Positions 1 to 20,400 of a stretch of DNA of 20,400 nt are shown here, one piece after another. Source of the DNA: a virus (taxonomy: Duplodnaviria; Heunggongvirae; Uroviricota; Caudoviricetes); the IMG/VR virus record IMGVR_UViG_2734482547_000016; one strand, written 5' to 3'. How positions within the stretch are numbered: the first letter of the stretch is position 1; each line of letters starts with the position of its first letter. The translations under genes and the position numbers were made by a program. Under the pieces are notes generated by a model. It was not told where the DNA came from. It made no database searches and was given only the letters and a program-made list of their open reading frames with translations.

Positions 1-393
1 ATTCAGGTTATGCCGCTCAATTCGCTGCGTATATCGCTTGCTGATTACGTGCAGCTTTCCCTTCAGGCGGGATTCATACAGCGGCCAGCCATCCGTCATC
101 CATATCACCACGTCAAAGGGTGACAGCAGGCTCATAAGACGCCCCAGCGTCGCCATAGTGCGTTCACCGAAGACGTGCGCCACAACCGTCCTCCGTATCC
201 TGTCATACGCGTAAAACAGCCAGCGCTGACGTGATTTAGCACCGACGTAGCCCCACTGTTCGTCCATTTCAGCGCAGACAATCACATCACTGCCCGGCTG
301 TATGCGCGAGGTTACCGACTGCGGCCTGAGTTTTTTAAGTGACGTAAAATCGTGTTGAGGCCAACGCCCATAATGCGGGCGGTTGCCCGGCAT
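1..393 (-). CDS. insB: IS1 InsB transposase, 3' end lies beyond the window start (partial)
   Basis: Reverse-strand translation from the window start gives ...[18 protein letters not shown], and upstream [29 protein letters not shown]..., matching IS1 InsB; it overlaps insA in a different frame as expected for the insAB' frameshift arrangement. Confidence 0.8.
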
Positions 394-587
394 CCAACAC
401 CATTCATGGCCATATCAATGATTTTCTGGTGTGTACCGGGTTGAGAAGCGGTGTAAGTGAACTGCAGTTGCCATGTTTTACGGCAGTGAGAGCAGAGATA
501 GCGCTGATGTCCGGCAGTACTTTTACCGTTACGCACCACGCCTTCAGTAGCTGAGCAGGAGGGACAACTGATGGAGATGGAAGCCAC
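312..587 (-). CDS. insA: IS1 InsA (transposition regulator, zinc-finger/HTH)
   Basis: 91-aa [46 protein letters not shown]... recognised as IS1 InsA; CxxC...CxxC motif present. Confidence 0.9.
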
Positions 588-1474
588 GGGAGCACCTCAA
601 AAACACCATCATACACTAAATCAGTAAGTTGGCACCATTACCCACAAAGTCTGCGTGGGATATTCTGAAAGAATATCCATAATGTGGAGAGAATCTATTG
701 AAGTGCATGGTGCCGGGTGCCTCCCGGTGAACAAAATGTTCGTGATACCTGTCGGCGACAGAAAAGGTTAATGGTATCACCCCACCGCACAGGGGGATTC
801 ACCATGCAGGAGTTTTCTTAGCAAACTCACTGCGCGCCCGGCAACTCCCAACCACATAAAATGCGGAGTTTGTGGCATTTATGCATATAACTCGCAGGAA
901 TTATCTTAAAAAACTGATGTCGATCCGGATTAAAAAGAAGCAGGTCATCATCAGATGACTGGAAAAAAGGAAAACAAAAAATACTCATCATACAGTTTTG
1001 ATTGCAGGGATGAGCCTGCTATGCACAATATGCAGAATATAAGCAAGATAAAAATATGCAGGCATATTATTTCGGATTTTGTTATTAACACAACCTTTTT
1101 AATAATCATTTGGCATACAATAAACCAGCCCAAAAAGAACCGCCTAAACAGGCGGTTGGTCAATACAAAGGATGCTTCGTCTTTATTATAGTAATCTGAG
1201 GCGTCGGGTGTCTTGTATCAGACAACATATTGTCCCGCTAAACAGCGAATTACAAACCACCCTGCAATGATCTCTCATCTCATTTTATATGAGTTGACGA
1301 CATCAGGATAACGCATCATCAGCCCCTGCCAAGAAATATCAAAACTCCCGCCAGCAATGTGTTATCACAATATTGTAAAAAAAACACAGCACCGAAACTA
1401 TAACTGGTCTCTGTTATAATTTGGAGCAGAAAGACCAGTTGCCCAACTAGCAGCATTCTCCCCTGCTTTCCTGA

Positions 1475-1507
1475 CGTAAAAAAACCGCATTAAGCGGTTT
1501 TTTTACG
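1475..1507. terminator. Bidirectional intrinsic terminator (14-bp perfect stem, 5-nt loop, A-run and T-run flanks)
   Basis: CGTAAAAAAACCGC-ATTAA-GCGGTTTTTTTACG; lies about 80 nt downstream of the Q-like gene on the minus strand, the position of a tR'-like terminator. Confidence 0.6.
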
Positions 1508-1584
1508 ATGTCCATGTCTGCAATCCGCCTCGCGATACAGCTTTGCGAAGCATAGCAAAATTGAAGCAGTTTATACGTAAGAAA

Positions 1585-2127
1585 TCAAGCCATTTTCTCA
1601 GCAAATGATTCACGCATGGGAATATATAGGGCATACTCAGCAACAGCTAACCAATTAGCAATCCGTTTTTCGCATGTGCTAAAACACCACTCTGGGTGTG
1701 CATCATTTAGCAATTCAGCCATTTTGCGCTTAGTCATCCCCCGCCCTTCATAGCGTTGCCGGAGAATGCAAATCAATCCTGGATGCTCTGCCAGCACCTC
1801 ACTTATGACTCGATCAATACATAACGCCTCTGCATCAGTACAATGCGCCAGCCAGCTCTTTTGCTTGCCGTTGATCATCTCTCGCAAAAACGCTTCCAGC
1901 TCAGCTTTCTCTATTCCCGCTTTTTTCATTCTGCGCAGGGCTTCATTAATGGCTGTTTTCGTCAGTTTTTTGGATGCCAACAACTGATTGAACATATTCC
2001 CTGACCTGCCACCGCCAATATACGACCAGCGCCCCCACATACGCAGTTTGCCCTGAATCCAGACACTTTCCAGCGTGGCGAGACGAAGGTGTTCTCCGCT
2101 TTTTCCTGTATTCGTTGGGTAAATCAC
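1585..2127 (-). CDS. Putative late-gene antiterminator (Q-like), copy A, 180 aa
   Basis: Last gene of the nin-like region, start overlapping the stop of a ybcO-like ORF (ATGA arrangement), followed by a short leader and strong terminator. Assigned from position and size; family not verified. Confidence 0.5.
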   Translation of the reverse strand: MIYPTNTGKSGEHLRLATLESVWIQGKLRMWGRWSYIGGGRSGNMFNQLLASKKLTKTAINEALRRMKKAGIEKAELEAFLREMINGKQKSWLAHCTDAEALCIDRVISEVLAEHPGLICILRQRYEGRGMTKRKMAELLNDAHPEWCFSTCEKRIANWLAVAEYALYIPMRESFAEKMA

Positions 2128-2233
2128 AAATATCCCTCCTTTCTCCAGATTTCTTGTGTGCGAAAAACACCTTCTGCATGCATCAGGCGTAATTCTTCTT
2201 TGGTGTAATCGCTGGTTTTTACCCGCCCGTCGA
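2124..2233 (-). CDS. YbcO-like (DUF1364-type putative nuclease) copy A, C-terminal fragment running into the N gap
   Basis: Translation ...DGRVKTSDYTKEELRLMHAEGVFRTQEIWRKEGYL is identical to the C-terminus of the complete ybcO-like ORF at 3004..3294. Confidence 0.6.
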
Positions 2234-2483
2234 NNNNNNNNNNNNNNNNNNNNNNNNNNNNNNNNNNNNNNNNNNNNNNNNNNNNNNNNNNNNNNNNNNN
2301 NNNNNNNNNNNNNNNNNNNNNNNNNNNNNNNNNNNNNNNNNNNNNNNNNNNNNNNNNNNNNNNNNNNNNNNNNNNNNNNNNNNNNNNNNNNNNNNNNNNN
2401 NNNNNNNNNNNNNNNNNNNNNNNNNNNNNNNNNNNNNNNNNNNNNNNNNNNNNNNNNNNNNNNNNNNNNNNNNNNNNNNNNNN
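2234..2483. other. Run of 250 N (assembly gap or masked sequence)
   Basis: Directly visible; interrupts ybcO-like copy A and the 3' end of Q-like copy B. Confidence 1.
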
Positions 2484-3007
2484 AAAGCCATAACCATTGG
2501 TTTGTACAAAATAAATTCTGCCACCTTTAGCCAATGCTCAATGCGTCTTTCACAGGTTCTTAAACTCCATTTCGGGTGTGCATCATTCAGCAGTTCAGCC
2601 ATTTTGCGTTTGGTCATCCCCCGCCCCTCATACCGTTGCCGAAGGACGCTAATCAATCCTGGATGCTCTGCCAGCACCTCACTTATGACCCGATCAATAC
2701 ATAACGCCTCTGCATCAGTACAATGCGCCAGCCAGCTCTTTTGCTTACCGTTAATCATATCCCGCAAAAAAGCCTCAAGTTCAGACTTGTTCAGACCTGC
2801 TTTTTTCATCCTCCGGAGCGCCTCGTTAATTGCCGTTTTTGTCAGCTTTTTAGAGGTCAACATCAGGTTAAACATATTCCCCGTCTTACCGCCACCAATA
2901 TACGACCAGCGCCCCCACATACGTAGTTTTCCCTGAATCCAGACACTTTCCAGCGTGGTGAGACGAAGGTGTTCTCCGCTTTTTCCTGTATTCGTTGGGT
3001 AAATCAT
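2484..3007 (-). CDS. Putative late-gene antiterminator (Q-like), copy B; 3' end lost in the N gap
   Basis: Start MIYPTNTGKSGEHLRL... at 3007 overlapping the ybcO-like stop; about 90% identical to copy A over the first ~145 aa by eye, but with a divergent C-terminal segment (…KWSLRTCERRIEHWLKVAEFILYKPMVMA… versus …EWCFSTCEKRIANWLAVAEYALYIPMRESFAEKMA). Confidence 0.5.
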
Positions 3008-3294
3008 AAATATCCCTCCTTTCTCCAGATTTCTTGTGTGCGAAAAACACCTTCTGCATGCATCAGGCGTAATTCTTCTTTGGTGTAATCGCTGGTTTTT
3101 ACCCGCCCGTCGATTAAATCGTGGCACGAGCTACAGGCAATCGCTGCCTGCATATCGTGTGGCTTTATCGCTGTTCCGCACGTTCCCGCCAGTCGGTAAT
3201 GCGCCAGCACAGACGTTTCCGGATCGTGATTGCAGTAGCCAGGAATTCTGACGGTGCACATCTGCCCCCGCGCCGCTTTACGTAAATCCACCAT
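3004..3294 (-). CDS. YbcO-like protein (DUF1364-type putative nuclease, Cys/His-rich), 96 aa
   Basis: MVDLRKAARGQMCTVRIPGYCNHDPETSVLAHYRLAGTCGTAIKPHDMQAAIACSSCHDLIDGR... resembles the DLP12 YbcO family as I recall it. The ORF track extends to 3375; the start was chosen by homology-consistent length. Confidence 0.65.
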   Translation of the reverse strand: MVDLRKAARGQMCTVRIPGYCNHDPETSVLAHYRLAGTCGTAIKPHDMQAAIACSSCHDLIDGRVKTSDYTKEELRLMHAEGVFRTQEIWRKEGYL

Positions 3295-3468
3295 TACGCA
3301 AACTCCAGTAGCTGCGCGGCCACATTTTCGACCTGTTCCGGAGAGGAAAATTTTCGGTACAGGATCCAGTTCCACAGCACATTCAGTACAGATTTATAAA
3401 CCTGCTGAAACTCGGTTTCCTCCATATTCGCAAACGCGATAGATTTCGCCCGACGCCCACGACTACCA

Positions 3469-3718
3469 NNNNNNNNNNNNNNNNNNNNNNNNNNNNNNNN
3501 NNNNNNNNNNNNNNNNNNNNNNNNNNNNNNNNNNNNNNNNNNNNNNNNNNNNNNNNNNNNNNNNNNNNNNNNNNNNNNNNNNNNNNNNNNNNNNNNNNNN
3601 NNNNNNNNNNNNNNNNNNNNNNNNNNNNNNNNNNNNNNNNNNNNNNNNNNNNNNNNNNNNNNNNNNNNNNNNNNNNNNNNNNNNNNNNNNNNNNNNNNNN
3701 NNNNNNNNNNNNNNNNNN
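3469..3718. other. Run of 250 N (assembly gap or masked sequence)
   Basis: Directly visible; removes most of the ybcN-like gene. Confidence 1.
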
Positions 3719-3901
3719 GTAATCGAATCCCAGTTGCAGGAGTTTGAAAAAACGCTTGTGGAATGCGTAGTTACGCACACGCTTAAAGTCTGCGTGTATC
3801 CACTCACCTATTTTGATTTGATGCAGAAAATCGCAACTCTCCGGCGTCGCCGGGAGAAGTAAACCAGAAGAAGTTTGTTTGACCAGTTGTATATGCGCCA
3901 T
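3719..3901 (-). CDS. YbcN-like (DUF1367-type) nin-region protein, N-terminal 61 aa only; the rest is in the N gap
   Basis: MAHIQLVKQTSSGLLLPATPESCDFLHQIKIGEWIHADFKRVRNYAFHKRFFKLLQLGFDY... resembles the N-terminus of lambdoid YbcN-family proteins. The ORF-track segment 3383..3468 is in frame only by coincidence of N counting. Confidence 0.55.
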
Positions 3902-4176
3902 TTCTCAATCTCTCGATGGCGCAGTGCAGCAGATGCCAGTTGTTCAGGCTGACGTATAAAGTATAAATAAACTGGTTCCAGTGTAAAGCCCCCACATTGA
4001 TGGAATAAAAATCAAACAATAGATTGCTGGGATAAAAATACAACGCTTATTATTAAAAGCGGTTAGACAAATTAAATTTTAATGTTATGCAAATCTGCCA
4101 GATTAGCATAATATCTCATTTGAAAACCGCTGAAATAACAATCTTACCAGGATTAATCATATTAAGGTGAGTAAAT

Positions 4177-4263
4177 ATGGAAAACAACAAATCTGCACAT
4201 TACGCTCCTTTTTTATCTGTAATACTTTTTGTATTTTGTTGTGTATGGGCGGTATTTTTATAA
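4177..4263 (+). CDS. Candidate small hydrophobic peptide (28 aa, one predicted transmembrane helix)
   Basis: MENNKSAHYAPFLSVILFVFCCVWAVFL; SD-like AAGGTGAG 6 nt upstream of the ATG; stop lies 14 nt before a strong intrinsic terminator. Below the ORF-track size cutoff. Confidence 0.3.
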   Translation: MENNKSAHYAPFLSVILFVFCCVWAVFL

Positions 4264-4276
4264 AACACACCCACAA

Positions 4277-4310
4277 ATAAATCAAACCCGCTACAGCGGG
4301 TTTGATTTAT
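4277..4310. terminator. Bidirectional intrinsic terminator (15-bp perfect stem ATAAATCAAACCCGC / GCGGGTTTGATTTAT, loop TACA)
   Basis: Immediately downstream of the S8 peptidase stop on the minus strand and of the small ORF on the plus strand; A/T-rich flanks. Confidence 0.7.
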
Positions 4311-4317
4311 ATAGTTG

Positions 4318-6582
4318 TTATACGGAAACTGGCACACGAGCAGGCAATGGATAGTGAGCCCAGTTATTAGCATTTAAAGCTCTTACGCCATCAGCATAAA
4401 CTTGTGTGTTTCCATCTAATGATTTTAAAGTTACTACAATAGTTACAGGTAAAGGCTCCATTAAGGCCGGTTCATTCGCTCTCAACGTTGTTTTAGCCTG
4501 AAGAGCCCAGTTACCCGAAGTAATTCCTTTATTAAATGCCTTGCGATGAATTTTTACTGGTGACCACTTTCCACCATGCTCAATTTGAGCTCTCTCATAT
4601 CCAGATTGACCGTTTTCTCCTTCCATAGGCACTTTTCCTTTTATAGTATTATTCTCAATTAAGCCAAAACTTAGCTCTACGTTCGCGCGAACATATTCAC
4701 TGCCGGCATTAGGGTTCAGTGGTGGTGCATATGCAGCAGTAATTACAATCTCACCTTTAAATTTTCCATTTTGAATAAGTGCCGATGGTATGGGATAGTT
4801 TTCCTTTCTCCACCTCACCCCAGGAACCAAGAATGTTTGGAAAATCAGAGTAAACCTATCATCACTATCATATAAGGTCTCAATAACTTCATTAGGAATT
4901 CCCGCTCCCAAATAGCGTCTTTCACTTGGCGAGTAATCAGGAGAAGATAATTGAGCGGAATGAATTAATAATGCTTTAATCAATGATGGTGAAACATTAA
5001 AGTCTGAATTAGTGGCTATTCTCTGCCATGTATGCGCAGCTAAACTTGCCACAATTGGAGCAGCAAAACTAGTACCAAAATTAGAGCAAAGCCTATTATC
5101 TGGCCCTACGACCTTTAAACTGCTTGCTCCTACATTCCAAGGTCTATGAACCCCACCGCCAGCATGGATTATATCTGGCTTTGGAGTAAATACAGGCCCA
5201 GGGCCACGACGAGTATATGGTGTCGGTGTTCCAATTTCACTTAAAGCATCATTAGCTTCCATATGAGAAACTGAACCAACTGTTAGTGCTCGGACTGACT
5301 CTCCAGGAGAGGAAATTAAATCAGCACCTCCAAGCGGATCAGGATTTGGCCATGTACGTATAGGTTCATCTACATAATTACCTGCAGCAACTACAAACAA
5401 AATACCAAATTTATCGCTGAGTCGATCTAACTCCATCGCAAAATCACTAAACGTCTGCTCATTACATGGTCCGCCTCCCAAAGACAAATTCCAGACTTTT
5501 ATATCTGGTCTTTTATTTACAGCATCTGCTAGCCTCAGAATTAAATCTGATATATAAGATCCATTTTCATCTAAAGCACAAACATCATGGATTTTAGATT
5601 TTGTATCAGGAATCCATGGATGATTGTCATTTAAAAAATGAGCGCCTGATATCAATGAAGACACCATAGTCCCATGTTCATAACTCGTATCAGGAGGAAT
5701 TACGTATGTTTCCCTACTCACTACCCAAGGAGTAATTGTTGCCGCGATGGGGCTTACCCCAGTGTCAAATACAGCAACAATGGGTAATTCTTCTGATGGT
5801 ACGGGAAAGCTATTTGTTTCAATGCCAACAGAATCACTTACACTAACCGGGAATGCTGAATATTTTGGTTCTGGAATTAACGTTCTTATACCCGGGTAAT
5901 CAATGAGAATGTCTAATATATATCTATCATTTGGGGATAAATCCATTATCCTTAATAAGGGAAGACCACATTTTTGTCTAATCTCATCATATTTAACTCC
6001 GTGTTGTTCTAATATAGAAATAACGTTTTCATAGTTGTTGTAAGTTGCATCTTCACCTGTGTACTCAAATAGTCGTACAAGGATGTTTGATGATTCAAAC
6101 AAACCATCAGTGCCTCCTGGAACCTTCCTATTCTCATCCCAAGGTTCAATGCGCTCAATCGCGCTTAGATTAGCCAAAATCGCTTTAATATTCCGATGTA
6201 AAATGACTGACTCTAATACGTCAAAACAGCCGGCATGAGCAGCAACCAACATTTCATCTATTTTGGCATGACCGGCATTTTGCAATCCAGCATCTTGAGC
6301 AATTTTGTTCGGCCTATGCGTTTTGGCTATTCCCTGGTCTCTTAATTTGAAAACCAAAGTACCCAAGCTTCCAGGGTACTCTGAAAGTTTGGATTCTAAA
6401 TAATGTTTACTGGTTGTTAAATTTCTTACTAGCCCTTGTCTATATTCGGCTGTTACATCAACCAATACCTTTGCCCCACCGCCAGCGTTTACTATTGCAC
6501 CCAAGTCACTACTGGAAAAAGGGATTCTTAACATTGGGTTTGTAACTTTTGCGTTACTAAACTGTGTACCCCTTCTGCTCAT
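4318..6582 (-). CDS. Subtilisin-like S8 serine peptidase, 754 aa, no signal peptide, with long N- and C-terminal extensions
   Basis: Asp-His-Ser order with canonical motifs: VAVFDTG (Asp273), HGTMVSS (His303), AAGN oxyanion Asn (about 402), GTSFAAP (Ser505). N-terminus is hydrophilic. SD AGGAG upstream; start overlaps the upstream ATPase ORF by 26 nt. Confidence 0.85.
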   Translation of the reverse strand: MSRRGTQFSNAKVTNPMLRIPFSSSDLGAIVNAGGGAKVLVDVTAEYRQGLVRNLTTSKHYLESKLSEYPGSLGTLVFKLRDQGIAKTHRPNKIAQDAGLQNAGHAKIDEMLVAAHAGCFDVLESVILHRNIKAILANLSAIERIEPWDENRKVPGGTDGLFESSNILVRLFEYTGEDATYNNYENVISILEQHGVKYDEIRQKCGLPLLRIMDLSPNDRYILDILIDYPGIRTLIPEPKYSAFPVSVSDSVGIETNSFPVPSEELPIVAVFDTGVSPIAATITPWVVSRETYVIPPDTSYEHGTMVSSLISGAHFLNDNHPWIPDTKSKIHDVCALDENGSYISDLILRLADAVNKRPDIKVWNLSLGGGPCNEQTFSDFAMELDRLSDKFGILFVVAAGNYVDEPIRTWPNPDPLGGADLISSPGESVRALTVGSVSHMEANDALSEIGTPTPYTRRGPGPVFTPKPDIIHAGGGVHRPWNVGASSLKVVGPDNRLCSNFGTSFAAPIVASLAAHTWQRIATNSDFNVSPSLIKALLIHSAQLSSPDYSPSERRYLGAGIPNEVIETLYDSDDRFTLIFQTFLVPGVRWRKENYPIPSALIQNGKFKGEIVITAAYAPPLNPNAGSEYVRANVELSFGLIENNTIKGKVPMEGENGQSGYERAQIEHGGKWSPVKIHRKAFNKGITSGNWALQAKTTLRANEPALMEPLPVTIVVTLKSLDGNTQVYADGVRALNANNWAHYPLPARVPVSV

Positions 6583-7711
6583 ATGCTCCTGACTCCTTCA
6601 GAATGTTTGAAATTACTCTTGATGTAAGTTTGTACAAATTAGCAAGAACTCTGATAGAAAATAATTTTTTATCTTTAGAACGTAACCAACGAATTTCATC
6701 TTCGTAAGTGCTTAAATTTACACCTTCCATAAGCGATTGAGCAAGATACAAACGCCTATACAATTTATGGTGATTTATCACACTTGCACCTTCAATAACT
6801 GCATCCCTACGTGCATCCAAGCTCACCTGTTCAATTATTGCTCCGGATAATCCTTCCGATTTTCTTGATAAATCACTTAAATCTAGATCGCAACATATCA
6901 TATTCTTTAAACGATTTTTCCAAATTAACTCTCTCTGATGTATGTCAGGCAGAGGCATTGGAATTCTGAAGCTAAATCGCCTCCAGATTGCAGGATCCAG
7001 AAGTTGCTCATGGTTAGTTGAGGCAATAATTACCGTATCCTCTGATGCCGCATCCATATTCTGCAATAGTGAAATGACAACTCGCTGAAGCTCACCTATA
7101 TCTCTCTCATTACCTCTTGCTCCAGCTAAAGCATCAAATTCGTCTAAAAAAAGCACTGATGGCCTCTGCATTACATAATCGAAAACCTGTCTAAGATTTT
7201 TGCTGGTTTGTCCCAATAAACTACTAATCAAAGTATCGCAACGCACTGTAAGAAGTGGAAAATCTAAGCGGGTAGCGATGTACTTAGATAACATAGTCTT
7301 ACCTGTTCCTGGCTTTCCATACACGAGCATACGACTCGGCAATGCTGCATCAGCTTTAACAAACTCATCATAACGTTGAACATTAGTGATAAACTCTTCA
7401 ACACGGGTACTGATTGCTGCAGGCAGAAAAATCTCTGAACTGTCTAATTTAGGATAACTGACATCAACAGTGTTGAGTCGACTATCAATATCTACCGGTA
7501 ATGAGCCCAGAGATATCCCACCTCCAGCCCTTTGAGCTCCTGCCAACGCCTGGGGAGCTCTAAGCAACCTTTCTCTTATCATTCTGGCTTGCTTGACCTC
7601 CCCTTTTTGTTCGAGCTTATCTGCCAGCAACCCAGCATAATTACTAGCCATCGAAGCATTTGCCTTTGTTGCACCTTCAATGATTTTTAACACTTCTGAT
7701 AAATAATCCAT
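6557..7711 (-). CDS. AAA+ ATPase, 384 aa
   Basis: Walker A GKPGTGKT (aa 132-139), Walker B VLFLDEFD (aa 186-193), downstream IIASTN sensor-1-like motif; no TM segment; translationally coupled to the peptidase gene. Confidence 0.85.
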   Translation of the reverse strand: MDYLSEVLKIIEGATKANASMASNYAGLLADKLEQKGEVKQARMIRERLLRAPQALAGAQRAGGGISLGSLPVDIDSRLNTVDVSYPKLDSSEIFLPAAISTRVEEFITNVQRYDEFVKADAALPSRMLVYGKPGTGKTMLSKYIATRLDFPLLTVRCDTLISSLLGQTSKNLRQVFDYVMQRPSVLFLDEFDALAGARGNERDIGELQRVVISLLQNMDAASEDTVIIASTNHEQLLDPAIWRRFSFRIPMPLPDIHQRELIWKNRLKNMICCDLDLSDLSRKSEGLSGAIIEQVSLDARRDAVIEGASVINHHKLYRRLYLAQSLMEGVNLSTYEDEIRWLRSKDKKLFSIRVLANLYKLTSRVISNILKESGAYEQKGYTV

Positions 7712-7904
7712 TCAACACTCCCACAACAAAAAGCCACAGCAATCAAAAAATGAGCACGCAGAATCAAAATACTCTCTAATCGTAACGCATTTTGAGATTT
7801 TTGATACGTTTTTTTGGGATTATGTAACGCCAAATGGTCATTTTGTGTCAGAAAAATAAATCTTAGTACCGAGAATATGTAGCTTCCATCCTTCATCGTT
7901 CTAT

Positions 7905-8336
7905 TCATCCCTGATCTCCAAGCCTCTCTCGAAAACCATTCTGATAAAACGCCAGCACACGCTGCATAACTTCACTCTTCCGGCACTCGCGACAGATTAT
8001 GTTCAGACGCCTGTCGTAGCGGCGTATTTCTCCGTCTGGTAATGACCAGATAAGGTCCGGATCAACCACAGATGGTTTCTTCACCTTTGCCCTGGATAGT
8101 TTTTTGCGGGCATTTTGCCAGTCCTTACGAGCCTGTTCAGACGGGAATAACCCGTAACCAGAGTTGTATACATCGCCACTGGCAACCAGCTCTCTGGCGA
8201 GAACGCTCATCAGATATCTTGTCGCACCTGTCTTGGCCTCCAGTTGTCGTAACGTCTCGCGTCCACTCCGGCGTACTAGCTCAACAACCTGCCCTTTAAT
8301 TTTTTCCCGCTCTTCTTGTGTAAATACTTTTGCCAT
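7905..8336 (-). CDS. Hypothetical phage protein, about 143 aa
   Basis: ORF with GGAGG 5 nt upstream of ATG (MAKVFTQEEREKIKGQVVELVRRSG...); basic and charged. The ORF-track start at 8351 is a TTG; the ATG at 8336 is preferred. Confidence 0.5.
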   Translation of the reverse strand: MAKVFTQEEREKIKGQVVELVRRSGRETLRQLEAKTGATRYLMSVLARELVASGDVYNSGYGLFPSEQARKDWQNARKKLSRAKVKKPSVVDPDLIWSLPDGEIRRYDRRLNIICRECRKSEVMQRVLAFYQNGFRERLGDQG

Positions 8337-8351
8337 AAGCGCCTCCGGCAA

Positions 8352-9113
8352 TCACTTTTCCGATACAACACGGCGGGAAGAATCAGCAATCTGTCGAACA
8401 ATATCCCGGTGCTTGTTCAGCTCCCGCAGCGCGGCGCAGACTCGCTCCCACTTCTGGACATGATTTTTCGCCCGACGCAGTTCGCGGTTTGCCATATGCA
8501 GCGATGGCAAAATCAGGTCATCAGCTCGCGTTTCAGTAAACGATGGCAGCGACTGCACAATGTCCGCCACAGTTTCTGTTTTAATATCTTCCTGTGTTGC
8601 CGCTTCCTGTACTGGTAACGCAACACCGGCTGGCTGAGGAAAGGTTTTACCATCAGTTTCCGTTACCGATGCAGCTTTCGGCTCTGCTGGTAAATCATCG
8701 CCCGGCATGCAGTAACGAAATTTACCGTTCTGATTAACGCGAAGCAGACGACCTTTGCTGATTGCCATTGCCAGCGTTGAAGCCACTTTGCGTGATGTGG
8801 TACCAAACAATGTAGCCAGCTCATCCGCCGTTTGTGGTCCACGTTGTTCAATCGTCGCAGTTAAATCGCTCTCTGAAATTTTCGCGACTGTTGCCGTGGT
8901 AGTTTCTTCCGGCAGTTCTGCCGGCGCTGGCTGTTCCTGCTGAACGTTGTTATCAGCCACACGCCAGGTGTACGCGCTTTTATCAACGAAACCAGCCTTT
9001 TTCAGTTCCCATAGTTCGTTCAGCACTTCTTCACGACTGATATCAAGTCGCGCAGCAAGTTCTATGGATGTGGCTTTTCCCATTGCTTTCAGTACGTCAA
9101 AAACAGTCTCCAT
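8352..9113 (-). CDS. Hypothetical phage protein with a probable N-terminal winged-helix DNA-binding domain (possibly DUF1627-type)
   Basis: [44 protein letters not shown]... looks like a wHTH; an acidic Pro/Glu-rich linker follows; SD GGGAGA upstream of the ATG at 9113. Sits just downstream of the DnaC-like gene as in other lambdoid prophages. Confidence 0.55.
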
Positions 9114-9135
9114 TAAATTTTTCTCCCGGTAAAAA

Positions 9136-9882
9136 TTACTTCGCAATTCCTGGCTGGACGACATTCGGACGCCAGCTCTCCCAGTTGAAATTCACCCATC
9201 GCCCGCCGTTCATGGTCATGCGATCCATAATCCGCTCGCCAAGCAATGTTTTCATGGCCTCATAGTTCAGGTTTGTCAGCATCCCCACGCTGCGCATCGA
9301 CGCTGTCCGGCGATCAACAATCTGGTGCAGCACCACCTGCTCGTTTTTCGTCTCGCGCTGAATGCCAATTTCATCAAGAACCAGCAGATCCACTTCGCAC
9401 AGTTCCCGCAAAAATTTTTCGCCTGACTGCCCGTCGTCATAGCTGGCGTGCAGGGCACTCATAACATCAGCCACGGTAACCACAATCACTGTCTGACCGT
9501 CTTTCAGCAGGCGATTCCCGATAGCTGCCGCTAAGTGGTTCTTCCCGGTACCAGGTTTTCCGCTGAACGCAAAATTTGTACACCCGGTCATCAGTTCATC
9601 AGCGATGGATTTCGCCTGACTCAACGCGTATCGCTGCCCTTCGTTCTGCACCTGGTAATTCGAAAACGAGCATTTGCGGTGCAATGGCTGGATGCCAGAG
9701 CGATTCAGAATTTTTTCCACCCGCAACTGACGATTCTGACGGTTGATCTCCTCACAACGTTTCTGGCCTTCGGAAAGTTGCCACTCGCGCCACTCCGCTA
9801 CCGTCTTGAATGGCGCGGTTACATGTGACGGGGCCAGTCTGCGGATACGTTCAAGAACGTCGCCTGTCGCAATATTTTTCAT
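9136..9882 (-). CDS. ydaV: DnaC/IstB-family replicative helicase loader (P-like), 248 aa
   Basis: Walker [16 protein letters not shown] and Walker B LLVLDEIG; same length and position as Rac YdaV (recollection). Confidence 0.75.
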
Positions 9883-9888
9883 GGTCAG

Positions 9889-10677
9889 TTACCCCCTGAA
9901 GCCTGGCGGGATCGCACTATCCGGTAACGAGACGGTGTTAACCTGTCGGAGTAACGTCTCAGGTCGAACACCTTTCGGCGCGAACAAGCCCTGGTATTCG
10001 TTGGCGATGCTGTGTCGAATCACCTGCTCAGGTGAAAAACCCTGCTGGCGGAATTTTTCCAGCTCCCGTATCGCCCCGTTAGCGCCCTGCTCCGTTCGAA
10101 TCGGTTTTCGCAATGCCTGCCTGAACTGAACCCACTCATGCCAGAGTGTTTCCGGCAACCAGTCAGGCAGCTCGATAGCCTCCGGTTCGAATTTTTTAGA
10201 CGCTCGTTTTTGGCGAGGGGGATTTAGGGGGAGATAAGTATTTATATCTTCCTCTTTCTCTTCCTCTGGTAACGCTTTTTGATCCGTTTTTGTAACGCTG
10301 GCAGCGTTACCTTTTCGTTTCAGTTCTCGTATTTTTGTTACTCTCTCGTTTGTAACCGCCCGTTTTTTAGAGCTTTTCCCGTTATGGCGCTCAAAGTTAG
10401 GAAGCGACAACACACCATTAGTTTCGACCAGCCATCCAACCTGAATTAACGCATCAGCAAAACCAGCCATAAAAGTGATGCGATCTATTGCACTTTTTGT
10501 AACGCCGCGAGCGTTACACTCTGCGTTACCGTCTATCATTTGTTGATCCGCCCATGCCCAGAAGCGAATGACTTTCCCTAATGCGGCATCTGGATCAATA
10601 TTCAGAATCTCAGCAAGCCTGAATATTTCCGGCTTATCCGGCGTAATAACCTCGAGCTTTATCCAGTTTGAAGCCAT
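9889..10677 (-). CDS. Replication initiation protein (YdaU-like, O-like role), 262 aa
   Basis: Immediately upstream of the DnaC-like gene (6-nt spacing); SD AGGTGA; contains and is preceded by iteron-like palindromes; central low-complexity basic/acidic linker. Confidence 0.6.
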   Translation of the reverse strand: MASNWIKLEVITPDKPEIFRLAEILNIDPDAALGKVIRFWAWADQQMIDGNAECNARGVTKSAIDRITFMAGFADALIQVGWLVETNGVLSLPNFERHNGKSSKKRAVTNERVTKIRELKRKGNAASVTKTDQKALPEEEKEEDINTYLPLNPPRQKRASKKFEPEAIELPDWLPETLWHEWVQFRQALRKPIRTEQGANGAIRELEKFRQQGFSPEQVIRHSIANEYQGLFAPKGVRPETLLRQVNTVSLPDSAIPPGFRG

Positions 10678-10710
10678 TTGTTTTCACCTTGTAACGCTCG
10701 CAGCGTTACA
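10268..10710. repeat. Iteron-like palindromic repeats, consensus TGTAACGC-N3-5-GCGTTACA (3 full palindromes plus half-sites)
   Basis: Full copies at 10291..10310 (TGTAACGCTGGCAGCGTTAC), 10498..10518 (TGTAACGCCGCGAGCGTTACA) and 10690..10710 (TGTAACGCTCGCAGCGTTACA); half-sites at about 10268, 10351 and 10523. Two lie inside the ydaU-like coding region, one just upstream of its SD. Confidence 0.6.
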
Positions 10711-10754
10711 TTTAACTGATACCGAACAAAACAGTTCGGTACGATTAATTTCAA

Positions 10755-11177
10755 TCAATGCACTACGACAGAATCGCTAGGAGAACCGCCGCCGCTGAAA
10801 TGTGCTTTACGGTAAACGGCCTGGACTGCATCATCATGCGCATCAATTGCCGTACTCAGTGCATCCTGTGCCGCCAGTAATGCACGGCGTTCCAGGGTAT
10901 CGAAGATGCAGAGTCGGTGACGCAGCTCGCGAGGAAGAATTGCCAGAACCGCAGGGATCAGTTTCTGAATTTTTTCCCTTTGCGCATTCGTTTCACCTTT
11001 CAACCAACGATGATAGATATTCTGCTGATTGTTCCAGTCCTTGCCTGGTACCAGGGGCAATTCGCCGCCCCCCTGGCGCAGATATTCTTCAGTAATTGCG
11101 TTAGCGACCCACGCCTGCCCTTTTTCGGCTGCCAGGGCTAACAACACTGATTCGATGTGCTCATGCTTGATTTTCAT
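10755..11177 (-). CDS. ydaT: YdaT-like protein (CII-analogue regulator of Rac-type prophages), 140 aa
   Basis: MKIKHEHIESVLLALAAEKG... resembles Rac YdaT (recollection); start overlaps the stop of the Cro-like gene (ATGA). Confidence 0.6.
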   Translation of the reverse strand: MKIKHEHIESVLLALAAEKGQAWVANAITEEYLRQGGGELPLVPGKDWNNQQNIYHRWLKGETNAQREKIQKLIPAVLAILPRELRHRLCIFDTLERRALLAAQDALSTAIDAHDDAVQAVYRKAHFSGGGSPSDSVVVH

Positions 11178-11428
11178 GAATCAACTCCCATCAGCTTTTT
11201 CGTAGTAGTTTTATTTCTGCCAATAGTTAAAATTGCATCGGCAGAAAATAATCCGTTTGATGCATGAGCGATTTTTTCAGCGTAATTTGTTTCGCCGGTA
11301 TATTCTGTGCGAGGCAATTTTCCGTTATCCATCCATTTGTAGATTGCTCTTTGGCTGACACCACAAACGTCGGCCACAACAGAAACGCGAACAGTTTTGA
11401 TTACATCTTCAAGTGTTTTCTGGTTCAT
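11174..11428 (-). CDS. Cro-like HTH regulator (YdaS-like), about 84 aa
   Basis: HTH-like segment VSVVADVCGVSQRAIYKWMDNGKLP; SD GAGGA before the ATG at 11428; divergent from the repressor gene. The ORF-track start at 11500 would overlap the repressor promoter, so the internal start is preferred. Confidence 0.6.
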   Translation of the reverse strand: MNQKTLEDVIKTVRVSVVADVCGVSQRAIYKWMDNGKLPRTEYTGETNYAEKIAHASNGLFSADAILTIGRNKTTTKKLMGVDS

Positions 11429-11507
11429 ATCATCCTCACAATGTGAACTTTGAGTACATGCTATAACAGAACTGACAGTACATTCAAGAGCGAATATCAT
11501 TGAACTT
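11429..11507. promoter_or_regulatory. OR-like divergent promoter/operator region between the repressor and the Cro-like gene
   Basis: 79-bp intergenic region between divergent regulators; two direct AGTACAT motifs (11453..11459, 11477..11483). Confidence 0.5.
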
Positions 11508-11927
11508 ATGGTTCATGAAGATAAAGCGCGTAAAGAGTTCGCCAGTAGGCTTGCGCTAGCCTGTGAAAACGCTGGTTATGAACAACATGGAAGGCAGGCA
11601 GAAATTGCCCGTCGAATGAAATTAACACCAAAAGCGGTTAGCAAATGGTTTAATGGTGAAACAATTCCTCGCCGAGAGAAATTAAGGGAATTAGCAACAC
11701 TCATTGGAACAACACCAACCTATCTTTTGGGAGAGGATACAGAAGAAAGTGGACAGATACGTTTCTATCAGGAGTTAAATCCAAGACAAAAAATCATCAT
11801 TGACCTTCTGGACGAGCTCCCTGACAGTGAGACAGATGAACTTTTAAAAACTCTTGAGGAGAAAAAACAGAAGTACAATGCAATTTACGAAGAGTTAGCA
11901 CGAAAGAAAAAACAAAAAGCCTCTTAA
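11508..11927 (+). CDS. Prophage repressor, XRE-family HTH (RacR-like), 139 aa
   Basis: HTH segment QAEIARRMKLTPKAVSKWFNGETIPRREKLRELATLIG; no S24 peptidase domain; C-terminal charged coiled-coil-like tail; divergent from the Cro-like gene. Confidence 0.7.
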   Translation: MVHEDKARKEFASRLALACENAGYEQHGRQAEIARRMKLTPKAVSKWFNGETIPRREKLRELATLIGTTPTYLLGEDTEESGQIRFYQELNPRQKIIIDLLDELPDSETDELLKTLEEKKQKYNAIYEELARKKKQKAS

Positions 11928-11995
11928 ACCAGCATAAATCCGGTAGCGTCCCCCTCCGGGTTTGTGCTTCACTTTATCCCGTCTCATTTTTTTAT

Positions 11996-12050
11996 ACATA
12001 AAATGTACTTAAAGTACTTTACAATGATGAACACAAAGTACATTATATAC
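11996..12050 (+). promoter_or_regulatory. PL/OL-like promoter with overlapping operator motifs
   Basis: Candidate -35 TTTACA (12018..12023) and -10 CATTAT (12041..12046) with 17-nt spacer; AGTACAT-type motifs (ATGTACT 12003..12009, palindrome AAAGTACTTT 12011..12020, AGTACAT 12038..12044) overlap both elements. Confidence 0.4.
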
Positions 12051-12214
12051 CTACCAACCCACCCCGCCCCACAGAACGCCGGGCAATACTTCGAGTTACC
12101 AGGCAGTGGTCAGGGGTTAAGTAGCCAGCCCGAGGCGTATGAACATGACGGCGGGATTCAAATTTTGCAGTGCAGCAGTTAGTTCCGCCACCCGGCGTTA
12201 AGGGGAGAGATAAG

Positions 12215-12349
12215 ATGGTGCATTACGAAGTAGTTCAGTATTTGATGGATTGTTGCGGTATCACTTACAACCAGGCTGTGCAGGCTTTACGCAGCAACGA
12301 CTGGGATCTCTGGCAGGCAGAAGTCGCTATACGTAGCAACAAGATGTGA
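12215..12349 (+). CDS. Small prophage protein (YdaG-like), 44 aa
   Basis: MVHYEVVQYLMDCCGITYNQAVQALRSNDWDLWQAEVAIRSNKM with SD AGGGGAGAGA upstream; first ORF after the PL-like region; below the ORF-track cutoff. Confidence 0.5.
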   Translation: MVHYEVVQYLMDCCGITYNQAVQALRSNDWDLWQAEVAIRSNKM

Positions 12350-12359
12350 GATTCGCAAA

Positions 12360-12515
12360 ATGCAAAAAATCGACCTCGGCAACAACGAATCCATGGTGTG
12401 CGGCGTGTTCCCCAACCAAGATGGAACGTTCACTGCTATGACGTATACCAAAAGCAAAACATTTAAAACCGAAACTGGTGCGCGCCGATGGTTGGAGAAG
12501 CACACAGTAAACTAA
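12360..12515 (+). CDS. ydaF: Small prophage protein (YdaF-like, DUF1391-type), 51 aa
   Basis: MQKIDLGNNESMVCGVFPNQDGTFTAMTYTKSKTFKTETGARRWLEKHTVN resembles Rac YdaF (recollection); stop overlaps the convergent sieB stop. Confidence 0.55.
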   Translation: MQKIDLGNNESMVCGVFPNQDGTFTAMTYTKSKTFKTETGARRWLEKHTVN

Positions 12516-13000
12516 CGATTAAAACGTCTACTCCTGCTGTTCCAGAATAACTTCATAAAATGGGAGTATTTTTCGGTGACGAGATAATAAGAACAGTTTG
12601 CGCTATCACTCTGATGTTGAATGATGCCCTTCCGTTCTAATTTTTTCATAACCGGGTTACGGCAAGGAGAAGTGATAATAAGATTTCCTGTTTTAAGGAA
12701 ATCTTTAAATACAGCTATTTCTTTCTCAGATAAACGAAGCAATACTCGTTGCTCTGGTAGTAATGAATAATGCTTTTGAATATGTGCTCGCAATCTTGAG
12801 AAGGAAATGGCGACCACGAAAGAAAAGGCAAAAACGATAATCTGAAAGAGCCAAGGTATTTCAGTATAAGCATTGAATGCGACAGTAAACTCTTTCGGTA
12901 TCAGCCAGAGAGTGAGACCAAAAATGATAATCGTATACATAAGTCTTTCGAGTGGCTCGTTAGCAAAAAGTTTCAACAATGGAGTAAATACATCCAACAT
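12512..13000 (-). CDS. sieB: Superinfection exclusion protein B (SieB), membrane protein, 162 aa
   Basis: MLDVFTPLLKLFANEPLERLMYTIIIFGLTLWLIPKEFTVAFNAYTEIPWLFQIIVFAFSFVV... matches SieB of Rac/lambda as recalled; hydrophobic N-terminal half. The ORF-track start at 13123 is an upstream extension. Confidence 0.8.
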   Translation of the reverse strand: MLDVFTPLLKLFANEPLERLMYTIIIFGLTLWLIPKEFTVAFNAYTEIPWLFQIIVFAFSFVVAISFSRLRAHIQKHYSLLPEQRVLLRLSEKEIAVFKDFLKTGNLIITSPCRNPVMKKLERKGIIQHQSDSANCSYYLVTEKYSHFMKLFWNSRSRRFNR

Positions 13001-13430
13001 ATCAATAACTCTCAACTGTAAGGGTATTGAAATGTTAACACAAGCTCTCGCTGTAGGGGTATAGCCGAGACCACCGAAGCCCGGAGGTGGTGAAATAAAA
13101 CTGGGCGCAACACGAAGGCGCATTTCCGATATCCATAAAGAGTCGGTCTTGTCTGTTAAATTTAAATGGTGGGAGTGCGCCTCCGGTTGTAAATAACGAC
13201 ATTGCTGTGTGTAGTCTTGGCGGCATCAGTTTTTTCTTGAAGTTCGGCTGATGTCCGCCCTTTTTAAAGTGAATTTTGTGATGCGGTGAATGCGGCTAAG
13301 CGCACGCGGAACAGTTAAAAGCATCAGTGTTATGGGGGGATTATCCGGCGTTAATTGTTAACTGGTTAACGTCACCTGGAGGCACCAGGCACCGCATCAA
13401 CAAGGTTCATTTGTGAAAATGGAGATAATT

Positions 13431-13652
13431 ATGATTGCTCATCACTTCGGAACTGATGAAATACCTCGTCAGTGTGTGACTCCTGGTGATTATGTTCTTC
13501 ATAACGGCCGGACATATATTGCCTCGGCAAACAATATTAAAAAGCGAAAACTTTATATTCGAAACCTGACCACAAAAACATGCATTACTGACTGCATGAT
13601 TAAAGTCTTCCTCGGTCGTGATGGTTTACCTGTAAAGGCGGAGTCATGGTGA
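13431..13652 (+). CDS. kilR: KilR (Rac-type killing protein, cell-division inhibitor), 73 aa
   Basis: [50 protein letters not shown]... matches Rac KilR as recalled; SD GGAGA 5 nt upstream. Confidence 0.75.
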
Positions 13653-13822
13653 TGACTAAGAAAATAAAATGTGCTTACCACCTTTGCGATAAAGAAGTTA
13701 AAGAAAGCAAAAGCATTAAAAGACCACTTCATTTCATGCGTGGAGTTATCCCAACGACGGAAATGAAAAAATATTGTAGTGAAATATGTGCCGAAAAAGA
13801 CCAGATGGCACACGAACTTTAA
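13652..13822 (+). CDS. Small Cys-rich protein (possible zinc ribbon, YdaE-like), 56 aa
   Basis: [21 protein letters not shown]...KKYCSEICAEKDQMAHEL; start overlaps the kilR stop (TGATG); below the ORF-track cutoff. Confidence 0.45.
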   Translation: MTKKIKCAYHLCDKEVKESKSIKRPLHFMRGVIPTTEMKKYCSEICAEKDQMAHEL

Positions 13823-13896
13823 TTAACTGACTATGCGAAACTGAATTTATGCCAGCAATGGCAGGGATTCGCTCAACCTTAATTAAGGAGAAAAAC

Positions 13897-14172
13897 ATGA
13901 TTACCAGTTATGAAGCCACTGTTGTAACTACTGATGACATTGTTCACGAAGTTAATCTGGAAGGAAAGCGTATTGGCTACGTGATTAAAACAGAAAATAA
14001 AGAAACCCCATTCACTGTGGTTGATATCGACGGTCCATCAGGCAACGTTAAAACACTTCACGAAGGTGTCAAAAAAATGTGCCTGGTGCATACCGGAAAG
14101 AATCTGCCCGCAGAAAAAAAAGCCGAATTTCTGGCAACTCTAATTGCAATGAAATTAAAAGGTGAAATCTGA
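13897..14172 (+). CDS. racC: RacC-like protein, 91 aa
   Basis: 91-aa ORF with SD AAGGAG directly upstream of recE, the position of racC in Rac; length matches. Confidence 0.55.
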   Translation: MITSYEATVVTTDDIVHEVNLEGKRIGYVIKTENKETPFTVVDIDGPSGNVKTLHEGVKKMCLVHTGKNLPAEKKAEFLATLIAMKLKGEI

Positions 14173-14273
14173 AAGAAATAGCCTGCGTATGGCGCAGGCT
14201 ATGAACAGTGTGTATCCGGCAAGATCATTCACTGAACAAAACGAATTTTAATCTGAGTTGAGGTTAAAAAACA

Positions 14274-17200
14274 ATGAGCACAAAACCACTCTTCCTGTTA
14301 CGGAAAGCGAAAAAATCATCCGGTGAACCTGACGTCGTCCTGTGGGCAAGCGACGATTTTGAATCGACCTGTGCCACTCTGGACTACCTGATCGTTAAGT
14401 CAGGTAAAAAACTGAGCAGCTATTTTAAAGCTGTTGCCACGAATTTTCCTGTCGTTAATGACCTGCCCGCTGAAGGTGAGATCGATTTTACCTGGAGTGA
14501 ACGCTATCAACTCAGCAAAGACTCCATGACATGGGAACTAAAACCGGGAGCAGCACCAGACAACGCTCACTATCAAGGCAATACCAACGTCAACGGCGAA
14601 GACATGACTGAGATTGAGGAGAATATGCTACTCCCAATTTCTGGCCAGGAACTGCCCATTCGTTGGCTTGCTCAACACGGCAGCGAAAAACCGGTAACGC
14701 ACGTTTCACGCGACGGACTCCAGGCATTACACATTGCTCGGGCTGAAGAACTACCGGCTGTTACTGCCCTGGCTGTTTCCCACAAAACCAGCCTGCTCGA
14801 CCCGCTGGAAATTCGCGATCTCCACAAACTGGTTCGTGACACTGACAAAGTTTTCCCTAATCCTGGTAATTCAAACCTGGGACTGATAACTGCTTTTTTC
14901 GAAGCATACCTGAACGCTGACTACACCGATCGAGGACTGCTGACAAAAGAGTGGATGAAGGGTAATCGTGTTTCACACATCACTCGCACGGCTTCCGGTG
15001 CTAATGCTGGCGGCGGAAACCTCACCGATCGCGGCGAAGGTTTCGTACACGATCTGACGTCACTGGCGCGCGACGTAGCCACTGGCGTACTGGCCCGTTC
15101 AATGGATCTGGACATCTATAACCTTCATCCGGCACACGCTAAACGCATTGAGGAAATTATCGCTGAAAATAAACCGCCCTTTTCTGTTTTCCGCGACAAA
15201 TTCATCACCATGCCTGGCGGGCTGGATTATTCCCGCGCCATCGTGGTTGCGTCCGTAAAAGAAGCACCAATTGGGATCGAGGTCATCCCCGCGCACGTCA
15301 CTGAATATCTGAACAAAGTACTGACTGAAACCGATCATGCCAACCCTGATCCGGAAATCGTGGATATTGCCTGCGGTCGCTCCTCTGCCCCGATGCCGCA
15401 GCGAGTAACAGAAGAAGGAAAACAGGATGATGAAGAAAAACCGCAACCATCTGGAACAACGGCAGTTGAACAGGGAGAGGCTGAAACAATGGAACCGGAC
15501 GCAACTGAACATCATCAGGACACGCAGCCGCTGGATGCTCAGTCACAGGTAAATTCTGTTGATGCGAAATATCAGGAACTGCGGGCAGAACTCCATGAAG
15601 CCCGGAAAAACATTCCATCAAAAAATCCTGTCGATGCCGATAAATTGCTTGCTGCATCACGTGGTGAATTTGTTGACGGAGTTAGCGACCCGAACGATCC
15701 GAAATGGGTTAAGGGGATCCAGACTCGCGATTCTGTGTACCAGAACCAGCCAGAAACGGAAAAAACCAGCCCGGATGTGAAACAACCTGAGGCAGTAGTG
15801 CAACAGGAACCGGAAATAGTCTGCAATGCCTGCGGTCAGACTGGCGGAGATAACTGCCCTGACTGTGGGGCGGTGACGGGCGACGCAACATACCAGGAAA
15901 CATTCGATGAAGAGAATCAGGTTGAAGCTAAGGAAAAAGATCCGGTGGAAATGGAAGGCGCTGAACATCCGCACAATGAGAATGCTGGCAGCGATCCGCA
16001 TCGTGATTGCAGTGATGAAACTGGTGAAGCGTCAGCTCCTGTAGCAACTGAAATCATGTGGCCGTCATATTTCGAGCCTGGCCGCTATGAAAACCTCCCG
16101 AACGAGGTTTATCACTCCGCCAACGGAATAAGCAGCACGATGCTGAAGGATGCCCGTATCAGCCTGATGTATTACCACGGACGGCACATTGCCGGAACTA
16201 TTCCGAACGAGGAAAGTGATGCACTGCTGCGTGGGCGGATCATTCACAGCTATGTTCTGGAAACGGATAAATTCGCTGATGAATATGCCATTCCGGTACC
16301 GGTTCCTGAATATGTGGTTACTACTTCTAGCGAACTGATCGCCATCATTAAAAAACACAATGCCAGTCTGCCAGCACTGATGACACCAGAGCAGATGAAA
16401 GAGTGGATCGAAAGCTACAACAGCACTCTTATACAGCCACTGTCTGTAAGTGCCGGGGCCGAAGAAACAGGCATCCTTTACGGTTCGCTTCCGGTGGAAT
16501 TTCGGCGTATTCCTGAGGGGGAAAAACACACAGCATCAGCAATGAAAGCCTGTATTAAAGAATACAACGCAAGCCTCCCTCCTCTGTTGAAAACCAGTGG
16601 AGCACGGGAGCAGCTTCTGGATCAAATTGAAACTGTAGACCCAGAACTGGCAAAAAAAGAACGTGCTAAATCTTTGCCTTACAACATCAGTGGCACAAAA
16701 GAGCAATTAACCGAAATCGCACGGAAAATTCGCCCGGAACTGGTGACACTGGAGGACTGGCAAAAACGCCAGCAAGAAGAAAATGCCGGGAAAACGTTTA
16801 TCAGTCCGGAGATGTATGAACAGGCAAAAAATATTCACGCGGCACTGCAAAACAATACCGATGCAGCAAGGCTACTCAACCACCCGGATCGCAAATCTGA
16901 AATCAGCTATTTCGGGTTTGATGAAGAAACCGGGCTGGAAATCAGGGTCCGTCCTGATATCGAAATCCGGCTGCCATACGAAAGCATTTGCGCTGACGTG
17001 AAGTCAGTCAGCCTCGGTTATGTGCGACAGGAACGACTTAAAGATCGCCTGCACCGTGAAATTATTGAGCGTGATTATCACCTCAGCGCCGCAATGTATT
17101 GCGATGTGGCAAACCTGGACAAATTTTTCTGGATCTTCGTCAACAAAGATGCTGGCTATCACTGGGTGGCAGTCGTGGAAGCCTCGCAGGAACTCCTGGA

Positions 17201-17345
17201 ACTTGGTCGACAGGAATATCGCCGGACGCTACGCCAGATAAACGAAGCCCTGGAGACAAACAACTGGCCAGCACCGATTACCGAAAGTTATACCGACGAA
17301 TTAAACGACTTTGATCTTCGTCGTCTTGAAGCACTGAGCATCTGA
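14274..17345 (+). CDS. recE: RecE-family exonuclease VIII (5'-3' dsDNA exonuclease), 1023 aa
   Basis: N-terminus [21 protein letters not shown]... and a C-terminal PD-(D/E)xK-type nuclease region (…[10 protein letters not shown]…VKSVSLGYV…) resemble RecE; acidic low-complexity central linker; followed by an annealing-protein gene. Confidence 0.75.
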
Positions 17346-17356
17346 GGAAGGACACA

Positions 17357-18409
17357 ATGAACGAATTAACTCAACAAGAAAATATTAACTCTAATGTTGC
17401 GGTTTTCAGCCCTCAGTCCCTGGCTGCAATTCAGACATTTTCCCAGGTAATGGCTTCCGGCATGGCTACTGTACCGGAACACCTCCGGGGAAATCCATCA
17501 GACTGCATGGCCATCACCATGCAGGCGATGCAGTGGCAAATGAACCCTTACGCAGTAGCTCAGAAAACTTTCGTTGTGAATGGTGTGCTCGGATATGAAG
17601 CGCAACTGGTTAATGCCGTAATCAGTACTCGTGGGCCGCTAACCGGGCGTATTGAATATGACTGGTTCGGGCCGTGGGAAAAAATTATCGGGAAATTTGA
17701 AATCAGGAAGAGCGACAAAGGGAAAGAATATCGTGTACCTGGCTGGAAGCTGGCCGATGAAAACGGGATCGGTGTTCGTGTCCAGGCAACACTACGCGGC
17801 GAAAGTAAACCACGCGTACTGGAATTACTTCTGGCGCAGGCCAGAACACGTAACTCAACGCTATGGGCCGACGATCCTCGCCAGCAGCTTGCCTATCTAG
17901 CGCTGAAACGCTGGGCGCGCCTTTATTGCCCCGAAGTGATTCTTGGAGTGTACACCAGGGACGAACTGGACGAGCCACAGGAAAAAATCATTAATCCGGT
18001 TCAGGAACATAAAAACACTTCCGCTTGCCGCGCGGAACGTGAAACAACAATTATTGAGCAGGATGCCGGGGAAAACTGGATCGATGCTTTCCGTGAACGT
18101 ATTGAGCAGGCACAAAGCACCGGGGAAACAACAGCACTTCGCCAGGAAGTGGAAGATCATAAAAATACACTTGGCGCTCTCTATACGGAACTTAAAGGAA
18201 AAGTGGTTCAGCGTCATCACCGTCTCAATGCTATTGCCCGTATCGAGAAGATGATAAATGACCTACCTTCTTCAGGTGATCCAGAAGCAGAACAAAAATT
18301 TACTGCTCTGGAAAATACGCTGAATGCTGCCCGGCCACATCTGGGTGAATTATATGAGGCGTATAAAACGACACTGACAGATATGAAACCAGAATATATC
18401 GGCTCCTGA
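17357..18409 (+). CDS. Putative single-strand annealing protein (RecT-like partner of RecE), 350 aa
   Basis: Immediately downstream of recE (11-nt spacing) on the same strand; segment LWADDPRQQLAYLALKRWARLYCPEV resembles the conserved RecT region; length differs from the K-12 RecT I recall. Confidence 0.5.
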   Translation: MNELTQQENINSNVAVFSPQSLAAIQTFSQVMASGMATVPEHLRGNPSDCMAITMQAMQWQMNPYAVAQKTFVVNGVLGYEAQLVNAVISTRGPLTGRIEYDWFGPWEKIIGKFEIRKSDKGKEYRVPGWKLADENGIGVRVQATLRGESKPRVLELLLAQARTRNSTLWADDPRQQLAYLALKRWARLYCPEVILGVYTRDELDEPQEKIINPVQEHKNTSACRAERETTIIEQDAGENWIDAFRERIEQAQSTGETTALRQEVEDHKNTLGALYTELKGKVVQRHHRLNAIARIEKMINDLPSSGDPEAEQKFTALENTLNAARPHLGELYEAYKTTLTDMKPEYIGS

Positions 18410-18472
18410 TATTGACTTTGGCGGTGTAGCCTCACCGCCATCACAAAATTTTATTTTATGAGAGAAAAGACA

Positions 18473-18667
18473 ATGCGGTATGAAAAAGTCAAACCATGCC
18501 CTTTTTGTGGTTGTCCATCAGTAACGGTGAAAGCCATTTCAGGATATTACCGCGCGAAGTGTAACGGATGCGAATCCCGAACCGGCTATGGTGGAAGTGA
18601 AAAAGAAGCACTCGAACGATGGAATAAACGAACCACTGGAAATAATAATGGAGGTGTTCATGTATAA
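18473..18667 (+). CDS. ralR: Restriction alleviation protein RalR (Lar), 64 aa
   Basis: MRYEKVKPCPFCGCPSVTVKAISGYYRAKCNGCESRTGYGGSEKEALERWNKRTTGNNNGGVHV matches Rac Lar as recalled; four-Cys zinc-ribbon pattern. Confidence 0.75.
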   Translation: MRYEKVKPCPFCGCPSVTVKAISGYYRAKCNGCESRTGYGGSEKEALERWNKRTTGNNNGGVHV

Positions 18668-18848
18668 AATTACCGCCACTATTGAAAAGGAAGGTGGCAC
18701 TCCTACTAACTGGACAAGGTACTCAAAAACAAAATTAACCAAATCAGAATGCGAAAAAATGCTCTCAGGTAAAAAAGAAGCAGGCGTTTCCAGAGAGCAG
18801 AAAGTAAAACTGATAAATTTTAATTGCGAGCAACTTCAGTCCTCGTGA
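18648..18848 (+). CDS. Small prophage protein (YdaC-like), about 62-66 aa
   Basis: ORF overlapping the ralR stop with SD GGAGG (alternative ATG at 18660); position corresponds to ydaC in Rac. Confidence 0.45.
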   Translation: MEVFMYKITATIEKEGGTPTNWTRYSKTKLTKSECEKMLSGKKEAGVSREQKVKLINFNCEQLQSS

Positions 18849-18947
18849 ATTGCATTGTATTCAAATTAAAACTTCATAGCTGATTATTAATAATCAACAT
18901 CGGGCGTCAATTTCAGTCTAACATTGGCGCCTGCCAGAGGTGATGCG

Positions 18948-19163
18948 ATGGCACAAGTAATCTTTAATGAAGAGTGGATGGTTGAATACGGCCTGATGCT
19001 TCGCACTGGTCTGGGGGCCAGACAAATTGAAGCATACCGCCAGAACTGTTGGGTGGAAGGCTTCCACTTCAAACGAGTATCTCCTTTAGGGAAGCCAGAC
19101 AGTAAGCGAGGGATTATCTGGTACAACTATCCAAAGATAAATCAGTTTATCAAAGACTCATGA
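18948..19163 (+). CDS. xisR: Excisionase (XisR-like), 71 aa
   Basis: [71 protein letters not shown]; SD AGAGGTGA; stop is 1 nt before the integrase start. Confidence 0.7.
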
Positions 19164-19164
19164 T

Positions 19165-20400
19165 ATGTCTAAATTACCAACAGGTGTCGAGATTCGAGGT
19201 AAATACATTCGCATCTGGTTCATGTTTCGAGGAAAACGATGTCGGGAAACATTGAAAGGCTGGGAGGTTACTAACAGTAACATTAAAAAAGCCGGGAATT
19301 TAAGAGCGTTGATAGTTCATGAAATCAATTCCGGTGAATTTGAGTATTTAAGACGTTTCCCCCAGTCCAGCACTGGGGCAAAAATGGTGACAACGAGGGT
19401 CATAAAAACGTTCGGGGAGCTTTGTGATATCTGGACAAAAATTAAAGAGACAGAGTTAACAACAAACACAATGAAGAAAACGAAATCACAATTAAAAACA
19501 CTCAGGATAATAATTTGTGAGAGTACCCCAATATCACATATTCGTTATAGCGATATCTTAAACTACCGGAATGAACTGCTGCATGGAGAAACGCTTTACC
19601 TGGATAATCCAAGATCCAACAAAAAAGGAAGAACCGTGCGCACAGTTGATAACTATATCGCCCTGCTCTGTTCGTTGTTACGTTTTGCGTATCAGTCGGG
19701 ATTTATATCAACCAAACCATTTGAAGGAGTAAAAAAATTACAGCGAAACAGAATAAAGCCTGATCCGTTATCTAAAACAGAATTCAATGCATTAATGGAA
19801 AGTGAAAAAGGACAGAGCCAGAACTTGTGGAAATTTGCCGTTTACTCCGGGCTTCGTCACGGGGAACTGGCTGCTCTGGCGTGGGAGGATGTGGATTTCG
19901 AGAAGGGAATTGTGAATGTCAGAAGAAACCTGACGATACTTGATATGTTCGGTCCCCCAAAAACAAATGCGGGGATTCGGACGGTAACACTACTGCGGCC
20001 TGCTATTGAAGCACTGAAGGAGCAATACAAACTAACCGGGCATCATCGCAAAAGCGAAATCACTTTTTATCATCGGGAGTACGGCAGAACCGAAAAGCAA
20101 AAACTGCATTTTGTTTTCATGCCCAGGGTGTGTAACGGAAAACAGAAACCTTATTACTCGGTAAGCAGTCTGGGGGCGAGATGGAATGCAGCAGTAAAAC
20201 GTGCTGGTATTCGCCGCCGTAATCCGTACCATACGCGGCATACTTTTGCCTGCTGGTTGTTGACGGCAGGAGCGAACCCGGCATTTATAGCCAGCCAGAT
20301 GGGGCATGAAACTGCGCAGATGGTGTATGAAATTTACGGTATGTGGATTGATGACATGAACGACGAACAGGTAGCTATGTTGAATGCGCGGTTATCATAG
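19165..20400 (+). CDS. intR: Tyrosine integrase (lambda Int family), 411 aa
   Basis: C-terminal catalytic region with R...HTRHTFACWLLTAGANPAFIASQMGHE...Y motifs; N-terminal arm-binding-like domain; follows xis; stop at the last 3 nt of the window. Confidence 0.85.
   Translation: MSKLPTGVEIRGKYIRIWFMFRGKRCRETLKGWEVTNSNIKKAGNLRALIVHEINSGEFEYLRRFPQSSTGAKMVTTRVIKTFGELCDIWTKIKETELTTNTMKKTKSQLKTLRIIICESTPISHIRYSDILNYRNELLHGETLYLDNPRSNKKGRTVRTVDNYIALLCSLLRFAYQSGFISTKPFEGVKKLQRNRIKPDPLSKTEFNALMESEKGQSQNLWKFAVYSGLRHGELAALAWEDVDFEKGIVNVRRNLTILDMFGPPKTNAGIRTVTLLRPAIEALKEQYKLTGHHRKSEITFYHREYGRTEKQKLHFVFMPRVCNGKQKPYYSVSSLGARWNAAVKRAGIRRRNPYHTRHTFACWLLTAGANPAFIASQMGHETAQMVYEIYGMWIDDMNDEQVAMLNARLS

Follow-up and report, generated by a model that had tools for sequence, protein, structure and literature searches.

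Does a Rac-type prophage of Shigella sonnei carry two alleles of its putative late antiterminator gene in tandem, or has a draft assembly placed two related fragments side by side? The question arises from a 20,400-nucleotide stretch of DNA (hereafter the window), which corresponds to positions 1–20400 of the draft record CWYJ01000040.1 (GCA_001245685.1; locus L018); CWYJ00000000 is given as Shigella sonnei H094200294 in the list of PMC5447701. A preliminary description of this DNA reported near-identical segments around 2040..2233 and 2920..3120, with a period of about 880 bp, as two ybcO-Q units on either side of a 250-N gap, and named a join between contigs of different lambdoid prophages as the alternative to a real duplication. 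Our analysis indicates that the tandem Q-like pair is very probably a product of short-read draft assembly and scaffolding, and no feature of the chromosome.

Reading from the left, the relevant part of the window resolves into three pieces (A, B and C), set apart by two runs of N:

1–643, minus strand: IS1 fragment, with the insA open reading frame at 312–587 (translation InsA).
643–2233: piece A, Rac-type; the downstream leader of Q1, Q1 itself and the last 110 nt of ybcO, stopping at gap 1.
1478–1584, minus strand: putative late-promoter leader and terminator; a conserved block of ~75 nt at the Q1 stop, then a hairpin and U run (1478–1507).
1585–2127, minus strand: Q1, a DUF1133 protein of 180 aa with a GTG start; putative late antiterminator of a Rac-type prophage.
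2124–2233, minus strand: 3′ end of ybcO, ~36 codons, cut by gap 1.
2234–2483: gap 1, 250 N, a probable placeholder; the identical run is found in CWYJ01000040.1.
2484–3468: piece B, an isolated contig of 985 nt; P-type (other prophage) over 2484–3308 and Rac-type over 3168–3468.
2484–3007, minus strand: Q2, a DUF1133 allele with an ATG start; 174 codons visible, the full allele having 184 aa.
3004–3294, minus strand: complete ybcO, a putative nuclease (DUF1364) of 96 aa; Pfam YbcO, 151 bits.
3294–3468, minus strand: 3′ end of the DUF1367 gene, 57 codons, Rac-type; Pfam profile positions 143–198, 100% identical to L017.
3469–3718: gap 2, 250 N, inside the DUF1367 gene and just outside the region originally described.
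3719–3901, minus strand: 5′ end of the DUF1367 gene, 61 codons; Pfam DUF1367 profile positions 1–60. Piece C begins here.

The repeat itself is readily observed. Positions 1648–2233 and 2528–3113 form a direct repeat of 586 nt with a start-to-start spacing of 880 nt and 88% identity (68 mismatches), a similarity far above chance (BLAST E = 0). The near-identical segments are as first reported: 2040–2233 and 2920–3113, again offset by 880 nt, agree at 98%, with four mismatches in 194 nt (at 2044, 2050, 2079 and 2127), and the final 106 nt of the left copy (2128–2233) match 3008–3113 exactly. The 250-N gap between the copies is likewise present, at 2234–2483. The claim of two ybcO-Q units stands only in its second half; there are indeed two Q-like open reading frames, but not two ybcO genes, the left copy holding just the final 110 nt of ybcO. 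The period of 880 nt is set in part by a run of N of arbitrary length, and the spacing therefore depends on the length given to gap 1.

Both N runs are found in the public record, each of exactly 250 nt and with the stored gene calls interrupted there, so that piece B stands enclosed between them. Gap 1 would contain the junction of the two copies, and no determined sequence crosses it. Gap 2 can be sized from homologous loci: its equivalent, judged by coordinates in L001, L002, L003, L004 and L017, is 242 nt rather than 250; the DUF1367 gene spans 608 nt here versus 600 nt elsewhere, with the consequence that its two halves are out of frame. The gap lengths appear to be placeholders, that of gap 2 being in disagreement with the homologous loci. 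This bears directly on the idea that the N runs are length-true masks over real contiguous sequence, in which case the 880-nt tandem would be as the genome reads. Whilst both runs do share the same round length, that idea demands an extra 8 nt inserted into DUF1367 by comparison with all the reference loci measured, in a gene whose two visible ends are both 100% identical to L017, and the gene calls stored with the record already break at the N runs. We regard it as extremely improbable and, given the 8-nt excess of gap 2 and the interrupted gene calls, reject it.

Both Q-like proteins belong to DUF1133 (PF06576; Pfam cutoff 23.1 bits), Q1 scoring 355.5 bits over profile positions 1–175 of 176 and Q2 352.6 bits over positions 1–173 of 176. 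The final 10 codons and the stop of Q2 are missing, as they fall in gap 1; its visible part exactly matches the N-terminal portion of a 184-aa protein encoded by L002 (WP_000640122.1). Taking this identical allele as full-length Q2, Q1 and Q2 share 91% identity over residues 1–145 and 52% over residues 146–176, in agreement with the preliminary description of two genes alike over ~145 aa and divergent in the last ~35 aa. Phage records label the DUF1133 gene as antitermination protein Q, and it is given as ‘Q antiterminator HHPred’ in PMC8136144. Members of the antiterminator Q family Phage_antitermQ (PF06530, for example Q of phage 82 / DLP12 QuuD) resemble the genes described here in their site, which immediately precedes a conserved leader with its strong terminator hairpin and the lysis genes; they differ in that DUF1133 is the primary family here, the match to PF06530 being marginal at 26.1 bits for Q1 and 29.7 bits for Q2, barely over the cutoff of 26 bits and covering only part of the profile. 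Data on antitermination activity of DUF1133 were not found in the literature searched. DUF1133 takes the Q position, and it probably serves as late-gene antiterminator at the conserved leader/terminator lying directly downstream.

An alignment of the regions downstream of three alleles reveals that ~75 nt past the stop codon, together with the ensuing hairpin, are conserved between DUF1133 alleles; the hairpin has an RNA folding energy of −19.7 kcal/mol (z −5.15). A simple promoter/terminator scan of 1250–1650 called no terminator, despite the strength of this hairpin, and returned no convincing late promoter. The alleles described here do not bear out the expectation that Q specificity co-varies with its target, leader and hairpin being kept across them. 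In L001, L004 and L007–L017, holin, lysozyme and Rz genes are found downstream of DUF1133. In the window, the prophage late region downstream of Q1 is instead interrupted by the IS1 fragment with which the public record opens; it is 95% identical over 1–643 to an IS1A copy in L002, and Zn_ribbon_InsA / HTH_Tnp_IS1 are the Pfam matches of a gene called in L018. IS1 is absent from the equivalent site in both L017 and L019.

In gene content this is an ordinary lambdoid nin-region module, common and already catalogued: its three Pfam families recur, with order and strand unchanged, in the DUF1367 (irsA)-YbcO (DUF1364)-DUF1133 module of, for example, Escherichia phage Rac (MN652886.1) and vB_EcoS-666R9 (ON470614.1). 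Relatives of this Rac-type module share with it the overlap of ybcO stop and Q start by 4 nt (seen here between the ybcO of piece B and Q2), and where intact they carry a lysis cassette downstream. They possess one unit, however, whereas in the window an additional Q allele and part of a ybcO lie on the other side of an N gap, and IS1 cuts the late region.

The two outer pieces are Rac-type throughout. Piece A is identical at 1591 of 1591 positions (100%) to the gap-free contigs L017 and L019, with identities of 99.7% to L001 and 99.1% to L004. Piece C forms the Rac early region and continues to IteS/IteA, recET and intR; it agrees with L017 at 10861 of 10864 positions over 3719–14582 (99.97%), and with L019 at 4349 of 4349 over 3719–8067 (100%). 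L017 is a contig of 252 kb, and within the collection the exact IteS and IteA are encoded by just three further contigs. Neither L017 nor L019 contains any N, and each carries one DUF1367-YbcO-DUF1133 unit, with 597 nt from the point where A ends to the point where C starts. The closest relatives with contiguous sequence are thus without the duplication. The exact Q1 protein, moreover, occurs in single units in 10 of 10 places among the matches listed.

Piece B is of mixed type. Over 2484–3308 it has no mismatches to L003 or to the S. sonnei-type loci L021–L030, position 2732 in L025 being the one exception, and it matches L002 up to 3280, with the first mismatch at 3281; from 3309 on, 9 to 14 mismatches separate it from the P-type loci. 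The comparison with L017 runs the other way, with 73 mismatches before 3168 and none over 3168–3468. The switch of type accordingly falls within 3168–3308, a 141-nt block common to all copies. The YbcO encoded at 3004–3294 differs from the Rac-type YbcO of L017 by a single amino acid, and this exact protein adjoins DUF1133 alleles of 184 aa or 178 aa in 10 places among the matches listed, in a single unit each time. The complete S. sonnei UKMCC1015 chromosome CP060117 carries the Q2-YbcO module twice (L029, L030), the two copies being separated by over 1 Mb, and 2484–3308 is also 100% identical to modules of other IS-rich chromosomes. In a scan of species-representative genomes for a 40-mer lying at the start of B, the only genomes recovered were those of S. 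flexneri SFBU1023 and E. coli ECMA0423, whose shared sequence is limited to 2484–2895. The N runs of the public record, the single-unit matches of the flanks and a Q2 allele belonging to other prophages all support the earlier suggestion that contigs of different lambdoid prophages were joined; our analysis refines it, in that the middle contig is not plainly foreign but is itself a hybrid of foreign-type and Rac-type sequence.

Such a hybrid could also arise by real recombination between prophages in which no tandem is formed: a crossover in the 141-nt block would have joined a Rac early region (C and DUF1367) to a foreign ybcO-Q2, leaving B and its link to C as true, and A (the ybcO end, Q1 and IS1) as sequence from elsewhere, mis-scaffolded. 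The clean change of B from P-type to Rac-type within 3168–3308 suits this proposal, as do the order and spacing of B and C, which agree with the gene order of Rac, where 242 nt would be expected to separate them. Exchange between prophages at shared modules is, besides, common in the IS-rich and prophage-rich genomes of Escherichia and Shigella. Both strains with identical flanks nevertheless show the plain Rac arrangement, and an assembly path over an exact repeat of 141 nt yields the same hybrid with no biology involved. The hybrid stretch 3100–3468 reaches at most 97.8% identity in complete E. coli genomes, a weak check that is uninformative by itself, as the Rac type of L017 is absent from those genomes. 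On balance we consider this recombination unlikely.

Turning to whether tandems exist elsewhere, none of the 109 other fetched loci carrying the gene has two copies of DUF1133, and none of nine phage records has tandem units, all nine having one unit. In the best of 5,426 complete E. coli genomes, pieces A, B and C are covered by a single 1,713-nt unit at 95.7%; A, B and C all at ~99% identity were found in none of the 5,426.

These results weigh on a genuine tandem, in which a Rac-type prophage would carry DUF1367-ybcO-Q2 followed by a second ybcO (partial or whole) and Q1, for instance through unequal crossover with a related phage, and a single late leader would lie downstream of both alleles. 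The deposited scaffold has its pieces in this order, and the Rac-type right end of B suits an insertion inside Rac. Completing Q2 and ybcO would take ~212 nt, which fits a gap of ~250 nt; were 250 a read-pair estimate, moreover, its closeness to the true 242 at gap 2 would imply a positive distance from the end of Q2 to the ybcO of A, as a tandem needs. Set against this, the junction lacks any crossing sequence, near-identical strains have one unit, and no tandem was encountered in the 109 other loci, the nine phage records or the best complete E. coli genomes. A module at other S. sonnei sites matches Q2-ybcO at 100%, the final 106 nt of A just repeat the interior of B, much as an unresolved graph branch would, and the gap lengths appear to be placeholders (250 against 242). 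A genuine tandem is, in our judgement, very unlikely.

An artefact of assembly and scaffolding remains the reading we favour, and we infer the following course for it, both in the exact path of the assembler and in the P-type prophages carried by the source strain. The real Rac-type prophage would have one DUF1367-YbcO-DUF1133(Q1) unit, with A joined to C via ~597 nt, and the same genome would harbour one or two further lambdoid prophage remnants with the related Q2 (184 aa) module. Exact shared blocks of 109, 141 and 130 nt would have left the copies unresolvable for the assembler: contig A would halt in the 109-nt block, contig C would begin in the 130-nt block, and contig B would pass from the foreign Q2-ybcO to the Rac-type DUF1367 end, with its crossover in the 141-nt block. 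B may then have been set between A and C, with fixed spacers of 250 N, on the basis of read pairs or a reference order. With A and B left unmerged, the homologous stretch of 586 nt is present in duplicate. The outcome resembles mis-scaffolded or collapsed-repeat contigs in short-read drafts of genomes rich in IS elements and prophages (Shigella, for example), in which N runs of fixed size enclose a small contig, a neighbour ends in sequence also found within that contig, the contig equals repeats elsewhere in the species and the gap size is off relative to homologues; it departs from them in that a typical collapsed-repeat contig is a plain collapsed copy, whereas the small contig here is a hybrid of two repeat types.

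The ends of the contigs accord with this scheme in part. The end of A lies inside a 109-nt exact block common to Rac-type and P-type copies (3008–3116 in the frame of B), and the start of C inside a 130-nt exact block that the P2-type copy also carries (window 3680–3809); neither end of B falls in an exact shared block (the right end being 3468). The stretch of 242 nt that is absent between B and C is Rac-specific, departing from P1/P2 every 10–50 nt, and the repeat alone leaves the failure to assemble it unexplained. An attempt to derive the k-mer size of the assembler from the contig ends was dropped as unreliable, the end of A fitting k = 107, the start of C requiring k = 92 and the ends of B fitting nothing. 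A Logan contig of run ERR572900, a candidate related read set, starts at window position 3833, 30 nt before 3863, where the first Rac/P1/P2 difference follows an identical run of at least 52 nt. With Logan contigs built at k = 31, this start is the position expected if ERR572900 holds both types.

If true, the tandem, with Q2 gained from a sister prophage through unequal recombination, would place two putative antiterminator alleles in competition for one target, a modest curiosity for lambdoid late-gene control. As it stands, the locus serves as a caution that duplications spanning N runs in short-read drafts of prophage-rich or IS-rich genomes should not count as biology, and this case can be dismissed from public data alone, through gap-free identical flanks, a middle contig equal to sequence of other prophages and a gap whose length disrupts a reading frame. 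For the DUF1133 family, what it does bring out is that alleles differing in their C-terminal ~35 aa precede the same conserved leader of ~75 nt and terminator hairpin, and hence that mosaicism at the C-terminus occurs with no obvious change of target.

Two runs of exactly 250 N break up the left-hand portion of the window, leaving three pieces: A (1–2233), B (2484–3468; 985 nt) and C (from 3719 onwards). Working from C downwards, in the direction of transcription, the features are:

3719–3901, minus strand: DUF1367 gene, 5′ end (translation/Pfam)
3469–3718: gap 2, 250 N, within the DUF1367 gene
3294–3468, minus strand: DUF1367 gene, 3′ end (translation/Pfam)
3004–3294, minus strand: ybcO, 96 aa
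2484–3007, minus strand: Q2 (DUF1133), last 10 codons absent
2234–2483: gap 1, 250 N
2124–2233, minus strand: ybcO fragment, last 110 nt
1585–2127, minus strand: Q1 (DUF1133), 180 aa
1478–1584, minus strand: conserved block and hairpin
between Q1 and the IS1 fragment, ∼940 nt: non-coding DNA
1–643, minus strand: IS1 fragment

Both Q1 and Q2 fall in DUF1133 (Pfam; 355 and 353 bits), their match to Phage_antitermQ being borderline (26.1 and 29.7 bits, respectively, against a cutoff of 26); ybcO encodes a member of the YbcO putative nuclease family, and the split gene belongs to DUF1367 (Pfam). In phage records the DUF1133 gene is labelled antitermination protein Q, and in intact relatives the lysis genes come next after it. 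The stop codon of ybcO overlaps the starts of both Q1 and Q2 by 4 nt, an arrangement that suggests translational coupling.

The direct repeat reported in the preliminary description is real: 1648–2233 and 2528–3113 share 88% identity, with 4 mismatches in 194 nt between 2040–2233 and 2920–3113, and with 3008–3113 an exact copy of the last 106 nt of A. The mosaic nature of the two proteins also holds; Q1, compared with the full 184-aa Q2, is 91% identical over residues 1–145 and 52% over residues 146–176. The start codons differ (GTG at 2127 for Q1, ATG at 3007 for Q2), a difference that is the final mismatch ahead of the identical 106-nt stretch. The 880-nt period is seen in the deposited sequence but arises solely from gap 1 having been written as 250 N.

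An exact-protein look-up with IteS (4318–6582) found four contigs. One of them is the public record CWYJ01000040.1 (GCA_001245685.1; 31.8 kb), which matches the window at 100% starting with the record's first base. It carries both 250-N runs, its stored gene calls being interrupted there; the draft was therefore deposited with these gaps. CWYJ00000000 is listed as Shigella sonnei H094200294, of lineage IIIb (PMC5447701). Annotation of related complete E. coli genomes identifies the surrounding element as a Rac-type prophage beside ttcA, with IteA/IteS, recE/recT, xis and int. An anti-phage pair at 4318–7711 (minus strand) comprises a 384-aa AAA ATPase, IteA, and a 754-aa S8 peptidase, IteS, names taken from RefSeq annotation of related genomes. 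Across the whole collection the exact proteins occur in just four contigs, source included, few for a clonal species as richly represented by genomes as S. sonnei; either the element is uncommon in this species or the contig derives from a co-sequenced E. coli. RecE (14274–17345) has 1023 aa, compared with 866 aa in the Rac prophage of E. coli APEC E14033 (L004), and 16043–18419 (the 3′ end of recE plus the 350-aa RecT) finds no match in the L004 locus; recET here is therefore a different allele within the mosaic Rac family.

Three other contigs in the whole collection bear exact IteS and IteA, two of which span the region free of N: L017 (a 252-kb contig, GCA_052424605.1) and L019 (a Logan contig, SRR33822533). 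Piece A (643–2233) matches each at 1591/1591 positions, and C matches L017 at 10861/10864 and L019 at 4349/4349. Both hold one DUF1367–YbcO–DUF1133 unit, with 597 nt from the end of A to the start of C, an arrangement that the deposited scaffold exceeds by 888 nt (985 + 500 − 597). With a single unit in these near-identical contigs, the tandem is very probably an artefact of assembly and scaffolding, as the preliminary description had itself allowed, and the Rac-type prophage of this strain would match L017 and L019 in having one unit. The public record opens with the IS1 fragment, which interrupts the prophage ∼940 nt downstream of Q1; at this position L017 and L019 have TolA-like genes, a holin, a lysozyme and Rz instead.

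A genuine tandem of two units, as the deposited order and the real repeat would have it, is very unlikely. No second unit stands beside the exact Q1 protein, nor beside the exact B-type YbcO, in the places shown (10/10 single units for each), and the matching phage records have one unit in 9/9 cases. In a tblastn count across the 120 fetched loci (source excluded, 80 IMG/VR loci included), 109 bear a DUF1133 gene and none of these has more than one within its flanks. The top matches to 1400–4000 from 5,426 complete E. coli genomes span both copies in one stretch of 1,705–1,713 nt, at no more than 95.7% identity; a true A+B+C arrangement would have headed this ranking at ∼99%.

Piece B is itself composite. 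Against the Rac sequence of L017 it has 73 mismatches, all at or before 3167, with 3168–3468 identical; 2484–3308 is identical in L003 (E. coli RMDEC465), a different lambdoid prophage, and in L002 (FDAARGOS_943) the first mismatch falls at 3281. From 3309 onward L003 and L002 each show ∼9 differences from B; tRNA genes and a class II holin follow Q in their prophage type. The ten listed occurrences of the exact B-type YbcO lie mostly on IS-rich chromosomes of 4.8–4.96 Mb, and the seven compared with B follow the L003 pattern, in two types: P1 (L024, L029) and P2 (L021, L022, L025, L027, L030), which show no difference from one another between a point before 2300 and 3434 (B coordinates). On CP060117, the S. 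sonnei UKMCC1015 complete genome, >1 Mb separates L029 from L030; Q2–ybcO is thus a repeat scattered among prophage remnants of S. sonnei. Two further loci, L005 3384–3795 (S. flexneri SFBU1023, CP182556.1) and L006 5467–5878 (E. coli ECMA0423, CP178302.1), match 2484–2895 alone (99.8%), i.e. the 3′ two-thirds of Q2; the end of similarity at 2895 suggests that the DUF1133 gene was recombined or truncated there as well.

The switch within B could also mean that recombination between prophages truly created the B–C junction, leaving A as the sole misplaced piece, a reading we consider unlikely. The longest exact blocks common to Rac-type and P-type prophages (B coordinates) are 141 nt (3168–3308), 130 nt (3672–3801; P2 only) and 109 nt (3008–3116), holding the type switch of B, the start of C and the end of A, respectively—the pattern expected where an assembler fails to tell near-identical prophage modules apart. 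The fit is imperfect: neither end of B lies in such a block, and the 242 nt absent between B and C are specific to Rac. Reading a k-mer size off the contig ends was abandoned, as no single k fits every end. A Logan contig of run ERR572900 (L020) spans 3833–7986, beginning exactly 30 nt before 3863, where, following at least 52 nt of identity, Rac first departs from P1 and P2 alike. With a Logan graph k that we take to be 31, this start is the break point expected if the read set holds both types, an independent hint in which ERR572900 as the strain's run is a guess.

In the artefact that we favour, Q2–ybcO sequence would stem from further prophage remnants in this genome, and the assembler would have built the hybrid 985-nt contig B across a shared block. 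Scaffolding may then have set B between A and C because the right end of B genuinely leads on towards C and is also what truly succeeds A, with fixed spacers in place of a merge. The counterpart of gap 2 has 242 nt rather than 250 in L001, L002, L003, L004 and L017, and the DUF1367 gene as deposited measures 608 nt instead of 600, its halves out of frame and called as two fragments. The gaps point to a spacer convention, since both are of the same round size and one is demonstrably wrong.

A ∼75-nt conserved block lies directly 3′ of the stop codon in three DUF1133 alleles (180, 184 and 178 aa); besides 1478–1584 of the window, the stretches concerned are L003 5870–5969, L029 ∼5843–5950 and L023 ∼5825–5930. 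The hairpin and U run that follow it (1478–1507; −19.7 kcal/mol, z −5.15 by RNA folding) were missed by a simple terminator scan, and no promoter was defined. Block and hairpin resemble a late leader and terminator, and may be comparable to lambda PR′–tR′. Variation in the protein's C-terminus is not mirrored in the block; the premise that Q alleles co-vary with their target is weakened, the DNA after the stop being nearly the same for alleles with different C-termini. The underlying module is a common one, and already catalogued.

Follow-up and report, generated by a model that had tools for sequence, protein, structure and literature searches.

The AT-rich island at positions 3902..7904 of the window (the whole 20,400-nucleotide stretch of viral DNA analyzed here) very probably corresponds to an intact IetAS anti-phage cassette, called IteA/IteS by NCBI, which a Rac-like lambdoid prophage appears to carry as accessory cargo, in a slot whose content is hypervariable. 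This assignment comes from protein models, sequence motifs and comparison of related genomes. The IetAS system found here is already known and catalogued, and nothing substantive sets this copy apart. The low-GC island is thus explained by a catalogued defence system and further discovery effort on it is unneeded; the practical value of the result is in annotation. What may be novel is instead the left spacer.

The two genes and their composition

Both island genes are encoded by the minus strand. The upstream one, ietA (iteA; 6557..7711), is predicted to encode a 384-residue AAA+ ATPase that would be the regulator or antitoxin component. The protein matches the PADLOC model IetA PDLC02196 (E 3.1e-142), Pfam AAA over residues 128-253 (E 2.6e-30) and the NCBIfam equivalog IteA_antiphage NF042959 over model positions 1-367 of 367 (524.8 bits, with a cut-off of 510). 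Its Walker A (GKPGTGKT at residue 132) and Walker B (VLFLDE at residue 186) motifs are both intact. The downstream gene, ietS (iteS; 4318..6582), is predicted to encode a 754-residue S8 subtilisin-like serine protease, the putative effector or toxin component. It matches PADLOC IetS PDLC02197 (E 7e-301) and the NCBIfam equivalog IteS_antiphage NF042956 (1043.4 bits, cut-off 900); the Pfam Peptidase_S8 domain spans residues 268-544, and the Asp-His-Ser triad is intact at D273 (FDTG), H303 (EHGT) and S505 (GTSFAAP).

The two genes are adjacent and co-oriented with a 26-nt overlap, and a Citrobacter copy described below is arranged likewise. An alternative ietS start at M17 (6534) would leave a 22-nt gap to ietA instead of the overlap. 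RefSeq names identical copies in 78 genomes iteA and iteS ('anti-phage ATPase IteA'). The cassette is like IetAS/IteAS systems in its two-gene architecture and gene order, in its end-to-end match to the best PADLOC models and in its intact motifs. The ietHAS variant has an extra helicase (PMC13069673), whereas the E. coli prophage cassette has none.

The sequence-only reading, which had not recognized the pair as IetAS, had judged by eye that the ATPase and protease genes are more AT-rich than their neighbors, and the computed values bear this out. With N runs excluded, the GC content is 39.1% in 3902..7904, compared to 47.1% in the left flank and 49.6% in 7905..11500, and a scan of all 4003-bp windows of the 20.4-kb sequence places the lowest-GC ones at starts 3901-3951. 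Two extreme GC dips, at approximately 2234..2483 and 3469..3718, are only apparent and come from masked N runs. GC3 is 26.9% in ietS and 31.9% in ietA versus 45-62% in the adjoining replication and nin genes. Codon usage also differs strongly from that of the neighboring phage genes. The synonymous-codon chi-square between the island and the flanking genes is 328 (df 41), compared to 79 in a flank-versus-flank control. CTG makes up 8% of the Leu codons in the island and 48% in the flanking genes, and for AGA plus AGG the shares of the Arg codons are 62% and 10%. With 39-40% GC among surrounding phage genes of 47-53%, the island has the deviant composition expected of a moron. Low GC is not peculiar to the ietAS island: at 39-40% GC, the immunity region with cro, the repressor gene and sieB (about 11.2-13.2 kb) is likewise AT-rich.

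The two spacers are AT-rich as well (34-35% GC). As the earlier reading had noted, they are unusually long, with 416 bp on the left (3902..4317) and 193 bp on the right (7712..7904); elsewhere in the minus-strand operon, neighboring genes lie -29 to +77 bp apart. To call the spacers non-coding would be too simple, though, since a conserved 28-codon ORF lies in the left one.

Distribution and borders of the cassette

Of 5,426 complete E. coli genomes, 78 contain the cassette DNA (4303..7940), each in a single copy of at least 99.6% identity, and every one of these copies adjoins lygF (DUF977). The flanking lygF and DUF1367 DNA is matched in about 4,250 genomes. The identity of the flanks varies from 90% to 99%, whereas the cassette copies are nearly identical. 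One deposited phage genome record, vB_EcoS-683R6, carries the cassette; related phages that share both flanks, vB_EcoS-666R9 and the Rac prophage of strain 442/2, hold other genes at the slot. The only relative recovered outside E. coli is a copy in Citrobacter freundii, which has 81% nucleotide identity overall and shares 4318..7833. It directly follows a DUF977 gene, and it too is AT-rich relative to its upstream neighbors (41.5% versus 48.6% GC). The surrounding prophage is of the YdaS/YdaT/DnaC type, and the flanks there are not homologous. The proposal that the ATPase/protease pair was acquired horizontally therefore holds up: the pair is accessory cargo of foreign composition. Since its composition is not that of the neighboring genes and it is not a core component at this position in all related prophages, the acquired-cargo reading survives.

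One might argue that the low GC reflects functional or regional constraint on an ancestral core phage module and not acquisition, and the similarly AT-rich cro/repressor/sieB region would agree with this. We regard such an explanation as almost certainly wrong, because ietAS is missing from most related prophages that have both flanks. The near identity of the cassette copies between more variable flanks and the AT-rich Citrobacter copy in unrelated surroundings contradict it as well.

The borders of the cassette are best described from the backbone genes. Upstream, the gene at the slot edge is lygF (7905..8336, minus strand; in the position of lambda ren), which is named LygF or DUF977 in related phages and in RefSeq, matches Pfam DUF977 (E 2e-28) and has its likely start ATG at 8336. 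Homology to two phages that lack IetAS (L001 and L003) restarts only at 7941, the Citrobacter homology ends at 7833, and the C-terminal tails of the aligned LygF proteins diverge past ...VLAFYQ. The right junction segment between these points (7834..7940, minus strand), which includes the last 12 lygF codons (7905..7940), is specific to E. coli IetAS prophages, and megablast matches it only in the 78 IetAS genomes. Downstream, the first nin/Q-side backbone gene is a DUF1367 (irsA-like) gene (3383..3901, minus strand; Pfam DUF1367, E 1.5e-26; 'DUF1367 family protein' in RefSeq), which is partly N-masked (3469..3718). The Rac-442/2 homology stops exactly at 3901.

The left spacer, from 3902 to about 4302, had been read as one of two spacers belonging to the island, but it is backbone DNA. 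It is present in 1,367 genomes, most of them without IetAS, compared to 78 for ietAS, and where ietAS is missing, in phages as in genomes, it extends as far as 4264-4302. The cassette proper is about 4311..7940, with a recombination edge within the last 12 lygF codons. Alignment to prophages without the insert thus placed the junctions near 4311 and 7940, and the bounds first proposed, 3902..7904, need correction. These precise junctions may be useful.

It follows that 3902..7904 with both spacers is very unlikely to be one mobile moron, with its own promoter and terminator, in a once-contiguous lygF-DUF1367 junction. The AT-richness of both spacers, the strong hairpin after ietS and the exact end of the Rac-442/2 homology would all be consistent with such a unit. 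However, the distribution of the left spacer contradicts it, the Citrobacter copy shares only the genes and the leader, and lygF and DUF1367 are found less than about 1 kb apart in no genome. The last observation means that there is no simple empty site; the shortest slot cargo observed is 1.4 kb.

A promoter belonging to the island had also been proposed. The promoter scan found no sigma-70 consensus match upstream of ietA, neither within 7712..7904 nor at the corresponding place in Citrobacter; what moves with the genes is a conserved leader of 122 bp. This 5' leader or regulatory region (7712..7833, minus strand) has two GCGTTAC repeats, and the Shine-Dalgarno sequence GGGAG is 7 nt before the ietA ATG. 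The Citrobacter homology starts at 7833, 122 nt upstream of that ATG, and the leader block 7833..7760 is more conserved between E. coli and Citrobacter than the coding sequence. The predicted leader RNA fold is no more stable than shuffled sequences (z +0.31).

The right spacer could alternatively encode a third component, a 73-residue protein from an ORF at 7687..7908. An open frame of 73 codons is uncommon by chance in 35%-GC DNA, and some annotations call it (as 'kinase (Fragment)' in ON470595 and as a hypothetical protein in E. coli and Shigella records). However, most RefSeq copies carry no PGAP call for it, and it matches no family. In the Citrobacter copy, homology is missing over the N-terminal third, the frame is interrupted by two 1-nt indels, and open frames of 50 residues or more are absent. 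We consider a third component highly improbable and judge the ORF to be spurious. At its start it overlaps the stop of lygF (ATGA), and at its end the start of ietA.

The cargo slot and the left spacer

The slot is between the replication block (O-like, DnaC-like, ydaW and lygF) and the nin/Q block (DUF1367, ybcO and Q). Among IMG/VR contigs, lygF lies 1.4 to 8.2 kb from the small ORF of the left spacer in 56 loci without IetS and at a constant 3,732 bp from it in nine loci with IetS. Other cargos in the slot match PD-T7-3, RmrA, Tmn-like, a PD-Lambda-2 component, AbiH and ThsA-like SIR2, and hokD is often found there. The lygF-to-nin/Q interval of Rac-like prophages thus acts as a site where defence and toxin genes are exchanged, which makes it a candidate place for finding uncharacterized systems; several of its large cargo proteins have no PADLOC match. 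P2-like phages and P4-like satellites have defence hotspots (PMC9122126) that are likewise fixed sites between conserved genes and hold alternative defence or toxin systems; the slot described here is in the Rac-like lambdoid family and at another position, from lygF/DUF977 to nin/Q.

Morons, in the concept of the Hendrix laboratory, are independently transcribed accessory genes inserted between phage backbone genes. Like lambdoid morons, the cassette is extra DNA between backbone genes, is missing in relatives, has a deviant composition, follows the orientation of the operon and is followed by a hairpin. Unlike them, it has no sigma-70 consensus match upstream of ietA, the hairpin after it is apparently backbone-resident, and its site is a multi-cargo slot instead of a single insertion in an empty site.

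The hairpin (4277..4310) has a G+C-cored 15-bp stem and begins 7 nt past the ietS stop. Its fold is -26.0 kcal/mol on the minus strand (z -5.3) and -22.3 kcal/mol on the plus strand (z -6.0), none of 200 shuffled sequences was as stable, and the same positions also scored as terminator-like in a sequence scan. It is probably a bidirectional terminator common to ietS and to the convergent 28-residue ORF. In Citrobacter, a hairpin with a similar core is 48 nt past ietS. Prophages without IetAS have a homologous hairpin after the small ORF, and the structure is thus probably resident. The terminator that the sequence-only reading assigned to the island does exist as a strong hairpin, but its ownership by the island is doubtful.

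The 28-codon ORF itself, MENNKSAHYAPFLSVILFVFCCVWAVFL (4177..4266, plus strand), is part of the backbone element and lies outside the IetAS cassette. It would encode a hydrophobic peptide and has the Shine-Dalgarno sequence AAGGTGAG. It is intact, with exactly 28 codons, at 123 of 123 loci that represent 13 DNA variants, and it is kept, with synonymous changes, in copies of only 78% identity. Variable sites are distributed 5/4/8 over the three codon positions in codons 15-28, which are outside the retrieval pattern; the figure for the whole ORF, 6/6/17, is inflated because third positions in codons 1-13 were free to vary in that pattern. RefSeq has no feature annotated under the ORF, and the peptide is absent from the protein collection and has no family match. 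Annotation of such a widespread ORF at the slot edge may be useful.

Small hydrophobic peptides are typical of type I toxins, with the hok, tisB, shoB, ibs and ldr classes as examples. The putative 28-residue peptide is like them in its size (<30 residues), its polar N-terminus, its one C-terminal hydrophobic helix, its strong Shine-Dalgarno sequence and its own hairpin terminator. An antisense-oriented promoter-like match (4183->4156) across the start codon of the ORF is also reminiscent of type I toxin-antitoxin loci. The region has no sequence or Rfam family match, and diverged copies do not preserve a candidate antisense terminator at 4061..4044. The best-conserved block of the left spacer is elsewhere, at 3937..3996 (minus strand), with a column conservation of 0.89-0.94 in 50 distinct copies. 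It contains a promoter-like sequence, TTTACA-16-TATACT (3987->3960), that scored 10/12 in the promoter scan and points toward the DUF1367/YbcO/Q genes, and the block is kept where the downstream genes differ (L005).

We tentatively suggest, at somewhat less than even confidence, that the left spacer, an approximately 400-bp, so far unannotated backbone element of about one quarter of complete E. coli genomes, encodes a real 28-residue membrane peptide, possibly a regulatory small protein or one like the type I toxins, together with a hairpin terminator of its own. The element would also form the fixed downstream edge of a hotspot for defence and toxin cargo in Rac-like lambdoid prophages. As part of the same suggestion, the leader with the GCGTTAC repeats could be an autoregulatory operator of IetAS.

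Proposed function

[quoted passage not shown] 2020), as recounted in PMC13069673 and bioRxiv 10.1101/2022.08.27.505566. The IetS protease is the toxin and the IetA ATPase the antitoxin, and the anti-phage mechanism is considered unresolved in the literature (PMC13069673). A Bacillus cereus IetAS homologue acts by abortive infection with a phage protein as the trigger (bioRxiv 10.1101/2022.08.27.505566), and E. coli ietAS has been recorded as prophage-located (bioRxiv 10.1101/2022.08.21.504612).

By analogy, we predict that IetA restrains the toxic effector IetS in the manner of an antitoxin, that a phage protein made during infection would release the toxicity of IetS, and that the infected cell would then stop growing or die before the phage cycle is completed. 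In a lysogen, the cassette would presumably protect both the host and the prophage from superinfecting phages. Transcription of ietAS might start at a weak non-consensus promoter in the 122-bp leader or come from read-through of the early rightward operon, and the transcript would end at the resident hairpin. As to the protease substrate and the phage sensor, the prophage locus adds no new handle.

A different role would be addiction, with IetAS mainly stabilizing the prophage as a toxin-antitoxin module by post-segregational killing on its loss, instead of acting against phages. The plasmid on which the pair was first described in that role would suggest this, as would the frequent presence in the same slot of hokD, another addiction-type toxin. 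However, the IetAS family has validated anti-phage activity with an abortive-infection phenotype (PMC13069673; bioRxiv 10.1101/2022.08.27.505566), and the slot also holds the dedicated defence genes PD-T7-3, AbiH and RmrA. A mainly addictive function is, in our opinion, unlikely, although it deserves more weight than the other alternatives discussed above, and we favor phage defence. The addiction and defence roles of IetAS are not mutually exclusive.

A complete ietAS pair in a Rac-like prophage

The two genes of the island at 3902..7904 belong to an already catalogued system, IetAS. The 384-aa product of 6557..7711 (-) matches IetA in PADLOC (E 3e-142) and scores 524.8 against the NCBIfam equivalog 'anti-phage ATPase IteA' (curated cut-off 510), and the 754-aa product of 4318..6582 (-) matches IetS (E 7e-301) and scores 1043.4 against the equivalog 'S8 family anti-phage peptidase IteS' (cut-off 900). 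The Walker A (GKPGTGKT, residue 132) and Walker B (VLFLDE, residue 186) motifs of IetA are intact, as is the subtilase triad of IetS (D273, H303 and S505). The two genes overlap by 26 nt, and identical DNA carries the iteA/iteS annotation in RefSeq. Therefore, the family matches, the intact motifs and the RefSeq naming indicate a complete copy of the known system.

IetS is a protease toxin and IetA an ATPase antitoxin; the pair was first discovered as a plasmid-stabilisation module and protects against phage, for which protease activity is needed (PMC13069673). In Bacillus, a homologue works through abortive infection, set off when a single phage protein is expressed (bioRxiv 10.1101/2022.08.27.505566), and the prophage location of E. 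coli ietAS has already been noted (bioRxiv 10.1101/2022.08.21.504612). At this locus, the prophage-carried ietAS would be an abortive-infection cassette that shields the lysogen from superinfection.

The gene content of the window is that of a Rac-like lambdoid prophage. A minus-strand operon, read downwards from about 11500, begins with a cro/YdaS-like HTH gene (11174..11500), followed by YdaT (10755..11177), an O-like gene (9889..10677), a DnaC-like gene (9136..9882), ydaW/DUF1627 (8352..9164) and lygF/DUF977 (7905..8336), the last just before the two island genes. After them come DUF1367 (3383..3901), ybcO (3004..3375) and Q/DUF1133. A repressor-like HTH gene is on the plus strand at 11508..11927, and sieB, recE, recT and the integrase are on the same side. 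The SieB superinfection-exclusion gene (12512..13123, -) lies inside the AT-rich immunity region, so that the prophage has two or more functions in exclusion or defence.

The Q antiterminator gene (DUF1133/Phage_antitermQ) is present in two tandem copies on the minus strand, at 1585..2127 and about 2484..3007, with 84% identity over 300 nt and a period of 880 bp. Each copy is preceded by a ybcO 3' end, and near-identical stretches lie at about 1990..2233 and 2870..3113; a masked N run separates the copies, so the duplication junction is not readable. Just past the Q genes is an IS1 InsA gene (Zn_ribbon_InsA and HTH_Tnp_IS1; 312..587, -), which suggests that IS1 interrupts or truncates the late region of the prophage.

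Composition, distribution and junctions of the cassette

The sequence-only reading had judged the island by eye to be AT-rich and bracketed by long spacers, and the computed values agree. The GC content of 3902..7904 is 39.1%, against 47.1% in the left flank and 49.6% in 7905..11500 (N runs excluded), and the lowest-GC 4003-bp windows of the whole sequence start at 3901-3951. The one caveat is a similarly AT-rich immunity region. The two island genes have a GC3 of 26.9% and 31.9%, their neighbours one of 45-62%. Codon usage also differs, with a synonymous-codon chi-square of 328 (df 41) for island versus flanks and 79 for the flank-versus-flank control; for example, CTG makes up 8% of Leu codons in the island and 48% in the flanks, and AGA plus AGG 62% and 10% of Arg codons, respectively. 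The spacers measure 416 bp (3902..4317) and 193 bp (7712..7904), whereas the other gene pairs of the operon are -29 to +77 bp apart. Two masked runs of exactly 250 N each (2234..2483 and 3469..3718), left out of the GC values, interrupt the Q and DUF1367 genes and show up in the composition profile as spurious troughs of low GC.

That ietAS is horizontally acquired accessory cargo, as the same reading proposed, is well supported by its distribution, phage carriage, alternative cargo and second host. The cassette DNA (4303..7940) is present in 78 of 5,426 complete E. coli genomes, always as a single chromosomal copy that is at least 99.6% identical and adjoins DUF977. With the flanks added to the query, about 4,250 genomes match, most of them at 90-95% identity. 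The same block occurs at 98.3% identity in the deposited phage genome vB_EcoS-683R6. The related phages vB_EcoS-666R9, 673R7 and 613R10 and the Rac prophage of strain 442/2 have both flanks in common with the window and other genes between them: a KilA-N/DNA-binding protein and hypothetical proteins are among the cargo of the first three, and HP1-5, hok/mok and rem among that of Rac-442/2.

The second host is Citrobacter freundii. A search of genome contigs for a donor, with IetA as the query, gave a C. freundii MAG as the sole relative (90% aa identity). Its ietAS genes are 81% identical in DNA, the match being confined to 7833..4318 of the window, and lie directly after a DUF977 gene in a prophage of the YdaS/YdaT/DnaT/DnaC/PerC type whose flanks have no DNA-level homology to those here. 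This copy has 41.5% GC versus 48.6% upstream. The plasmid collection contains no ietAS match; only two matches to the left spacer (3902..4317) were found in it, in records that are really chromosomal. In one of the 78 E. coli genomes, F2_81 (NZ_CP043542.1, 2590971..2596964), an IS3-family transposase lies inside the block, and the match is split into two pieces over a span about 1.3 kb longer; the insertion may have inactivated this ietAS copy.

The junctions place the left spacer outside the island, which is therefore not bounded on both sides by its own spacers, as first read: 3902..4317 matches 1,367 of the 5,426 genomes, 1,153 of them at 80% coverage or more, and the cassette only 78. Homology to Rac-442/2 ends at 3901 on this side, that to 666R9 reaches 4264, that to many genomes 4291-4302, and Citrobacter homology stops exactly at the ietS stop codon (4318). 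On the right, homology to IetAS-less phages starts again at 7941, within lygF, so the last 12 lygF codons are part of the variable segment; LygF tails diverge after ...VLAFYQ, and 7834..7940 is specific to E. coli IetAS prophages. These comparisons put the cassette at about 4311..7940 and its transferable core at 4318..7833. When the joined flanks (3719..3901 plus 7905..8700) were searched in E. coli genomes as an empty site, the right flank alone was matched in one piece, again in the 78 IetAS genomes, and neither a simple insertion site nor a target duplication emerged. In none of the E. coli genomes searched do the lygF and DUF1367 flanks lie within about 1 kb of each other. The site is a replacement slot, as opposed to an empty site that took an insertion.

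The left spacer and possible signals for ietAS transcription

No annotated feature underlies 3902..4317 across the matching genomes. This backbone element, some 400 bp long (3902 to about 4302), is found with differing upstream cargo and with differing downstream nin modules (DUF1367/YbcO/Q or DUF968/RusA/Q); in K-12 it is absent from the Qin prophage, the one prophage looked at there. It has a conserved block at 3937..3996, with a promoter-like match (TTTACA-16-TATACT, 10/12) directed at the nin/Q genes, and a second at 4037..4096. A 28-codon ORF at 4177..4266 (+) has a strong SD (AAGGTGAG) and the product MENNKSAHYAPFLSVILFVFCCVWAVFL. A search pattern limited to its first 41 nt retrieved 123 loci, and in all 123 the ORF keeps its 28 codons unbroken; it has 13 DNA variants. 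The variable sites fall 6/6/17 by codon position in the whole ORF and 5/4/8 outside the search pattern, a distribution that hints at coding constraint but does not settle it. No family matches the product, which may be either a small membrane protein or a peptide resembling type I toxins. The protein collection has no exact entry for any variant of the peptide, probably because ORFs so short are passed over by gene callers. Two other ORFs of the spacer, 4200..4373 (-) and 3804..4043 (-), are taken as mechanical and have no PADLOC match where searched.

Between the 28-codon ORF and the convergent ietS sits a hairpin at 4277..4310 (-22 to -26 kcal/mol, z -5.3 to -6.0). A terminator had been predicted as part of the acquired unit; a hairpin is indeed beside ietS, but its origin appears to be different, because a homologous hairpin follows the 28-codon ORF in prophages without IetAS. 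The simplest reading is thus that a bidirectional terminator was resident here and serves ietS. In Citrobacter, a hairpin similar in its core 48 nt downstream of ietS leaves a small probability that the hairpin was imported together with ietAS. Scanning 3300..8400 against Rfam at a permissive E-value gave only two sub-threshold, chance-level hits, both on the hairpin (NrrF, 25 bits vs 60, and a Leu leader).

Conservation between E. coli and Citrobacter extends 122 nt upstream of ietA (7712..7833). However, standard and relaxed custom scans found no sigma-70-like promoter common to the two, and the leader RNA is not structured above shuffles, so that a promoter of its own, as proposed for the island, is plausible but unproven. 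Within the leader, the conservation of the non-coding block 7760..7833 (-) exceeds that of coding sequence; the block, in which GCGTTAC is directly repeated at a spacing of about 42 nt, may act as an operator or as a promoter of unconventional type. A 73-codon ORF called in some records (7687..7908) is treated as spurious, having no family match and, in the Citrobacter copy, a broken frame and no equivalent ORF. Presumably ietAS is transcribed from the conserved leader or by read-through, and the transcript would end at the resident hairpin.

The slot beside lygF as a candidate defence hotspot

The interval between lygF and the small-ORF element was compared in IMG/VR prophage contigs that have both. 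With IetAS, the distance is fixed at 3,732 bp (nine loci); in 56 loci without IetS it is 1.4-8.2 kb, in 26 length classes with 103 ORF clusters. The cargo identified with PADLOC includes PD-T7-3 (E 3.5e-168), RmrA (6e-107), a Tmn-like KAP NTPase (7e-57), PD-Lambda-2 component C (6.5e-41), AbiH (2e-27), a ThsA-like SIR2 protein (9e-32) and an adenosine deaminase adjoining that SIR2 protein (1e-35). Several other large proteins have no match or a weak, partial one, for example those of 834 aa in L077, 932 aa in L035, 752 aa in L109 and 649 aa in L070 and a pair in L027. The loci behind these findings are L022, L027, L033, L035, L070, L077, L086, L094, L097, L103 and L109. We consider the slot a candidate hotspot for defence and toxin genes in Rac-like lambdoid prophages; this slot and the unannotated 28-codon ORF of the backbone element that it borders are the only possibly new items. 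The most frequent neighbour in the slot is hokD.

Follow-up and report, generated by a model that had tools for sequence, protein, structure and literature searches.

Pairs of an AAA-ATPase and a subtilase show toxin-antitoxin behaviour in pTiC58, in SGI1 (SgiAT) and in mycoplasmas (PMC5006074, PMC8562856), and the ATPase acts genetically as an antitoxin that keeps the protease toxin in check (PMC5006074, PMC8562856, PMC13069673). In these homologues the toxin, IetS, is an intracellular serine protease. The founding members came to light as factors that stabilise pTiC58 and Salmonella genomic island 1 (PMC5006074, PMC8562856, PMC13069673). Phage protection by IetAS needs the protease active site (PMC13069673, citing Gao 2020); defence by the three-gene ietHAS system depends on protease activity, and its ietA mutants are unclonable (PMC13069673). 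The ietAS of B. cereus acts by abortive infection, and its trigger is a single phage protein, the product of SPbeta yosG (bioRxiv 10.1101/2022.08.27.505566). In E. coli, where ietAS is often located in prophages, the ECOR52 system confers limited protection alone and is synergistic with Zorya II against T3 (bioRxiv 10.1101/2022.08.21.504612).

The locus analysed here lies in a window of 20,400 nucleotides, a term used for the whole stretch of DNA that was studied, and its features are collected in Table 1. The two genes are clearly a complete and intact copy of IetAS (Gao et al. 2020), an ATPase-plus-protease system already described. The PADLOC model for IetA (PDLC02196) aligns with residues 1-374 of the ATPase over profile positions 1-371 of 374 (E 3.1e-142), and the model for IetS (PDLC02197) with residues 12-753 of the protease over positions 3-748 of 749 (E 7e-301). 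Both NCBIfam equivalogs are also passed, NF042959 (IteA) with 524.8 bits (cut-off 510, a small but positive margin) and NF042956 (IteS) with 1043.4 bits (cut-off 900). In RefSeq, loci 99.6-99.9% identical to this one carry the names 'anti-phage ATPase IteA' and 'S8 family anti-phage peptidase IteS'. The nomenclature is divided, IetAS being IteA/IteS at NCBI and Gao_Iet in DefenseFinder. The first-pass annotation, made from the letters alone, had named ietAS as the likely match and had proposed profile searches of both proteins as a check; these searches place the proteins in the IetA and IetS families, so that the guess was right and the finding is real but not new, the family being already known. 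Its alternative, an undescribed ATPase-protease module, does not apply to a pair that matches the IetA and IetS models. The models for CBASS-associated TRIP13 were also considered for the ATPase and rejected, their E-values being 4e-16 and 4e-12 versus 3e-142 for IetA, and neither HORMA nor CD-NTase (cyclase) genes were found near IetA. The pair differs from the TRIP13-HORMA regulators of CBASS in having no HORMA, cyclase or nuclease partner and in using a subtilase as effector.

Table 1. Coordinates of the IetAS cassette and of its flanking genes (positions in the window)
Feature	Position	Strand	Remarks
Whole cargo block (leader, ietA, ietS, terminator)	4265..7940	-	Low GC; bounded by breaks in flank homology
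ietA (NCBI iteA)	6557..7711	-	384-aa classical-clade AAA+ ATPase; genetic antitoxin in homologues
ietS (NCBI iteS)	4318..6582	-	754-aa S8 subtilase, predicted cytoplasmic; toxin/effector in homologues
Overlap of ietA 3' end and ietS 5' end	6557..6582	-	26 nt
Intrinsic-terminator-like hairpin	4277..4310	-	8 nt after the ietS stop; stem 15 bp, loop 4 nt
Conserved non-coding leader	7727..7833	-	Upstream of ietA; two GCGTTAC repeats about 44 nt apart
73-aa ORF	7687..7908	-	Fills the gap between the DUF977 gene and ietA; coding status doubtful
DUF977/Ren-like gene	7905..8351	-	Upstream flank; last gene of the replication module; outside the system
DUF1367 gene	3383..3901	-	Downstream flank; first gene of the nin-like region; outside the system

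The gene structure given in the first-pass annotation, two co-directional and overlapping genes, proved exact in the list of open reading frames, to which the minus strand can be added. Both genes start with ATG and are read in different frames; the ietS start is preceded at 5 nt by AGGAG and that of ietA by GGGAG. The overlap, together with the AGGAG element, suggests translational coupling of ietS to ietA. In all 39 related loci with upstream DNA, which come from different species, ietA lies on the same strand directly upstream of ietS, and the junction is estimated at -44 to +1 nt. Downstream, the strong terminator that had been ascribed to the pair is borne out by a hairpin with a CCCGC/GCGGG stem core and an adjoining T-rich tract, whose RNA fold of -26 kcal/mol (z = -5.28 versus shuffled sequences) was equalled by none of 200 shuffles. 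The hairpin falls inside the cargo-specific segment and, being palindromic, could terminate transcription in both directions.

IetA carries the Walker A motif GKPGTGKT (K138) and the Walker B motif LFLDEFD (D190/E191), both intact as had been stated, followed by the sensor-1 residue N233 and the arginines R244/R245, and all these residues are invariant in an alignment of 32 sequences. The protein matches Pfam AAA (PF00004, E 2.6e-30) and is organised in an N-terminal three-helix bundle (residues 1-62), an AAA+ core with lid (about 98-329) and a C-terminal three-helix unit resembling an HTH (about 336-372). Pfam searches with its N- and C-terminal parts gave no match up to E 10, and a sequence search of the PDB returned no solved IetA, only p97-type ATPases. 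The nearest folds are protein-remodelling AAA+ ATPases of the FtsH, Vps4 and p97 types. The position of pore loop 1 is occupied by L165-L166-G167, which lacks the usual aromatic residue and therefore weakens the simple picture of a threading unfoldase.

In IetS, the catalytic triad D273, H303 and S505 that had been read from the letters is intact, and the oxyanion asparagine can be assigned to N402; the four residues are invariant in an alignment of 42 sequences, and the protein matches Pfam Peptidase_S8 (E 4.3e-26). A family-specific N-terminal alpha/beta region (about residues 1-260) precedes the catalytic domain (about 265-550) and a C-terminal beta-sandwich (about 570-740), so that the fold is a subtilase core plus a beta-sandwich. 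The N- and C-terminal parts gave no match in Pfam up to E 10, and the PDB sequence search returned no solved IetS, only generic subtilases. A simple, crude hydropathy test detected neither a signal peptide nor a transmembrane segment in IetS or IetA, in agreement with the earlier reading: the highest Kyte-Doolittle means over 19 residues are 1.48 and 1.07, respectively, and both N-termini are hydrophilic. Action inside the cell had been called unusual for a subtilase, and this holds in so far as intracellular subtilases are uncommon, although they are known.

A subtilase could also be a secreted or envelope enzyme and the AAA+ protein its dedicated maturation or chaperone partner, the two genes forming an operon for protease export or processing and not for immunity. 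This is extremely improbable here, since (i) the N-terminus of IetS is hydrophilic and no segment reaches transmembrane strength; (ii) over its full length the protein matches the IetS family and not families of secreted subtilases; (iii) comparison of the IetS N-domain profile with subtilisin propeptides by hhalign was negative (probability below 2%); and (iv) IetS is invariably paired with a soluble AAA+ ATPase, in a cassette that a prophage carries as cargo. The Pfam Inhibitor_I9 propeptide had likewise no match in any of the 42 IetS family members.

Comparison with the described systems places the pair with IetAS of Gao et al. 2020, in which an AAA+ ATPase gene is likewise followed by that of an S8 peptidase of about 750 residues and which shows no structural difference to it. 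The IetAS of pTiC58 (Yamamoto et al. 2009) and SgiAT share the order of an AAA-ATPase antitoxin upstream of a subtilisin-like protease toxin and the location on a mobile element (PMC5006074, PMC8562856), but they are distant, and the role ascribed to them was that of a stability module, not of phage defence. Homologues on Ti/Ri-type plasmids of Agrobacterium and Rhizobium were taken as a proxy for pTiC58 IetS: in a tblastn search of plasmids their S8 genes had 25-27% identity to IetS over residues of about 260-738 only (E 1e-21 to 1e-27), and the N-terminal 260 residues had no match in these plasmid homologues. The result suggests homology of the protease and C-terminal domains, short of demonstrated orthology. 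As the characterised toxin-antitoxin members are distant, the antitoxin and toxin roles are assigned here from the family. The ietHAS system (Liu-DS4) shares the IetA and IetS components and adds a SNF2-type helicase, ietH (PMC13069673). No helicase ORF is present within the cargo block, whose neighbours are the DUF977 (Ren-like) and DUF1367 genes. The Mycoplasma pair TA132/133, likened here by its description, combines an AAA-ATPase antitoxin of 353 residues with an S8 toxin of 757 residues in a gapless operon, and expression of the toxin in E. coli leads to filamentation (PMC8562856); it is chromosomal and belongs to a Mollicute, whereas the E. coli pair is borne by a prophage.

The prophage setting confers on the pair the character of accessory cargo, as had been supposed from its position between the replication genes and the nin/Q region. 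Low GC, homology breaks and the varying content of the slot agree on this point. Upstream of the pair lie ydaU (O-like), ydaV (DnaC-like), a DUF1627 gene and the DUF977 gene, whose product matches Pfam DUF977 (E 2e-28) and phrog_142, 'Ren-like exclusion protein'; downstream lie the DUF1367, YbcO and DUF1133 (Q-like) genes. The DUF1367 gene was called from the RefSeq annotation of a near-identical locus; in the window it is partly masked by Ns (3469-3718). Homology to the flanks in E. coli prophages devoid of ietAS stops at about positions 4264 and 7941 of the window (positions 546-547 and 4223-4224 of the query, which spanned 3719-8700), and in other prophages the same slot holds hokD, a methyltransferase or hypothetical genes. 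The segment between these limits has a GC content of 0.398, and the remainder of the window one of 0.466. Taken with the family assignment, it is very probable that an intact IetAS makes up a self-contained cassette of about 3.7 kb, the cargo of the ren/nin slot in a lambdoid E. coli prophage of the Rac type, and the locus is one more example of defence cargo in this slot of Rac-type prophages. SieB and a RalR/RalA module are also found on this prophage. In related prophages tRNA genes lie downstream of Q; the window contains none, and IS1 occupies that place.

Upstream of ietA, the leader has about 80% DNA identity to that of an ietAS locus of Citrobacter freundii, with 55 of 60 positions identical in the first block, and it may be the site of a candidate promoter or operator. 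A sigma-70 consensus scan of the minus strand from 7712 to 7960 gave no match, and an Rfam search of the cassette, leader included, gave none either. The small ORF of this region starts at an ATG that overlaps the TGA stop of the DUF977 gene (ATGA), and it also overlaps the start of ietA. It matches phrog_9743 over its full length and is called 'kinase (fragment)' in the phage record ON470595, while PGAP does not annotate it and its frame is truncated and altered in the Citrobacter locus.

Of 5426 complete E. coli genomes, 78 contain the 3.4 kb pair at no less than 99.6% identity, with the genes labelled iteA/iteS by RefSeq, and the pair is also present in one deposited phage genome; the flanks of the near-identical copies are mosaic. 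Only this allele (at least 99.6% identical) occurs in the E. coli genome collection. A supposed second allele, in 98 genomes at 80-90% identity, was discarded when a repeat search with the coding region only attributed it to flank matches. Against the Citrobacter copy, dN/dS is 0.058 for ietA and 0.082 for ietS, and purifying selection on both genes is strong. These data bear on whether the intact frames might be a silent passenger, unexpressed from the repressed prophage and with no function in the lysogen. Such silence would fit the negative scan for a consensus promoter in the 194-nt gap upstream of ietA and a gene order in which transcription could reach the pair only by reading through from the early rightward operon, an operon repressed in the lysogen. 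However, weak or non-consensus promoters are common in AT-rich horizontally acquired genes, and the strength of the selection, the conservation of the leader between E. coli and Citrobacter, the presence of a terminator of its own and the near-identity of the cassette among mosaic flanks in 78 genomes all argue for a functional unit, so that silence is very unlikely.

For the IetAS cassette we propose a model built on the family. In the uninfected lysogen, IetA, as a hexameric AAA+ ATPase of the classical clade, would spend ATP to hold IetS inactive by binding or remodelling it, possibly via the large N-terminal domain of the protease. Upon infection by another phage, a phage product would upset this restraint, and the freed IetS would cleave cellular or phage proteins, stopping growth and aborting the infection, which would protect the population of lysogens and, with it, the prophage. 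The first-pass annotation had pictured an NTPase sensor coupled to a protease effector; this is not the logic of the literature, in which the ATPase behaves genetically as the antitoxin of the protease toxin (PMC5006074, PMC8562856, PMC13069673). It might serve as the sensor as well.

As a toxin-antitoxin pair, ietAS may in addition stabilise the prophage. Taken to its limit, ietAS would be mainly an addiction module acting by post-segregational killing and without a meaningful role against phages: once the prophage was lost or excised, stable IetS would remain without fresh IetA, and the cured cell would be killed. The stability functions of the founding members, the location of the cassette on a mobile element and the limited protection given by E. 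coli ietAS alone speak for this reading. Against it, the curated anti-phage equivalogs come from this very sequence clade, the family protects against phages in a manner that requires the protease site, and the B. cereus member acts by abortive infection. Addiction as the main function is thus unlikely, though less so than silence or secretion, and addiction and anti-phage roles are compatible with each other.

Two features of the proteins point to a possible scheme for how the family works. The N-terminal region of IetS, about 260 residues with conserved alpha/beta units, may stand at the position of a subtilase prodomain, in which case IetS would be a zymogen that is never cleaved and whose inhibition is kept by the AAA+ ring of IetA. 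The conserved HTH-like unit of IetA could bind the repeat-bearing leader for autoregulation, in the manner of a type II antitoxin, or alternatively could bind phage nucleic acid as a sensor. Should both parts prove right, IetAS would act as an immune switch of a 'held zymogen' type, driven by ATP and governed by a nucleic-acid-binding AAA+ regulator, a combination that we regard as tentative and rather doubtful.

The locus by itself opens no new question, since its genes already receive their names from standard pipelines such as PGAP and PADLOC. For annotation, its value is the presence in the window of a bona fide IetAS cassette of the defence/toxin-antitoxin kind. What scientific interest remains attaches to how the family works: which substrates the protease cuts, how the ATPase restrains it and which phage cue releases it. 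Leads on these points are the N-domain of IetS, the conserved leader with its repeats and, in IetA, the HTH-like tail and the pore loop without an aromatic residue.

Profile searches decided the identity of the gene pair. One product matches the PADLOC model of IetA (PDLC02196, E 3.1e-142) and the other that of IetS (PDLC02197, E 7e-301), both over essentially the full length, and the NCBIfam cut-offs are exceeded by IetA (NF042959, 'anti-phage ATPase IteA', 524.8 bits, cut-off 510) and by IetS (NF042956, 'S8 family anti-phage peptidase IteS', 1043.4 bits, cut-off 900). The name ietAS, which the first-pass annotation had put forward while proposing such searches, is supported by these scores. 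Among the 5426 complete E. coli genomes, 78 carry the 3.4-kb coding region at 99.6% identity or more, each time as a single chromosomal copy under the RefSeq names iteA/iteS. One deposited phage genome, that of Escherichia phage vB_EcoS-683R6 (ON470595), also has the pair, under generic names, and the PHROGs entries for the two proteins (phrog_3757 and phrog_3964) are each tagged 'unknown function'. The window IetA is one residue (S274C) apart from WP_000385105.1, and between the window IetS and the sampled copies there are 1-6 differences, none at a catalytic residue. The locus is thus an already known ietAS, since standard pipelines name its genes and the prophage location was previously reported; the earlier suggestion of an undescribed ATPase-protease module falls with it.

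The ORF listing returned the two genes exactly as they had been described from the sequence alone, overlapping by 26 nt, with the ribosome-binding sequence of ietS (AGGAG, 5 nt before the ATG) placed within the 3' end of ietA and GGGAG ahead of the ietA ATG. IetA contains an AAA domain (Pfam PF00004, E 2.6e-30) whose Walker A (GKPGTGKT, K138) and Walker B (D190/E191), both claimed to be intact, are invariant in a family alignment of 32 sequences, as are sensor-1 N233 and R244/R245. In IetS the Peptidase_S8 domain extends over aa 268-544 (Pfam, E 4.3e-26), and the claimed triad D273, H303 and S505 together with the oxyanion N402 is invariant among 42 sequences. Neither a hydrophobic N-terminus nor a TM-strength segment was found in the two proteins by Kyte-Doolittle hydropathy only, a crude test (maximum 19-residue means of 1.48 for IetS and 1.07 for IetA), in line with the proposed lack of signal peptide and TM segments. 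The operon's own strong terminator is a hairpin 8 nt past the ietS stop, with a 15-bp stem, a 4-nt loop, a GC core and a T-rich tail (-26 kcal/mol; z = -5.3 vs dinucleotide shuffles). As the ORF, motif, hydropathy and hairpin checks all agree, every factual element of the first-pass annotation is confirmed.

The pair was also correctly taken for accessory cargo between the replication genes and the nin/Q region. The GC content of the cassette is 40% vs 47% in the remainder of the window, and homology of the flanks with ietAS-less prophages ends at ~4264 and ~7941, so that the insert includes its own leader and terminator. In three E. coli prophages (L003, L004 and L005) the same slot holds hokD with two hypothetical genes on the opposite strand, hokD with a SAM-dependent methyltransferase, or several small hypothetical genes, an apparent cargo hotspot between DUF977 and the nin region. 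Given the DUF977 match to phrog_142, ietAS is inserted at the equivalent of the site that follows ren in phage lambda. Among other ietAS carriers the upstream DUF977 gene is constant, while the downstream nin region is either of the same type as here or different (DUF968, RusA, antiterminator), a changing flank that is ordinary lambdoid mosaicism.

Features of the window (prophage genes assigned from Pfam and from RefSeq annotation of near-identical loci)
Feature	Position	Strand	Remark
IS1 copy	1-~642	-	cut by left edge of window
insA	312-587		Zn-ribbon and HTH domains, E 1e-21 to 1e-31
STnc100 sRNA match	651-837	-	Rfam 86.6 bits, gathering score 47
DUF1133 / Q-like	1585-2127	-
Masked run	2234-2483		250 N
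YbcO	3004-3375	-
DUF1367	3383-3901	-	unreliable ORF call, spans N run
Masked run	3469-3718		250 N
Terminator hairpin	4277-4310
ietS	4318..6582	-	754-aa ORF
ietA	6557..7711	-	384-aa ORF
IetA three-helix unit	~6596-6706	-	aa ~336-372
73-aa ORF	7687-7908	-	probably spurious
Non-coding leader	7727-7833	-	107 nt
DUF977	7905-8351	-	phrog_142 'Ren-like exclusion protein', E 2.6e-46
DUF1627	8352-9164	-
YdaV (DnaC-like)	9136-9882	-
YdaU-like	9889-10677	-
YdaT	10755-11177	-
YdaS-like	11174-11500	-
Repressor	11508-11927	+
SieB superinfection exclusion	12512-13123	-	Pfam SieB, E 3e-31
RecE	14274-17345	+
Divergent recombination block	16043-18420	+
RecT	17357-18409	+
Lar/RalR restriction-alleviation toxin	18458-18667	+
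RalA antisense antitoxin sRNA	18666-18844	-	Rfam RF02694, 215 bits
Excisionase	18924-19163	+
Integrase	19165-20400	+

By gene content the window is a Rac-type lambdoid prophage adjoining ttcA. Since a SieB gene is present beside IetAS, the prophage has at least two anti-phage functions, and RalR/Lar with RalA makes a second toxin-antitoxin module. For the 3' part of recE and all of recT, megablast gave no match to L001 (a near-identical RefSeq locus) or L002, which are otherwise similar, and the recT product has 350 aa vs 269 aa in the Rac prophages compared; the block is a different recombination-module allele, i.e. mosaic exchange. The IS1 copy, abutted by the STnc100 match, lies downstream of the Q-like gene, at the site taken by tRNA-Gly/tRNA-Thr and lysis genes in related prophages; no tRNA genes were found in the window. 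Two masked runs of exactly 250 N make ORF calls spanning them (e.g. 2219..3127) unreliable; the second takes out the central part of DUF1367, the gene immediately downstream of the cassette.

With each species represented by one genome, a scan gave 43 IetS loci, chiefly in Pseudomonas, Burkholderiales and Enterobacteriaceae. In all 39 with upstream DNA, ietA is directly upstream on the same strand, at an estimated junction of -44 to +1 nt. Low dN/dS against the Citrobacter freundii copy (0.058 for ietA, 0.082 for ietS) indicates strong purifying selection on both genes. Plasmid S8 genes of Agrobacterium/Rhizobium, the group of the founding pTiC58 system, are 25-27% identical to the window IetS in a match covering the protease and C-terminal parts only. 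The family is heterogeneous and deep, and the window copy falls in the clade curated by NCBI as anti-phage.

Structural and regulatory leads were not decisive. The AF2 model of IetS (pLDDT 81.6, pTM 0.86) predicts an N-terminal stretch of ~260 aa, conserved and alpha/beta in structure, and a beta-sandwich at the C-terminal end, both without a Pfam match. Alignments of the model to uncleaved pro-subtilisins exceed the mature-domain length; a profile test against subtilisin propeptides was negative. In the IetA model (pLDDT 78.8) the C-terminal end forms a confidently predicted three-helix unit (FSIRVLANLYKLTSRVISNILKE), with S352, R354, L356, Y360 and R365 invariant in the family alignment, that looks like a helix-turn-helix; it has no Pfam family match, and its profile matches weakly the HTH-like parts of mitochondrial ribosomal proteins mS45 and mL58 (E 9e-5). 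The pore-loop-1 position (L165-L166-G167) is devoid of the usual aromatic residue. The leader upstream of ietA, ~80% identical to the Citrobacter freundii ietAS locus (55/60 in its first part), contains two GCGTTAC repeats ~44 nt apart and no detectable sigma-70 consensus, and is a candidate operator/promoter. The 73-aa ORF filling the DUF977-ietA gap overlaps the DUF977 stop with its ATG (ATGA) and the ietA start with its end, and matches phrog_9743; the ON470595 record annotates the ORF as 'kinase (fragment)'. PGAP leaves it uncalled, its frame is not maintained in Citrobacter, and it is probably no gene.

IetAS entered the literature as a stability module of pTiC58, a toxin-antitoxin pair in which the protease is the toxin and the ATPase its antitoxin; SgiAT of Salmonella genomic island 1 behaves likewise, as does a mycoplasma ATPase/protease pair (PMC5006074, PMC8562856). 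IetAS was later reported as anti-phage (Gao et al. 2020, cited by PMC13069673); defence requires protease activity, and in the related three-gene ietHAS mutated-ietA constructs could not be made (PMC13069673). In Bacillus cereus a homologue works through abortive infection and turns toxic on co-expression of the SPbeta gene yosG (bioRxiv 10.1101/2022.08.27.505566). E. coli ECOR52 ietAS, described as often prophage-borne, gives limited protection alone and synergizes with Zorya II against T3 (bioRxiv 10.1101/2022.08.21.504612). By analogy with these homologues, the ATPase would hold a toxic protease in check until a phage product frees it, leading to abortive infection. An IetA hexamer would spend ATP to hold or remodel IetS, and infection would upset this restraint, allowing IetS to cut its targets. 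The family might work as a 'held zymogen' switch governed by an AAA+ regulator that carries an HTH, a reading that bears on the family mechanism rather than on the window locus and seems rather unlikely. Being a toxin-antitoxin-like pair on a prophage, IetAS may also stabilize the prophage, a role compatible with defence, and the DUF977/nin slot is worth mining for further defence genes.

Follow-up and report, generated by a model that had tools for sequence, protein, structure and literature searches.

We found that the open reading frame at 4318-6582 of the window (the whole stretch of 20,400 nucleotides that was analysed) almost certainly encodes IetS, the protease of the two-gene system IetAS (Gao_Iet; RefSeq 'IteAS'), judging by its profile matches. 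The explanation that best accounts for the data overall, and one that we consider quite probable, is a prophage-borne IetS that is built like a pro-subtilase and kept in check by the ATPase IetA. IetAS is an already known toxin-antitoxin (TA) and anti-phage system, and the added insight is modest and lies at the level of the domains. The two genes are:

4318..6582, minus strand: ietS (RefSeq 'iteS'), open reading frame with ATG start, translated to a 754-aa S8 subtilase
6557..7711, minus strand: ietA (RefSeq 'iteA'), encoding a 384-aa classical-clade AAA+ ATPase, the antitoxin partner

The family match lies far beyond chance, since E-values go down to 7e-301. This value was obtained with the PADLOC profile IetS PDLC02197, which aligns aa 12-753 with profile positions 3-748/749, and the reading frame also scores 1043.4 bits against the NCBIfam equivalog NF042956 (IetS), passing its cutoff of 900. 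The reading frame 6557-7711 is matched by PADLOC IetA (E=3e-142) and reaches 524.8 bits against NCBIfam NF042959 (IetA; cutoff 510). The DNA is 99.8% identical to E. coli genes annotated iteS/iteA in RefSeq, where the pair is labelled "anti-phage peptidase IteS / ATPase IteA", and the queried region is present in 78 of 5426 complete E. coli genomes. As a prophage copy of a system that current annotation recognises, the gene requires no new name, and the protein belongs to a named, experimentally studied family, which an earlier note on this DNA had missed. PDB sequences searched with full IetS gave weak S8-core matches alone, so that there is no solved IetS in the copy searched. Among the literature matches listed for ietAS there was no paper on structure or mechanism, and the names IteS, IteA and Gao_Iet retrieved unrelated papers only.

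The first description of IetAS was as a TA system that stabilises the plasmid pTiC58, and the Agrobacterium Ti/Ri IetAS is that of Yamamoto et al. 2009, J Bacteriol 191:4656 (both as cited in PMC13069673, PMC8562856). Members of the family have been studied in Agrobacterium, Mycoplasma and B. cereus and as ietHAS in E. coli, and it has been shown that defence by the family is abortive infection, which a single phage protein can trigger (PMC13069673, PMC8562856, bioRxiv 10.1101/2022.08.27.505566). The proteases are toxic in the cell and are neutralised by the ATPase (PMC13069673, PMC8562856), while IetAS defence homologues protect against phage experimentally (PMC13069673; bioRxiv 10.1101/2022.08.27.505566). 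The mechanism was stated as unknown in a 2026 paper (PMC13069673). By analogy with these systems, the ietS product of the prophage would be the toxin, or abortive-infection effector, of IetAS.

Compared with IetAS/Gao_Iet of Gao et al. 2020 (as cited in later papers), the pair shows the same gene order and overlap, both proteins are full-length equivalog matches, and there is no detectable difference; at the sequence level it is a member of that system. The Agrobacterium IetAS also consists of an AAA+ ATPase followed by an S8 protease of ~735 aa, and the PADLOC profiles for IetS and IetA that match the E. coli pair also match a homologue on pRi. Agrobacterium-type IetS shares the catalytic and C-terminal domains at about 27% identity, whereas its N-terminal region is barely alignable with the IetS N-region profile (hhalign probability 2%); moreover, the system is plasmid-borne and its genes lie ~50 nt apart instead of overlapping. 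The Mycoplasma pair TA132/133 comprises an AAA-ATPase of 353 aa, the antitoxin, and a subtilisin-like protein of 757 aa, the toxin, and deletion of the antitoxin is lethal (PMC8562856). Likened by description, it has the same two-gene layout and sizes, but it is chromosomal in a Mollicute. For ietHAS, the active site of the protease was required for defence, ATPase-mutant constructs were unobtainable, and the third gene was found to be an essential SNF2-type helicase (PMC13069673). This variant holds the ietAS core, but the helicase gene is absent beside our pair, where the following neighbours were found; we therefore rejected an assignment to the three-gene variant.

7905-8351: DUF977/Ren-like gene, neighbour of the ietAS pair
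3383-3901: NinB-like gene, neighbour of the ietAS pair

The earlier note had already pointed to a neighbouring ATPase, and this AAA+ gene indeed overlaps ietS on its upstream side. The last 26 nt of ietA overlap the start of ietS, and the ietS ATG has an AGGAG ribosome-binding site 4 nt before it. Wherever a locus had a full-length ietS and sufficient sequence 5' of it, ietA was the gene immediately upstream in the same orientation, and the end of ietA runs into the start of ietS in 51 of the 51 loci with an extractable upstream ietA. These counts come from a locus scan built on alignment A1, the divergent alignment A4 being too variable for scanning. Translation of ietS is probably coupled to that of ietA. 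The closest PDB relatives of IetA are p97/Cdc48 (best, E about 4e-53) and also PAN/FtsH, and its conserved residues include Walker A K138, Walker B D190/E191, the sensor-1 Asn and the arginine fingers R244/R245.

4909..5781, minus strand: S8 catalytic domain of IetS (D273, H303, N402, S505), aa 268-558

The only Pfam match in IetS is Peptidase_S8 (PF00082) at aa 268-544 (E=4e-26, above the gathering score), and in the predicted structure the catalytic fold reaches about aa 558. Neither D273, H303 and S505 nor the oxyanion residue N402 varies across 46 close and 64 distant homologues; judged by these residues, the S8 active site of IetS is intact. We found no signal peptide or membrane segment in IetS: the maximum 19-residue Kyte-Doolittle mean is 1.48, and this peak falls inside the catalytic core. 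The N-terminus is polar and basic, its first 14 residues being disordered in the full-length AF2 model. By its sequence, IetS is a cytoplasmic protease. The absence of a secretion signal had been remarked on before, together with an S8 core at aa 265-520 between two large flanks that sequence methods miss. Both observations held, as did the start of the core; its end had been set about 25-40 residues too early.

We modelled full-length IetS with AF2 (pLDDT 83, pTM 0.88). The flanks of the catalytic domain were also profile-searched separately, as the earlier note had suggested, with no sequence match on either side, and the models predict ferredoxin-like domains (FDs) in front of the catalytic domain and a β-sandwich behind it. 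The statement that the flanks hold no recognisable domain is thus true at the sequence level, because neither the N-terminal ~265 aa nor the C-terminal ~190 aa has a Pfam match (at E<=10 in 20 homologues) or a PDB profile match. The parts of the flanks, all on the minus strand, are:

6451..6582: N-terminal peptide, aa 1-44, motif NP..(I)PF..DL....GG
6379..6450: long α-helix, aa 45-68, pLDDT above 90 in the AF2 models
6142..6363: FD1, first predicted ferredoxin-like domain (β-α-β-β-α-β), aa 74-147, highly conserved
6310..6333: GIAKTHRP, the 'AKSHRP' loop of the family, assigned to β1-α1 of FD1, aa 84-91
5872..6084: FD2, second predicted ferredoxin-like domain, aa 167-237, ending in L..L...PG.R.I.PEP.Y
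5785..5856: variable linker from the N-region to the catalytic domain, aa 243-266
4321..4890: predicted C-terminal β-sandwich domain, aa 565-754, with the highest conservation in IetS

In the N-terminal peptide, N15, P16, F22, D26, L27, G34 and G35 of IetS are invariant or nearly so. Two short strands form in the peptide when the whole protein is modelled (pLDDT 85-87), but a model of the N-region by itself leaves it at a pLDDT <60; since it is ordered only in the former case, it probably packs on another domain of IetS. The linker at aa 243-266 shows the lowest conservation (0.32) and a low pLDDT, and it varies from 21 to 30 residues among homologues.

The models suggest that the architecture of IetS resembles that of a cytoplasmic pro-subtilase. 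One FD together with the catalytic domain superposes on unprocessed pro-subtilisin E and pro-PCSK9 over 315 and 301 residues, respectively, while mature subtilases superpose on the model over fewer residues (about 230-245). Foldseek gave a probability of 0.99 for the N-region against the PCSK9 pro-domain, with no PDB match at E<=0.001. FD2 is the likeliest equivalent of an I9 pro-domain. The ferredoxin-like fold is very common, and AlphaFold may echo a pro-domain pose learned from PDB subtilases; Pfam I9 itself has no match at E<=10 in 20 N-regions and none appeared in the PDB profile search. The claim that there is no recognisable pro-peptide is borne out by sequence, and the autoinhibitory N-terminal segment that was proposed with it gains support at the fold level from the superposition on the pro-enzymes. 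We lean slightly towards a pro-domain-like autoinhibitory or chaperone role for part of the N-region. Compared with the I9 set (pro-subtilisin E/PCSK9, PDB 3whi, 5vla, 2p4e; the POIA1 inhibitor, 1v5i), IetS differs from pro-subtilisin E and PCSK9 in carrying an extra FD, a long helix and a conserved N-terminal peptide in front, and in having a 21-30-residue tether, a cytoplasmic location and no Pfam I9 match. An internal duplication is not detectable, as hhalign gives FD1 against FD2 a probability <1%.

The AKSHRP loop is the best-conserved non-catalytic motif of the family and equals the catalytic core in conservation. Across 64 IetS of 25-48% identity, A86 and K87 never vary, and A84, R90 and P91 each reach 90% conservation or more; K87 is not kept in Agrobacterium-type IetS. 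We place the motif in the β1-α1 loop by our reading of the secondary structure of the model, where the pLDDT falls to about 70 (full-length model). ACT domains bind their ligand at the β1-α1 loop. The N-region might thus be mainly a sensor, in which tandem ACT-like FDs use AKSHRP to bind either a small molecule or some phage protein and gate the protease allosterically, because ACT regulatory domains are among its fold neighbours, scoring as well as pro-domains, and the most conserved motif would occupy that loop. No sequence match to ACT families was found for the IetS N-region, and we regard this account as rather unlikely; the same holds for its corollary that IetA would merely set the threshold. 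The idea of a portable sensor module was rejected, as the N-region was found only before IetS-type S8 domains: its profile retrieved 305 of 1.84 billion cluster representatives, in each case at the N-terminus, and in 10 of 10 matches of intermediate length that were checked, the S8 domain starts at about aa 240-275.

The C-terminal domain is conserved to the same degree as the catalytic core, and it would therefore seem to be an integral part of the protein, whether structural, substrate-docking or partner-docking. Its predicted fold is positioned like the β-sandwich behind the catalytic domain in KP-43 (PDB 1wmd) and Tk-SP (3afg), secreted subtilases with a C-terminal β-barrel/jelly-roll domain, and it has no Pfam match; another likeness of the predicted structure is to the collagenase-CBD type. 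Compared with KP-43 and Tk-SP, however, the IetS domain is larger (190 aa, three helices), and its conservation far exceeds the need of a passive stabilising domain. The domain was rejected as a free module, since the three short matches to it (L053, L057, L060) lack a full-length reading frame and look like truncated gene remnants.

Under the preferred pro-subtilase-like arrangement, one FD, most likely aa 167-237, would sit on the catalytic domain at the site of an I9 pro-domain, while FD1 (aa 74-147) would present AKSHRP in the loop position that ACT domains use for ligand binding. The pro-domain-like module may fold IetS and inhibit it transiently, and IetS would still mature or 'breathe' into an active form. 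The IetA hexamer would then spend ATP to restrain IetS, most simply by unfolding or remodelling it. A phage product that blocks or overloads IetA, or that binds the surface of FD1 or the C-terminal domain, would allow active IetS to build up and cleave cell proteins, and growth would halt before the phage cycle is completed. Translocating AAA+ unfoldases usually carry an aromatic pore-loop-1 residue. The pore loop of IetA is SSLLGQTS, and the residue in question is Leu, non-aromatic, in 51 of 52 sequences, which weakens the unfoldase step; that IetA acts on IetS as an unfoldase is therefore a tentative and somewhat doubtful proposal. Mature subtilases cannot refold without their pro-domain. 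In a bolder version, which we put forward as a speculation that is probably wrong, IetAS would be an ATP-driven zymogen switch, in which the 'antitoxin' IetA irreversibly unfolds each IetS that has matured spontaneously. If a phage product stalled or saturated IetA, a burst of protease would follow, and the AKSHRP loop and the C-terminal domain would be handles for IetA or for the trigger. For the question of how IetAS works, the AKSHRP loop, the C-terminal sandwich, the pro-domain-like module and the fully conserved but non-aromatic pore loop offer handles, and could help to show how a cell leashes a lethal cytoplasmic protease and how a phage cuts the leash.

The main role of the pair might instead be addiction, i.e. 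stabilisation of the prophage as a TA system with phage defence secondary. This would fit the first description on pTiC58, as cited in later papers (PMC13069673, PMC8562856), the presence of relatives on conjugative plasmids and the location of our pair inside a mobile element. Defence has, however, been shown for IetAS homologues (PMC13069673; bioRxiv 10.1101/2022.08.27.505566), and both roles share a mechanism and are compatible with each other; addiction as the main role appears unlikely.

It is less probable still that IetA is an activator, its AAA+ ring stripping a resting zymogen of the pro-domain-like module on infection. The predicted placement of the N-terminal domain, the membership of IetA in the classical unfoldase clade and the disordered basic 14 residues of IetS, which could be a handle, would agree with it. 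Published genetics are opposite to its prediction, since IetS is toxic when IetA is missing, cells do not survive loss of the ATPase and ATPase-mutant constructs were unobtainable (PMC13069673, PMC8562856), and the pore loop that lacks the usual aromatic residue argues against it as well. We therefore disfavour this account.

That IetS is simply a secreted subtilase whose I9 pro-peptide can be removed and whose C-terminal domain serves secretion or stability is hardly credible: the fold likenesses to pro-domains and to the KP-43/Tk-SP/collagenase-CBD domains speak for it, but the lack of a signal peptide or membrane segment, the overlap with a cytoplasmic AAA+ gene in all 51 loci with an extractable ietA, the anti-phage equivalog cutoffs passed, the published intracellular toxicity of family members (PMC13069673, PMC8562856) and the prophage accessory-gene slot speak against it. 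The earlier note had held that finding a pro-domain and a secretion-associated domain would indicate an ordinary extracellular protease; pro-domain-like and protease-associated folds were indeed seen, and yet that conclusion is not supported, because IetS is a cytoplasmic protein tied to an AAA+ ATPase.

The carrier of ietAS is a Rac-like lambdoid prophage of E. coli, and zero tRNA genes were found within the window. Two further elements frame the operon:

7712..7904, minus strand: AT-rich spacer of 193 bp upstream of ietA
4277..4310, minus strand: hairpin with a 15-bp stem followed by a T-rich tail, 7 nt past the ietS stop codon

The spacer presumably houses the operon's own promoter, although a consensus scan of 7712..7904 found none, and the hairpin is likely to be the operon terminator, as judged from its sequence. 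The ietAS block has the replication genes of the prophage on one side and its NinB/Q region on the other. Across 3500-7500 the GC content drops to 0.30-0.41, compared with ~0.50 in the prophage flanks, which marks the pair as an inserted block. The same ietAS pair is carried by phage vB_EcoS-683R6.

The ORFs 4318-6582 and 6557-7711, both on the minus strand, are a member of the IetAS (Gao_Iet) family, of which each testable defining feature was found. The PADLOC IetS model matches the product of ORF 4318-6582 over its whole length (E=7e-301) and PADLOC IetA matches the 384-aa product of 6557-7711 (E=3e-142), while in the window ietA overlaps the start of ietS by 26 nt. Both products also exceed the curated cutoffs of NCBIfam equivalogs, with 1043 bits against 900 for IteS_antiphage and 525 bits against 510 for IteA_antiphage. 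Hence, IetS belongs to an already characterised family and is not an uncharacterised protein; its nearest protein cluster holds 1093 member sequences. Window positions 4000-7900 are present at ≥99% identity in 78 of 5426 complete genomes (E. coli), and on E. coli chromosomes 99.8% identical in DNA the RefSeq gene names are 'S8 family anti-phage peptidase IteS' and 'anti-phage ATPase IteA'.

RefSeq and NCBIfam use 'iteA/iteS', whereas the literature uses 'ietA/ietS'. In the deposited record of phage ON470595.1 (locus L062, 4872-8265), IetA carries the label 'cell division protein FtsH' and the start of the S8 gene is placed 16 codons downstream of the RefSeq start. These spellings and the 'FtsH' annotation obscure the link to the published system.

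The protease gene is preceded by an AGGAG ribosome-binding site 4 nt ahead of its ATG:
4318-6582, minus strand, ietS ORF, 754 codons, ATG start

Peptidase_S8 (aa 268-544) is the sole Pfam domain recognised in IetS. No variation occurs at the catalytic D273, H303 and S505 or at the oxyanion N402, either in 46 homologues (50-84% identity) or in 64 distant ones (25-48% identity). In 20 homologues, the N-terminal ~265 and C-terminal ~190 residues gave no Pfam match at E≤10, nor did these regions match anything in a profile search against all sequences of the PDB. A search for a signal peptide or membrane segment was negative, and a secreted subtilase was rejected on this ground. The earlier note had described an S8 core between two unrecognised flanks, lacking a secretion signal; this description is therefore correct, except that the core end had been set about 25-40 residues too early. 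By its sequence, IetS is a cytoplasmic, catalytically intact subtilase.

To describe the flanks, we used an AlphaFold2 model of full-length IetS built from 46 homologues, which is confident (mean pLDDT 83, pTM 0.88); the PDB copy searched holds no solved IetS structure.

Regions of IetS in the AlphaFold2 model
aa 15-30, N-terminal peptide, ordered in the full-length context only
aa 45-68, long helix
aa 74-147, first ferredoxin-like domain (FD1), beta-alpha-beta-beta-alpha-beta
aa 167-237, second ferredoxin-like domain (FD2), beta-alpha-beta-beta-alpha-beta
aa 243-266, tether, variable and of low confidence, 21-30 residues long among homologues
aa 268-558, S8 core
aa 565-754, beta-rich C-domain

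Mature subtilases align with the model over far fewer residues than chains comprising pro-domain and catalytic domain. The aligned length is 315 of 355 residues for unprocessed pro-subtilisin E, 322 for EpiP, 308 for CylA and 301 for single-chain pro-PCSK9, compared with about 230-245 for thermitase, proteinase K and the PCSK9 catalytic chain. Since the surplus of about 70-85 residues corresponds to one pro-domain, one ferredoxin-like domain appears to occupy the I9 pro-domain position in the predicted structure. Similarly, the extra aligned length for KP-43 and Tk-SP would place the modelled C-domain where their beta-barrel/jelly-roll domain sits. The C-terminal pattern of FD2, L..L...PG.R.I.PEP.Y, may resemble the signature in which I9 pro-peptides end, L..L...P.V.YVE.D. 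Tests for I9 and ACT membership by sequence were negative and no homology between FD1 and FD2 was detectable; the resemblance to I9/ACT is at the fold level only.

Conservation is comparable in FD1 (0.70), the C-domain (0.75) and the catalytic core (0.72), and lower in FD2 (0.50) and the tether (0.32). Among 64 divergent IetS, the sole invariant residues ahead of the core are F172 and, in the AKSHRP loop between beta1 and alpha1 of FD1, A86 and K87; conservation of R90 and P91 in this loop is ≥90%. With an N-region profile, 305 proteins were found among 1.84 billion representatives, all of about 735-790 aa or fragments. Because the match was always N-terminal, and the S8 domain followed from about aa 240-275 in 10 of 10 intermediate-length matches checked, the N-region is integral to the IetS protease family and is not a sensor module common to other effectors.

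The nearest solved relatives of IetA are p97/Cdc48, followed by PAN, FtsH and CdvC models. Across 52 sequences there is conservation of K138 in Walker A, D190/E191 in Walker B, the Asn of sensor 1 and the two arginines R244/R245, and these motifs indicate an AAA+ ATPase with its catalytic residues intact. In AAA+ translocases, pore loop 1 usually has an aromatic residue. In IetA this loop (SSLLGQTS, aa 163-170) is nearly invariant in the 52 sequences and has Leu at that position; only the archaeal homologue has Tyr.

IetAS is already known as a system. It was first reported as a plasmid-stabilising toxin-antitoxin in which the protease is the toxin and is neutralised by the ATPase (Yamamoto 2009, cited in PMC13069673, PMC8562856); a role against phages was described later (Gao 2020). 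In Mycoplasma, the ATPase gene could be deleted only along with the protease gene, whose product is toxic to E. coli (PMC8562856). The B. cereus system aborts infection, and YosG, a protein of SPbeta, is sufficient to switch it on (bioRxiv 10.1101/2022.08.27.505566). For ietHAS, the three-gene variant with a helicase, the protease active site is required for defence and ietA-mutated constructs were unobtainable (PMC13069673). We rejected this variant for the window pair, since no helicase gene adjoins it. In relatives, the protease has been shown to be both the toxin and the effector of defence; the active ATPase serves as its antidote, and infection is abortive.

IetS may be organised like a pro-subtilase, in which one N-terminal domain would serve as intramolecular chaperone or inhibitor. 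The conserved surfaces through which IetA, a trigger or substrates act would be the C-domain and FD1, the latter with its AKSHRP loop. IetA might spend ATP on holding the protease down, possibly via unfolding, which is attractive because mature subtilases are known to be unable to refold without their pro-domain. This restraint is the least certain step, and the non-aromatic pore loop counts against it. The domain reading of IetS, not found in the literature examined, is a modest addition.

When one genome per species was scanned, 59 loci were obtained, the majority in Gamma- and Betaproteobacteria, with distant members in a Thermoplasmatales MAG, Turicibacter and Chryseobacterium. Wherever a locus has a full-length ietS and its upstream region is long enough, the gene immediately before it on that strand is ietA. 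The end of ietA runs into the start of ietS at all 51 loci that allowed its extraction; for the pair studied here, translation of the two genes is probably coupled. Relatives were also found on conjugative plasmids, among them Ri/Ti-type plasmids of Agrobacterium and Rhizobium. The Agrobacterium-type IetS retains recognisable catalytic and C-domains, whereas the N-region has diverged almost past detection. At three loci (L053 4001-4489, L057 4001-4472, L060 4001-4282) only the last ~100-165 residues matched (54-66% identity), with neither a full-length ORF nor ietA upstream, which suggests 3' ends left over from ietS decay in Saccharospirillum and Pseudomonas.

In E. coli, IetAS is typically prophage-borne. 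The pair studied here sits in a mobile element, a Rac-like lambdoid prophage, between replication genes (O-like, DnaC-like, DUF1627, DUF977/Ren-like) on one flank and a NinB-like gene, a DUF1364/HNH gene and Q-type antiterminators on the other; racR-like, sieB, recE/recT and integrase genes lie farther out.

Neighbouring features in the window
312-587, minus strand, IS1 InsA ORF with zinc-ribbon and HTH domains, at the left end beside the prophage Q/late region
1585-2127 and 2219-3127, minus strand, pair of Q-like antiterminator genes in tandem, each matching phrog_753 (E about 1e-77 to 1e-79)
3383-3901, minus strand, NinB-like gene, 172 aa, of which only the first 64 residues match NinB/Orf (phrog_319 positions 1-64 of 159)
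7905-8351, minus strand, DUF977/Ren-like gene of exclusion type, directly upstream of ietA
12512-13123, minus strand, sieB, exclusion-type prophage gene near ietAS

GC is 0.30-0.41 over the pair versus about 0.50 in the flanks, and a hairpin with a 15-bp stem and T tail follows the ietS stop codon, so that ietAS resembles an inserted accessory unit carrying its own terminator. At the corresponding position, the isolated phage vB_EcoS-683R6 encodes a protein of 99.6% identity. With the Ren-like/DUF977 gene and sieB close by, the prophage therefore has several possible anti-phage functions.

Between the hairpin and the NinB-like gene lies a ~375-bp spacer (3902-4276, about 30% GC) with no ORF of ≥80 aa, which belongs to the low-GC block that arrived with ietAS. 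The adjoining NinB-like gene may be chimeric or rearranged, since it is unmatched beyond its first 64 residues. For the second Q-like ORF, the likely start is an internal codon near 3007; the related prophage of strain Trh52 has only one such gene, against two here. Trh52 carries tRNA and lysis genes where IS1 InsA sits in the window, and IS1 may have interrupted or truncated the prophage. Neither the 3' portion of recE nor recT (16043-18420) can be aligned with the otherwise similar Trh52 prophage; recE encodes 1023 aa and recT 350 aa, versus 269 aa for recT in Trh52, which suggests a mosaic recombination module.

Follow-up and report, generated by a model that had tools for sequence, protein, structure and literature searches.

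The Rac-type prophage studied here raises the question of why three near-identical palindromes should lie within, and immediately upstream of, the gene for its replication initiator. The stretch of DNA analyzed, hereafter the window, is 20,400 nucleotides long and represents a prophage of this type at the ttcA site. Near-identical DNA in strain cS108a comprises intR, xisR, recET, kilR, sieB, a repressor/Cro pair, ydaT, the initiator gene and ydaV. The initiator gene (positions 9889-10677, minus strand) encodes a protein of 262 amino acids composed of an N-terminal predicted winged helix, a linker and a DnaT-like C-terminal domain. Directly 3' of it lies the gene for a DnaC/IstB-like AAA+ helicase loader (9136-9882, minus strand), which is named ydaV in near-identical genomes and whose product matched PF01695 (9.2e-20) and the Bac_DnaA ATPase family (8.8e-9); YdaV is presumed to be the partner of the C-terminal domain of the initiator. 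On the 5' side of the initiator gene are the CII-like ydaT, a Cro-like gene and a divergent repressor gene. The reading favored here, to which a probability of roughly three in four is assigned from sequence comparison, is that the palindromes would be iterons of the predicted winged-helix N-terminal domain (N-domain) of the initiator, and that the cluster in the linker-coding region, together with the polypurine tract beside it, would constitute the core of a lambda-style replication origin.

The palindromes take the form TGTAACGC-N5-GCGTTACA and occupy positions 10291-10311, 10498-10518 and 10690-10710, with start-to-start spacings of 207 and 192 nt. The copies at 10498-10518 and 10690-10710 are perfect, and that at 10291-10311 carries a single mismatch (TGTAACGCTGGCAGCGTTACC). 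Within each inverted pair a GTAACGC half-site is followed by a 5-nt spacer and GCGTTAC, such that the half-site starts are 12 nt apart. Three near-identical palindromes clustered with additional half-sites had been reported in a sequence-only reading of this DNA, and the sites proved not to be a chance occurrence: a motif search with TGTAACGCNNNNNGCGTTACA, allowing up to two mismatches, returned exactly three matches in the 20.4-kb window, against a mean of 0.01 in shuffled sequence, and in none of 100 shuffles were three reached. The GTAACGC half-site itself was observed 13 times in the window (1.8 expected), with 8 of the 13 falling inside 10269-10709.

The sites fall into three groups. The linker iteron cluster (10269-10311) consists of the palindrome at 10291-10311 and a single half-site at 10269-10275, at gene offsets +368, +380 and +403, and is flanked on its 5' side by two degenerate GTTAC/GTAAC cores at 10337-10341 and 10352-10356 (together 10337-10356), which are possible weak sites. 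The second cluster (10498-10529) lies in the N-domain coding region and combines the palindrome at 10498-10518 with a single half-site at 10523-10529, at offsets +149, +161 and +173. The two internal palindromes were correctly placed by the sequence-only reading within the initiator coding sequence as xNAxxVT peptides; they lie in a common frame, with CNARGVT specified by codons 54-60 and GNAASVT by codons 123-129. The third group is the upstream palindrome, TGTAACGC-TCGCA-GCGTTACA (10690-10710), which extends from -32 to -12 relative to the initiator start codon and ends 2 nt 5' of the AAGGTGA ribosome-binding site. Among 64 unique window-type sequences the palindrome arms were invariant and the 5-nt spacers variable, and all three palindromes were kept in 60 of the 64 distinct sequences of the window lineage.

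The initiator protein was characterized by profile and sequence searches. PHROG 2509, 'replication initiation protein', was matched over its full length (E = 4.7e-88), with residues 1-262 aligned to profile positions 1-277; phrog_678, 'replication initiation O-like', matched only the linker and the C-terminal part (residues 76-236), and a PHROG 'replisome organizer' profile gave a weak match (E = 0.0066). No Pfam family was detected for either half of the protein, even at E <= 10, and PDB sequences gave no match when searched with a profile built from the N-domain alignment. The DnaT tail was the sole NCBIfam match. The Pfam DnaT_DNA_bind model did not match the window protein, but it is recorded for relatives, and structures of the DnaT C-terminal domain were matched by residues 31-123 of the C-terminal fragment (2ru8_A, E = 4.9e-5; 9zbt_D, E = 1.8e-4). 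In the structural model the confident core of the predicted winged helix spans residues 10-95 and the linker approximately residues 100-150. An exhaustive phmmer search yielded 6,610 clusters at 50% identity, a family for which there is no Pfam model.

The description of the gene as 'ydaU-like' holds for one half of its product. The C-terminal 124 amino acids are 81% identical to K-12 YdaU, but the N-terminal ~140 are unrelated to DUF1376: this domain (PF07120) was matched by K-12 YdaU at 2.7e-26 and gave no match to the window protein, and BLASTP against K-12 YdaU revealed no similarity across the first ~138 residues of the initiator. The 'YdaU' annotation thus currently pools proteins whose DNA-binding domains are unrelated.

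The relationship between the palindromes and the initiator N-domain is laid open by naturally recombinant prophages. Five Rac-type loci were compared, in all of which ydaT and ydaV are conserved. All three palindromes were present in the window, which has its own type of immunity region, and also in UPEC85 (locus L003), where the N-domain of the window initiator is combined with the K-12 RacR/YdaS immunity type, and in CFS3292 (L005), where the same N-domain is combined with a third type. None was present in GF47 (L004), in which the immunity type of the window is combined with a DUF1376 YdaU, nor in K-12 (L001), in which a DUF1376 YdaU accompanies RacR/YdaS. Among these loci the palindrome is therefore found wherever the window N-domain is found and is absent where DUF1376 takes its place, a strict linkage. 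The boundaries of the exchange were located by blastn against K-12 and GF47, in which homology stops at 10143 and returns at 10757. The block between (10144-10756), which is replaced whole in K-12-type Rac prophages, constitutes an exchangeable specificity module of N-domain coding sequence, linker, three site clusters and 77-nt upstream spacer, and no copy of the palindrome motif in these comparisons lies outside it.

A second natural swap was identified between the related Ralstonia phages QkW1 and RPZH3, whose homology breaks off after gene offset +24 and resumes at +400. In the part that differs (+25 to +399) the N-domain and both site clusters change together, from the GTAACGC type to the GTCCGC type, and the junction of the swap lies at the polypurine tract. 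Over the analysis as a whole, there is little room for doubt that the palindromes are functional sites at the level of DNA and that they co-evolve with the initiator N-domain.

The sites lie in an early operon beside three regulator genes, and it could be that they are bound by another protein, namely the CI-like repressor, the Cro/YdaS-like protein, the CII-like YdaT or a host factor. A weak YdaT-like match at 10741-10758 would be in keeping with such an assignment. The sites, however, remain in place alongside three different repressor/Cro pairs, and they are missing from a locus in which the window's own pair accompanies another initiator. The recombinant loci therefore leave the initiator N-domain as the cognate protein and rule out YdaT and YdaV as well as the repressor and Cro. 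YdaT is moreover conserved in loci that are free of the sites, and its known site, TTGATT-N6-AATCAA, is a different sequence (PMC9986795), of which a perfect copy is present at 11167-11184. For the repressor, too, the likely operators are another repeat, at 11444-11517. The interval 10101-10800 contained neither a DnaA-box nor an IHF consensus, and the motif is kept in Xanthomonas, Pseudomonas and Ralstonia phages whose neighboring genes are unrelated. Recognition by another of these proteins is accordingly considered very improbable.

The wider distribution of the sites was explored by tblastn with the N-domain, which provided 59 phage records. Diverse loci on viral contigs were reached by scans led by other family members. 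GTAACGC half-sites were observed at the same gene offsets across phages of E. coli, Xanthomonas, Pseudomonas and Ralstonia, with examples in TL-2011b and ZX5 (65% N-domain identity), Xanthomonas CP2 (49%), Pseudomonas PAN70 (47%) and Ralstonia QkW1 (41%), as well as in CBW1004C-Prop1 and Xanthomonas SAC, and in TL-2011b, CP2, PAN70, QkW1, CBW1004C and SAC the C-terminal domains and flanking genes differ. An unchanged offset was also seen for the inverted half-site pair at +149/+161 in TL-2011b, CP2 and PAN70, as well as in clusters L096 and L168. The linker array of these relatives, at approximately +345 to +381, usually contains two forward and then two reverse half-sites at a spacing of 11-12 nt; the array in the window is less regular, with three clear half-sites rather than four and spacings of 12 and 23 nt.

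The internal palindromes share a frame and a peptide motif, and the linker is also a recombination junction, so the repeats might simply be a by-product of the xNAxxVT peptide, or be left over from recombination at module junctions, and play no part in DNA binding. Codon-shuffle tests speak directly to this point. The GTAACGC motif was defined on the window and then tested in other genes, and the tests are for that reason unbiased. In six genes the exact half-sites present numbered 6, 5, 3, 3, 4 and 5, compared with means of 1.9, 0.5, 0.3, 0.5, 0.6 and 1.6, respectively, after shuffling of synonymous codons (each P <= 0.0005), which is more sites than the protein sequence needs. Synonymous positions within the sites are also frozen: across 75 unique Pseudomonas-type sequences, third codon positions were conserved at 98% in the sites and at 73% outside them (P = 1.4e-6). 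Furthermore, two frames are used to read the half-site 7-mer, giving SVT in one place and ALP in another, ALP with the leucine codon TTA in genes of 59-62% GC. Since the codon shuffles, the frozen synonymous positions and the reading in two frames all bear on nucleotides, selection is acting on the DNA and not on the peptide.

The N-domain coding cluster points the same way. It encodes a surface loop (DGNAECNARGVT), and the peptide specified by the internal site lies in a low-confidence part of the model (residues 53-56, low pLDDT). The +149 half-site is carried by only about half of the window-type sequences, and a 12-nt insertion accounts for both four extra residues (ECNA) in this low-confidence surface loop and one more half-site. 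One perfect palindrome copy is, in addition, non-coding. The codon tests and the non-coding copy together exclude a peptide by-product, and the probability left to this explanation, recombination relic included, is negligible.

The transcript offers a further alternative, in which the palindromes would act as RNA hairpins of the early message, in stability, processing or translational control. An 8-bp stem is possible at each palindrome, the RNA of the spacer folds more stably than shuffled sequence (z = -3.1), and the loop or spacer positions vary where the arms do not. Against this, it is the arm sequence itself that is conserved and not pairing alone, and no compensatory changes were seen. 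In Pseudomonas-type phages one arm contains a mismatch (GCGTTAG) that is invariant and uncompensated, and unpaired single half-sites and arrays of two forward and two reverse half-sites are conserved too. The precedence of sequence over pairing, the conserved uncompensated mismatches and the conserved single half-sites make RNA hairpins highly improbable.

More distant branches of the family lack GTAACGC and carry half-sites of their own. In epsilon15, Klebsiella BUCT711, Pseudomonas phiPSA1 and Ralstonia RPZH3 the half-site is GTCCGC(A), with four copies in the linker and four at +55 to +101; in Ralstonia Raharianne it is GTAGAC and in Vibrio 1.211, a weaker case, GTCACA, each in the linker and in the N-domain coding region. 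The layout is conserved throughout, with two forward and then two reverse half-sites in the linker and a second cluster in the N-domain coding sequence. Codon-shuffle tests of these half-sites were significant, though the half-sites had been chosen from the same data, and cross-motif controls gave zero. The motif and the N-domain thus covary across two natural swaps and three or four types of half-site in different subfamilies. K-12 ydaU follows the same plan, with TGTTCAA(AC) present at +148 and +232 and four times in the linker, after which come an A-rich tract and C7-TAAAT-C7.

The sequence that follows these arrays points to a role in replication. In the window the half-site at 10269-10275 is succeeded directly by an A/T-rich tract (10233-10268, minus strand) of 36 bp, purine-rich on the sense strand of the gene, which is 67% A+T and 75% pyrimidine on the plus strand and is a candidate DNA-unwinding element; the surrounding interval (10220-10380) is low in GC with a strong A/T skew. 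The tract is bounded in turn by GGGGGATTTAGGGGG (10217-10231; C5-TAAAT-C5 on the sense strand), an element common to K-12 ydaU and distant relatives. In every subfamily the same order was found, from linker array to purine run to a C5-7-N4-5-C5-7 element. The relatives have a pure purine run of 23-29 nt at this place (AGAGAAGAGAAGAGAAGAGAAGA), which phages of five host genera share nucleotide for nucleotide. The arginine codons in the run are all AGA, in genes of 57-65% GC; an acidic/basic peptide encoded there could be part of the cause of this conservation.

The proposal that the palindromes mark a candidate replication origin is supported in part by these observations. The comparative evidence argues strongly for lambda-like iterons cognate to the initiator, but the three palindromes are not equal, and the putative core is formed by the linker cluster and the tract. 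The likeness to the lambda origin inside gene O, also drawn from the sequence alone, was strengthened, given that the sites are swapped together with the N-domain, are conserved at synonymous positions and keep their layout in distant subfamilies.

An alternative that retains the initiator as the binding protein is that its sites are only autoregulatory operators or roadblocks, with the origin elsewhere in the prophage. Many initiators autoregulate, one palindrome sits in a non-coding spacer just 5' of the ribosome-binding site, and the sites span 440 bp rather than being packed. However, of the three clusters it is the upstream site that shows the weakest conservation: no palindrome is present upstream of the TL-2011b gene, and CP2 and PAN70 have single upstream half-sites only. 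The best-conserved arrays instead lie well inside the gene, in the linker, where the polypurine A/T tract invariably comes next, an arrangement that fits an origin and for which an operator would have no obvious use. No further palindrome copy was found in the 20.4-kb window. A role as operators alone is therefore rated improbable, and an origin core in the linker region is the preferred reading.

The upstream palindrome may nevertheless have a function of its own. The sequence-only reading had placed it just upstream of the ribosome-binding site, as is the case, and over the likely promoter, for which no counterpart emerged: a consensus scan of the 77-nt ydaT-initiator spacer detected no sigma-70-like promoter on the minus strand. 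An operator over a promoter was accordingly dropped as a main explanation. As a full site the upstream copy is confined to this lineage; it would be an extra site for the initiator, perhaps autoregulatory, and as a roadblock or operator it may allow the initiator to damp read-through into its own gene. Autoregulation through this copy is a tentative suggestion, held with low confidence and speculative because no promoter is detectable there.

The mechanism proposed for the linker array and tract is as follows. We infer binding by the initiator, unwinding of the tract, recruitment of the helicase and roles for the two non-linker sites. A dimer of the initiator would probably occupy each inverted pair of half-sites through the predicted winged helix. 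Loading of the protein on the linker array (10269-10311) could then strain and open the polypurine tract (10233-10268), and the DnaT-like C-terminal domain may hold the resulting single-stranded DNA and/or recruit the DnaC-like YdaV with host DnaB. An origin at the linker array and tract would be bidirectional. The cluster at 10498-10529 would be a conserved auxiliary site, which might enlarge the complex or loop to the linker array ~200 bp away.

In lambda-type phages the N-terminal domain of the initiator and its sites set the specificity of replication and are exchanged together, and the helicase loader, the product of the gene that follows, is coupled to the C-terminal domain. Lambda-type origins have their iterons and an AT-rich tract midway along gene O, where additional iterons lengthen the O protein (PMC7466680). 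The candidate origin described here resembles those of lambda and Stx phages in lying in the middle of the initiator gene, in its internally palindromic sites, in an A/T-rich tract that transcription of the gene reaches after the sites, and in the lengthening of the protein by extra sites, the 12-nt insertion adding one half-site and four amino acids. Several differences from lambda are also apparent. The window N-domain has no sequence homology with lambda O (no Pfam match); the half-sites are 7-8 bp, nested and inverted with ~12-nt phasing, unlike the four tandem 19-bp iterons of lambda; and the palindromes of the window are ~200 bp apart, whereas lambda iterons are tightly tandem. The second conserved cluster in the N-domain coding region, the polypurine run as candidate for unwinding, and the DnaT-like C-terminal domain with a DnaC-like loader in place of lambda P are further points of distinction.

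Initiators of the replisome-organizer type, such as G38P of Bacillus phage SPP1 with oriL, have the origin within their own gene: a small N-terminal DNA-binding domain recognizes repeats in the sequence that encodes it, beside an A/T-rich region, and the helicase loader is the product of the next gene. Beyond the weak PHROG match there is no detectable sequence relationship to this type, and the repeats differ in sequence and arrangement. Iteron-plasmid Rep proteins such as RepE and pi are winged-helix initiators that act on short repeats beside an unwinding element, with inverted copies that are often autoregulatory. The plasmid repeats run head to tail outside rep, in contrast to the inverted pairs and nested inverted sets inside the gene seen here. 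With E. coli DnaT, ~93 C-terminal amino acids can be aligned and the tail VNTVSxPDSxIPPGFRG is nearly identical, but DnaT has no sequence-specific origin-binding domain and works in PriA-dependent restart, not at an origin.

A further comparison is with K-12 Rac itself, which shares with the window the ttcA-site prophage type, ydaT, ydaV and the C-terminal domain of the initiator, and whose YdaU is of the same design with its own TGTTCAA(AC) repeats. It differs in having a DUF1376 N-domain where the window has an unrelated predicted winged helix, and the TGTAACGC sites are absent from K-12. Its origin, oriJ, is cited as functionally known in PMC11014345 and PMC3945230. Once excised, K-12 Rac DNA is replication-defective according to PMC11879457, and therefore not every element of such a design is active.

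A more general scheme can be drawn for the family, although it is considered doubtful. A swappable cassette of winged helix and iterons may be fused, at the conserved polypurine mirror repeat (AGAGAAGAGAAGAGAAGAGAAGA) and C-tract, to interchangeable helicase-recruiting domains that are often DnaT-like, and the tract would then be both an unwinding or single-strand-binding element and a recombination junction. If so, origin firing would borrow the DnaT step of the restart primosome, and the tract, as a junction for homologous recombination, would let phages trade replication specificity.

No description of GTAACGC sites in this initiator family was found in the literature searched. An origin at this place would be expected by a specialist; what is added is a precise, testable map and a design proposed for the whole family, by which the lambda paradigm is extended to an unstudied group of initiators and not overturned. 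The map also suggests how a DnaT-like domain could serve helicase loading at an origin, and replication incompatibility or specificity types (GTAACGC, GTCCGC, GTAGAC and others) might be predicted from sequence alone. By extension, it points to the likely origin of the epsilon15-like, TL-2011b-like, Xanthomonas, Pseudomonas and Ralstonia phages that share the N-domain. For the window it gives a precise candidate location in one common type of Rac-like prophage: at least 80% of a 1.8-kb stretch (window positions 9800-11600) is present in 449 of 5,426 complete E. coli genomes. The exact module was also found in complete phage genomes, with phage vB_EcoS-673R7 carrying an identical copy.

The 262-residue initiator gene product, encoded on the minus strand, ends in a DnaT-like domain whose C-terminal tail, VNTVSLPDSAIPPGFRG (9889-9945, approximately the last 19 codons), was found to be almost identical to that of the host DnaT protein, VNTVSEPDSQIPPGFRG. 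This near-identity suggests that the initiator and host DnaT compete for one common partner.

Within related initiator genes, a purine run of 23-29 nt, AGAGAAGAGAAGAGAAGAGAAGA, was observed to be nucleotide-identical across Xanthomonas, Salmonella, Ralstonia, Pseudomonas, and Klebsiella phages. The run, which is a mirror repeat, was located at gene offsets +373 to +412 in six of the compared loci (L008, L010, L254, and L258-L260), and at positions 1900 and 1873 of loci L253 and L256, respectively. In the Ralstonia phages QkW1 and RPZH3, the recombination junction of the cassette encoding the N-terminal domain falls at this purine run.

The ydaU gene of the K-12 Rac locus carries its own repeat family, TTGAACATCTG and TGTTCAAAC (L001 1985-2304), with copies within the part encoding the N-terminal domain and a further four in the linker. 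The linker repeats are followed by an A-rich stretch containing two GATC sites, together with a C7-TAAAT-C7 element, and the repeats, A-rich stretch, and C7-TAAAT-C7 element are a likely candidate for the fine structure of oriJ, the K-12 Rac origin.

Outside the initiator region, five isolated copies of the GTAACGC half-site, the unit of the palindromes proposed to bind the initiator, were located at 6551, 7782, 7824, 8615, and 14694, where approximately 1.8 would be expected by chance in the entire window. None of these five belongs to a palindrome, and they may be either chance occurrences or weak secondary sites.

Between ydaT and the upstream palindrome (10690-10710) lies an inverted repeat, TACCGAAC-N6-GTTCGGTA (10720-10741). 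Its left arm varies among related sequences (two A>G changes and one C>U change, the variants being read by eye), and since these changes would preserve pairing, as G-U wobbles, solely in the sense-strand RNA, there is a hint that the repeat could form an mRNA hairpin. On the sense strand, no U-tract was present 3' of this repeat.

TTGATT-N6-AATCAA, the operator published for YdaT (PMC9986795), was matched perfectly in the window by TTGATTTTCATGAATCAA at 11167-11184, a site that covers both the last part of the Cro-like gene and the start codon of ydaT, and a second copy with two mismatches (10741-10758) was found directly past the ydaT stop codon. Further upstream, the divergent repressor/Cro spacer contains the repeats GAACTTTGAGTACAT, GAACTGACAGTACAT, and TGAACTTATGGTTCATG (11444-11517), which are probably the immunity operators. 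The sole promoter-like match of the promoter scan (11472-11500, plus strand) also lies inside this spacer.

Two overlapping minus-strand genes (4318-7711) matched IetA, an AAA+ ATPase (3.1e-142), and IetS, a subtilase-like protein (7e-301), which together form an anti-phage/anti-plasmid defence pair. In a near-identical prophage (L002), a Sll1717 family P-loop ATPase replaces these genes at approximately the same position.
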